Assembly (NCBI GenBank): GCA_002269645.1
Contig: NIVC01002983.1
Span: 6,687 to 70,686 of the forward strand
DNA length: 64,000 nucleotides
DNA from: Macrostomum lignano
Taxonomy: Eukaryota
Direction of reading: 5' to 3'
Below the pieces are notes generated by a model. It had not been told where the DNA came from, did not search any database, and worked only from the letters and a program-made list of their open reading frames with translations. Below are positions 1 to 64,000 of the stretch, piece after piece. Numbering within the stretch: the stretch's first letter is position 1; every line of letters starts with the position of its first letter. A program made the translations under genes and the position numbers.

Positions 1-2602
1 TAAACCTCAAGAAGCTTGACAACCGATTGAGAGAGCAGACTGTGTAATCAACCATGGCCAGAGTGAAGAGATGTGTACAGTATTTAGAAGTTAAACAAAA
101 AATTTAATAATAATTTTCGACTTACTTGTTTATGTATACGCTTCAATAATTTCAATAAATTGAATTACTTCAGTAAATTGAATCTCTCATTAATACTAAA
201 AAATATTGAAACCAAATTATCAATTTTGTCAACAGCTTTGGCCGAATGCGAATTTCGATGTAGGTACAATTTGGTGGCATTCAAATCAAACAATTATGGT
301 ATAGTGAAGTGACAGTACATTATTATAATATTTTTCTTAAGAGTATTAAAGAAGCACTGTAATATACGAATGACATAATGATGTCGATGACGCCACAACC
401 ACACAAATAAAATATGCATGTAAAATAAAGTAAATATAAGTAAATAGATTTTTAATTAACATCTATGGATCAATGAATGGTAGAATTAAATTTAGATTGG
501 ATCCTAAATCCCACCCAACACTGGAATCTCAATCCTATCCAATCCCTAAAATTTTGATCCTGCCAACCTCTAACTAGGTATGAGTAGGCCTAGGACTAGA
601 CTAGGACTAGACAGAGTAGGCCTAGCTATGCTAGCAAATGCAAGCAAATAGCAATGTTAGCAAGTAGCTAACAATGATAGTTATTTTTTGCTTTTCAAGG
701 AATAAGCCTAGCTAGTATTAACTATGAACTGTAATAAATATCTTAGGCCTAATACTGTACAAAATGCTTAATAAGATTTTTTTATAATACTTTTTTGTTT
801 TTGGCTCAAAATATTTATTGTTTCTTTTTATTTCTTTGTCTATGACTGACATGTTATGATTTTGTTTTTTATAGGCGTAGGCCCTAAACTATTATATTAA
901 ATATTTGCTTTTCTTTTTGTTTCTAGTTTTTATTTGCTTTTTTATTTTTCATTTTTTTTCAATTTTTGACCTGTCCTAGTGTAGGCCTACCACAAATATA
1001 ATTTTTACTTTGTGCTTAATTGATCAAAATTGCAATATACTTTGGCTACCCAATCATGTGACATGTTATCTAACCTAGCTAGACCATAAATTGGCTTGGT
1101 TAGCTATATATATACCCTGTATTATATATACATAGTCTAAGAAACTAATGTTTATTATATATAACAGGCAACAGCATAGCCATACCCATAGGCCTAGGCC
1201 TATGCTCTTTCTAATGAAACCAAAAGGGCAGTGCAGAGCACTAAACTAGGCCTAAATGTTTAGTTTATTATTCATTTTTAGTAATATGCCTAGTACATAG
1301 CCTATAATATAAAAAATTAAATATTTTTAGTTGGACACTAAATTAATTTCTTAAAAACTAGATATAAGTTTAAGGCTTTAACTTAAGCCCTAGGCTAAAA
1401 CAAAGCAAAAATGCTATTTTTAATTTTAGTAAAAACGCTGCTAATCATTAGACTTAAAGCCTAGTCATTTATTAAATAATAACAATACAAAACTATTTAG
1501 AAACAAACATATCAATATTGGGTCATTCCACAATAGAGCCCATATTTTGAACTTTAAACATTTAAAACTTTAGTACAGATTGCTTTTTGCAGCTTTGTCC
1601 TATCTATTATGGTTTAAAAGTTACAAGTGCTTAATGTTCAAAAACATGATAGGATCCTCTTATGGAATGACTATATATATAAGCTATAAAAAGAATTAAT
1701 TTAATTTATTTAATAAAAGATTCTTTAAGTTTAATTTAAAATATATTATTATTTTTGCAAATATTGAATATTCATAAGTTATATATTAAACTATAAATTA
1801 AACAAACTTATTAAATATTAAATTTAATAAATTAAATAAACTAGGCCCATAAATTAAACTTATATAGTCATTCCATAATAGGGTCCTATCATGTTATATT
1901 TGGTATATTAGGTATATTATAGGTATATTAGGTAAAAGTCTTACAAAAATAGAATGAATATTAAACAAACTGTTAGATCTTTGTTAAGATCTTATAATAG
2001 TTATCTTGGAAGTTCTTAACACTTTATGTTATTTATATTACATATTTACATATTTATTTTTATATTTTTATATTTAATATTCAATGAATAATATGAATTA
2101 CTAAATTCATATTTCACATTAATTAATAATAATAAATATAAATATTTATATTTATATTAGAATAGAATTAGAATAGAATATTCATATTTATTATTATTAT
2201 TTATATAAGCTATACTTTATATAAATACCTAATATTTTAAGATTAATAGTTACATATTTCCTAATTAATTATTATTTCAAAATTTCTAAAAGACTGTTTA
2301 TAACTATAAAGGCTTGTAATAAACTTTTGTTTTAATTTTACATCCTTAAACATATCTAATTATTGTATGAAATGTATATAGCTTTTGTTTAAGCCTAATA
2401 GTTTGTTCTTTGAGTTTAATGACTAAATTAGCTCATATTTTATTTCTTTCTTTAATGACTAAATTTAAATATAAAAATACAGTAACCTTTGTTATACCAT
2501 ATTGAGCTTTTTATTTTATTAGAGTAGCTAACTAAGCTAAATTTTAATAGAAAATTTTTCAAATTCTATCTATTTTTTTTGTAGAATAACCCAATGTTCT
2601 TA

Positions 2603-3173
2603 AGTTGCTCAGATGCCAATGAGGGAGTTGCTGAGATGCCAATGGTGGAGTTGCTGAGATGCCAATGGTGGAGTTGCTCAGATGCCAATGGAGTTGCTCA
2701 GATGCCAATGGTGGAGTTGCTGAGATGCCAATGGTGGAGTTGCTGAGATGCCAATGGTGGTGGAGTTGCTGAGATGCCAATGGTGGAGTTGCTGAGATGC
2801 CAATGGTGGAGTTGCTCAGATGCCAATGGTGGAGTTGCTGAGATGCCAATGGTGGAGTTGCTCAGATGCCAATGAGGGAGTTGCTGAGATGCCAATGGTG
2901 GAGTTGCTGAGATGCCAATGGTAGAGTTGCTCAGATGCCAATGAGGGAGTTGCTGAGATGCCAATGGTGGAGTTGCTGAGATGCCAATGGTGGTGGAGTT
3001 GCTGAGATGCCAATGGTGGAGTTGCTCAGATGCCAATGGTGGAGTTGCTGAGATGCCAATGGTGGAGTTGCTCAGATGCCAATGAGGGAGTTGCTCAGAT
3101 GCCAATGGTGGAGTTGCTGAGATGCCAATGGTGGAGTTGCTCAGATGCCAATGGTGGAGTTGCTCAGATGCCA
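2603..3173. repeat. 23-bp minisatellite (GAGTTGCTGAGATGCCAATGGTG)n
   Basis: About 25 tandem units, directly visible. Confidence 0.95.
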
Positions 3174-3599
3174 AGAAAAGTTGCTAACCCTCCCCCCCCC
3201 CAATCTTCACTGGCTATGCAATTTACTTTGGACCAAAATGCGACTTACTTATGAAACCAAGCAAAGTTATTGTAATTATGGGTAAACGGCAGAAGTAAAT
3301 ATGACTGTAATATCGAGGCTAAATGCCTCGTCATCTAATTAGTACTACATATAAGTACTACTATTTGGGTAGGCATTTTTGCGACTTACCTTGACTGGAC
3401 CCCTCCTTGGCATGGTGTGGCGCAAGTATGTTTGCTAAGATGTCAAGATTGTATTGCTTTTTTCTGCCTTCATACTTTATCAATTCTATTAAGAAACAAA
3501 AACCTTAAGACTACTGACTACAGTACTCAGTTGGGGGAGGGGGAGCTAAGCTTGTTACTCCTATGCAATTATTTAATTGTTTCAGCCGGCCACCGTGCA

Positions 3600-4060
3600 A
3601 TGGGCCTCAGCTCCAGCAGACTACCGGCTGATGCGCATCCCGCTGCGGCCGCCGATTATCCTTCTGATGCCGCCGTCGGCGGGCCTTCAACTTCCAGCGG
3701 CGCTTCTGTCGCTGCAGCGGCGTCAACGGCAGCGGTGGCCGCCCGTCGCCCTCTGCCGCCCCGACCTCGGGTTCATTCGCATCTGCAGGCCTCATCCTCT
3801 TCCTCATCATCAACTGGCGCTGCCGCCGCCGCCGCTGCTGCCGCCATCCTTTACGGCCCGCCGCCGACTTCATCAGCTGGCGCTGGCAGCAGCGGTCGCA
3901 ATCGGAGCCGATCGCTCGACATCTTCGGTCCGCATCTGCCAGCTGGGGCCGGCGGCGGCGCTTCTGCTGACTACGATCACCAAGACGACGGGGATGAGTT
4001 CGATGATGATGAGGATGGAGAGGCTGAGGCTGACGCAGAGACTGGCCAGCAGCAGCGAAG
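3600..4060 (+). CDS. ZNRF1/2: ZNRF1/2-like RING-H2 E3 ligase, coding exon 1 (MGLSSS N-terminus, low complexity)
   Basis: ATG at 3600 after an acceptor (ttgtttcag, AG 3584-3585). Donor GT at 4061 is phase 2 and joins exon 2 in frame. MGxxxS fits the N-myristoylation known for ZNRF1/2. Confidence 0.8.
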
Positions 4061-4093
4061 GTATTGTTAGTGTTTTCTGTTGGCATAGGTACT

Positions 4094-4222
4094 CTGTCTG
4101 TGTGTCTGTCTGTCTGTCTGTCTGTGTGTCTGTCTGTGTGTCTGTCTGTCTGTCTGTCTGTCGGTCTGTCTGTCGGTCTGTCTGTCTGTCTTGGTGTCTG
4201 TCTGTGTGTCTGTCTGTCTGTG

Positions 4223-4277
<55 letters not shown>

Positions 4278-4422
4278 GTGTCTGTCTGTGTGTCTGTCTG
4301 TCTGTCTGTCTGTGTGTCTGTCTGTGTGTCTGTCTGTCTGTCTGTCTGTCGGTCTGTCTGTCGGTCTGTCTGTCTGTCTTGGTGTCTGTCTGTGTGTCTG
4401 TCTGTGTGTCTGTCTGTCTGTG

Positions 4423-4477
<55 letters not shown>

Positions 4478-4514
4478 GTGTCTGTCTGTGTGTCTGTCTG
4501 TCTGTCTGTCTGTG

Positions 4515-4567
<53 letters not shown>

Positions 4568-4580
4568 GTCTGTCTGTCTT
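4094..4580. repeat. (CTGT)n/(GT) microsatellite, ZNRF intron 1
   Basis: Direct. Confidence 0.97.
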
Positions 4581-4674
4581 AGTGTGTCTGTATATTGATA
4601 GTTGCTTGAAATGTGTGCAGTTGCAAAAAGAATCTCAAACAAGTATCTTGAATTGGTAACTCGCTGCTCAACAG

Positions 4675-5019
4675 GTACCAACGTCGACATCATCGTCGGC
4701 TTGGTAGGGCGCTGCCGCCGCCTCCGCCGCCACCGCCACGGCACTCGCGGACACAGCAGCAGCGCGCTTTGATGCTGCGTCACCTTGGCCTGCCAACCAG
4801 TTTCTATCGCGCCGACATTCGCTGCCCTGTGTGCGGCAAAACTGTGCCCTCAGACGATACAGAGTTCCACCTGGTGATGTGCCTGACTAAGCCCAAAATA
4901 GACTATAACGAAGACGTCCTGTCTGAGGATAAGGAGGCCGAGTGCGCCATCTGTTTAGACGATTTATCCCAAGGCGACACTATTGCTAGATTGCCCTGTC
5001 TGTGCATCTATCACAAGGG
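4675..5019 (+). CDS. ZNRF1/2: ZNRF1/2-like exon 2 (C2HC zinc finger and start of RING-H2)
   Basis: Encodes IRCPVCGKTVPSDDTEFHLVMCLTKPKIDYNEDVLSEDKEAECAICLDDLSQGDTIARLPCLCIYHKG, the ZNRF signature. AG at 4673-4674, GT at 5020. Confidence 0.95.
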
Positions 5020-5174
5020 GTGAGGCTGAGTTTCCATTATCGGATTAATAATGGGCTTGCCAGCTTTTAATCCATATGAATTCTAGGATTTGGAATATAT
5101 GGATTAAAGGCTACTAGTTGTTGGGGATTAAAAGATCAAATATTGGGAATCGGGGTAATTTAGAGAGATTAGGG

Positions 5175-5975
5175 GTTAAGGATCAAGAGGGATTAGGATT
5201 TTGGGGATCAAGACGAATTAGGGGTTGGGGATCAAGAGGGATTAGGATTTTGGGGATCAAGAGGGATTAGGAGTTGGGGATCAAGAGGGATTAGGATTTT
5301 GGGGATCAAGAGGGATTAGGAGTTGGGGATCATGAGGTATTAGGAGTTGGGGATCATGAGGGATTAGGATTTTGGGAGTCAAGACGAATTAGGGGTTGTG
5401 GATCAAGAAGGATTAGGAGTTGGGGAGGGATTAGGAGTAGGGGATCAAGAGGGATTAGGATTTTGGGGATCAAGAGGGATTAGGATTTTGGGGATCAAGA
5501 GGGATTAGGAGTTGGGGATCAAGAGGGATTAGGATTTTGGGGATCAAGAGGGATTAGGAGTTGGGGATCATGAGGTATTAGGAGTTGGGGATCATGAGGT
5601 ATTAGGAGTTGGGGATCATGAGGTATTAGGAGTTGGGGATCATGAGGGATTAGGATTTTGGGAGTCAAGACGAATTAGGGGTTGTGGATCAAGAAGGATT
5701 AGGAGTTGGGGAGGGATTAGGAGTAGGGGATCAAGAGGGATTAGGAGTAGGGGATCAAGAGGGATTAAGAGTTGGGGATCAAGAGGGTTTAGGAGTTGGG
5801 GATCAAGAAGGATTAGTAGTTGGGATCAAGAGGGATTAGGAATTGGGGAGGGATTAGGAGTTGGGGAGGGATTAGGAGTAGGGGATCAAGAGGGATTAGG
5901 AGTAGGGGATCAAGAGTGATTAGGAGTAGGGGATCAAGAGGGATTAGTAGTTGGGGATCAAGAGGGATTAGGATA
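5175..5975. repeat. G-rich ~24-bp minisatellite (GGGGATCAAGAGGGATTAGGAGTT)n, ZNRF intron 2
   Basis: Direct. Confidence 0.93.
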
Positions 5976-6219
5976 GATTAGGGATTGATCAAGGTAAATT
6001 AGGGATTGAGGATCAGTATCCAATTTAGGGATTAAGAGGGAATTTAAGTTAAAGATCGAATGCCATAGCAGCGACGGACTGTTTAAATATTTTAAACGGC
6101 CTCATAATAAAAGTCATTAGACTTTCTATTCTTGCTACTACATCAGTAGTACTTTTTGTAGATTTAGTTAAATCGTAATTCATTTAGGCTTCACAATCTT
6201 CCCCATCGCACAACCGCAG

Positions 6220-6280
6220 GTGCATAGACGATTGGTTCAAGCGCAGTCGCACCTGCCCTCAGCACCCCGACGATACCTGA
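6220..6280 (+). CDS. ZNRF1/2: ZNRF1/2-like exon 3 (end of RING, stop)
   Basis: After ccgcag: (G)CIDDWFKRSRTCPQHPDDT*, which completes the RING-H2. Total CDS 867 nt, divisible by 3. Confidence 0.95.
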
Positions 6281-6549
6281 GGCGTTGGTTAATCCGCGGA
6301 TCTACACAAAAAAACTTGTTGGTGTACACACGCGCGCAAAGTCTCTTAAGTTTCGCTTTAAAAACGAAAGGTTATTTTTCTGCTTTGGTGCTAACATGTT
6401 GTAAGTTAGTGTTTGAGTGTTAGTTATAATACTCTTGTTCTGTCTGTCAAGCTGCGATCTCGCTCATTTTTGTCTTTCATTCTTCCTTTCCCTTCATCTA
6501 TATAACTGTTTCACAGACTAAAAGCTTCAATGAAAGACAAGTGGCTTGT

Positions 6550-6830
6550 GTATGGCTGCGCGCTTCTGTCAGCTTGCGCGTATGGCTGCGCGCTTCTGTC
6601 AGCTTGCGCGTATGGCTGCGCGCTTCTGTCAGCTTGCGCGTATGGCTGCGCGCTTCTGTCAGTTTGCGCGTATGACTGCGCACTTCTGTCAGCTTGCGCG
6701 TATGGCTGCGCGCTTCTGTCAGCTTGCGCGTATGGCTGCGCGCTTCTGTCAGTTTGCGCGTATGACTGCGCGCTTCTGTCAGCTTGCGCTTACGATTGCG
6801 CGCTTCTTACTGGCGCTATTTAAGTAGCTG
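6550..6830. repeat. 30-bp CpG-rich repeat (TATGGCTGCGCGCTTCTGTCAGCTTGCGCG)n in the probable ZNRF 3' UTR
   Basis: About 8-9 units. AATAAA at 7097 lies downstream. Confidence 0.92.
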
Positions 6831-7671
6831 CGCGCTTATTGGGCAAGAAGGCCATGTTCCACCATATCTCTTCTGTCTTCTTTTCACTTCCATTGTGTCT
6901 CTTCTAGAGAACTTCTCAAATGGTTAATTATTCGTTGCTTATATTTAATACTTCTAGCTCCTGTGTGGGGTTATTGGCACAAAAAATTTTTTGTTTGTAA
7001 TTTGTAAACATTTAATAAGAGTTTTATTTGCATTTTAGTTGTTTTAATACCAAAATAATAAGCTCTAATTATTAATGTTTAATTATTTTATATTACAATA
7101 AATCTGTCATTTATTTGCCGCCTTAAAACCTTAGTTGCTAATCTTACGCCCGTAGAATGCACCCTTGTAAAGTAAAAATGAATATAATTATATCTGTACA
7201 TTTCATTTATATAGTCATCCTTCATTGTGAAATGCAATTATTAAAACTGGGCCTATGTGGTCCGTCTGCAATCGGTCTGATCTCTGCTTGTCTCTGTTAT
7301 CGCTTCATAGCATGGGCCCCGTCTTTCCCGCTTTGCATGCGTTCGACTTTTTTTTCTACAAAAAATATTGTAAAACAAACTTTGTCTAAATATGAGTTTT
7401 TTTTTAATGCCATGGGTCAGTTTATTAATGCTTTGGCTATCTTTTTTATTTTTGGTTTGCCTGTCAGTCCATAGATTATTATTTATTATTGCTATTAATT
7501 ATTAAACAGTGGCAGTATATTAGCAATAAATTATATAAAGAATCTGTGCTTTATTATTTATTTGTCGAAGATTTGTCGAAGATAATTGAGCTTGATATCA
7601 AATTGCAAATATCAGAACGGTTTTTGATTTGTTTTATTGTTCTCTTTTGTTGCTTCTAGGACTCTTTCCTG

Positions 7672-7672
7672 C

Positions 7673-7712
<40 letters not shown>

Positions 7713-7730
7713 GGTCTGTCTGTCTGTCTA

Positions 7731-7771
<41 letters not shown>

Positions 7772-7819
7772 GTTTGTCTATCTATCTGTCTGTAAATGTG
7801 TCTGTCTGTCTGTCTGTCC
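7672..7819. repeat. (CTGT)n microsatellite
   Basis: Direct. Confidence 0.95.
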
Positions 7820-8324
7820 GCCATAGTTCAGTCGGAGTGCCGGCTCAGTGGCTGTGCGTGACTCGGTTTGAACTGTCTCAATTTTTATTAAGGCTTCCAA
7901 CGCCATTTAAGGCTACGGGTCGGTGCCTATCTATCCTCAAGCCCTCTGGCTGCTGCTCCACTGCTTAGCCAATTAATCTGTTTGCCAATTGTTAGCAACC
8001 CGATACAGGGCCTGCTACCCTGTGTCTCCGCTTTTTTGGCTTGTAGCGAAATTGGTAATTTGAGCGATAGCGCTACTCGCATGCTCTGTGCGCAGCTGGA
8101 GGCAGGCGCTGTTCGAGTGGAGCTTTAGCTTGATGAAGAAGATAAAAAAATAATGAGATACAACGGTTCAAAGTAGTCAGGGAAAACCTAGCTTTTACGA
8201 TATCAGAATTACATGTAGTTCAATATGTCAAAATACTGCAGTACCGCTGTACAATGAAGGGATGCGAAATTCTAGATAGATTGATACATGTGACAGCAAT
8301 AAATGTACATAGATTGCAAGATGG

Positions 8325-10985
8325 ATGCTGTACATAGATGTGTAGATAATTTACTGTGCAGATGATAGTGTACATAGATGTGCAGATGCATAGTGTACAT
8401 AGATGTGCAGATGCATAGTGTACATAGATGTGCAGATGCATAGTGTACATAGATGTGCAGATGATAGTGTACATAGATGTGCAGATGCATAGTGTACATA
8501 GATGTGCAGATGCATAGTGTACGTAGATGTGCAGATGCATAGTGTACATAGATGTGCAGATGCATAGTGTACATAGATGTGCAGATGATAGTGTACATAG
8601 ATGTGCAGATGCATAGTGTACATAGATGTGCAGATGCATAGTGTACATAGATGTGCAGATGATAGTGTACATAGATGTGCAGATGCATAGTGTACATAGA
8701 TGCGCAGATGATAGTGTACATAGATGTGCAGATGATAGTGTACATAGATGTGCAGATGCATAGTGTACATAGATGTGCAGATGATAGTGTACATAGATGT
8801 GCAGATGCATAGTGTACATAGATGCGCAGATGATAGTGTACATAGATGTGCAGATGATAGTGTACATAGATGTGCAGATGCATAGTGTACATAGATGTGC
8901 AGATGATAGTGTACATAGATGTGCAGATGCATAGTGTACATAGATGCGCAGATGATAGTGTACATAGATGTGCAGATGATAGTGTACATAGATGTGCAGA
9001 TGCATAGTGTACATAGATGTGCAGATGCATAGTGTACATAGATGCGCAGATGATAGTTTACATAGATGTGCAGATGATAGTGTACATAGATGTGCAGATG
9101 CATAGTGTACATAGATGTGCAGATGCATAGTGTACATAGATGCGCAGATGATAGTTTACATAGATGTGCAGATGCATAGTGTACATAGATGTGCAGATGC
9201 ATAGTGTACGTAGATGTGCAGATGCATAGTGTACATAGATGTGCAGATGCATAGTGTACATAGATGTGCAGATGATAGTGTACATAGATGTGCAGATGCA
9301 TAGTGTACATAGATGTGCAGATGCATAGTGTACATAGATGTGCAGATGCATAGTGTACATAGATGTGCAGATGATAGTGTACATAGATGTGCAGATGCAT
9401 AGTGTACATAGATGCGCAGATGATAGTGTACATAGATGTGCAGATGATAGTGTACATAGATGTGCAGATGCATAGTGTACATAGATGTGCAGATGCATAG
9501 TGTACATAGATGTGCAGATGCATAGTGTACATAGATGTGCAGATGATAGTGTACATAGATGTGCAGATGCATAGTGTACATAGATGCGCAGATGATAGTG
9601 TACATAGATGTGCAGATGCATAGTGTACATAGATGTGCAGATGCATAGTGTACATAGATGCGCAGATGATAGTGTACATAGATGTGCAGATGATAGTGTA
9701 CATAGATGTGCAGATGCATAGTGTACATAGATGTGCAGATGATAGTGTACATAGATGTGCAGATGCATAGTGTACATAGATGCGCAGATGATAGTGTACA
9801 TAGATGTGCAGATGATAGTGTACATAGATGTGCAGATGCATAGTGTACATAGATGTGCAGATGCATAGTGTACATAGATGCGCAGATGATAGTTTACATA
9901 GATGTGCAGATGATAGTGTACATAGATGTGCAGATGCATAGTGTACATAGATGTGCAGATGCATAGTGTACATAGATGCGCAGATGATAGTTTACATAGA
10001 TGTGCAGATGCATAGTGTACATAGATGTGCAGATGCATAGTGTACGTAGATGTGCAGATGCATAGTGTACATAGATGTGCAGATGCATAGTGTACATAGA
10101 TGTGCAGATGATAGTGTACATAGATGTGCAGATGCATAGTGTACATAGATGTGCAGATGCATAGTGTACATAGATGTGCAGATGATAGTGTACATAGATG
10201 TGCAGATGCATAGTGTACATAGATGCGCAGATGATAGTGTACATAGATGTGCAGATGATAGTGTACATAGATGTGCAGATGCATAGTGTACATAGATGTG
10301 CAGATGCATAGTGTACATAGATGTGCAGATGCATAGTGTACATAGATGTGCAGATGATAGTGTACATAGATGTGCAGATGCATAGTGTACATAGATGCGC
10401 AGATGATAGTGTACATAGATGTGCAGATGCATAGTGTACATAGATGTGCAGATGCATAGTGTACATAGATGCGCAGATGATAGTGTACATAGATGTGCAG
10501 ATGATAGTGTACATAGATGTGCAGATGCATAGTGTACATAGATGTGCAGATGATAGTGTACATAGATGTGCAGATGCATAGTGTACATAGATGCGCAGAT
10601 GATAGTGTACATAGATGTGCAGATGATAGTGTACATAGATGTGCAGATGCATAGTGTACATAGATGTGCAGATGCATAGCGTACATAGATGCGCAGATGA
10701 TAGTTTACATAGATGTGCAGATGATAGTGTACATATATGTGCAGATGCATAGTGTACATAGATGTGCAGATGCATAGTGTACATAGATGCGCAGATGATA
10801 ATGTACATAGATGCGCAGATGATAGTTTACATAGATGTGCAGATGATAGTTTACATAGATGTGCAGATGCATAGTGTACATAGATGTGCAGATGATAGTT
10901 TACATAGATGTACAGATGATAGTTTACATAGATGTGCAGATGGTTAGTGTACATAGATGTGCAGATGCATAGTGTACATAGATGC
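8325..10985. repeat. 24/25-bp satellite (TACATAGATGTGCAGATG[C]ATAGTG)n
   Basis: About 105-110 units of two interleaved length variants. Confidence 0.98.
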
Positions 10986-11254
10986 GCCGATAATGAGGAT
11001 AAATGATGAGTACATCGCATAAGACAAAATTACAATAGCTAAGTAGCCTTGTGTGGGACATGGTGGGCCAACAAAGTTTATATAGAAAAAACATAAAAAA
11101 AGAAAGTTTCTGCAATGTACTTTCTACTCAAAGCGCAAACGAACAATTGGCTGTCAAAAAATGATTTCACAAAACAAGGACCAATGTAAAATCAGGAACT
11201 TGCAAAACGCATTATGAGGAAAGGTACATGTATATATCACTTTTCTATATCATG

Positions 11255-11610
11255 ATATCAATCTCTATATCAGTCTCTATCAGTCTCTATCAATCTCCAT
11301 CAGTCTCTTTCAATCTCTACCAGTCTCTATCAGTCTCTATCAGTCTTTATCAATCTCCATCAGTCTCTTTCAATCTCTACCAGTCTCTATCAGTCGCTAT
11401 CAATCTCCATCAGTCTCTTTCAATCTCTACCAGTCTCTATCAATCTCTACCAGTCTCTATCAGTCTCTATCAGTCTCTTTCAATCTCTACCAGTCTCTAT
11501 CAATCTCTACCAGTCTCTATCAGTCTATATCACTCTCTATCACTCTCTATCACTCTCTATCACTCTCTATCAATCTCTATAGCAATCTATATCAGTCTCT
11601 CTGTCAATCT
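11255..11610. repeat. 10-bp repeat (CAGTCTCTAT)n
   Basis: Direct, degenerate. Confidence 0.9.
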
Positions 11611-12180
11611 TGATCTTTCTGGCAGTATCACTTATCTCTCTCTCTCTCTTTACATCTGTTCCCATATCTCCTTGTCAACTAATCAAACTCTTTCCCCATT
11701 TATCTGAAAATTCGCGCGCATCCTAGCAGACCAAGTGTTCATCAATAATTCTGTGCGGGGCTGTCACCAATCAATCATCCAGCACATGTGTGCTAACTGT
11801 GTTGCACAAATAAACATGCAGTTCACATCCGTCTCAAACGAAAACCTTTTACACTGCATGCGTCCAGCTCAGGCCAACAGAAGTTGCTGAAGTCTGAGGA
11901 CTCGAAATTTACAGATTGCTGAAATTTGACAATTTAATAGAAGTTTTGAAATCCATATACTAAAAATGAATGAAATATGAATTAGAGGAAATATGGAACT
12001 TTATTCCAATTTAAGTAGTAACCAGGCATCCGAAGCTAATCTCTTTCCATGCCATCTCTCACTTTGGTGTAAATAAAAGCAAACTGTACAGCTATATTAG
12101 ACCGCAAATAGCCACGATAGCCACCCTTTCTATCCTCGCACCAGTGTATAAGCTGTTTCATTGTGACTGGATATTCTCCG

Positions 12181-12194
12181 GTTGCCACGGTGAC
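12181..12194. promoter_or_regulatory. X-box (RFX)-like motif GTTGCCACGGTGAC upstream of the formin
   Basis: One mismatch to GTNRCC-N(0-3)-RGYAAC, about 700 bp before the ATG. Confidence 0.25.
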
Positions 12195-12894
12195 AGACTC
12201 TGCGCAATTGGAGTCTGCAGGGGGGTTGGGGGTATGTGGGATAGGACACTGAGCTGCTTGGCGTATGAGAGCAGCAGCCACTTTGTCTCTCTTCTATCGC
12301 GGTTCCTCTCCTCAGCCTCCCCCTCGTCATCTATTTCTATCTGTAATTTCCCGCTCTGCCCCCCATCCGTAATTCCTAGAAACCGCGGCTTGCATCGAGG
12401 GAACTGGGAGGGGTAAATCGGGGACAGAGAGAGAGAGAGAGGCACAGAGACTGCAGGGCATCCTATTGGCCTGGGGGAGAAGGGGCGGGTGTGAGAGACG
12501 CGAATTCACCGCCTTGACCGCTCAGCAGCAGACCAGCTACGCCAAACAGCAGCTACTCTCTCCCCCTCACCCCAGCGCCCCTCCCCGGCAACCGTTAAAG
12601 TCCCAGCTGGCAGCTCAGCTTATAATTTTCTCTTCCCTCCCCTCCCACTGTGCCCTCCCCATCCCCATTCCAAAGACGGTCATCCCAGATTAGGATTCTC
12701 CGGGGCTTAACAGCGGCTGGAGTCTCTGAGATCCGTCACTCAAAGTGTCCACTCGTCTCTCTCTCTCGCTCTATCTGGCAGCTGCCTCGGCTCCAGCGAC
12801 CACCCGGCTGGGGCCCAATCTCGCCTAGCCCCGTTCCTCCAGCAGTTTGTCCTGCCAGAGGTACCGCACCGCCCCGTCCCGCCAGCCGCCGCCG

Positions 12895-13981
12895 ATGGGT
12901 CAGAAGCAGCCACGTTCGGCGGCCGCGGCAGCGGCGGCGGCTGCCAACAGCGGCGGCTTTGAAGGCAACTCGGCCAGGGAGAAACGAGGCGCGTTCCGTT
13001 CGGGGAAGCTGCACTTCTCCATGGGCGACGAGCCGGCCACGTCCCATGTCTACTCTGGCATCGAGGTTGGCGACGGAGGCGGCGGCGGCGGCGGCGGCAG
13101 TCGGCCAATCGGCACGGCAGCTCCCATGCGAGTCCAGAGACCGGGCCTCGAGCGGACCTACTCGCTGGATCATCCCAGCTGCGAGCCGGGCAGAGGCGGC
13201 GGCAACATCGGGGGCAGCGCTGGCGAAGACGACTACTACTATTACCAGCACTATCGGCATCATCAGCAGCAGCTGCAGCCGCCGCCACCGTCGCCGCTTA
13301 GTCAGTCGCCGACGCACGGGCCGCCGCCGACACAGCCGGCGCAGTGCTCGCAACCTCTGCCAGCCTATCCAATTCCAGATCAGCAGCAGCCAGTTCAACC
13401 AGTTCATCCAACTAACCAGCATCCTTATCAGCCCCGGCACCAGTCTCCGCGGCGTCGGCTGCCCTACAAAATGTCTCCGACGCCTAGCGAGCAGGAGTTC
13501 GCCGACATGCACGAGCCGCCATCGCTTGGCATCCAGCAGCAGCAGCAGCCACCCGGCCTCCACCTGCTGTCTCCGCGGACTGGCGCCGCCTCCTCGCGCG
13601 AGTCCTCGCATCTCACCCTGACGCCGCAGTCAACTCCGCCTGGTCCGCCGCTGCGCCGCGCCGTGCTGGTGAAGGCCAACACCATCGACCAGCCGGCGAA
13701 CCGGCAGGCGCAGGCGGACTTTCCACACGACAGCCGACGGAAATTTTCCGACACTCACGTGCTGCGCACGACGCCGCAGCTATTGCCGCCGCCGCCGCCT
13801 CAGCACGCGTCGCCTCAGCCGTACCAACACTACCAGCAGCAACTCCAGCATCAGAAGCAGTCGCAGTATCAGCTGTCCCAGCAGCAGGATCCGTTGAATC
13901 CGGCTGTTTTGGCCCGTCAGAGCCTCGTTGCGGCACTGCTGACAGCCAGCGAACAAACGCCGCCAAAGCCGCGTCGGTCTA

Positions 13982-14017
<36 letters not shown>

Positions 14018-14878
14018 GATCGCCCTCGCCCAAACTGTCGCCGTACAACCTCAGCCCTCGCAGTCTCTCTCCGGCCCACCACCGCGGTCACAGCGGCGGC
14101 GGCGGCGGCGGCGGCGCTCCTTTGTCGCCCTTCGGCGGAAATTCCTCTGTCGGTGGTGGAGGCGCCGGCGGGTTCTGTCTGCCTCGGACCAGCTTGGAGA
14201 CGCTGGGCTCGCTGCCGCGGATCACCATCAGTCCACACGTGCCAGAAGCTGAGGAAGAAAACAAAGGTGATGAAGCTACCACTGAGCAGCAGCTTCAGCC
14301 CTACAGATTGGACGGCGTCCGCAGCGAGCTGGCGAGTCCCGTCGGGCTGCTGTCGGATCCGAGTCACTCCAAGTCCGACACGTCGCTCGTGTCGATGCGT
14401 TTCTCCGTCGGAGAAACGGCGGCCGGCGGGACAGCCGACGGCAACGCGGCGAAATTAACCGGCGCTCCATACGCAACAAGTAGCTCCTCCATGACCCGCT
14501 CCTGGTCCTCCATGGAGGATCTGAGCGGCCATGCATCATCGGCTGTCCGCAGTCAGCCGCACCGACGACCCGTCGATGCCGGGACGATGGCTGGAGAAGC
14601 TTCCAGCTCGGCAGCAACGCTGCTGACAATTCCTCAGGACGTTGCCTCGGCCGCCGCCGCCGCCGCCGCCAGCGCTGCAGCCGAGGGTTCACCCGACAAC
14701 GCCGACAACCTGTACCCGACCTCGCGATCGCGCAGCATCCTCCGAGCTCAGACTGTTGACGACGCCGATTCCGAGTTCGTCAGTCGACGACCGCAGCGCG
14801 CTTCCCTAGTCGATTTTGTCACCTGGCCGCATTTCATCCCGGATACGGTCAACCCGCAGGTCGGGGGCACTTTTCAAG
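12895..14878 (+). CDS. FMN/capu: Cappuccino/FMN formin exon 1 (long disordered N-terminus MGQKQPR..., ends in start of DEP-like domain)
   Basis: GC-rich open frame of about 660 codons. Donor CAAG|GTAGGG at 14879 (phase 1) joins exon 22754 to give TFQGQSLLSWL. Confidence 0.7.
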
Positions 14879-15462
14879 GTAGGGGACTCTTGGCGAGATT
14901 TTTGAAGAACAACAACTCTAAATGATCTTAGAACCGACCTTGATTCGAAATTTCATTTCAATCGACTCAATTTTACTCGCAGTGTGTGTGCTATTACACA
15001 TTTTTTCTTTCCTAATTTCGTCTACCCCCCACCCCCTCCCCCCTATAATGCTTCTCGAGCAGCTCAGCCTGCTTCAACTCTTGAGTGCCAGAGTACCATA
15101 GTGGGGATGATTGCAAGCCTTGGATGAGAGTGTGTGGGGGAGAAGAGGATGAAGGCGTGGGATTGGGAGTTGCAATTCGGGCATTTCTATGGGTTGTGGA
15201 ATGGGCAGAGCAACTGCTCAGTGCGAGCACAGTAAGTATTTTGCGCTGGCAATCTCTCGCTTCTCTCTCTGCCTCTCTCTGGGATCGGCAATCTCTGTGC
15301 AACTCGTTACAGCATGTTTGCACACAAGTTGTTCAGCCCAGTGCCATCGCCTGGGTCTGATCGATCTTCTTGCTGCCTATCGGGCGCGTTGGAGCTGAAG
15401 CAATTTCCCTTAGTAGCAACTGTTTGAGAGCTATAGGGACTGCGGTGTCTGCCTGCCTGTCT

Positions 15463-15962
<500 letters not shown>

Positions 15963-17096
15963 CACCAGAAGAGAAGTAACGCTATGAAGCAGTGTTCCAA
16001 GCTCCTGTCCTGCGCTTCCCCTTCTTTTTTCCCTCCAATCCTTTCCCTTCCAGTTTGCTCAAACTCAAACCAAACCGAAGCTGTCTTCCTACCCAGCCTC
16101 TCTATCACACATTTGCCCTCTTTTTATTTGGCAAGAAGAAACTCATTGCTTTCTTACCCCACCCTCCCTTCTCATCCAAGTCGCGGCAATGTAGCGCAGG
16201 TGGCAGCTGTGTTGGAGAACTGGCGCCCCAGCCGTACAACTCTCCCCCCGCAGGAAAAAAAGATGAAGGAAGAAATCCTTTTAGAGGAAGTTTCAGAAGC
16301 AAACAGATAGCTGAGGCGACGCGAGACAGGACGCGGAGCTGGGGAGAGTCAAAGTTGCGGAAAACACAAGACAAATTTGCTCCAAAAGGAATGAAGAAAT
16401 TGGGAAAATGAAACAGGAGAGGAGAAGACGGGAGAGCGACGGGGCCAGGCGTTCCCCGCCCCAAGCCAGTTGCACCTGGGAGGAGAGACACGCGACTACA
16501 GTATATTCTCACACTACAGGTAGCTTTCAAATGCACTTTTCTGTCGGATACAAGTACAGCACTGCCATCGCTGGCTGCTTTCTTGAGCGAAATTTTCACT
16601 GACACAACTTCAGGTTAAGTACAATTGGTCCTGGTTAGTAAGTCAGTACGTTACGTGGCGAGTAAATGAAAAAAAACATGGATAAACATGATAAACAGGA
16701 TGACCTTCAAAAGTTGTGACCTTGGCTTGACACAGCAAAACACACGCTAATGCTTCCTGACTACAACTTGATGTACTTACTCATACTTGGATTTGAACTG
16801 CAAATATTTATATAATTCTGTTGTTTCGAAATCAAAATTAAAATTGTTGATGCTATATATACGTTTACGTGATGATATTATAATCGTAAAAGTTAAGATT
16901 AGGCTCAGACTGTGGGAAAAAGACACTTTTCCCAAATTAGGCAGATTAATCGTTAGGAATTTAAAATAGACAAAAATTGTAAGAAAAAGTTTCTGATAAA
17001 AGAATTACAAATTTTTAAATAATGATTTAGTAGTTTTTGAGGAGACGCGAAAAATATACGATGACGTCATCTTTGCTTCGGATTTAGTATATTAGA

Positions 17097-19475
17097 CTAG
17101 CAATTTAAGCCCCCCGTTGGGGACGCAAGAATGACGCCAAGTGGTTTTTATTTTGGCCTATGAGTAACAACCTTACTAATTATTCAAAATCCATTAATCA
17201 GAACTTACTTTTTCTCATTTTTGGCAAAAATAAATTGCCATGAATCAAAACCTTCAGCAAATAGTACTTATCCTTTCAAGCACAAACTCTTAGGGCATAT
17301 CGTCATTGGCCTGGGCGTATTCTGGTCCGCAGCAGGAGCTCAATATGCCATAAGCCTTGATGACATCTCAATAATTTCCCCAGTAAGCCTTGACATCTCA
17401 GCGATTCCTCCCAGTAAGCCTTGACAATTCAGCAATTCCCCCCAGTAAACCTTGACAATTCAGCGATTCCTCCCAGTAAGCCTTGACATCTCAGCAATTC
17501 CCCCCAGTAAGCCTTGAAACCTCAGTAATTCCCCAGTAAGTCTCGAATTTCAGTAATTCTTCCAGTAAGTCTTGAAGTCTAAGCAATTCCCCCAGTAAGC
17601 CTTGACAACTCAGCAATTCCCCCCAGTAAGCCTTGAAATCTCAGTAATTCCTCCAGTAAGTCTTGACTTCTCACAATTCCCCCAGTAGGCCTTGACAACT
17701 CAGCAATTCCCCCAAGTAAGCCTTCACATCTCAGCAATTCCCCCAGTAAGCCTTGACAACTCAGCAATTCCGCCAGTAAACCTTGAAATCTCAGAAATTC
17801 CCCCAGTAAGCCTTGAAGTCTCAGCAATTCCCCCAAGTAAGCCTTGACAACTCAGCAATTCCCCCAAGTAAGCCTTCACATCTCAGCAATTCCCCCAGTA
17901 AGCCTTGACAACTCAGCAATTCCCCCAGTAAACCTTGAAATCTCAGAAATTCCCCCAGTAAGCCTTGAAGTCTCAGCAATTCCCCAGTAAGCCTTGACTT
18001 CTCACAATTCCCCCAGTAGGCCTTGATGACATCTCAGCAATTTCCCCAGTAAGCCTTGACATCGCAGCAACGCGAAGTCGAGCCTTGGCATCTACGCAAT
18101 TCTCCCAGCCCAGTAAGCCTTGATATCGCAGAAATCCCCCCAGTAAGCCTCGACATCGCAGCAATTACCCCATTAAGCCTTGAAATCGCAGAAATCACCC
18201 CGTAAGCCTTGACATTGCAGCAATTAAACTCGAGCCTTGGCATCTACGCAATTCTCCCAGTCCAGTAAGCCTCGAGATCGCAGCAATTACCCCAGTAAGC
18301 CTTGACATCTCAGCAATTCCCCCAGTTAGCCTTGAAATCTCAGCAATTCCCCCAGTAAGCCTCGAGATCGCAGCAATTACCCCAGTAAGCCTTGAAATCT
18401 CAACAATTCCCCCAGAAAGCCAGATAAATTTGCTGCTTCAATGCAGACTCGAACTGCCGACCAGCTGCTTAGCCTATGCCTGTTATTGCTTGTCTACAGT
18501 AATTCAGTCATTCTTGGAATTAGCTATCCCTTCTAATCCCGCAAAAACAGACTGCAGTCATACTATTAACAGCCTGCAGTTATCCACTTTGCCGTCTACA
18601 GCTTTCATTAACATCAGCAAACTACAATAATTCACTCAGCAGTCTGCAGTTATCCCCTCAACAACTTGCACTTAATCATTCACAGTTATTATCCACTTAA
18701 ACTCTGTAGATAGTTATCCCATCGGCAGTTTGCAGCTATACACTCATAAGTCTGGAGGAACTACCTCAGCAGTTTTTCGTTTTTCAACTTTGCAGTCTAA
18801 ATGAATGATCCCTTCGACAATCTGCAGTTCTCCTCAGCAATCTGCGGTCATTCCATTTGCAGTCTACAACAATTCTCATTTATCCCCTCAGCAGTCTGCA
18901 GTTTTCCTCTTTGCTGGCCCCTCAGTGTCCTCAGGAAGCTGCAGTGATGCTTTCAATAATTGTACGGCTCATTATATAATCAATTTTCGATAGATATTGG
19001 CAGTCTTTTGCACATCAATGCAACGAAGATTTTGCATCGTCTGCATTTTTGCGATTAGTCCAGGCACAAGCTACAAATAAATGAAAACTAATTTAATATA
19101 TTTTTATCTCCCTCGTGCATACTCTGAAGCTTGCAAATATATTTTTATCTCCCTCGTGCATACTCTGAAGCTTGCAAATATTTAATTATTTATAGCTCGT
19201 AGCATCAGCTCAAGAAATTAAATTTTAGTCTATGGCCATAGACGTATTATTATTTTTCGATCTCTCACTGCGAGAAAAATACACTAATTAGATAGGGAAA
19301 ATGCAGTTTTTTGAATATTTAAGACCTTTAGAATTGAAGCAGATAAAAGAAATGTTAACCATACAATCCTTGGTTGAGTTGCAACTTTTTGGTGAAAACG
19401 CGATCGAAATTGGTCAAGAATTGCAGTCTGTAGAGCGTTTTACACGGACATAGATTAGAGATTTAGTATATAAGA
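17097..19475 (-). mobile_element. Helitron-like non-autonomous element carrying minisatellites
   Basis: Minus strand starts TCTTATATACTAAA at 19475 and ends with a CCCC-AAC-GGGG hairpin, ~10 nt spacer and CTAG at 17097-17100. Confidence 0.55.
17375..18420. repeat. ~30-bp minisatellite (CAGTAAGCCTTGACATCTCAGCAATTCCCC)n
   Basis: Direct. Followed by degenerate CAGCAGTCTGCAGTTATCC repeats to ~19000. Confidence 0.92.
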
Positions 19476-21924
19476 CTAGCCATGTAGCCCACTTCGGGGG
19501 GAAGCTTAAACATAACTTCCGTTTCCCGTTGAACATTTCCCTTGAAGCTTCTCAATCTAACTGCTTCACAATCCCATTTTTGGCCATAGACAATAAAAAG
19601 CAAGTCTTCAGTAGCTTGACTATGCTAGCCAGCTAAGGATTGAATAGCTTGCTCCTAGGCTGAATTGGCTTGGAAAGTGCTATACTATCAGTGCGCTCCT
19701 AACTAAGTAAGGCTTTTAATTAAAGACAACCCTAAATACAAACTTTCATGCTTTTTCTAGAAGTTGTAATCGAAAAAAAGATTTGTTTAATAATACACAT
19801 TGTTTCCTCTTTGTCGCAGAGCGTTTCTCCAGAATTTTATCGAACACACGCAAAGAGCAATATGTGTACTGGAGGCTCAGAATGTGCAGCAGATATTGTC
19901 AATACGTAAAAACTGAATAATGAGCTCTGCTAAGCTTCCGTTTTTTGGATATTTCCCCTATACCTAGATGCATGTGATGTAGCTCGCATTAGGGCAAGTG
20001 CTTAATAAGCCATCTAGTGCTCCTATTATGGACGGTCGCAGAAAGCTTGCCTAGCTCAGCTAAAAAAACTAGCATTGCCATGTCAGCTCACTCTACTGGG
20101 CTGTCCAGCTCTACCCAGAACGGTAGCGGGGGCAGGGCTGTTCCCAGGCCAGACTGTACGCGCATTTATTAAATCCTCTGAAGCCTCCCTACAACCCGCG
20201 GCCTCAGCTCTCGATTTATCCTAAGCCTAGGGAACTGGGATTTGGCATTTAGTGCGTCGCGCAAGGCAAGACGAGGGTAAGGGATAGAAGTCTGCTAATG
20301 AGACTTGGGAGCTGGCAGAGGTAGGTAGGGGCTAGCCTGACCAATCTAATTCTTTTCTACTTAACTGCCAACTCATACTTAATATCTGCTTGAAAGCAGT
20401 TCAAAGCTATCCTATTCTTCAGTGTTCTCTTTCTGAGTTTTATAAAAATTCCAAATTTAGCTACTATGCTTATGCTGCGATCAGAGATATTGATCAACCG
20501 AGATACGGTCAAGGGCCGCTTAGAATAAGTGTATCGTAATTTTTACAAGGCTCACATGCAAAGATATAATATACTCGTAATATATAACTGTGACTGTCGC
20601 GACTTTCTTAGTCATTTCTTCAGTTCATCTGTACTTGTTGTGGCGGCCAGACTGTACGCGACTGGCAGCACCAGTGCAGCCGCACTGGAAACGCCCCCAA
20701 ACCTCTGTCTAGCTGAGGTGGGGTGGGTGCGCGCCATGCTAGCCGGCTCGCTAAGCCGGGGGGGGGGTCGGCGTAGCCTATCACGCCACGCCACCTTTTC
20801 GCACCTCCCTAGGCCCCTCAATCTCGCGCAGTCTGTGTACATATAAATATACATGAAATGCAGCACAAAAACTCTTCGCTGCCATTCCATCTATTGAAAC
20901 AAAAAGGCCTTCCGCCTCATTGTCCTATTTGCTCTGTTTTTCTCTCCCTCTCTGTCCAGTTCAGTCTTGTTATTCTCTCTCTCTCCCTCGCTGCCTTCTG
21001 ATTGGCTCTTCAGTCTCGTTATTCTTATCTCTCTCCCCTTCAGCCTCGTTATTCTTATCTCTCTCTCCCTCGCTGACTTCTGATTGGCTCTTTAATCTCG
21101 CATCTTTCCTTTGTCGCGCACTCCACTCATTTGCACTCAACCCCCACCCCATTAATCTAGTTAGCTCGTAATGACTTATACTCGTAAATACACTCAAATG
21201 GGCCCTGCGCCCAACCAACTTTGGATTTTCATATCATTAGATAGTTTCTCTTATTTTTATCTACGTACATGGCGCCCGAACAAAAATGCCTACATAAATG
21301 TAGATTTAGAATTTCAACGGTACCTCTACGGAGTACCTCTGCAGTAACTATTGACGCTTGTAAGAGGAAGGATTTACACTGGCGCGCTCTCTGATATATG
21401 CATGGTCGCTTTTGTTTTTTTATTCCTTGGTTTCTTCGGCCTTTAGCGATCAGCGAGAGAGCGATGAGAGTAGAGACAGATGAGGTAAATGGAGACTGGT
21501 CCACACTGTCGGATGGTGCAGCTGGTGCATACACAACAGACTGCAAGCTCGATAAATTATGCATTTTATTCTCTCGTCTCTCCCCTCCCTTTCTCTATAC
21601 CCCTCTCAGTTCGTTCAGTTATAATTCCGCACTAGAGTTGCCTATGGGCCGCGATCTCGCCTATATGTGCAGCATAATCCCAAGGCCTTAATCCTCGGGC
21701 TTCCGGGAGCACACGGCGTTGAGTGGGAAGATTCCACTACCGGGCTATGGCTAACCGACGATGTCATGTGAACTCTACCTTGTAGTTATTTGTAGAGAGA
21801 GAAAGTTTTCTTTGTAGCTCAGCAGATGTTAAAGGATATTAGAGGTTAAGGGATTATGGACTTAGTAATCCCTTATGCTTATGGAGTCGAAGTGTATACA
21901 GTGGTGTCAATGGAAGTAGGATCT

Positions 21925-22590
21925 AGGGTCTAGAAGTAGCTGAAATTGTCTAGAAGTAGCCAATAGGGTCTAGAAGTAGCCAATAGGGTCTAGAAGTATA
22001 GCCAATAGGGTCTAGAAGTAGCCAATATGGTCTAGAAGTAGCCAATAGGGTCTAGAAGTAGCCAATAGGGTCTAGAAGTAGTCAATAGGGTCTAGAAGTA
22101 GCCAATAGGGTTTAGAAGTAGCCAATAGGGTCTAGAAGTAGCCAATAGGGTAATAGGGTCTAGAAGTAGCCAATAGGGTCTAGAAGTAGCTAATAGGGTC
22201 TAGAAGTAGCCAATAGGGTCTAGAAGTAGCCAATAGGGTCTAGAAGTAGCCAATAGGGTCTAGAAGTAGCCAATAGGGTAATAGGGTCTAGAAGTAGCCA
22301 ATAGGGTAATAGGGTCTAGAAGTAGCCAATAGGGTCTAGAAGTAGCCAATAGGGTCTAGAAGTAGCCAATAGGGTCTAGAAGTAGCCAATAGGGTCTAGA
22401 AGTAGCCAATAGGGTCTAGAAGTAGCCAATAGGGTCTAGAAGTAGCCAATAGGGTCTAGAAGTATAGCCAATAGGGTAATAGGGTCTAGAAGTAGCCAAT
22501 AGGGTCTAGAAGTAGCCAATAGGGTAATAGGGTCTAGAAGTAGCCAATAGGGTCTAGAAGTATAGCCAATAGGGTCTAGAAGTAGCCAAA
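21925..22590. repeat. 20-bp minisatellite (TAGAAGTAGCCAATAGGGTC)n
   Basis: Direct. Confidence 0.95.
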
Positions 22591-22753
22591 ATGATCTATA
22601 AGTACGCTCGTAGGCGTTAAGTTACCAAATCTTGGATTCGAGGTTTAGGATAGCGCATTGGGAGATCTCTTATCGAGACAGATGCAGCTGTGCAGATCAG
22701 CCTATTTGATGCAGATGTTTTATAACCCTATTAATTATCCCCATGCATTGCAG

Positions 22754-22911
22754 GACAGAGTCTGCTGTCTTGGTTAACAAGTTCGGCACATTTTCTCAAC
22801 GTAAAGGCGCGCGGCGAACTGTACCTGTTCGTCAATCAGGTTTGCACCTGCCTGCTGGCTCTGGGCGTCATTCGTCAGGTGCAAAGCGATGCGCCAAACT
22901 CAGTGTTTAGG
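22754..22911 (+). CDS. FMN/capu: Formin exon 2 (DEP-like core), absent from the ORF track
   Basis: ttgcag|GA CAG AGT... encodes QSLLSWLTSSAHFLNVKARGELYLFVNQVCTCLLALGVIRQVQSDAPNSVFR, then |GTGAGA. Phase 1 in, phase 0 out. Confidence 0.75.
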
Positions 22912-23024
22912 GTGAGAATTTAATAATAATTATGAGTTTAATCAGCCACAAATTCAGTACGTTGAATGTCATTTTAATTTTAAAGCCATCAGTTAACCCA
23001 TGCAGATAACTAGATTTTTACTTA

Positions 23025-23570
23025 AACACTAGCGATTCAATTTAAACACTAGCGATTCAATTTAAACACTAGCGATTCAATTTAAACACTAGCGATTCAA
23101 TTTAAACACTAGCGATTCAATTTAAACACTAGCGATTCAATTTAAACACTAGCGATTCAATTTAAACACTAGCGATTCAATTAAAACACTAGCGATTCAA
23201 TTTAAACACTAGCGATTCAACTTAAACACTAGCGATTCAATTAAAACACTATAGCGATTCAACTTAAACACTAGCGATTCAATTTAAACACTAGCGATTC
23301 AACTTAAACACTAGCGATTCAATTAAAACACTATAGCGATTCAACTTAAACACTAGCGATTCAATTTAAACACTAGCGATTCAATTTAAACACTAGCGAT
23401 TCAACTTAAACACTAGCGATTCAATTTAAACACTAGCGATTCAATTAAAACACTAGCGATTCAATTTAAACACTAGCAATTCAATTTAAACACTAACTAT
23501 TCAACTTAAACACCAGCGATTCGATTTAAACACCAGCGATTCAATTTTAACACCGGAAATTGAATTTAAA
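23025..23570. repeat. 20-bp minisatellite (TTTAAACACTAGCGATTCAA)n
   Basis: Direct. Confidence 0.95.
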
Positions 23571-23990
23571 CACTTCTATATTTAATAAAACTATTTGGAT
23601 ATGCCAAAATATCAAACCAAAAACAACAAACAAGTACAAAATATGTTCGAATGATTCAACTGCCTAAATTGGAAAGCAATTTTGCTTTTGCGTAAGCAGC
23701 ATTATTTCTGCACTGCGATATCAAATGCAGCAGTGAATTTATTTGAATTAACAAAAGTTATTAATAGACAAATCTGGTAGTTTATGTACAAGAGACCTTT
23801 ATAGAATTTAATAAATCATAGCATTTTGCTATTATTGTCCGCTATTGTCAAGTAAAATCATGCAGCTGGCAGCTGTTCATACCAGTAGCCATTGACAATG
23901 AACTGCAGCCTGTCCCAATGCCCCGAATTCTGCCTTTCCGACCGAATCTCCATCACTGTGCTGTATCCCGAATCGCCTTCGACGTTGCAG

Positions 23991-24716
23991 CCGCACGAGT
24001 TCTACGAATGGTGCGGCCAGCAGGCTCCTCCGCCAGCAACGCAGCCGACGTCTCAGCAGCAGCAGCAGCACAACTTGTCGCCTTCAAGGCGTCAGCAACG
24101 ACAGCTTCAACAGCAACCGACAGTTGGCGAGTCCGCGGAAGACGCTGTCTCTGCCGCCCTCGCCCAGGCGAAGCGAGACTTTGACGACAGAATCCACCGG
24201 CTGCAGCTGGAGCACAAGGAGGAGCTGGAGCGGCAACGGCAAGACGCTGATTTAAGAATCTTCCAAGCTAAAAATGAAAGCGTCATGAAGGTCTGCAGTC
24301 TGCGCGACAAAATCGAACAGCTCGAGCAGCGGGTTGAGAAGTATCGGATTCTCGCTGGAATCGAGGGCTTGCTCAGCGGTCAGGATGTTGCTGCGGTGGC
24401 GACGGCTTCCGCTGCCGCTGAAAAAAGCGGCTCTAGCAAGACTTTACCGACCGCTGCTGCTCAGGGCCCAGCGATTGGCTCTGATTCCGCTTCCGCAGCT
24501 GATGGTACCGCAGCTCCTCCAGTCGCGCCAGCCAGCTTTGACAAGTCGGTGGACACCAGCGATATTCAGCAGGTGCTGGGCGAACTCAGCAGCAGCAGTC
24601 CCGAGTCGCGCAGCCCGTTGGCAAGCGCCTCCGACTGCGCACCGATGACGGTCGACGCTTCAGCGCAGACGGACGTCTCCGGATTCGCGGCACCGCCTCC
24701 GCCGCCTCCGCCGCCG

Positions 24717-24751
<35 letters not shown>

Positions 24752-25381
24752 CCCTCCACCACCACCGCCCCCGCCGCCTCCGCCACCGCGACCAAGCAGC
24801 CTCAGTGGCGGCGCCGCCAAGTCTGCCAGCAACCAGCAGCAGCCGGGCTCCCAGGTGAGCGTCAAGGAGCAGATCATGCACTGGCAGGAGCAGTCAGTGG
24901 AGCCGCATCGCCGGGCCTGTCTCAACCTCAAGACGCTCTACTGGTCGCCGATCTACTTGAACCGGCTGCCGCCTGGCAAAGCCGGAGTCTGGGAGTCTGT
25001 CGACAGGATGGCGCTGCCAAACTCGCGCGATCTTGAGCGCCTGTTCGCCAGGCCGAGTGGCGAGTTGAGCAAGGCGGGTCGAGCCGCCAGCGCGGCCGGC
25101 AACTTGGACAGCCCGCTGAGTGCAAGCGCCGAGGGGAAGCCGTCCGGCTCTCCCGCCAAGCTGTTGAACTCGAAACGGGCTCAGAATTTAGGCATTTTTA
25201 TTGCTGCAACCCAGATAGACAAGGACGCTCTGTACAGCTGTTTGGTGGCCTTTGAACCTGGCTGCATCTCCGTGGAGCAGCTCAAACAGCTGCGCGATCT
25301 CACGCCAAGTCAGGAGGAGATGGCTCAGATTAAAGAGTTCGTGGCCTCAAATCCTGGAGCAGTTTTGGATCGGCCTGAGCG
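23991..25381 (+). CDS. FMN/capu: Formin exon 3 (DEP end, coiled coil, FH1 poly-Pro, FH2 N-part)
   Basis: ttgcag|PHEFYEW...; coiled coil AKRDFDDRIHRLQLEHKEELE; run of over 30 Pro near 24690-24790; LKTLYWSPI...LERLF and KLLNSKRAQNLGIFI FH2 motifs; donor CG|GTGAGT. Confidence 0.93.
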
Positions 25382-25464
25382 GTGAGTCTGTGCAGGTTGA
25401 CTGCATCAAATTACTGCTGGTAGATAACCCAACTCTCACCAAGCTCTGTGTAATCGGTGAGCAT

Positions 25465-26135
25465 GTCTCTCTCACCCAGCTCTGTGCATTCGGTGAGCAT
25501 GTACTCTCACCCAGCCCTGTCATTTAGTGAGCATCTACTCTCACCTAGCCCTGTCCTTTAGTGAGCATCTACTCTCACCTAGATCTGTCCTTTAGTGAGC
25601 ATCTACTCTCACCTAGATCTGTCCTTTAGTGAGCATCTACTCTCACCTAGATCTGTCCTTTAGTGAGCATCTACTCTCACCTAGATCTGTCCTTCAGTGA
25701 GCATCTACTCTCACCTAGCCCTGTCCTTTAGTGAGCATCTACTCTCACCTAGATCTGTCCTTTAGTGAGCATCTACTCTCACCTAGCCCTGTCTTTTAGT
25801 GAGCATCTACTCTCACCTAGATCTGTCCTTTAGTAAGCATCTACTCTCACCTAGATCTGTCCTTTAGTGAGCATCTACTCTCACCTAGATCTGTCCTTTA
25901 GTGAGCATCTACTCTCACCTAGATCTGTCCTTCAGTGAGCATCTACTCTCACCTAGATCTGTCCTTTAGTGAGCATCTACTCTCACCTAGATCTGTCTTT
26001 TAGTGAGCATCTACTCTCACCTAGATCTGTCCTTTAGTGAGCATCTACTCTCACCTAGATCTGTCCTTTAGTGAGCATCTACTCTCACCTAGATCTGTCC
26101 TTTAGTGAGCATTTACTCTTACCTATATCTGTAAC
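25465..26135. repeat. 34-bp minisatellite (GTGAGCATCTACTCTCACCTAGATCTGTCCTTTA)n
   Basis: Direct, formin intron 3. Confidence 0.95.
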
Positions 26136-26184
26136 TTTGGTGAGAGTCTCAGCTACTCTCAGCCTTTTAAATGATAGATTATAT

Positions 26185-26280
26185 TAGATTAGATTAGATT
26201 AGATTAGATTGGATTAGATTAGATTAGATTAGATTAGATTAGATTAGATTAGATTCGATTAGATTCGATTAGAATAGATT
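26185..26280. repeat. (ATTAG)n pentamer
   Basis: Direct. Confidence 0.9.
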
Positions 26281-26404
26281 GGATAAAATTGGATATGTCA
26301 GACTACTTAAGCTACTGCATTACGCTGTGAGTAGTCAGCATCGACATAGCTGCAGTAACCAACAGTTGTCAACTTAGACACACACGCAATGCCCCTCGGC
26401 ACAG

Positions 26405-26678
26405 ATTTCTGCTATCAATTTCGGAGATTCCGTTCTTCTCGGAGCGTCTGCACTGCATGCTGTTCCAATTGGAGCACGAGGACTGCGTCTCAGCGCTGGA
26501 GTCTCGCGTCACCGCGCTCATCTCGGTCTGCCGTCAGCTGTACGAGAGTCGATCGGTGCGAAAAGTGCTCAGCCTGGTGCTGGCGCTGGGCAACCTGCTC
26601 AACTATGGTACCAGCAGAGGGCGCGCTGATGGATTCGGTCTGGAGATTCTGGGCAAGCTGAAGGATTTGAGATCCTCG
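26405..26678 (+). CDS. FMN/capu: Formin exon 4 (FH2)
   Basis: FLLSISEIPFFSERLHCMLFQ...VLSLVLALGNLLNYGTSRGRADGFGLEILGKLKDLRSS, the FH2 GN..N.G and GF.L..L.KL motifs typical of the FMN subfamily. Confidence 0.95.
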
Positions 26679-26727
26679 GTTAGTTGATGAGGCTTATGCA
26701 TTTTAATACTGATGTAGCCATGTAACC

Positions 26728-27510
26728 TGTCTTAGGTGCTTACCTGCCTGTCTTAGGTGCTTACCTGCCTGTCTTAGGTGCTTACCTGCCTGTCTTACAT
26801 GTAGGTGCTTACCTGCCTGTCTTAGGTGCTTACCTGCCTGTCTTAGGTGCTTACCTGCCTGTCTTAGGTGCTTACCTGCCTGTCTTACATGTAGGTGCTT
26901 ACCTGCCTGTCTTAGGTGCTTACCTGCCTGTCTTAGGTGCTTACCTGCCTGTCTTAGGTGCTTACCTGCCTGTCTTACATGTAGGTGCTTACCTGCCTGT
27001 CTTAGGTGCTTACCTGCCTGTCTTAGGTGCTTACCTGCCTGTCTTAGGTGCTTACCTGCCTGTCTCAGGTGCTTACCTTAAGTTACCTGCCTGTTTAATT
27101 TATAGGTGCTTACCTGCCTGTTTTATTGGTGATTACCTGCCTGTTTTATTGGTGCTTACCTGCCTGTTTTATTGGTGCTTACCTGCCTGTTTTATAAGTG
27201 CTTACCTGCCTGTTTATTGGTGCTTACCTGCCTGTTTTATTGGTGCTTACCTGCCTGTTTATTGGTGCTTACCTGCCTGTTTATTGGTGCTTACCTGCCT
27301 ATCTTAGGTGCTTACCTTAAGTTACCTGCCTGTTTATTGGTGCTTACCTGCCTATCTTAGGTGCTTACCTTAAGTTACCTGCCTGTTTAATTTATAGGTG
27401 TTTACCTGCCTGTTTTATTGGTGCTTACCTGCCTGTTTTATTGGTGCTTACCTGCCTGTTTTATTGGTGCTTACCTGCCTGTTTCATTGGTGCTTACCTG
27501 CCTGTTTTAG
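26728..27510. repeat. 21/22-bp minisatellite (TCTTAGGTGCTTACCTGCCTG)n
   Basis: Direct, formin intron 4. Confidence 0.95.
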
Positions 27511-27871
27511 GTAAATGAGACAAAATGGGAAAACAGGGGTAAAAGAATAGGGAGTGGATATTGGATTGCTTGTGTGTAATTGTATCAAGTTACAGTTATT
27601 GCCTGAATAAAGCACTAGATATATTTTCATAATATTCTAAACTATGATGAGTATTGCTTAATCTGTCTCAGGCTGAGCATACTTGCGTTTCTCAAAGCTA
27701 CTTCAAGGTAAAGTATTATATTAGTTATGCCCAGTTCATTTGTTACATTAAAGTTCGACTGCTGTTGAAGTTTAAAGTTTAAAAAAACTTTGCTGACTAA
27801 ATCTTGCACTGTTTCTTGAAGTTTTACTTCAAAAACAAAACAGAACTCATCAAAAATGAATTTCATCTCAG

Positions 27872-28154
27872 GAGAACACCTGCACGCTATTCCAAGTGCT
27901 GGTTAGCATGTACATCGACGAGTACTGGGAGAGCGGCAGCCCCGAGCTGGGCACCGTAGTGCCGTTCCCTCTGCCCGACCCGGAAGAGGTCAAGCAAGCG
28001 GCTGAAGTGGACCTGGCCGGCGTGAAAGGCGAACTGCGGCACCTGTCGGCCAGGCTGATTGCCAACGAGAAGATCGTGAGAAAGGTGGCCACCTCGTCTG
28101 CGCCTAGCGAGCGGGAACCGTTTGCTAAGAAGATGAACTCATTTCTGGATAGAG
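27872..28154 (+). CDS. FMN/capu: Formin exon 5 (FH2)
   Basis: ENTCTLFQVLVSMYIDEY...PFPLPDPEEVKQAAEVD...EPFAKKMNSFLDR. The FPLPxP motif is characteristic of FMN/Capu. Phases are consistent. Confidence 0.93.
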
Positions 28155-28619
28155 GTGAGCTGAGGTCAGCAATGCTTGTAATAAGTAAATGTTGGATGCA
28201 GTAGTTTGTTTGTTTGTTCTGGGGAACCGTTCGCAAGTTTGGTTCGAGTGTGACATCCAGAGTAAATATTAGATAACAAACACTCAGGACTTGCTTGCAC
28301 CGTCGACACCGAATGAGCCATTGAATTTCATATGAATCCGATGTACAATCACGCAAAAATTGGCTTGGTTTGCATGCCGCCAGCTCTGTAGTAGGCCATC
28401 GTACTGGATTTGGAATGAAGACGTTAGTGCATCATCAAAGAAGCCGCCGGTTGTGTCATCGGTGTAAAAGCAGTTCAGGGAATCGAATATTCGAGCACTT
28501 GTACCAACGATTAACCATTTTTGTTGCACACACCTGCCAATTCAACAACAACATGTGCTGTCTAGGTCTTTACAAAGGTACATGTAGAGTCACCGGGCGC
28601 GCCTCTGGTCCGATCGAAT

Positions 28620-29125
28620 TCTGGACGCTGGCGTCAGCCAGCAGGCAGTTGACGAAACATCGAGTGCACGCCTGCCCCCTCCGGTAGGGTTGCCAGCAGC
28701 GTCAGCAGCAGAACCTTATGCACCGGCTGTGACCAGTGCGAGTTCATGGCGAATGATGTGGCCTCCCAGCTGGAGTCGGCGTAAAAGGTCGCTTGGACGG
28801 GCCAAGGGCGTTGCGGCGTTGATGAAATGGAAACTCTGCTCGTCGCCTGTGTTGAAGGCGTCGCAATTATGCAGTCCTTCCCACCGCCGAAGCTCAAGGC
28901 GATAATTTGATCTAGTCAAATGACTAGCGAGTAGTCAACCAGGCATGCCCATCCGCTGACCCCTGAGTACGCAAACGCGCTCAGACAGGATGTACAGTCC
29001 TGACGTAGTTCGATTCCGTTCTCTGCGACGTCTATCTAGAGCCGTGAGAGTCTCGACCATTGCGACCGAACCTCCAAGAAGCAGATCGTGTACATTCTTG
29101 ACGATTAGACAATGCATGTCTGTGT
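28620..29125 (-). mobile_element. Decayed RTE-clade LINE 3' fragment (copy 1)
   Basis: Frameshifted LARPSDLLRRLQLGGHIIRHE and PVHKVLLLTL, typical of the post-RT region of RTE-like LINEs. Homologous to 32110-32560. Confidence 0.65.
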
Positions 29126-29259
29126 GGTTGCTAACAGACAAGCACAGACATACTGCATCGATACTGCATCGATTCTAACGCGTCTTCATCATACCTTCTC
29201 TATACATTAGAAAATGGCCCCATGGTTCGTTTACTTTTCAATTTTCATTTTTCCTACAG

Positions 29260-29453
29260 CCAAAAAAGATTTAAGCGAATTTCGCGAAACAGTTACGGAC
29301 GCCGAGACTTGCTACTGCAACATTCTCATGTACTTCTGCCAGCCGCCATCCACACCGCCAAAGGAGTTTTTCAGCCACTGGGCAGCGTTTTGTGTCGATT
29401 TTAAAGAGCAGCTTAGGCGACAAGTTAATCTGCGGCAGCGAGGGGTCACGTGA
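29260..29453 (+). CDS. FMN/capu: Formin exon 6 (FH2 end); stops at 29453 or splices at 29450
   Basis: ttcctacag|(A)KKDLSEFRETVTDAETCYCNILMYF...PKEFFSHWAAFCVDFKEQL. The TGA overlaps a GTGAGT donor. Confidence 0.88.
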
Positions 29454-29488
29454 GTGTTTACAATATGTTTTAATTAGTAATTTTACTA

Positions 29489-30468
29489 CACCTTTTTACT
29501 TTCTGTTTTGAAAAATCTGCACTCAATATTGACATCTTTGGCATCGCTTGTTGAAATTTTTAACCTATTCTGACAAACCCAAATGCCATAGAGACGAATT
29601 TCAACTGAAATGACAAACTCCAACCTTTATTAACAATTTGCAAGCAATTTTGACACTGGGGTACAAAACAGTGCCTTTGTCTCGCCGTCTATGGAACAAA
29701 ACTTGCATATGTGCATGCATTTTTGACAGATTGCATCCAAGAGTGACAGTTGTAGCTTGCAGATCCCAACCCTAGCCGGGCCTAAGCGCCCTGACAGATC
29801 CGGTGAGAGTTCGTCCTGGCCAATCGCCCCGGCGAGTGTTCGCTGATCCCAGGTCCCGGACAGAGCAATATTGGGATCTGTCCTAATCGGGTTCTTCATG
29901 AACGCCAGCATGTCCTGATCTCCATTTGGCAGCTTTTCTACTCGTCCACTCCTAACAACGGCATACGCTGTGGTTCTTTTGATCTCCAAGGTACGAGCCA
30001 GGTAAAAAAGTCGTCACCATTCTCATGGGCAGTAGTTAACCGGTTAATTACTGGGTTAACCGCCTCCTGTCGTCGTCGCTAACTTTGGCGTTGACTCGCG
30101 GACCTGCCATACAGAACGTAATACGACTTGGCAAACTGATTAGCTACTGTTAACTGAATTTTTCAATGTGTGCTAATGTAATCTGTCACTTTTGGATGCA
30201 CTCTGTCAAAAATGCATGCACATATGCAAGTTTTGTTCCATAGACGGCGAGACAAAGGCACTGTTTTGTACCCCAGTGTCAAAATTGCTTGCAAATTGTT
30301 AATGAAGGTTGGAGTTTGTCATTTTCGGTTGAAATTCGTCACTATTGCATTTGGGTTTGTCAAAATAGGTTGAAAATTTCAACAAGCGATGCCACAGACT
30401 GTCAAAATTGAATGCAAAGATGTCAATATTGAGTGCAGATTTTTTAAAAATAGAAAGTAAAAAAGGTG
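29489..30468 (-). mobile_element. Internally deleted Tc1/mariner-IS630-type DNA transposon with long TIRs
   Basis: About 270-bp inverted repeats (29489-~29750 vs ~30180-30468), ends CACC...GGTG flanked by TA. Interior encodes a disrupted HTH transposase N-terminus from ATG 30110 (MAGPRVNAKVSDDDRRRL...LEIKRTTAYAVVRSGRVEKLP). Confidence 0.8.
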
Positions 30469-30532
30469 TAGTTGCAGGGGGATTACTAAGCAAAATATTG
30501 CATGGCCTACAAACAACCTTAGCCACTAATTA

Positions 30533-31322
30533 AGTAGTCACTCAATGGCCTCAGCCTACGGAATCAAGTAGTCAATCTATGGCCTCAGCCTACGGAATCA
30601 AGTAGTCACTCTATGGCCTCAGCCTACGGAATCAAGTAGTCACTCTATGGCCTCAGCCTACGGAATCAAGTAGTCAATCTATAGCCTCAGCCTACGGAAT
30701 CAAGTAGTCACTCTATGGCCTCAGCCTACAGAATCAAGTAGTCACTCTATGGCCTCAGCCTACAGAATCAAGTAGTCACTCTATGGCCTCAGCCTACAGA
30801 ATCAAGTAGTCACTCTATGGCCTCAGCCTACAGAATCAAGTAGTCACTCTATGGCCTCTGCCTAAAGAATCAAGTAGTCACTCTATGGCCTCAGCCTACA
30901 GAATCAAGTAGTCACTCTATGGCCTCAGCCTACAGAATCAAGTAGTCACTCTATGGCCTCAGCCTACAGAATCAAGTAGTCACTCTATGGCCTCAGACTA
31001 CATAATCAAGTAGTCACTCTATGGCCTCAGCCTACGGAATCAAGCAGTCACTCTATGGCCTCAGCCTACGGAATCAAGCAGTCACTCTATGGCCTCAGCC
31101 TACAGAATCAAGTAGTCACTCTATGGGCCTCAGCCTAAAGAATCAAGTAGTCACTCTATGGCCTCTGCCTACAGAATCAAGTAGTCACTCTATGGGCCTC
31201 AGCCTAAAGAATCAAGTAGTCACTCTATGGCCTCTGCCTACAGAATCAAGTAGTCACTCTATGGGCCTCAGCCTACGGAATCAAGCAGTCACTCTATGGC
31301 CTCAGCCTACAGAATCAAGTAG
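30533..31322. repeat. 34-bp minisatellite (ATGGCCTCAGCCTACAGAATCAAGTAGTCACTCT)n
   Basis: Direct. Confidence 0.95.
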
Positions 31323-32109
31323 TCTGGTCTCTCGATAATCATTTTTTCATCTTTCATCATTAATACTCCAAGGCATGTGCTGACTTTCTTGCATAAAATT
31401 TCAGAAAGTTCAACATCAGCTCTTCAGTGGAATCAAACGGCTAGCGTGGATCAAATGTATCCTGCAAGGCGCCCAGTTACCATGCAGGACCAGGCACCAA
31501 AATATCATCTGTGATTGACATGTACTGCCGATGCATATTTGTAGCAATTTTTTATTCACTTATTCTATTATTAAGCTTTGAGCACGGCCTATAATTGATC
31601 TTAAACTGCAGTTTGTTTATTCACAGTAACAAACCATTTTATTAGTCAATTCTCATTCTCCATATAGCCGACAGAGATTTTTATGTAGGCCATTCATTTA
31701 TACTAATTCTGATAGCAATACGCTGACCTCCACTGCACTCTTTGCGGATGCCTAACACGAATTCTTGCACCGCAATTAAAATTGCCATTTAACATAATGT
31801 AGTCGACTTTTATTGACCAATGAACACTTTAAGAGCGGTATTTCTTTAGCACCATGAGAATTTACTTAGGACTGACATGTATAAGCCCCTTCAAAGTTTT
31901 GCATTATAACTATAATAGTGCAGAAAAACACTCGACACATGTGACACAGTGCAGTCCATTTTTAAGCATTCGCTAAATAAATGGAATCCATTTGGCTCTT
32001 GCAGTTGTCTTGATACGAATCATTGATTTTCTGTACTTTAAAATCCGATCTGATAGCTGCATGTACGGATAAAAAACTTGCAGAGGTATATAATTCGGGG
32101 CTTTTAATT

Positions 32110-32560
32110 TGGATGCGTCACCGCGGCGTCAGCCAGAAGGTAATCGACGAACACGCCGAGTGCGCGCCTGTTCCCGTCGGTAGAGGGTTGCCTGCAGCGT
32201 CGTCAGCAGTGCGACTCGACGCGGATGATTTGGCCTCCCAGCAGCTGGAGTCGGCGCGACGGCGCAACCAGGTCACTTGGATGTTGGACAGATCAGGCCG
32301 ACGCGATGATACAGTGCCGCGCTGGAAACTCGCTCGTCGCTAATCTTGAAGGCGATGCGCAGCAGGCCAGCGTGAGCTGTGTTTCCATCAATTGTTGCTC
32401 AAGCGAGACCGTCTGCGTCCATGTCTTTAGCGTTGTACAGCAGGACGGTCTGCTCCACCGCCTGGATCATCTCTCGGACTGCAGTGCCGCATAGAACGCA
32501 AGGCAGCCCAGACAAGCCCGTCACGACGCCGCGCAGATCCTTGCGGACGTTGCGAATTAG
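32110..32560 (-). mobile_element. Decayed RTE-clade LINE 3' fragment (copy 2)
   Basis: Pieces VEQTVLLYNA, GLLRIAFKISDERVSSAALYHRVGL and LLTTLQATLYRREQARTRR, with stops and frameshifts. Confidence 0.7.
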
Positions 32561-35500
32561 ACTGTCAAGGTACATGTACATGAACTGCTGACCGAAAATT
32601 CTGAAACTCCATTGCCTGTCCGTCTGCGCCTTGGCACAAAATTGAAGCCTGTATGTCTTAAATTAGATGCATCGATGCATTTACCTGCGCCATGTAGCTA
32701 GTAATGTTGAATTAGGGTACATATACATGTAGCTATAGACTGTATATTTCTGGGAAGTAAACCAATAAAAAGTTAAAGTAGATGGCATCAATCTGCACTT
32801 GATTTTCTTAGAAATGATCGAGCTGGAGGCCCGTAAGGAACGTACATGTCTTATTTTTGCCAGGTAATAATGCCAGTGCATTCGCGATTCTTAATATGGT
32901 ACGTTTAGAGAAATTGGATTTTTCTAGCGCTGACGACGAAATTTGTATATGACTTGTAGCGCCTTGTTTCCCACTGTCCTTGCGATTAATAAAAAGTACT
33001 TTCTTTTGAGTGCCCACAAGCTAGGTTGTCTATGACCCAAACTCCAACTTTCGGTTTCAGCCGAACTTGTACTTTATTTTTTATTAAATAGACGCGATCG
33101 CCCCCCAGCCGAGGTTTAACCTTTCGCTCAACTTAATTAATAATCTTCATCCTTTGGTAGCCAGCGCTACAGACTAAACCTAATTATAAAATTCATGCAT
33201 CCCTGGGCCGTTTGTGTTTGAAACATGCATTTGAAACAAATACGTGCATTCTCCAAAGAACGGCACAGAATCGAACTAGGGGTCGTGGCGCGAGAGGCAG
33301 ACGCGTTTACCACAAGCGACTTCTCTCTGTTGACGATATATAGTTATTATATATATAGCGACTAATAATTATTCCTTCTTGAAAATCAGAGACGCTCCCG
33401 CCGCCACTTTACAACATTGCGCTACACTAAAAACTAAATAAGATTGGTACAAGTAAAAGATCAACGAATGACAGAATCGAGGTCAACTTTAACCAACCAT
33501 CTGGATGTGGCCGTCCCACATACCGGTCTAAGAGACAGTGGTTGTTTGTGGCACCAACATATGTACGCCTACATGTACCAGCTAAGGTAGAACTCACCAA
33601 AAAGCAAGCAAATAAAGCTTTTATTGACCAAGATTGGATTATATTCGAATTTCATCTCGACGGAAAAATCTACTTCTACATATACATAACCGAGGCTAGC
33701 TATCGAGCGGCGACAAGGGTAATCCCAACCAATTTGTGCAGATACAGAGGGCAGCTTTTCGAATGCTTTTTTTTGCGAGGTAGCCTGTTTTTTAAGCCTT
33801 CCTAAATTTATTAAACAATTAATAGCTAACAAAGTAAAAATATTTACCTTGACAAAAGAAGCTATGTGTAAAGTCGCCTTTGTTTGAATACTCATGCATG
33901 TCAAACAAAAAACAATTTCGAGAACAGATATTTCTTTCTTAGAATCACTGCCCACAACAACGAGTCTTAGTCCACAACGTCATTTCTGTTTTCTTCCACT
34001 TAGGCCTAGGCTTAGGCCTACGTCCATGAGTCCGGGACTGCAGGTTTTATTATTGGCCTAGAAATGAAAAGGCACAAAATATAGCATTGGTATTTGGTAC
34101 TATAGGCGGCAGGCCCATTGTGCAATGTAAAATGAGTCTGTTAGTTAACATTAGCTTCTGTTCTGACTGACTTTGTGAGTTATGTAGTGCATGTATAGTT
34201 AGTTATGTTATGTAGGCCCCTAATAAAGGAATTTAAAGCTGGCTGATATAGGCCCCTAATAACTTTTACAAGCCAGTGTTGCCACTAGGTGTCAGTATAA
34301 AAATTGAAGATAGTAAAATATAACTAGGGCCTAGATAAATTTTGTTAACAATAAGTCAATTAGAAACTTTCTATTTGAGTTGTCTATATTCTTTGACTAC
34401 TAGTCTCTAGAATAAATTTCTAGTTAAATCTCTATGCATGCAAAAAGTTTTGATAGGTCTAGGCTAGCTGTATTAGCATAAGCAATTAGTTTTTCTTGTA
34501 ATTTCCAATAGTTTTGATAACATTGCTTATTCTGACTAATGCTTTAGCCAAGAAGCTTCATTGGCTATATGCTAGGCCTAGCGCCTAGGCCCCTAATTTG
34601 CGTAAAAATATCATCTTCTATGGCTCTGCTAGATCATTTTTAACTTTAGAGATTCAAACTTATGGTATCATTGAATTTTTTTGTTAAACTATTTTTTCAA
34701 TGTTTTTTTCACACTATCTCCACCCCACACTCTGGATCATATAGGATATGCCCAAAAATTTGGGTGTGCATTGGCCTTGAATGCCAAAAATAGGCATGCA
34801 TAGTTGACATACATTGTCATTAAGGCCTATTCTTAAGAAAATAACATGTGTAGGCCTAATGCATGCATACTTGGCATGCACTCTATAGAATCATATGGGT
34901 TGTAGAAAAGTTATTATAAAGTAGAATAAAGATAAAAAAGGTTCATTTTAAGTTTAAATTTTAAGATTTTTGGGGGTTTTTAAGTTGGTAATAAAGCATT
35001 TAAATAAATCTGTAAATAGTATTGATTTATTTGATTTTTTACTATAAATAGTACTATTGAAAAAGTAGAAAAATGAACCAAATTGTTTGCATAAATGGGT
35101 TCATTAGGGGCCTATGCAATTTAAAATATGTCATTTATTGTCACAACATAAAAAAGGTCATTTTTGTTGCAACACTGGCATAGTTTTGAGATTAGATTAG
35201 ATATACATTCATTTTTCGGGATGCATTTTTAATTATTCAATTTTTGTTTGAGTGTTTACCTAGCATCATCTAGACTATGATCTCTACCTAAGAAGCTGAT
35301 TTTAGTATGTTTGGACATCCCCCAAGCTATTTGTATTAAAACAGTAAAATTATCTCTAGCAATTCTTAACAATTTTTAACAATTTGAAGTGTCAAAGTTT
35401 TGGATTTCAGATTAGTAAAAAATGTAAAAAACAATGAAAAAAATAATTAAAAACAATAATACAATGAGTATCAAGACTTGTATCAAAACTTAGCAGAGAT

Positions 35501-38151
35501 AATAATAGGCAATCTAGTATAGATATATCATGTTACCAAAAGTAGGCCCTATTGATAGGATAAAGCCAGCACCAAAGAAATTCTTCCAGATGTATGGTGA
35601 ATAGTACATTGCTAGTTCTATAAATGCAACAAAATTTAGCTTTCATGTGAGCCTAAGTTCCCTCAATGAGGTTTATATAGATGTATGATGCATTTGAGTC
35701 AATAAAAAGTAGGTAGGAGGGCCTAATTGTTGATTGTCAGGTGGTTTGGCATTGGCAATATGTTAAATGCCTATTAGCTATCTGTAACCCTGGTAAGACA
35801 TAATGCACAATGATAAAGAGCATGGTTGGCAGCTATGCAGTCTAGAACAACCACTATTATGCACTTTGTTGAACTATACTCTGCCTTTGCCATGCTAAGA
35901 ACCCACTGACTAGGTTGGAAAGCATCTTGATAGAACTTATGATATATGAAGTTGGGTTGATTCAAGTCAATTAAATTAACAAGCACCTGGGTACATATTT
36001 TGCTAATAAAGTTTTGCTAATCTACCATAGCTTTGTGGTAAACACCTATCTAGATACAGCATTTAGACTGTCTTTCTTACAGTGCCTACCAATACATGAG
36101 ATATACAATCTATTGCAAGGATTGCTTTGATGCTTGAAAGAATGAATCCTTGCATATGGACACCTGACTATGGCATGCTATATAAGCCTAGGCAACACCA
36201 TCAATATACTAGTCTCCAACATAGCATTGTAGATGCATAGGCCTAGGTATATCACTAGCTTTATAAACAGTTGTGCTAGTTCTTAAGAAGTCAGTAGGTT
36301 GCTAGCTATTCAATAGTTTGCTAGGTGTCCTATGTTAGCCTAGTCAACTCTGCCATTGGCATGTTTCTCTTGATCAGCTCAATAGTATTATGTAGCAAGT
36401 TTAGATTTATAATAAATAATGGTGCTATGGGGCAGCCTCTTAGCATGGTATTGATAGACTTAATAGTTAATGGTCTTAGCAAGAACTTAGCAGCAAGAAC
36501 AAGTCTGAGTGCTTATACTCTCCCTCTGTCTAACCGACTCATCCTTTTGGGCCATGGACACTCCTAAGCATTAGTGCTATATCGGACAATACAACAAGAT
36601 GTAAAATTGAGGGGAGGGTATTGCTATGCACATTTCACTTTGTAATCCCTTCTCAATTCTCTTTGAATGCTTTTCTTTGTACTATATATGAAGTAAAAGC
36701 AAATGCCTTTAAGCGAGCCAAGGCCTCTTGAGTAAAACACTAGAACAAAGAAGTATTATAGTTATGGAATATAATCATTTCAAGGCAATTTTGTATTTAA
36801 ATGATTGTCTTCCAAAAATGAAATAGGATATGAGATGTTCATTCATAAAAAAGTTATATGTTCTATGACTGCATGAAATTAGCAAAATTGACTAGAAAAG
36901 TTATAGTTTTGGAACATGATCATTTTAATGCAATTTTCATATTTAAAGGATTGTTATCCAGAATAGATATAATACACAAGGTGCAAAAATATACAAATGC
37001 TAAAAGGATCATTTGTTCCAATAAATCAAAACTTTTTTCTCTGGAAACAGTTTGTTATATATTGTTCTAAAAACTTCTAAGCTTTATTTTATTTATTCAA
37101 AACATTTTATAGTGATCATTATTTTACTCAGTGATTGTTATCCCAAAGATTGTTATCTACAAGTTAGTGGGACTAGTGGGTATGACCATTGAAATAGGCC
37201 CCTTAGTAACCAATTTCAAAAACAGTAGAATGATTGACTAAAATTTTATCAAAATTTTTTCACAAACAATCTGATAAAACTACCATCTATCTGTCAAAAA
37301 ATTGAATAATTCTCTACTTATCCTTGCTTTTATAACTGCAGTTTTTATGTTCTAACTATGAGAAAGTGAAAAATAATATGACAAAACTAATGGAGGCTGA
37401 AGCAACAGTTCATTAGTTTATTGCAGGCTTATTTAATGTCTTGACATGCTATTTAAATTCATAATGCAGACCAAAGTACTGAGTACATGTTTTATGATGC
37501 ATGATAAATGTTATGTTTTTAATCATCAGAAAACTGTCGAAAGGCAATTAAAATCTCAAATTGCCTGTGATTAAAATTGCCAGAAGTGACAAAACCCTTG
37601 ACCTTTTTACAAGTTTGCAACAATTCATTTGTTTATGTATAAATTAACCTTTTGATTTTTAATGTCTGCAACACATTAAAGAACCAAGTCATAAGTACAG
37701 AGAAAATACACAAGACTATAAGCTAAAAAAGTAGGAATGGACAAAGTCTAACTGCAAACCCTTCCTATTTACTACTAAGATCTCCAAAGAAAAGTAAATG
37801 ATGTCAAGGTTGTAATTTAGCACAAATACTTGTAGTTAGTGCTAGTTACTATGTGGATAAAATGCAAATTGCAATTGTCATTGCTAATAATTTAGCAACA
37901 TTTCAATTGAATTATTCAATACTTAATATATTCCTATTTACTAAAAATAAGTAATATAAAATTCATTTTATCTATGAGTTATGCACTAGCCTAAACTTCT
38001 AATGTGACATCTTGTTATGTATTTGTTTATCTACTGTATGTAGCAAACATGATACATCTCATGCTACATGTACTGATAGTGCATGTATGTACTGTCTAAA
38101 AAGACTTTTATTAGTCAGTTGTTATAAAATGTGCGCTTTTTCAGATGCCCC

Positions 38152-38409
38152 ATGGCCAGTCCAGAAGAGGACACTGGTCGCAATAGAGATTCGCTCTCGC
38201 CTCAATTTGATGATGTCAATGATGATGACGAAAATGACAGTAATGATAGCTACAGTTCGGATGCAGATGAAGATGATGCTGGGCAGCTTGGTGGACAGGA
38301 GTTGGATCCAGCTGTCTGGTGCTTGTTGGATAGGGTTGGACGGAGGCACTGGCTTAACAGCGATGGACTGCTGCTGATTGGTCGGGAGGATTGCAGCCTC
38401 ATGCTTAAG
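38152..38409 (+). CDS. CEP170: CEP170-like exon 1 (acidic extension plus FHA start)
   Basis: WCLLDRVGRRHWLNSDGLLLIGREDCSLMLK resembles the CEP170 N-terminus (WFLVSSGGTRHRL...VGRDDCELML). Donor at 38410. Confidence 0.85.
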
Positions 38410-38438
38410 GTGACTGTTAGTGCATTCGTTTGGTTAGC

Positions 38439-38500
38439 CATCTGTCTATCTATCTGTCTATCTATCTATCTATCTATCTGTCTATCTATCTATCTATCTG

Positions 38501-38531
<31 letters not shown>

Positions 38532-38864
38532 GTCTGTCTATCTATCTATCTATCTGTCTATCTATCTATCTATCTATCTGTCTATCTATCTATCTATCTA
38601 TCTATCTGTCTATCTATCTATCTATCTATCTATCTGTCTATCTATCTATCTGTCTATCTATCTATCTGTCTATCTATCTATCTGTCTATCTATCTATCTA
38701 TCTGTCTATCTATCTATCTGTCTATCTATCTATCTATCTATCTATCTGTCTATCTATCTATCTATCTATCTATCTGTCTATCTATCTATCTGTCTATCTA
38801 TCTATCTGTCTATCTATCTATCTATCTGTCTATCTATCTGTCTGTCTATCTATCTATCTATCTG

Positions 38865-38906
<42 letters not shown>

Positions 38907-38912
38907 ATCTAT
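38439..38912. repeat. (TATC/TGTC)n microsatellite, CEP170 intron 1
   Basis: Direct. Confidence 0.96.
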
Positions 38913-38976
38913 CTGTATGCCTACGTACCTACCTGGTAAAATTGCTAGATATTAATTAGCCTATTAAAAATTCCAG

Positions 38977-39066
38977 TCGCACAGCGTGGACCCTCAGCAC
39001 GCTGTGATGACATACGACTCCGAGCTCAGACTGTATCGCGTCAAAGACCTCGACACTGTTAACGGG
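38977..39066 (+). CDS. CEP170: CEP170-like exon 2 (FHA)
   Basis: SHSVDPQHAVMTYDSELRLYRVKDLDTVNG|GTAAGC carries the FHA S..H and NG motifs. Confidence 0.93.
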
Positions 39067-39329
39067 GTAAGCCTTTTAAGCCGTTTGCCGTTCGCTTTTT
39101 TCGTCTTTCTCGTCATTTTTTATGACAGTCTGCCGGCAGTTTTTTTGCTCCCCTTCGCCTTCTATTCTTGCAACTATCTATTTTTCTAAGAAAAGTTGAT
39201 TGACAGCCGATGTCTGTTTGCTAACTTCACTTCCTTCTTTATATATATTTTTCTATCTAGTTTCTAGTATTCCGTTTTTTTGACGCATTTAAAAAAGTTT
39301 GTACTGTATTTTCTTTTTCTGAATTCGCT

Positions 39330-40188
39330 GCCACCCACTGAAGTACCTGAAAGAGGGCAGTGGCACCCACTGAAGTATCTGAAGAAAGCGGAGGCACTCA
39401 CTGAAGTACTTGAAAGAGGGCAGTGGCACCTACTGAAGTACCTGAAAGAGGGAAGTGGCACCCACTGAAGTACCTGAAAGAGGGAAGTGGCACCCACTGA
39501 AGTATCTAAAGAGAGCGGTGGCACCCACTGAAGTATCTGAAGAAGGCAGTGGCACCCACTGAAGTACCTGAAGAGGGCAGTGGCACCCACTGAAGTACCT
39601 GAAAGAGGGAAGTGGCACCCACTGAAGTATCTGAAGAGAGCGGTGGCACCCACTGAAGTACCTGAAGAAGTCAGTGGCACCCACTGAAGTACTTGAAAGA
39701 GGGAAGTGGCACCCACTGAAGTACCTGAAAGAGGGCAGTGGCACCCACTGAACTACCTGAAGAGGGCAGTGGCACCCACTGAAGTACCTGAAAGAGGGCA
39801 GTGGCACCCACTGAACTACCTGAAGAGGGCAGTGGCACCCACTGAAGTATCTGAAGAGAGCGGTGGCACCCACTGAAGTACCTGAAAGAGAGTGGTGGCA
39901 CCCACTGAAGTATCTGAAGAGAGAGCGGTGGCACCCACTGAAGTATCTGAAGAGAGAGCGGTGGCACCCACTGAAGTATCTGAACAGGGCAGTGGCACCC
40001 ACTGAAGTATCTGAACAGGGCAGTGGCATCCACTGAAGTATCTGAACAGGGCAGTGGCACCCACTGAAGTATCTGAACAGGGCAGTGGCACCCACTGAAG
40101 TATCTGAAGAGAGAGCGGAGGCACCCACTGAAGTATCTGAAGAGAGAGCGGAGGCACCCACTGAAGTATCTGAAGAGAGAGCGGCACC
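39330..40188. repeat. 31-33-bp minisatellite (GTGGCACCCACTGAAGTAyCTGAA(A)GAGGGCA)n, CEP170 intron 2
   Basis: Direct. Confidence 0.93.
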
Positions 40189-40267
40189 CTATGCATACTT
40201 CTCAGGTTCTATAGATACTCGTGCATAGGCGTACAATGATACAGAACCGTTATATTTTCATTGCCAG

Positions 40268-40582
40268 ACATTTGTCAACGAGAGCAGAATAGCCGAGGAC
40301 ACCTATGTTTACCTTAACAATGGCGATTCGCTTCGGTTTGGTTACGATTCTAACGTGTTTCGAGTGCAAAGATTTTCCCCAACTACCGCCGCTGCCACAA
40401 CGTCTTCTGCGGCCTCCTCAACGCCTCCTTCAGCTGCTCCGTCTGCTTCAGTGCCCGCGACCGCCGCCTCTGCCCTGAAAAAGTCCGAGCATCCGCCTGT
40501 TGTGTCTCGACCGTCTCTCAGTGGCTTGCCCGAATGGGCTACTGGCGCCGCTAAGGGTGTCTCAGCTATGGCCGAGTGTCCG
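40268..40582 (+). CDS. CEP170: CEP170-like exon 3 (FHA end plus linker)
   Basis: TFVNESRIAEDTYVYLNNGDSLRFGYDSNVFRV. Ends ECP|GTGAGT at 40583, the first of 85 tandem donors. Confidence 0.88.
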
Positions 40583-43500
40583 GTGAGTTGTGTCTTCTTA
40601 GTGTCTAATATTGGGGTGGAGTGTCTGGTGAGTTGTGTCTTCTTAGTGTCTAATATTGGGGTGGAGTGTCCGGTGAGTTGTGTCTTCTTAGTGTCTAATA
40701 TTGGGGTGGAGTGTCTGGTGAGTTGTGTCTTCTTAGTGTCTAATATTGGGGTGGAGTGTCCGGTGAGTTGTGTCTTCTTAGTGTCTAATATTGGGGTGGA
40801 GTGTCTGGTGAGTTGTGTCTTCTTAGTGTCTAATATTGGGGTGGAGTGTCTGGTGAGTTGTGTCTTCTTAGTGTCTAATATTGGGGTGGAGTGTCCGGTG
40901 AGTTGTGTCTTCTTAGTGTCTAATATTGGGGTGGAGTGTCTGGTGAGTTGTGTATTCTTAGTGTCTAATATTGGGGTGGAGTGTCTGGTGAGTTGTGTCT
41001 TCTTAGTGTCTAATATTGGGGTGGAGTGTCTGGTGAGTTGTGTCTTCTTAGTGTCTAATATTGGGGTGGAGTGTCCGGTGAGTTGTGTCTTCTTAGTGTC
41101 TAATATTGGGGTGGAGTGTCCGGTGAGTTGTGTCTTCTTAGTGTCTAATATTGGGGTGGAGTGTCCGGTGAGTTGTGTCTTCTTAGTGTCTAATATTGGG
41201 GTGGAGTGTCCGGTGAGTTGTGTCTTCTTAGTGTCTAATATTGGGGTGGAGTGTCCGGTGAGTTGTGTCTTCTTAGTGTCTAATATTGGGGTGGAGTGTC
41301 CGGTGAGTTGTGTCTTCTTAGTGTCTAATATTGGGGTGGAGTGTCCGGTGAGTTGTGTCTTCTTAGTGTCTAATATTGGGGTGGAGTGTCTGGTGAGTTG
41401 TGTCTTCTTAGTGTCTAATATTGGGGTGGAGTGTCCGGTGAGTTGTGTCTTCTTAGTGTCTAATATTGGGGTGGAGTGTCTGGTGAGTTGTGTCTTCTTA
41501 GTGTCTAATATTGGGGTGGAGTGTCTGGTGAGTTGTGTCTTCTTAGTGTCTAATATTGGGGTGGAGTGTCCGGTGAGTTGTGTATTCTTAGTGTCTAATA
41601 TTGGGGTGGAGTGTCTGGTGAGTTGTGTCTTCTTAGTGTCTAATATTGGGGTGGAGTGTCCGGTGAGTTGTGTCTTCTTAGTGTCTAATATTGGGGTGGA
41701 GTGTCTGGTGAGTTGTGTCTTCTTAGTGTCTAATATTGGGGTGGAGTGTCTGGTGAGTTGTGTCTTCTTAGTGTCTAATATTGGGGTGGAGTGTCCGGTG
41801 AGTTGTGTATTCTTAGTGTCTAATATTGGGGTGGAGTGTCTGGTGAGTTGTGTCTTCTTAGTGTCTAATATTGGGGTGGAGTGTCCGGTGAGTTGTGTCT
41901 TCTTAGTGTCTAATATTGGGGTGGAGTGTCCGGTGAGTTGTGTCTTCTTAGTGTCTAATATTGGGGTGGAGTGTCCGGTGAGTTGTGTCTTCTTAGTGTC
42001 TAATATTGGGGTGGAGTGTCCGGTGAGTTGTGTCTTCTTAGTGTCTAATATTGGGGTGGAGTGTCCGGTGAGTTGTGTATTCTTAGTGTCTAATATTGGG
42101 GTGGAGTGTCTGGTGAGTTGTGTCTTCTTAGTGTCTAATATTGGGGTGGAGTGTCCGGTGAGTTGTGTCTTCTTAGTGTCTAATATTGGGGTGGAGTGTC
42201 TGGTGAGTTGTGTCTTCTTAGTGTCTAATATTGGGGTGGAGTGTCTGGTGAGTTGTGTCTTCTTAGTGTCTAATATTGGGGTGGAGTGTCCGGTGAGTTG
42301 TGTCTTCTTAGTGTCTAATATTGGGGTGGAGTGTCTGGTGAGTTGTGTCTTCTTAGTGTCTAATATTGGGGTGGAGTGTCCGGTGAGTTGTGTCTTCTTA
42401 GTGTCTAATATTGGGGTGGAGTGTCTGGTGAGTTGTGTCTTCTTAGTGTCTAATATTGGGGTGGAGTGTCCGGTGAGTTGTGTCTTCTTAGTGTCTAATA
42501 TTGGGGTGGAGTGTCTGGTGAGTTGTGTCTTCTTAGTGTCTAATATTGGGGTGGAGTGTCCGGTGAGTTGTGTCTTCTTAGTGTCTAATATTGGGGTGGA
42601 GTGTCCGGTGAGTTGTGTATTCTTAGTGTCTAATATTGGGGTGGAGTGTCCGGTGAGTTGTGTCTTCTTAGTGTCTAATATTGGGGTGGAGTGTCTGGTG
42701 AGTTGTGTCTTCTTAGTGTCTAATATTGGGGTGGAGTGTCCGGTGAGTTGTGTCTTCTTAGTGTCTAATATTGGGGTGGAGTGTATGGTGAGTTGTGTCT
42801 TCTTAGTGTCTAATATTGGGGTGGAGTGTCCGGTGAGTTGTGTCTTCTTAGTGTCTAATATTGGGGTGGAGTGTCTGGTGAGTTGTGTCTTCTTAGTGTC
42901 TAATATTGGGGTGGAGTGTCCGGTGGGTTGTGTCTTCTTAGTGTCTAATATTGGGGTGGAGTGTCCGGTGAGTTGTGTCTTCTTAGTGTCTAATATTGGG
43001 GTGGAGTGTCCGGTGAGTTGTGTCTTCTTAGTGTCTAATATTGGGGTGGAGTGTCTGGTGAGTTGTGTCTTCTTAGTGTCTAATATTGGGGTGGAGTGTC
43101 TGGTGAGTTGTGTATTCTTAGTGTCTAATATTGGGGTGGAGTGTCTGGTGAGTTGTGTCTTCTTAGTGTCTAATATTGGGGTGGAGTGTCTGGTGAGTTG
43201 TGTCTTCTTAGTGTCTAATATTGGGGTGGAGTGTCTGGTGAGTTGTGTCTTCTTAGTGTCTAATATTGGGGTGGAGTGTCTGGTGAGTTGTGTCTTCTTA
43301 GTGTCTAATATTGGGGTGGAGTGTCTGGTGAGTTGTGTCTTCTTAGTGTCTAATATTGGGGTGGAGTGTCTGGTGAGTTGTGTCTTCTTAGTGTCTAATA
43401 TTGGGGTTGTGTGTCCGGTGAGTTGTGTCTTCTTAGTGTCTAATATTGGGGTGGAGTGTCTGGTGAGTTGTGTCTTCTTAGTGTCTAATATTGGGGTGGA

Positions 43501-44370
43501 GTGTCCGGTGAGTTGTGTATTCTTAGTGTCTAATATTGGGGTGGAGTGTCTGGTGAGTTGTGTCTTCTTAGTGTCTAATATTGGGGTGGAGTGTCCGGTG
43601 AGTTGTGTCTTCTTAGTGTCTAATATTGGGGTGGAGTGTCCGGTGAGTTGTGTCTTCTTAGTGTCTAATATTGGGGTGGAGTGTCTGGTGAGTTGTGTCT
43701 TCTTAGTGTCTAATATTGGGGTGGAGTGTCTGGTGAGTTGTGTCTTCTTAGTGTCTAATATTGGGGTGGAGTGTCTGGTGAGTTGTGTCTTCTTAGTGTC
43801 TAATATTGGGGTGGAGTGTCTGGTGAGTTGTGTCTTCTTAGTGTCTAATATTGGGGTGGAGTGTCTGGTGAGTTGTGTATTCTTAGTGTCTAATATTGGG
43901 GTGGAGTGTCCGGTGAGTTGTGTATTCTTAGTGTCTAATATTGGGGTGGAGTGTCTGGTGAGTTGTGTCTTCTTAGTGTCTAATATTGGGGTGGAGTGTC
44001 CGGTGAGTTGTGTCTTCTTAGTGTCTAATATTGGGGTGGAGTGTCTGGTGAGTTGTGTCTTCTTAGTGTCTAATATTGGGGTGGAGTGTCCGGTGAGTTG
44101 TGTCTTCTTAGTGTCTAATATTGGGGTGGAGTGTCCGGTGAGTTGTGTCTTCTTAGTGTCTAATATTGGGGTGGAGTGTCCGGTGAGTTGTGTCTTCTTA
44201 GTGTCTAATATTGGGGTGGAGTGTCTGGTGAGTTGTGTCTTCTTAGTGTCTAATATTGGGGTGGAGTGTCCGGTGAGTTGTGTCTTCTTAGTGTCTAACA
44301 TTGGGGTTGTGTGTCCGGTGAGTTGTGTCTTCTTAGTGTCTAACATTGGGGTTGTGTGTCCGGTGAGTTT
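40574..44370. repeat. 45-bp minisatellite (GAGTGTCyGGTGAGTTGTGTCTTCTTAGTGTCTAATATTGGGGTG)n containing the exon 3 donor
   Basis: Exact 45-bp phase. GT donors run from 40583 to 44363 (84 x 45). Confidence 0.98.
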
Positions 44371-45109
44371 GTGTCTTTTTAGTGCGTAATATTAGGCGTG
44401 TCCATGTTTCGATATGCATGCAGTTTTAAGAACAATGGACTTTAATTAACATTGCTTTAATCAGTCAGTCAGTAAAGCAGAAAAAATAGCAGAATGCTTT
44501 CTCCATGCTGCTGTATTTGAAATTGTAGCGAATAGCGAAACCGTAGAGTTCTTGGTTGCATTGAGTCTATAGAAGAGAGCGGAAAGTGACTGCAATGCTA
44601 ATTGGTGTTGCATTACCAAAAGTCTCAGTTCACCTTACTAAGCCTAGCTAATGCAATGCTAAGTTACCATAGCAGTGGTTGAACAAACGACTTTCTTAAA
44701 GTAAGTCAGTTTTATGTAAGGCAGTACACAGACCGCTTTTGCGTATTATTAAATGTCTGCAGAAATGCAGTGTAGCGTAACTTATAACAACAGGAGTGTT
44801 AGAAAATGGTGAATTCGCTTAGTAATATCTGTAATAATATCAATATTAGTTCAACATGAATAGTTTTGTGTAAGTTAGTAAAACAGAATTAGATAAGCAA
44901 CAAGGATTCTAGCGGGTTTTTTTAGCGCTGATGCGTTTTGTATAGGGCTGATCGGTAAACTTTTCTGGTAATTTGTTCGAAGTTTTAAATTAGGGTAAGA
45001 GAGGGAGAAAGAGGGAAAGGAGAAACAGGCTGACAGAACAGAATGGAAGACCTTCGGAAATACACATCCAGAATATACTCGTATTTAGACCAAGAGATAA
45101 GCACTCTAG

Positions 45110-45495
<386 letters not shown>

Positions 45496-45612
45496 CAATA
45501 CTGATTTCCACAACAAATTTAGAAACTTGTGCACTAATTCTACTACTGCAAGTAAAACTGCAGCAAAGCGCAGGCAATTTTACCAGTTAAACTACAATAA
45601 ACATTCACCCAG

Positions 45613-45961
45613 GCCTGCACTCAGGGCAGCGAAGAATTTCGCCGGTCAAGCGCAGACCTGAGCAGACTGTGCCTGTTTCATCAGAAGGAGCTGGATCGCG
45701 TCTCCACCGCAGCTAGCATGCCCTCGCCTGGTCAACAATCGGCGGCACCAGCAACAGCAGCGACCTCTAGCAAACCGGCTGTAACCGCCTCAGTGACCGC
45801 TTCTGTAGCTGGAATGCAGGATCCCGGCTTCTCAAAAGATTCGCTCAATTTCAACTCTAACAATACTACTCAAAATAGTAATACTAGTAAGGATGGCGCC
45901 AAGGAAGCTAGTTGCAGCAAAAATAACTTTTCTAGAGGCGTTGAACGAAAGAAGATTAAAG
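45613..45961 (+). CDS. CEP170: CEP170-like exon 4
   Basis: ttcacccag|ACTQGSEEFRRSS...KKIK then G|GTAAGA. Phase 0 in, phase 1 out, matching both neighbours. Confidence 0.72.
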
Positions 45962-46039
45962 GTAAGAAGATAAGCTCTGTAAGACTGGCTCGAGTTGTTT
46001 ATGGATTGTTTAAATATGGGATTTAAAGATCCCTACTAG

Positions 46040-47460
46040 AATTTAGGATCTAGATATCTGAGATTTGAGATCTAGATTTCTGATATTCAGAATCTAGACA
46101 TCTGCGATTTGGGATCTAGATTTCGGAGATTTGGGATCTAGATTTCGGAGATTTGGGATCTAGATTTCGGAGATTTGGGATCTAGATTTCGGAGATTTGG
46201 GATCTAGATTTCTGAGATTTGGGATCTAGATTTCGGAGATTTGGGATCTAGATTTCGGAGATTTGGGATCTAGAGTTCTGAGATTTGGGATCTAGAGTTC
46301 TGAGATTTTGGATCTAGATTTCTGAGATTTAGGATCTAGATTTCTGATATTCAGAATCTAGATATCTGCGATTTGAGGTCTAGATTTCTGAGATTTAGGA
46401 TCTAGATTTCTGATATTCAGAATCTAGATATCTGCGATTTGGGATCTAGATTTCTGAGATTTGGGATCTAGATTTCTGAGATTTGGGATCTAGATTTCGG
46501 AGATTTGGAATCTAGATTTCTGATATTCAGAATCTAGACATCTGCGATTTGGGATCTAGATTTCGGAGATTTGGGATCTAGATTTCGGAGATTTGGGATC
46601 TAGATTTCGGAGATTTGGGATCTAGATTTCTGAGATTTGGGATCTAGATATCTGAGATTTGAGATCTAGATTTCTGATATTCAGAATCTAGACATCTGCG
46701 ATTTGGGATCTAGATTTCGGAGATTTAGGATCTAGATTTCTGAGATTTAGGATCTAGATTTCGGAGATTTAGGATCTAGATTTCGGATATTTAGAATTTA
46801 GATTTCTGAGATTTAGGATCTAGATTTAGGAGATTTAGGATCTAGATTTCTGAGATTTAGGATCTAGATTTCTGAGATTTAGTATCTAGATTTCTGAGAT
46901 TTAGGATCTAGATTTCGGAGATTTAGGATCTAGATTTCTGAGATTTAGGATCTAGATTTCTGAGATTTAGGATCTAGATTTCTGAGATTTAGTATCTAGA
47001 TTTCTGAGATTTAGGATCTAGATTTCGGAGATTTAGGATCTAGATATCTGAGATTTATGATCTAGATTTCTGAGATTTAGGATCTAGATTTCTGAGATTT
47101 AGTATCTAGATTTCTGAGATTTAGGATCTAGATTTCGGAGATTTAGGATCTAGATTTCGGATATTTAGGATTTAGATTTCTGAGATTTAGGATCTAGATT
47201 TAGGAGATTTAGGATCTAGATTTCTGAGATTTAGGATCTAGATTTCTGAGATTTAGTATCTAGATTTCTGAGATTTAGGATCTAGATTTCGGAGATTTAG
47301 GATCTAGATTTCTGAGATTTAGGATCTAGATTTCTGAGATTTAGGATCTAGATTTCTGAGATTTAGTATCTAGATTTCTGAGATTTAGGATCTAGATTTC
47401 GGAGATTTAGGATCTAGATATCTGAGATTTAGGATCTAGATATCTGAGATTTGGGATATG
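46040..47460. repeat. 22-bp minisatellite (GATCTAGATTTCyGAGATTTrG)n, CEP170 intron 4
   Basis: Direct. The AGTATCTAGA variant recurs at 110-bp steps (46881, 46991, 47101). Confidence 0.95.
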
Positions 47461-47554
47461 GATATTTTATTTTTGGCAGCTACATTTTAATGCCTTCCAT
47501 TATTGAAAATCTAATAAAAAATAGCTATGAAAAACTCAACTTGGCGACTCCCAG

Positions 47555-48549
47555 AACTCTACGGCCAGCCCGACTGGTGGGGCACCGACGACGCCGATGA
47601 AGAACGAGAGCAGCAATCTGCGAAACAGAAAAAGCAGCAGCCGCCGCCGCCCCCGCCGCCCCCGCAACCAGCGTCGCCGCCTCGACGCATGCCGAATCGT
47701 CACGCCGAAGCGTTCACGGTGGCTCTGGACCCGTCGGCCGAAGACCCGACATCATCAACCGAGTGTGTCGCTGGCGACGGCGGCGGCGGAGGCACCGGTT
47801 TCGTCGCCGGCAGTGGCGTGGGCGGCGGCAGCGGCGACGGCCTACAAGTGACGGACAGTCTCAGCCGGTTTGTGCCGTCAAAAATTCGTAAAAGCTTCCA
47901 GGAGAGGCAGGAAATGAAACGGAAGAAAGTTGAAGAACTGCGCGAGCGGACGCGGCAGCAGCAGCAGCAGCAGGTGCCGCCGTCGGCGTCTGTTGCTAAG
48001 CGACCAATCGCCGCCTCTAGACAGTCGTCGGCCCCCCTGGCGCCTGGCGCCGTTACTAAACCAACTTCCGGTGGCGCCTCGGCGCCATCTAGAAATGCTC
48101 GAAGCGTCAGCGGAACCGGAAGCGGCGGAAAAGCTTTATTGTTTGATCGCCTGTTAAATAGCAACAGTAGGGTTGGCGGAGGTGGCGGCGCCGGCGCTGC
48201 TACGGATCGGCGCCGAACTAGCGCCAAATCTGGCGCCGCTAGTTCAACCGGTGGCGGCGGCGCCGCAAGTCGGATTAGTATTCGAGATAAGCCATTGCCG
48301 CCGCCTCCGCCGCCGTCTAAAAAGCAGCAAAAACAGAAGCCACAGCAGCAGCAGCAGCAGCAGCACCCACTATCCGAGCAAGACCTCTACTCAGAAGCTG
48401 CTCAATACGAAGATGAGCAACCAGACGAGGATAATGAGGATGCTGCGAGCGAGACTGGCACCTACACAATATCTGAGAGCGGCAGCGCGCACGAGGACGC
48501 TGAGTTCAGGCATCTGGAGGCTCTGGCTGACAGTCTCGACGCGGGACAG
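47555..48549 (+). CDS. CEP170: CEP170-like exon 5
   Basis: LYGQPDWWG and SETGTYTI are conserved CEP170-family motifs. ctcccag acceptor, CAG|GTGCGA donor. Confidence 0.88.
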
Positions 48550-48577
48550 GTGCGATTTACTTACTTTATTACCATTA

Positions 48578-49320
48578 GAATTGGTTGCTATGGGTGGAAT
48601 TTGGAATGATTGGTTGCTATGGGTGGGATTTAGGATGATTGGTTGCTATGGGTGGGATTTGAGATGATTGGTTGCTATGGGTGGAATTTGGAATGATTGG
48701 TTGCTATGGGTGGGATTTAGGATGATTGGTTGCTATGGGTGGGATTTAGGATGATTGGTTGCTATGGGTGGGATTTAGGATGATTGGTTGCTATGGGTGG
48801 GATTTAGGATGATTGGTTGCTATGGGTGGGATTTAGGATGATTGGTTGCTATGGGTGGGATTTACGATGATTGGTTGTTATGGGTGGGATTTAGGATGAT
48901 TGGTTGCTATGGGTGGGATTTAGGATGATTGGTTGCTATGGGTGGGATTTAGGATGATTGGTTGCTATGGGTGGGATTTAGGATGATTGGTTGCTATGGG
49001 TGGGATTTACGATGATTGGTTGTTATGGGTGGGATTTAGGATGATTGGTTGCTATGGGTGGGATTTGGGATAATTGGTTGCTATGGGTGGTATTTGGGAT
49101 GATTGGTTGCTATGTTTGGGATTTAGGATGATTGGTTGCTATGGGTGGTATTTGGGATGATTGGTTGCTATGTTTGGGATTTAGGATGATTGGTTGCTAT
49201 GGTTGGTATTTAGGATGATTGGTTGCTATGGGTGGGATTTAGGATGATTAGTTGCTATGGGTGGGCTTTGTGATAATTGGTTGCTATGGCAGGGATTCGA
49301 TTACTGGTTGCTATGAGTGG
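48578..49320. repeat. 29-bp minisatellite (GATGATTGGTTGCTATGGGTGGGATTTAG)n, CEP170 intron 5
   Basis: About 25 units. Confidence 0.95.
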
Positions 49321-49820
49321 CAGTTAAAATGATTAGACTCATTACTAATAATGGTTCGCCATCGCATGATGAAGTAAATAAGTTAGTTAATTCTCTGCTG
49401 CCGCATTAATCTACTTTAGTGTTGAATATTTTTTTAATCAATTTTTCCTATCTCAGTCTCAAGGCTTGTCGATAATTTATGACTCAAAAGTCGGCACAAT
49501 AGTACAAATAATATGCATGCGAGTCGCGCTTATTGAGTCGGATTGGCAGATTGGCAGCATGAATATATATATATATGCTAAGTAAGGAAGTCAGGTCAGA
49601 GATGAAAGCAAATTAAAAGCCGTAAAAACTTATTTGCTGCTGCTGAACTCAGCTGCGGAAATCTCCGCCCAATTCCTCCTCTCCCCTATATCCCCTTCAA
49701 GCCCTTCTTATCGGCGCCGTTATCGTTCCTCAGCACCACAGTTCACCCTCGTAAAAATTCAACTGGGACCAGTTGAATCCAATTTGCACGAGTGTGGCCG
49801 TGCTTGGGGTCTCTGAGTAG

Positions 49821-49864
49821 GCGAGAGGTCAGAGCAGCTCACCGCGCGGTGATCCATGGTGAGT
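49821..49864 (+). promoter_or_regulatory. Candidate alternative first exon end (ATG|GTGAGT) inside CEP170 intron 5
   Basis: CCATG|GTGAGT at 49856-49864 is phase 0 and compatible with exon 6. No stop-free in-frame internal-exon reading was found. Confidence 0.35.
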
Positions 49865-50611
49865 GAGTATGAATCTGTCAAAGAGTACTAGATATTCAAC
49901 CTGGAGTTATAGATTACTTATTTTGGGTTAATCCTTAGAAATATCGAAATCCCGTTGTTCTCTAAAAGCTATTGAAATTGCAGAATATTATCAAACAATA
50001 GCAGTAACTTTGTGCGCTAATTCTATCATTAATCATTGCTAGTGCATTAGCAGCAGACCACTATGGAGATATGTACATGTATGCTTAGCATAGTGGATTG
50101 AAACGCATGTCTATTTTAGCTAGCAAACTATACTATGAGTTATATATTCCAGTTTGTTTCAAAGTATAATAAATTAAAATTTAAAGCCTGACGCCACTTC
50201 TTTGATTCACCACTTCAGTTCTATTAGATTTCTGCATGCTTACTCAAGTTTCTATGGCTGAGCAGTTAGGTTCGTAATTGGGAGGCCAAGAGCTAGGCCT
50301 GGGACCAATGAAAAATCTTCACTAGAGTTATACTTTAACTTCTCTCCCTCCCGAATTCATCTCTGCTCCATCTCCAGAAATTTAGACTTAACTGGAATCT
50401 CTATGGACTGCGATCCTTCTTTGTTGCAACAAAGCAGTGTCTGTGTGTAAACCAATTCTAAAAGACAAATTACTATTAACTGGTTGATTAATTACATATA
50501 ATAGGAGAATTAATCTTAATAATAATGAACTTTATCGCTCGGCCGTTAATGCGAATTAAAAAGGTAAGCGGCAGTGGCCTAATTAAGTATTGGTTATTTT
50601 TGTATATTAGA

Positions 50612-52107
50612 CTAGCGCTGCGTGCCCCCCTGTGGGGGCTAGAAGCGGTTTTAGTAAATATTATAAATTATACTACAAGTGTAATAAACTGGCATCTGAC
50701 ATCCACATCAAGACAAGCTATTCCACCAGCAATAGAACATTTTAGTATAGTCCACTAGTAGTCTTGAGCCCCCCGCCCGTTCGAGAATCAACAAATGAAG
50801 GACGAAACGTAATTTTCGAAACATATCGTCACTTGCCCCCCTCTCTCTTTCGAGCGCATTGCTGCTCGTAACACTATCTAAATGAAAGCCTAGTAAAGTA
50901 CAACCCCACGGCTATTCACCCATTTACCAAAATGTAAAGGCCTGTTGATCATAAATCCTCTCCCTATACTATCCATGCTCTTATTTGAGGAAGGATTATT
51001 GTGTTGGATTTGGTAATGCTCAAACTCGGGCCTATAAATCCCTGCAATGTGATTGCTTTCTTAGCCTCCGGCTTTATCTGCGAGCGAAGCGAAGCTAGCC
51101 ATTTCGGAATAATTCCCTTTTTTGCTTACAACAGCAGATAGCAAAAGAGCAAGACGAATGAATTCGCTTTGACCACTGCTGTCTTTTGCGTCACTGAAAA
51201 CACTAAGGAATTGTCCCGAGTTCACACTAGATTCAATTCTTGTTACAAATAGAATGAGTCCCAATTCCAAACTTCCATGAGTCCGAATTCCACACTTCCA
51301 TGAGCCCCAATTCCACATTTCCATGAGTCCCATTCCACACTTCCATGAGTTCGAATTACAAACTTCAATGAGTCCCAATTCCACACTTCCATGAGTCCGA
51401 ATTCCACACTTCCATGAGTCCCAATTCCACACTTCCATGAGTCCGAATTCCACACTTCCTTGAGTCCCAATTCCACACTTCCATGAGTCCCAATTCCACA
51501 CTTCCTTGAGTCCCAATTCCACACTTCCATGAGTCCGAATTCCACACTTCCATGAGTTCGAATTACAAACTTCAATGAGTCCGAATTCCACACTTCCATG
51601 AGTCCGAATTCCACACTTCCATGAGTCCGAATTCCACACTTCCTTGAGTCCGAATTCCACACTTCCTTGAGTCCGAATTCCACACTTCCTTGAGTCCCAA
51701 TTCCACACTTCCATGAGTCCGAATTCCACACTTCCATGAGTCCGAATTCCACACTTCCTTGAGTCCGAATTCCACACTTCCTTGAGTCCCAATTCCACAC
51801 TTCCTTGAGTCCCAATTCCACACTTCCATGAGTCCGAATTCCACACTTCTATGAGTCCGAATTCCACACTTCCTTGAGTCCGAATTCCACACTTCCTTGA
51901 GTCCCAATTCCACACTTCCTTGAGTCCCAATTCCACACTTCCATGAGTCCGAATTCCAAACTTTCTGTGCCCCAATTCCAAACTTCCACGAGTTAAAAGT
52001 CCCAATTCAAAACTTAGATGAGTCCCACTTCCAAACTGACGAGTCACAATCACAAGTAAAATCAATCCCATTTTCATACTGTAAGCTAAGTTTTTCAGTA
52101 CAGTGGA
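50612..52107 (-). mobile_element. Possible Helitron-like element carrying the 23-bp array
   Basis: GCCCCC-ACA-GGGGG hairpin + CTAG end at 50612. A second hairpin + CTAG end (52108-52132) abuts a TC at 52107. Confidence 0.35.
51255..52030. repeat. 23-bp minisatellite (GAGTCCsAATTCCACACTTCCwT)n
   Basis: Direct. Confidence 0.94.
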
Positions 52108-52564
52108 CTAGCACTAAAAATCCCCATTGGGGGCTACTCGACTAGAATTATTTTCCTCATACAGAAGAGACCCAACCTCTGTCTTGCATCCAATGTAGTT
52201 AAAAAATTATACAGTAGACCTGTACTAAACCGAGTCACGACAACACGACAACTTGACTCATACTCATACTATTATATCATTCTGTTGCACATTTTGTTAC
52301 ACAGTCATTAAGATCAGAATATGATAGTGATAATAATAATAAAAAAGGCAAGTCATATCAAAAGATGAACACTGGATCTGCCTCCTTATCAAAAGCAATA
52401 ACAATTTATGTGCTGAAAAAATGAAAAACCTCCTATCTCCGTAATGTCTTTTTTTGGTAAAATCTGCCTCCTAAAGTTTTCCAACAAACGTAGTTTCTCG
52501 TCCTACTAAAATGGCCCTTATCTTTAAACCCAAGCAGGTTTATTTATACGCAGATAAGAAAGGG

Positions 52565-52860
52565 AGAGGTGGATTGCGCGACTGGGGAAAGAGCTAAAAT
52601 TGAAGAGCCAATCAGAAGCCAGCGAGAGGGGGAGAGAGATGAGAAACTACAGTCAGTCAGAAAACCAGATTGGAGGTTGGACTAGGCAAGGGGTCGGCAG
52701 GCAAACTTTTTTACATCAAGGGCCAGATAGAGAATATTGACTGCCTGTCGGAATAGAAAAGAGGTAGGAAAGAAGAGGCAGGGGAGAGAGAGGAGAAAGA
52801 GAAGACAGCAGAGAAGAGACACAAACCTTGAACGGGCCGCATAGAAAGGCTTTGTTGAAC
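52565..52860 (+). mobile_element. hAT/Charlie-like MITE remnant
   Basis: 52687-52738 (AGGGGTCGGC..AAACTTTTTT...AAGGGCCAGATAG..AATATT) resembles hAT-Charlie termini, with GGGCCGCAT nearby. 52568-52645 is homologous to the reverse complement of ~21040-21130. Confidence 0.45.
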
Positions 52861-53056
52861 AATCTGCCATGATTTCACACTTGTGGCCATTAATTCTCAC
52901 TGATTTCACGCAAAGATTAGGAGCGGTGGATAGTCACGTGATGAGATTGTACATGTAGTAAATGTACATTTATATGCTTCCACAGAGCAACTGTGGAAGC
53001 ATATGTATAAACAATAGTCTATCAATATCAAAGCACATGAATTTTATTATTCACAG

Positions 53057-53893
53057 GAACTGGAATTGAGGGCCGGGCCCAAATGGGTAACCGATATGGT
53101 CAGCGTGAACGGCGCTGCCGGAGTCGATGCGGCCGCTTCAACTGCGGCAACAACAACAGCAGCAGCGCCAAAGCCAGCGTCCCCGGTTGTTGCATTGAGG
53201 CGAGACAGCGAGGCATCTGACGACACGTGTCATCAGTCTCAGGTGTCGGACGTGCTGTCGTCTGGGCCTATTGATGAAGAGCGCAATAATAAACAGCAAC
53301 TGTTAGACGAGCAGCAACGTTCAGCATCCTTGGATACGGCCTGCCTACTGCAGGACACGGCCACTGTTCTTCATCACATGGAGGCCCGCCTAGCAACCAG
53401 AGCCGGGGGACCAGAGCCAGAAAACGACATCAGCAATGCCGCACTGTCGGATCAGGCAGCTTTGCCAACATCGCACAGTCTCCGTTCTCGTCTGTCCGCT
53501 TTGCGGGTGGCAAAGTCTCAGCAGCAGCAGCAGAAATCCACTGCTAGCAGTCGCCAGGCTTTCGAATACGGCCGGCACTCGTTGAAGATGCCAGCCTCCA
53601 GTACGCATCCGCCTCCGGTGTCGAGGAATGCGGTCACCGCTGCCGCCGCCACGGCGACCTCCGCCACGATTTCAACGCCGCACAGAATTCTGTCGGCGGG
53701 CTCGCCGTCCGCCTGGCGCGGCGGTCGTCGGCCGGAAAGTCTGCACGAAGCTCTGGCGACGTCGGCGGCGGCCGCGGGACGTCCGAGTTTGCGCGGCTCT
53801 GCGGAGGACGTTCGAGCCAGTCGGGATGCTCGCCACCGGGGCGGCGGCGGCACGGATCTCAGTCGGGATTTGGAGCGGCTGGCTAGGAGAGAG
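53057..53893 (+). CDS. CEP170: CEP170-like exon 6
   Basis: ttcacag|ELELRAGPKWVTDM...TDLSRDLERLARRE|GT resembles the CEP170 PKWV and SQDLALIARE segments. Confidence 0.8.
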
Positions 53894-54044
53894 GTTGGCG
53901 CTCTTGTTATACCCCGAGGCTGCTAATTAGTAGTATGTAGTGTATGTTGATGTATTGATACTACAGATTATTACATATGGCTTTTGTTATCATTTTTACA
54001 CCTGCCCTAATGGGCAGATGTGCAACCGACAGCTCAATGACAGC

Positions 54045-55862
54045 TCAATCAATCATGATTCAATCACACACCGCCATCAACCACTCATCAATCACACACT
54101 TAGCCATCAATCACTCATCAATCACACACTTAGCCAACAATCACTCATCAATCACACACTTAGCCATCAATCATGATTCAATCACACACTGAGCCATCAA
54201 TCACTCATCAATCACACACTTAGCCATCAATCATGATTCAATCACACACTGAGCCATCAATCACTCATCAATCACACACTGAGCCATCAATCACACACTT
54301 AGCCATCAATCATGATTCAATCACACACTGAGCCATCAATCACTCATCAATCACACACTTAGCCATCAACCACTCATCAATCACACACTTAGCCATCAAT
54401 CACTCATCAATCACACACTTAGCCATCAATCATGATTCAATCACACACTGAGCCATCAATCACTCATCAATCACACACTGAGCCATCAATCACTCATCAA
54501 TCACACACTTAGCCATCAATCATGATTCAATCACACACTGAGCCATCAATCACTCATCAATCACACACTTAGCCATCAATCACTCATCAATCACACACTG
54601 AGCCATCAATCACTCATCAATCACACACTTAGCCATCAATCATGATTCAATCACACACTTAGCCATCAATCACTCATCAATCACAAACTGAGCCATCAAT
54701 CACTCATCAATCACACACTTAGCCATCAATCATGATTCAATCACACACTGAGCCATCAATCACTCATCAATCACACACTTAGCCATCAATCATAATTCAA
54801 TCACACACTGAGCCATCAATCACACACTGAGCCATCAATCACACACTGAGCCATCAATCACACACTGAGCCATCAATCACTCATCAATCACACACTTAGC
54901 CATCAATCACACACTGAGCCATCAATCACACACTTAGCCATCAACCACTCATCAATCACACACTTAGCCATCAATCACTCATCAATCACACACTTAGCCA
55001 TCAATCATGATTCAATCACACACTGAGCCATCAATCACTCATCAATCACACACTGAGCCATCAATCACTCATCAATCACACACTTAGCCATCAATCACAC
55101 ACTGAGCCATCAATCACTCATCAATCACACACTTAGCCATCAATCATGATTCAATCACACACTGAGCCATCAATCACTCATCAATCACACACTTAGCCAT
55201 CAATCACTCATCAATCACACACTGAGCCATCAATCACTCATCAATCACACACTTAGCCATCAATCATGATTCAATCACACACTTAGCCATCAATCACACA
55301 CTTAGCCATCAATCACACACTGAGCCATCAATCACTCATCAATCACACACTTAGCCATCAATCACACACTGAGCCATCAATCACACACTTAGCCATCAAC
55401 CACTCATCAATCACACACTTAGCCATCAATCACTCATCAATCACACACTTAGCCATCAATCATGATTCAATCACACACTGAGCCATCAATCACTCATCAA
55501 TCACACACTTAGCCATCAATCACACACTGAGTCATCAATCACTCATCAATCACACACTTAGCCAACAATCACTCATCAATCACACACTTAGCCATCAATC
55601 ACACACTGAGTCACCAATCACTCATCAATCACACACTGAGTCATCAATCACTCATCAATCACACACTTAGCCAACAATCACTCATCAATCACACACTTGG
55701 CCATCAATCACACACTGAGTCATCAATCACTCATCAATCACACACTTAGCCAACAATCACTCATCAATCACACACTTAGCCATCAATCACACACTGAGCC
55801 ATCAATCACACACTTAGATGTAATAATCTGTAGTATCATCAATCATAATTCAATCACACACT
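54045..55862 (+). repeat. Composite 19/11-bp satellite (ATCAATCACACACTkAGCC / ATCAATCACTC), forward arm
   Basis: Direct, CEP170 intron 6. Confidence 0.95.
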
Positions 55863-55883
55863 GTTGAAGTTAATCAATCAGTA

Positions 55884-56612
55884 TGTGATTGAATCATGAT
55901 TGATGGCTAAGTGTGTGATTGATGAGTGATTGATGGCTCAGTGTGTGATTGATGGCTAAGTGTGTGATTGATGAGTGATTGATGGCTCAGTGTGTGATTG
56001 ATGGCTAAGTGTGTGATTGATGAGTGGTTGATGGCTAAGTGTGTGATTGATGGCTCAGTGTGTGATTGATGGCTAAGTGTGTGATTGATGAGTGATTGAT
56101 GGCTCAGTGTGTGATTGATGGCTAAGTGTGTGATTGATGAGTGATTGATGGCTCAGTGTGTGATTGATGGCTAAGTGTGTGATTGATGAGTGATTGATGG
56201 CTAAGTGTGTGATTGATGAGTGATTGATGGCTCAGTGTGTGATTGAATCATGATTGATGGCTAAGTGTGTGATTGATGAGTGATTGATGGCTCAGTGTGT
56301 GATTGATGGCTAAGTGTGTGATTGATGAGTGATTGATGGCTCAGTGTGTGATTGATGAGTGATTGATGGCTCAGTGTGTGATTGATGAGTGATTGATGGC
56401 TCAGTGTGTGATTGAATCATGATTGATGGCTAAGTGTGTGATTGATGAGTGATTGATGGCTAAGTGTGTGATTGATGAGTGGTTGATGGCTAAGTGTGTG
56501 ATTGATGGCTCAGTGTGTGATTGATGGCTAAGTGTGTGATTGATGAGTGATTGATGGCTCAGTGTGTGATTGATGGCTAAGTGTGTGATTGATGACTAAT
56601 TGATGGCTCAGT
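55884..56612 (-). repeat. Same satellite in inverted orientation
   Basis: GATGGCTmAGTGTGTGATTGATGAGTGATT is the reverse complement of the forward-arm unit. Confidence 0.95.
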
Positions 56613-56702
56613 GATTGGTTACTTTTCCTGTCTCAGAGGCTGAAGTGCGAGCTAACCATTCGTCATCCGCATCCAAGCCGGTCCCCATTCCTCTCCAAAC
56701 AG

Positions 56703-57171
56703 GATCTGAGTGGATTAGGCGCTGCCGCCGGTCGCCAATCGTCTGCTTTCTCGCCGACCACCTCCAACAACAACAGCAGCAGGGCGCCATCCTCCTCCGT
56801 GGTTGTGGTCGGAGGTGGCGGCGACGGCGGCACCTGCGACTGCGCTTGCCACCATGAAGCGGGCAGGCAGCAGCAGCTCAGGCGCGAGGTGGCGGCCTAC
56901 GACTCTGTGCTGCTGTCCAGCCTGGTCAGAATGAGCTGCAAACTGCGTCGCTGCTCTGACGGCCTTCTTGGCCGGCTCCGGAGCAGCCGGCATTTGAGTC
57001 GGACTCCGAGTCCGGCTGAGGACGTCCTGTTGAACAGCCCCGATGCTGCCGGAGCATCCTTAGCGGCTGCCGCGGCTCCGGGGGCGTCGGCTGAAGGACG
57101 GAGCAGCGACTTGCAGGACAATCTGCAGTCGTGTCTGTACAATTTGCAGGCTGTGCAGTATCATATTCAGA
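56703..57171 (+). CDS. CEP170: CEP170-like exon 7 (C-terminal domain); alternative in-frame acceptor at 56637
   Basis: YDSVLLSSLVRMSCKLRRCSDGLLGRLR and NLQSCLYNLQAVQYHIQ resemble the CEP170 C-terminal helices. Donor A|GTGAGC at 57172. Confidence 0.8.
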
Positions 57172-57289
57172 GTGAGCGGCAGAAGAGTTAGCCAATGAAA
57201 ATTGCTTTCTAGATGAGAATCGCCCAGAAACAGAAGTTACTGTACACTAAAATATTGCACCTAATAAATAGTTGCACTAATTAATAATC

Positions 57290-58530
57290 AGCCTTAAAAG
57301 TATCGCCCAATTTAATGATTACCCTAATCGAAAAATCGCCCTAATTTATGATTAACCTAATCAAAAATTGCCCAATTTAATGATTACCCTAATTATAAAT
57401 CACCTAATTAAAAATCACCCTAATTAAAAATCACCCTAATTAAAAAATCGCCCTAATAAAAAAATCGCCAATTTATTGATTACCCTAATCAAAAATCGCC
57501 CTAATCAAAAATCGCCCTAATCAAAAATCGCCCTAATCAAAAATCGCCCTAATCAAAAATCGCCCTAATCAAAAATCGCCCTAATCAAAAATCGCCCTAA
57601 TTTAAGAATCGCCCAATTTAATGATTACCCCAATCAAAAATCACACTAATAAAAAATCGGCCTAATTAAAAATTGCCCTAATTTAAAAATCGCCTAATTT
57701 AATGATTACCCTAATCGAAAAATCGCCCTAAATTATGATTACCCTAATAAAACATCGCCCAATTTAATGATTACTCTAATTAAAAATCACACTAATAAAA
57801 AATCACCCTAATTAAAAAATCGGCCTAATTAAAAATTGCCCTAATTTAAAAATCGCCTAATTTAATGATTACCCTAATCAAAAATTGCCCTAATTTAAGA
57901 ATCGCCCAATTTAATGATTACCCCAATCAAAAATCACACTAATAAAAAATCGGCCTAATTAAAAATTGCCCTAATTTAAAAATCGCCTAATTTAATGATT
58001 ACCCTAATCGAAAAATCGCCCTAAATTATGATTACCATAATAAAACATCGCCCAATTTAATGATTACTCTAATTAAAAATCACACTAATAAAAAATCGGC
58101 CTAATTAAAAATTGCCCTAATTTAAAAATCGCCTAATTTAATGATTACCCTAATCAAAAATCGCCCTAATTTTAGAATCGCCCAATTTAATGATTACCCT
58201 AATCAAAAATCGCCCTAATTAATGATTAACCTAATAAAAAATCGCCCAATTTAATGATTACTCTAATTAAGAATCACCGTAATTAAAAATTGTCCTAATT
58301 AATGATTTTCCTAATTAGAAATCGCCCCTAATAAAAAATGTCCTAATTAAAAATCACCCCAATTGAAAATTGTCCTAATTTTAGAATCGCCCCAATTAAA
58401 AAATCGCCCTAATTTAAAATTGCCCGATTAAAAAATCACCCCGATCAAAAAATCGCCCCAATAAAAAATCGCCCCGATTAAAAAATCGCCCCAGTTAAAA
58501 AACGCCCTCATGAAAAATCGCCCTAATTAA
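57290..58530. repeat. A-rich degenerate repeat (AAAAATCGCCCTAAT / TTAATGATTACCCTAAT)n, CEP170 intron 7
   Basis: Direct. Many units contain CCCTAA. Confidence 0.9.
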
Positions 58531-58595
58531 AATCTGGCATAAATGGCCCAAGAGAATCCCTAAACAAAAGGCCCAAACAAAACTGATTCCCGCAG

Positions 58596-58774
58596 TAATC
58601 GAGCGGGCGATCTTTCCGCAAGCTCAGAGCGGCCGCAACTCGGCCCTCGGCAGCTGCTCCGAAGGCGATTACCTGGTCGAGCGTGAACGAATTAATAGCG
58701 AAGTTCGCGGCTTCCAACCGATTGAGCCGGCGTTCCCGTCTACTCAGCTGAAGTTCTACACAGACTATAAGTAG
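58596..58774 (+). CDS. CEP170: CEP170-like last exon
   Basis: cccgcag|(I)IERAIFPQAQSG...LKFYTDYK*. Completes the VQxxxxxIxxxIxP pattern. Total CDS 3492 nt, divisible by 3. Confidence 0.78.
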
Positions 58775-59329
58775 GCATTTTTTAACAAATAATTATTTTA
58801 CAATATTTTCGTTGCATAGATTACACTATTATACTACTTATTATAATATTCATAAAAGTAGTAGCTTGTGCCTTTGCTAAGGAATTTTCTAAATCAGCTT
58901 ATGCCTGTAATTAGTTGTCAAGGATTGGTCGAGCACACAGTTATTAACATATATTGGTATTTTTAATTGTCTTTCATTTAAATATAAAATATGCTTCAAT
59001 CGTTACTAATAGCATTATCCCTGTCTATGCGTCTCTTTTGTTTTTTGTTCATAATTTCTGCTTTAACTGAATTCAATCATGTTTAAAATGTTTAATACTT
59101 TGTACAGCAGAAAGGAAAGTATTGTTTCTTTGTATATTTATTGTGTCAATATTACTAAAAAGTGATAACTTATTTCACTGAGTCTATATTGCTAAGCAAT
59201 ATATTTTTGACAGGAATTCCGAGTATTAATTCATCCTTATATCCTTATCCTTATTTAACAATTACACTCAGCCCAGTTCTGATGTTAATAAATAAGTTAA
59301 TTGGTTCAACGTCAAAGGCCAAATTTTCC

Positions 59330-59730
59330 TACTCAGTGGGGGGTCGTGTTGGCGAAGCGCGCTGATTGGCTGACGCTGCTCCGCCCCTAATTTCCTTACC
59401 CCTCTCTCAGTGGGGTCGTGTTGAAGCGCGCTGATTGACTGACGCTGCCCCGCCCCTAATTTCCTTACCCCTCTCTCAGTGGGGGTCGTGTTGAAGCGCG
59501 CTGATTGACTGACGCTGCCCCGCCCCTAATTTCCTTACCCCTCTCTCAGTGGGGGTCGTGTTGAAGCGCGCTGATTGACTGACGCTGCCCCGCCCCTAAT
59601 TTCCTTACCCCTCTCTCAGTGGGGGTCGTGTTGAAGCGCGCTGATTGACTGACGCTGCCCCGCCCCTGATTTCCTTACCCCTCTCTCAGTGGGGGTAGTG
59701 TTGATAAAGCGCGCTGATTGGCCGAAGCTG
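59330..59730. repeat. 70-bp tandem repeat with promoter-like motifs
   Basis: Period 70 (e.g. 59461 vs 59531), about 5-6 units. Confidence 0.92.
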
Positions 59731-61094
59731 ACCCTTGTCTGATTTCCTACCCTTCAGTTGGAGTCGGGTGATAAAACGGGCTGATTGGCTGACGCTATTC
59801 AAACCTAATTGCCTACAACTTGTCTTCTATAATAACACAATTTTTTGCTCTACTTTTGAAACTTTGTTTCTGGTTGTCACCAAAGTTAATTGCAAACAAA
59901 ATTTATATTTAATGCCAATTAATTATTTCTCTGCTTTGCGAAAGTTTTAAAATTAACCCGACTAAAAACCGCAAACCATAACCTTTTTGTGTATTTGTTT
60001 TGTTTTCAAATTCTCGTATACACAAGCAAAGTTAGACCAAGTCAATGGGGCGCATTTTTGTTATTTTCTTTCTAGTATTTGCCCAGTAATTTAAAAGTAC
60101 ATGATGATTTGCTTTAACGGAGCTTGCTGCTACGTACTTTTAGCTTATTTATATTCTTACTGTACTAGTCTGTATGATTCCGCTTTTGATGCTTTTTATT
60201 CAACTGCCATCTTAATATAGAAAGTCCAGGAAAGTTTCTTGAAATCGTTTTGAAGGCTCAGTTTTTTCCCCTAGAAATTCTCCCACATTAACAAAATACA
60301 ATAGAAAATGCTATTAGTTTATACACTAGTTTTCCTAGCAAAACTTATCGAAAGATTTTTGGGGAATCTTAGGCCCTCAAAAAGGCGTTTCTAAGAAACA
60401 ATGTTTTCTAGTGATTCTTCAACAGAGAATGTATTTCCTTTCTACTCTACTCTTAGTATTGTGTTGCGAACTAATCGTTACTTTTTGTTGGACAACAGAA
60501 TTTCATCTTGTAATTTATTTGAGTCTCGTTTTGGTTTCCGGTGTTGTCGAAAATTCTTAGAAAAGGCTCAGTTGATTGCGCTTTTGAAAGCCTTTGACGG
60601 GCAGACTGCGATATGATGCTATTATAAAATTATTATATGGTCGTGTATAAATAATGATTATCCAGAATTTTGATGCACATGTAAAACTGAATTTATTGCC
60701 ATGATTTTATATTGCGCACTACAACAAAATCTAAAAATAAGTACGTTTTGATTATAAGATTACTATTAGTCTGTGATATTCTGAAAATCGGAATCGCTTA
60801 CTCTATTTAAAAAGGATAGTTGGTATTTTTTATATAAAGCTAGCCGTAGACAGACAGTATAAGTACATTTTTCAAAAGGATTGGACCTGTTCTATTCGTG
60901 CACCTGAGGGTGTGCCAATCAATAAGCCAATGCCTCTGTTGCCTGGCCGCTCTCGAGATTCTTTTGTTGCAACAGCTCCCATTTACATGTAGAAGAGCCG
61001 TTTGTACTTTTGTATTTGACTCTGGTTACCATTGATGGTAAAGCCTGGAGAACAAAATGGGCCTTGCTTGTACTCGTAAGCTTGCTGAACCTGA

Positions 61095-61600
61095 GCGAGA
61101 GGGAAAGAAGTGGAGAGAGGAGGGTAAATGAGAGGGGAAGAAGCGAGGAGAGGAGGGTAAATGAGAGGGGAAGAAGCGAGGAGAGGAGGGTAAATGAGAG
61201 GGGAAGAAGCGAGGAGAGGAGGATAAATGAGAGGGGAAGAAGCGAGGAGAGGAGGGTAAATGAGAGGGGAAGAAGCGAGGAGAGGAGGATAAATGAGAGG
61301 GGAAGAAGCGATGAGAGGAGGGTAAATGAGAAGAAAAGAAGCGAGGAGAGGAGGGTAAATGAGAGGGGAAGAAGCGGAGAGAGAGGAGGGCAATTGAGAG
61401 GGTAGAAACGGTAAATGAGAGGAAGATAGAAAAGGGTAAAATGATCAAATGATCATGATCAATGGGTGTAGGGTAAATGAGAGGGTAGAAACGGGTGGAG
61501 GGTAAATGAGAGGGTAGAAACGGGTGGAGGGTAAATGAGAGGGTAGAAACGGGTGGAGGGTAAATGAGAGGGTAGAAACGGGTGGAGGGTAAATAAGAAG
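61095..61600. repeat. Purine-rich 30-bp and 29-bp tandem repeats
   Basis: (GAGAGGAGGGTAAATGAGAGGGGAAGAAGC)n followed by (GAGAGGGTAGAAACGGGTGGAGGGTAAAT)n. Confidence 0.9.
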
Positions 61601-62311
61601 GTAAAAATAACAGCAATAATTGCAACGAGCAGGTATTACAAAACTATTGTACACCTATGAATGCTGTAGTCTGAGATAAATGAGAGCGGGAAAGTATAAA
61701 AGAGGAAATTATATTGTGCTAGAAGCACTGTACCGCAGGTGCATGTTACAACGGTATCATCCAGGGCCACCTCGGTCGCAAATTCACACAAATATACGCT
61801 TGCCTGTGAAGGCATCGTGAAGTGAACCGTGAAGATGCCGTGGGGCCGTGCTCATGACTGCTCAGCCAATCAACTTCATGGCCTATGCTTCACGCCGCCT
61901 GGTTTCTGGGGGGTCCGGGGGCCTGTGGCAGGCAGGACTAGGGGGTGAAGAGGCGACGCCCCTGTGTAGTTTTAGTTTATCCCACTTTCCTCAGCTTTCC
62001 CACCAGCCTCCCCAAACCCCCATCCCCCTCTCCTAACACTGCTAGGATGATGGGTGGGGATTTTTTCAAGCATAACCAGCTACTCAACTCCCCTTTGCCT
62101 TCTCCCCGTCCCATCTCTGCCTAATCCGCTCTCCTCTTCGTCCACACGTGTGTGTATATATATACATATACATACGCATAATCTGTAGCCTCCTTTGCTT
62201 CCAATCAATTTGCTTCGAGCGCTAAGAAGAGTATAGTATAGGATCAATATAGAATACATAGAGAGAGGAGACAAACTACTTGAATTGTGATTTTTTCTCT
62301 GCTCCCCCAAG

Positions 62312-62468
62312 GCTGCGCACATTCCGGATGCAGTCGGCGCCACCAGTGGACGAGCCGTCGTCGACGCAGAAACCGACAACACCGACACCGCCGGGCGGCA
62401 GATTGCACGGGCGTGCGAGATTTCCCAGGCATTTGTTCAGACGCACCAGAGCCTTGAGCAGATTAAAG
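62312..62468 (+). CDS. Probable exon of an unidentified gene
   Basis: GC-rich island bounded by a pyrimidine tract + AG (62310-62311) and AAG|GTATAT. Two frames are open; product not recognised. Confidence 0.5.
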
Positions 62469-62477
62469 GTATATTTA

Positions 62478-64000
62478 CCTGTTAGACAGTAGTGTCAGTT
62501 GTGTTAGTGTCAGCTGTATGAGACAGTAGTGTCAGCTGTGTTAGTAGTGTCAGCTGTGTTAGACAGTAGTGTCAGTTGTGTTAGACAGTTGTGTCAGTTG
62601 TGTTAGACAGTAGTGTCAGTTGTGTTAGACAGTAGTGTCAGTTGTGTTAGACAGTTGTGTCAGTTGTGTTAGACAGTAGTGTCAGCTGTGTTAGACAGTA
62701 GTGTCAGTTGTGTTAGACAGTTGTGTCAGTTGTGTTAGACAGTAGTGTCAGCTGTGTTAGACAGTAGTGTCAGTTGTGTTAGACAGTAGTGTCAGCTGTT
62801 AAACAGTAGTGTCAGCTGTGTTAGACAGAAGTGTCAGCTGTGTTAGACAGTAGTGTCAGCTGTGTTAGACAGTAGTGTCAGCTGTATGAGACAGTATAGT
62901 GTCAGCTGTGTTCGACAGTAGTGTCAGCTGTATGAGACAGTAGTGTCAGCTGTATGAGACAGAAGTGTCAGCTGTGTTAGACAGTAGTGTCAGCTGTATG
63001 AGACAGTAGTGTCAGCTGTGTTCGACAGTAGTGTCAGCTGTATGAGACAGTAGTGTCAGCTGCATGAGACAGAAGTGTCAGCTGTGTTAGACAGTAGTGT
63101 CAGCTGTGTTCGACAGTAGTGTCAGCTGTATGAGACAGTAGTGTCAGCTGCATGAGACAGAAGTGTCAGCTGTGTTAGACAGTAGTGTCAGCTGTTAGAG
63201 ACAGTAGTGTCAGCTGTGTTAGACAGAAGTGTCAGCTGTGTTAGACAGTAGTGTCAGCTGTGTTAGACAGTAGTGTCAGCTGTGTTAGACAGAAGTGTCA
63301 GCTGTATGAGACAGAAGTGTCAGCTGTGTTAGACAGTAGTGTCAGCTGTATGAGACAGTATAGTGTCAGCTGTGTTCGACAGTAGTGTCAGCTGTGTTAG
63401 ACAAAAGTGTCAGCTGTGTTAGACAGTAGTGTCAGCTGTGTTAGACAGTAGTGTCAGCTGTATGAGACAGTATAGTGTCAGCTGTGTTCGACAGTAGTGT
63501 CAGCTGTATGAGACAGTAGTGTCAGCTGTATGAGACAGAAGTGTCAGCTGTGTTAGACAGTAGTGTCAGCTGTGTTAGACAATAGTGTCAGCTGTATGAG
63601 ACAGAAGTGTCAGCTGTATGAGACTACTGTTAGACAGTAGTGTCAGCTGTGTTAGACAGTAGTGTCAGCTGTGTTAGACAGAAGTGTCAGCTGTATGAGA
63701 CAGAAGTGTCAGCTGTGTTAGACAGTAGTGTCAGCTGTATGAGACAGTATAGTGTCAGCTGTGTTCGACAGTAGTGTCAGCTGTGTTAGACAGAAGTGTC
63801 AGTTGTGTTAGACAGTAGTGTCAGTTGTGTTAGACAGTTGTGTCAGTTGTGTTAGACAGTAGTGTCAGTTGTGTTAGACAAAAGTGTCAGCTGTATGAGA
63901 CAGTAGTGCCAGCTGTGTTAGACAGTAGTGTCAGCTGTTAGACAGTAGTGTCAGCTGTGTTAGACAGTAGTGTCAGCTGTATGAGACAGTAGTGTCAGCT
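62478..64000. repeat. 22-bp minisatellite (GACAGTAGTGTCAGCTGTGTTA)n
   Basis: Starts about 10 nt after the 62469 donor and runs off the window. Confidence 0.96.

What the first reader, a model, noticed from the sequence alone, without database searches (positions are those of the whole stretch)
40574..44370. An exon end plus 5' splice site amplified 85 times, in frame and stop-free, in the CEP170-like gene
Seen: the 45-bp unit begins inside exon 3 (GAG TGT CCG|GTGAGT), so the real donor is repeated at 40583+45n up to 44363. All copies match the true donor from about -9 through the intronic side apart from a C/T variant at -2 and rare point changes (e.g. GTGGGT at 42923). The unit is 15 codons with no stop in the CEP170 frame (ECP/LVSCVFLVSNIGV). 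Each unit also has a pyrimidine tract + TAG (TCTTCTTAG) and a CTAAT branch-like motif about 39 nt before the next unit's AG. Established: U1 reads roughly -3..+6, so these donors look equivalent to it. Inference: either something enforces use of the first donor, or donor choice yields a ladder of in-frame isoforms with 0-84 hydrophobic Cys-rich 15-mers just after the FHA domain, or the 5-kb intron is removed stepwise. Copy-number alleles would then tune the isoform range.
Basis: partly seen in the sequence, partly recalled or inferred. Interest (0 to 1): 0.88.

Follow-up and report, generated by a model that had tools for sequence, protein, structure and literature searches.

The report
Splice donor repeated 85 times
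A 45-bp minisatellite in a flatworm (Macrostomum lignano) CEP170-like gene starts 9 bases inside an exon and so copies that exon's splice donor 84 more times into the intron; the sequence is real, but this layout is already known from human genes such as F7, where only the first donor is normally used.

Summary
A perfectly phased 45-bp array (40574 to about 44403, 85 units) begins 9 nt inside the third coding exon of a CEP170-like gene. It places 85 strong donors (CCG/CTG|GTGAGT) at 40583+45n, all in phase 0 and with no stop in the gene's frame.

The open frame is close to what chance gives, and the unit scores as non-coding by codon usage. There is no AG|GT ratchet site for recursive splicing.

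The window is from Macrostomum lignano and is 39% tandem arrays. Introns 1-4 of this gene are 71-91% array, and arrays elsewhere stop 23-115 bp from exons. This is the one array that crossed a boundary.

The class is already described. Minisatellites whose first monomer spans an exon-intron junction occur in human F7, IFI6, CBS, LMNB2 and PDGFA (PMC1557585). In those genes only the most upstream donor is used, or at most the first three.

Most likely the first donor (40583) is joined to 45613 and the other 84 are silent pseudo-sites removed with the intron. No transcript data could be reached, so donor usage is inferred. This is a new, unusually large, non-vertebrate member of a known kind, of modest interest.

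The parts
40268..40582 (+). Third coding exon of the CEP170-like gene (end of the FHA domain plus a low-complexity tail). Its last 9 nt, GAGTGTCCG, are the start of repeat unit 1.
   Evidence: Spliced ORF model. FHA Pfam hit at E=6e-14. 38-47% identity to a vertebrate-type CEP170 N-terminus.
40580..40588 (+). Authentic (most upstream) 5' splice site, CCG|GTGAGT, with cleavage between 40582 and 40583.
   Evidence: Among the 33 GT dinucleotides between 40268 and 40640, only this one and the second-unit donor at 40628 have 6 or more Watson-Crick pairs to U1 in register, and this is the first after acceptor 40268. U1 duplex energy is -9.4 kcal/mol. Phase 0, and in frame with exon 4.
40574..44403 (+). 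45-bp minisatellite of 85 units plus a 6-8 nt partial unit, consensus GAGTGTCCGGTGAGTTGTGTCTTCTTAGTGTCTAATATTGGGGTG. It is GT-rich (GC skew +0.56).
40625..44368 (+). 84 reiterated pseudo-donors at 40628+45n (n=0..83), all phase 0. They read C[C/T]G|GTGAGT, with one GTGGGT (GT at 42923) and one ATG|GTGAGT (unit starting at 42779).
44404..45110 (+). Unique part of intron 3.
   Evidence: No homology to the repeat unit. Sequence shown.
45111..45497 (+). (AGAC)n microsatellite in the 3' part of intron 3, compositionally complementary to the GU-rich 45-nt array.
   Evidence: Duplex energy -51 kcal/mol against -35 +/- 7 for shuffled units.
45613..45961 (+). Next coding exon. The acceptor is cacccag|GCC, and an in-frame alternative AG lies 12 nt downstream (exon start at 45625).
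38152..38409 (+). First coding exon (ATG to AAG|gtgact).
38977..39066 (+). Second coding exon (core of the FHA domain).
47525..48549 (+). Fifth coding exon, carrying the CEP170 motif LYGQPDWWG.

Best explanation
This is an ordinary intronic minisatellite. It arose by tandem duplication of a 45-bp segment that happened to straddle the exon 3 / intron 3 boundary of the Macrostomum lignano CEP170-like gene, and it then expanded to about 85 copies. The genome around it has introns that are mostly made of such arrays. As a by-product, the authentic donor is followed by 84 donors of equal strength.

The most upstream donor (40583) is the one spliced to the acceptor at 45613. It is the first strong U1 site after the exon's acceptor, consistent with exon definition or the 5'-to-3' 'oriented scanning' shown for human F7. 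The 84 downstream copies are silent pseudo-sites that leave with the 5-kb intron. A trace of use of the second or third donor (+15 or +30 aa, in frame) is possible.

Shown here: the array, its register with the exon, the equality of the donors, the non-coding character of the unit, and the array-saturated genomic context. Inferred: which donor is actually used.
For: Structure of the array.

Gene model and first strong donor.

Donor strength: U1 duplex energy is equal for all copies, and as strong as or stronger than the gene's other donors (-6.6 to -9.5 kcal/mol).

Genomic context: the window is 39.1% tandem arrays. Introns 1-4 are 71-91% array. Arrays end 30-115 bp from the other exon edges examined and 23 bp from acceptor 56637, so one array overlapping an edge by 9 bp is not surprising.

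Organism: two exon translations are 100% identical over 94 and 64 residues to a UniProt M. lignano FH2 protein. Simple and tandem repeats are reported as 15% of that genome (PMC5730564).

Non-coding character of the unit: log-likelihood ratio -4.1 bits, in the bottom 2.4% of exon windows. The open frame is near chance.

Precedent: the same architecture occurs in F7, LMNB2 and PDGFA, where only the first donor is used, and in IFI6 and CBS, where the first three are used. Mutagenesis in F7 showed the pseudo-sites are functional but lose to the most upstream site (PMC1557585).
Against: No transcript evidence could be obtained. The three protein-database searches found no M. lignano product of this gene.

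All precedents are mammalian, with arrays of about 1.5 kb or less. This array is 3.8 kb and sits in a flatworm that also does SL trans-splicing.

Classic in-vitro work on duplicated strong 5' splice sites (Eperon and colleagues; recalled from my own knowledge, not checked here) favours the site nearest the 3' splice site, which would predict use of the last donor.

Predicted local RNA accessibility does not favour the first donor: 0.0007 against 0.02-0.07 for internal donors.

The in-unit acceptor-like TAG is as pyrimidine-rich as the gene's real acceptors.
Confidence: 0.7

Rival explanations
1. Limited ladder. Besides the first donor, the next one or two donors are used at appreciable levels (more than 10%). 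This would give CEP170-like isoforms with +15 or +30 residues just after the FHA region, as in human IFI6 and CBS.
For: [quoted passage not shown] Here donors 2 and 3 are as strong as donor 1, in phase 0 and stop-free, so such mRNAs would escape nonsense-mediated decay.
Against: F7, LMNB2 and PDGFA use only the first site. The inserted peptide is hydrophobic, Cys-rich and non-coding-like. There are no transcript data.
Confidence: 0.2
2. Broad ladder or downstream-donor use. Many of the 85 donors, or the last ones nearest the acceptor, are used. Exon 3 is then really up to 4.1 kb long and encodes up to 84 copies of a 15-residue repeat, with copy number tuning the protein.
For: All donors are equivalent to U1, in frame and stop-free. 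The proximity rule for strong duplicated 5' splice sites in vitro points this way (my own knowledge). Internal donors are predicted to be more accessible than the first.
Against: The unit's codon usage lies in the bottom 2.4% of exon windows. The main variant is Pro to Leu in 41 of 84 units. The minus strand also has an open frame, and every 3n-period array in the window has open frames. No known junction-spanning minisatellite uses sites beyond the third. The vertebrate-type CEP170 N-terminus compared here has no such repeat.
Confidence: 0.04
3. Stepwise or nested removal. The array is spliced out piecemeal using the TCTTCTTAG acceptor-like site and CTAAT branch-like motif present in each unit.
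For: Each unit has a pyrimidine-rich TAG (pyrimidine fraction 0.59, against 0.24-0.76 for the real acceptors). A CTAAT lies 38 nt upstream of the next unit's AG (read from the sequence).
Against: There is no AGGT in the array, so no donor is regenerated and no ratchet point exists. The AG lies 19 nt after the donor of its own unit, inside the region U1 would cover. The resulting 'exons' would be 26 nt long, and each retained piece shifts the frame (26 mod 3 = 2). Exons that short are poorly defined (my own knowledge).
Confidence: 0.04
4. Assembly artefact. The array, or its length, is produced by mis-assembly of a repeat-rich genome.
For: M. lignano is reported as hard to assemble because of simple repeats, and the sequenced DV1 line carries duplicated chromosomes.
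Against: The variant pattern along the array is irregular (C/T string with only weak lag-2 correlation of 0.34). The 3' edge units are diverged, as in natural arrays. Similar arrays fill the whole window. At most the copy number is uncertain.
Confidence: 0.03

Closest known systems
Human F7 intron 7 VNTR (37 bp, 5-9 copies; Borensztajn et al. 2006, PMC1557585)
   Same: The first monomer spans the exon-intron boundary, so the authentic donor is followed by pseudo-donors of identical sequence. The unit size is similar.
   Different: The array here has 85 copies over 3.8 kb rather than 5-9 copies. The donor is stronger (CCG|GTGAGT against UGG|gugggu). Here every pseudo-site is in frame, because 45 is a multiple of 3. 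The organism is a flatworm, and donor usage has not been measured.
Human IFI6 (6-16) minisatellite: authentic donor plus 25 pseudo-sites, giving multiple splice donors (Turri et al. 1995, as summarised in PMC1557585); also the CBS intron 13 VNTR
   Same: A junction-spanning minisatellite.
   Different: Usage there stops at the third site. The units are shorter (my own knowledge, not checked here: IFI6 12 nt, CBS 31 bp). Here any usage of extra donors is unknown.
Human LMNB2 (100 bp x 10-15) and PDGFA intron 4 (81 bp x 16-18) junction-reiterating repeats (cited in PMC1557585)
   Same: Kilobase-scale arrays that cover most of an intron and reiterate the exon/intron junction. Only the authentic donor is used.
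   Different: They have fewer copies and longer units, and they are vertebrate genes.
Recursive splicing at ratchet points (Drosophila Ubx and long vertebrate genes; my own knowledge)
   Same: A long intron with many internal splice-site-like motifs.
   Different: Recursive splicing needs a juxtaposed AG|GT that regenerates a donor. The array contains no AGGT.
(GT)n-(AC)m bridged introns of teleosts (Lin et al. 2016, PMC4691745)
   Same: A GU-rich repeat lies at the 5' end of the intron and an AC-rich repeat, (AGAC)n, near its 3' end. Predicted pairing is somewhat better than for shuffled sequence.
   Different: The repeats here are a 45-nt minisatellite and a tetranucleotide repeat, not complementary dinucleotides. 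The signal is weak (z about -2.2) and was not tested further.

Membership tests
Junction-spanning minisatellite with reiterated splice donor (F7 / IFI6 / CBS / LMNB2 / PDGFA type) | A head-to-tail array of a 10-100 bp unit inside an intron | tested here: met
   45 bp x 84.9 copies, 97% match, 0% indels; units in register.
Junction-spanning minisatellite with reiterated splice donor (F7 / IFI6 / CBS / LMNB2 / PDGFA type) | The first monomer contains the exon-intron boundary | tested here: met
   Unit 1 is the last 9 nt of the exon followed by GTGAGT.... There is no unit homology further into the exon. The boundary itself is inferred from the gene model, not from cDNA.
Junction-spanning minisatellite with reiterated splice donor (F7 / IFI6 / CBS / LMNB2 / PDGFA type) | The downstream pseudo-donors are identical, or nearly so, to the authentic donor | tested here: met
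   43 of 85 are identical over -3..+6; the rest differ at -2 (41 units) or by single changes. U1 duplex energy is -9.2 to -9.4 kcal/mol.
Junction-spanning minisatellite with reiterated splice donor (F7 / IFI6 / CBS / LMNB2 / PDGFA type) | Only the most upstream donor, or the first few, is used in vivo | not testable with these tools
   No M. lignano transcript or protein of this gene was found in the searchable collections.
Junction-spanning minisatellite with reiterated splice donor (F7 / IFI6 / CBS / LMNB2 / PDGFA type) | Copy-number polymorphism (VNTR behaviour) | not testable with these tools
   Only one haplotype (the window) is available.
Recursive-splicing intron | An internal AG|GT ratchet site that regenerates a 5' splice site | tested here: not met
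   There are no AGGT in 40574-44403.
Protein-coding tandem repeat (the array as part of a long exon) | Codon usage and composition like the gene's exons | tested here: not met
   The log-likelihood ratio is -4.1 bits per 15 codons, against an exon mean of +12.1 (bottom 2.4%). GC is 0.47 against 0.61 for exons.
Protein-coding tandem repeat (the array as part of a long exon) | An open frame preserved beyond chance | tested here: not met
   P(stop-free) is 0.40-0.47. Only 5 of 135 substitutions create a stop and only 7 variant types are seen. Zero-indel arrays with periods not divisible by 3 are common in the window.
CEP170 family (host gene) | An N-terminal FHA domain | tested here: met
   PF00498 at E=6e-14; 38% identity over 168 aa to a vertebrate-type CEP170 N-terminus.
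CEP170 family (host gene) | The LYGQPxWWG motif downstream of the FHA domain | tested here: met
   Exon 5 LPELYGQPDWWGTDDAD aligns to PLYGQPSWWGEDDAN.
CEP170 family (host gene) | The CEP170 C-terminal domain | tested here: inconclusive
   The downstream ORFs 53018-53923 and 56604-57188 gave no Pfam hit. The gene probably runs beyond the window.

The most novel reading that the evidence does not exclude
In M. lignano the 85 equivalent, in-frame donors are really sampled. Either many of them are used, or the ones nearest the acceptor are. Array copy number would then set a ladder of CEP170-like isoforms carrying variable numbers of a hydrophobic Cys-rich 15-mer after the FHA domain. That outcome would contradict the 'most upstream site wins' rule derived from mammalian genes.
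Probability: 0.05. Interest if true: 0.7.

Novelty: new member of a known kind. Interest (0 to 1): 0.3.

Why it matters
This is a natural competition experiment. Eighty-five donors of equal strength are spread over 3.8 kb, all in frame, in an animal where transgenesis is available (PMC5730564). With 85 copies, against at most 26 in the human examples listed in PMC1557585, it would be the largest example among those of a junction-spanning minisatellite, and the only non-vertebrate one.

It could test whether the mammalian rule that the first donor wins (oriented scanning or exon definition) also holds in a flatworm and over kilobase distances. It also shows that M. lignano introns tolerate arrays right up to, and in this case across, splice signals.

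It does not by itself point to a new mechanism. For annotation it is a warning: ORF-based or ab initio gene callers will read the 1386-codon stop-free stretch 40229-44386 as coding.

Tried and rejected
1. Direct transcript evidence. Three protein-collection searches were run with the spliced N-terminus, a cleaned junction-centred query and the neighbouring FH2 gene. No M. lignano product of the CEP170-like gene was found. The only relative was a vertebrate-type CEP170 from a Logan contig. Donor usage therefore could not be read.

2. Rfam scan of the window: no hits.

3. RNA structure as the reason for first-donor preference. The local unpaired probability is lower for the first donor (0.0007) than for internal donors (0.02-0.07), so this was rejected as an explanation.

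4. Deeper exon homology. The 60 nt upstream of 40574 and the 80 nt downstream of 44398 show no similarity to the unit beyond chance. The array therefore really starts at about -9.

5. A second junction-spanning array. The 34-bp array at 25457-26144 carries GTGAGC in each unit and sits 75 bp after the formin donor at 25383. Its degenerate edge reaches only to about 25432 and has no similarity to the junction. This was rejected.

6. General enrichment of donor motifs in the window's arrays. By eye, about 3 of about 25 array consensus units contain GTRAG on the + strand, close to expectation. This was not pursued.

7. Selection for an open frame: rejected.

8. Coding potential of the unit: rejected.

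9. The paper by Turri et al. 1995 (PMC306954) is not held in the library. IFI6 details are therefore taken from PMC1557585.
Full report
OBSERVATION

The sequence is as described. Tandem Repeats Finder reports one array at 40574-44393 with period 45, 84.9 copies, 97% matches and no indels. Cutting the region every 45 nt from 40574 gives 85 units in perfect register. Each unit carries GGTGAGT at unit positions 9-15. The one exception is GGTGGGT, with its GT at 42923. Donor-like GTs therefore lie at 40583+45n for n=0..84, the last at 44363.

Thirty-three units are identical to unit 1 over all 45 nt, and 43 are identical over -3..+6. Forty-one units have T at -2 (CCG to CTG). Across units 1-84 only seven variant types exist. 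The last three units share edge-specific changes, and the 85th has a 1-nt insertion after its donor. A 6-8 nt partial unit (GTGTCC) follows, so the array ends near 44403. A 21-mer across the junction hits 84 times at 3 or fewer mismatches, all inside the array, with 0 expected. Of the 98 GTRAGT motifs on the + strand of the window, 84 are in this array.

HOST GENE AND ORGANISM

Stop-free stretches and splice motifs give a + strand model with five exons: 38152-38409, 38977-39066, 40268-40582, 45613-45961 and 47525-48549. They join in one frame. The product has an FHA domain (PF00498, E=6e-14). It aligns to a vertebrate-type CEP170 N-terminus at 38% identity over 168 residues. The CEP170 motif also aligns: LYGQPDWWGTDDAD here against LYGQPSWWGEDDAN. 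'CEP170-like' is therefore justified.

Between the acceptor at 40268 and the second repeat unit there are 33 GT dinucleotides. Only 40583 and its first copy at 40628 have 6 or more Watson-Crick pairs with U1 in register. So 40583 is the first strong donor after the acceptor. The exon/intron boundary remains a model, because no cDNA was available.

The neighbouring FH2 (formin) gene identifies the organism. Two of its exon translations are 100% identical, over 94 and 64 residues, to UniProt A0A1I8I319 of Macrostomum lignano.

CONTEXT

The window is 39.1% tandem arrays of 100 bp or more, in 29 blocks. Introns 1-4 of this gene are 84%, 71%, 83% and 91% array. Arrays elsewhere stop 30, 62, 78, 115, 79, 67 and 30 bp from the exon edges, and 23 bp from the acceptor at 56637. 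The 45-bp array is the only one that crosses an edge, by 9 bp.

A candidate second case was checked and rejected. This is the 34-bp array after the formin donor at 25383, where each unit contains GTGAGC. Its degenerate edge stops about 50 bp short of the donor and has no similarity to the junction.

The M. lignano genome paper reports simple and tandem repeats as 15% of the genome and an average intron length of 1.1-1.4 kb (PMC5730564). With introns this saturated by arrays, one array straddling a boundary is an expected accident rather than a designed feature.

ARE THE DONORS EQUIVALENT?

To U1, yes. Duplex energy with the U1 5' end is -9.4 kcal/mol for the C variant, which includes the authentic site, and -9.2 for the T variant. 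The gene's other four donors range from -6.6 to -9.5. What distinguishes the first donor is only the sequence upstream of -9 (exon GCTATGGCC against intronic TTGGGGTG) and its position.

Local folding does not explain a first-site preference. The first donor is predicted to be less accessible (0.0007) than the internal ones (0.02-0.07). The array on its own is less structured than shuffled sequence (z=+2.2).

IS 'IN FRAME AND STOP-FREE' MEANINGFUL?

No, for six reasons:

- About a third of the window's arrays have periods divisible by 3.
- A random or shuffled 45-mer is stop-free in one given frame with probability 0.40-0.47.
- All nine 3n-period arrays in the window have at least one open frame on each strand, and this array's minus strand is open too.
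- Only 5 of the 135 possible point changes would create a stop, and only seven variant types exist. The absence of stops therefore carries no information.
- The dominant variant is non-synonymous (Pro to Leu, in 41 units).
- A codon-usage log-likelihood built from 2,562 codons of the window's exons, against unique non-coding sequence, gives the unit -4.1 bits. That lies in the bottom 2.4% of exon windows (mean +12.1) and within the non-coding distribution.

STEPWISE REMOVAL?

The array has no AGGT, so there are no recursive ratchet points. Each unit does have an acceptor-like TCTTCTTAG. Its pyrimidine fraction is 0.59, against 0.24-0.76 for the gene's real acceptors. A CTAAT lies 38 nt before the next unit's AG. 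However, the AG is only 19 nt downstream of its own unit's donor. Any internal splicing would leave 26-nt pieces that shift the frame. This pathway can at most be noise.

WHAT IS KNOWN

A literature search found the exact class. Borensztajn et al. [quoted passage not shown] Their examples are:

- F7 IVS7: 37 bp, 5-9 copies. Only the most upstream site is used.
- LMNB2: 100 bp x 10-15. Only the authentic site is used.
- PDGFA intron 4: 81 bp x 16-18. Only the authentic site is used.
- IFI6/6-16: the authentic donor plus 25 pseudo-sites. [quoted passage not shown]
- CBS intron 13: 15-20 repeats. [quoted passage not shown]

With 50 F7 constructs they showed three things. The pseudo-sites are functional. 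[quoted passage not shown] When upstream sites are inactivated, the next one takes over, with increasing exon skipping as the distance grows. They called this 5'-to-3' oriented scanning.

MOST LIKELY MECHANISM

By that precedent, and by exon definition (a 315-nt exon whose first strong downstream donor is 40583), the first donor is joined to 45613. The other 84 donors are removed with the intron.

The array itself is best read as a neutral or slightly deleterious product of slippage or unequal exchange. Its homogeneity (97%), its diverged 3' edge, and the interspersed C/T variant with weak dimer periodicity (lag-2 autocorrelation 0.34) are typical of a young, actively exchanging minisatellite. 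I put 0.7 on 'first donor used in at least 90% of mRNAs'.

Several points count against this. The precedents are mammalian and involve arrays of about 1.5 kb or less. In-vitro work on duplicated strong donors (my own knowledge, not checked here) favours the donor nearest the acceptor. No transcript data could be reached.

NOVELTY AND VERDICT

This is a new, very large, non-vertebrate member of a known kind. It is a neat natural substrate for testing 5' splice site choice in a transgenic-capable flatworm, but it is not evidence for a new mechanism.

SEEN IN PASSING

- The GU-rich array at the 5' end of intron 3 and an (AGAC)n tract near its 3' end are compositionally complementary. Duplex energy is -51 kcal/mol against -35 +/- 7 for shuffled units.
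- A downstream intron carries two arrays of the same unit in inverted orientation, with arms up to 442 nt at 93% complementarity.
- Both recall the (GT)n-(AC)m bridged introns of teleosts (PMC4691745). That may be a more original lead than the donor array itself.

Noticed in passing
window 54048-55814 and 55880-56613 (intron ending at acceptor 56636/56637): Two arrays of the same ~30-bp unit lie in opposite orientation within one intron of the CEP170-like gene. The inverted arms reach 442 nt at 93% complementarity. The second array ends 23 bp before the acceptor. In the pre-mRNA this could form a very long hairpin that brings the two splice sites together, like the bridged (GT)n-(AC)m introns of teleosts (PMC4691745).
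   Followed up: partly
window 40574-44403 versus 45111-45497: The GU-rich 45-nt array at the 5' end of intron 3 and the (AGAC)n tract 115 bp upstream of its acceptor are compositionally complementary. Two units against (AGAC)n give -51 kcal/mol, against -35 +/- 7 for shuffled units (z about -2.2). The array alone is less structured than shuffled sequence (z=+2.2).
   Followed up: partly
whole window: 39.1% of the window is tandem arrays of 100 bp or more (29 blocks, periods 4-70). Introns 1-4 of the CEP170-like gene are 71-91% array. Arrays stop 23-115 bp from exon edges. This is well above the 15% genome-wide figure reported for M. lignano.
   Followed up: partly
window 25457-26144: A 34-bp array of about 20 copies carries a donor-like GTGAGC in each unit. 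It begins 75 bp downstream of the formin exon donor at 25383 (GCG|GTGAGT). It does not reach or resemble the junction.
   Followed up: yes
window 23889-29450 (+): This is an FH2 (formin) gene (Pfam FH2). The UniProt M. lignano model A0A1I8I319 matches the window exons at 100% in places but contains stretches translated in a shifted frame, e.g. SRTCSTMVPAEGALMDS. The public model therefore looks mis-spliced.
   Followed up: partly
window 40508-40540 (exon 3) and about 47545-47590 (exon 5): Exon 3 holds a degenerate copy (RPSLSGLPEW) of the CEP170 motif (LYGQPSWW), which occurs in better form in exon 5 (LPELYGQPDWWG). BLAST aligns both to the same vertebrate segment. This may reflect an internal duplication of that region in the flatworm gene.
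   Followed up: no
window 40581+45n (unit position 8): The main array variant is C to T at a CpG (CCGG to CTGG): 44 C against 41 T, interspersed, with lag-2 autocorrelation 0.34. This could reflect recurrent CpG transitions or shuffling of a C/T dimer by unequal exchange. It was not resolved.
   Followed up: partly
window 12829-14922 (+): A 698-codon stop-free stretch, rich in Ala, Gly, Pro and Arg, with no Pfam hit. It may be a single-exon low-complexity gene or a GC-rich non-coding region.
   Followed up: no
window 4652-5020 (+), with (TCTG)n at 4093-4579: A RING-finger exon scores below the Pfam cut-offs (zf-RING_2 24.3 bits against 27.3; zf-RING_11 24.3 against 27). A 487-bp (TCTG)n tract lies just upstream, in what looks like the preceding intron.
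   Followed up: no
window 40229-44386 (+): Because the array is stop-free in the exon's frame, the region forms a 1386-codon open stretch. ORF-based gene callers would report it as a protein, which is an annotation trap.
   Followed up: yes
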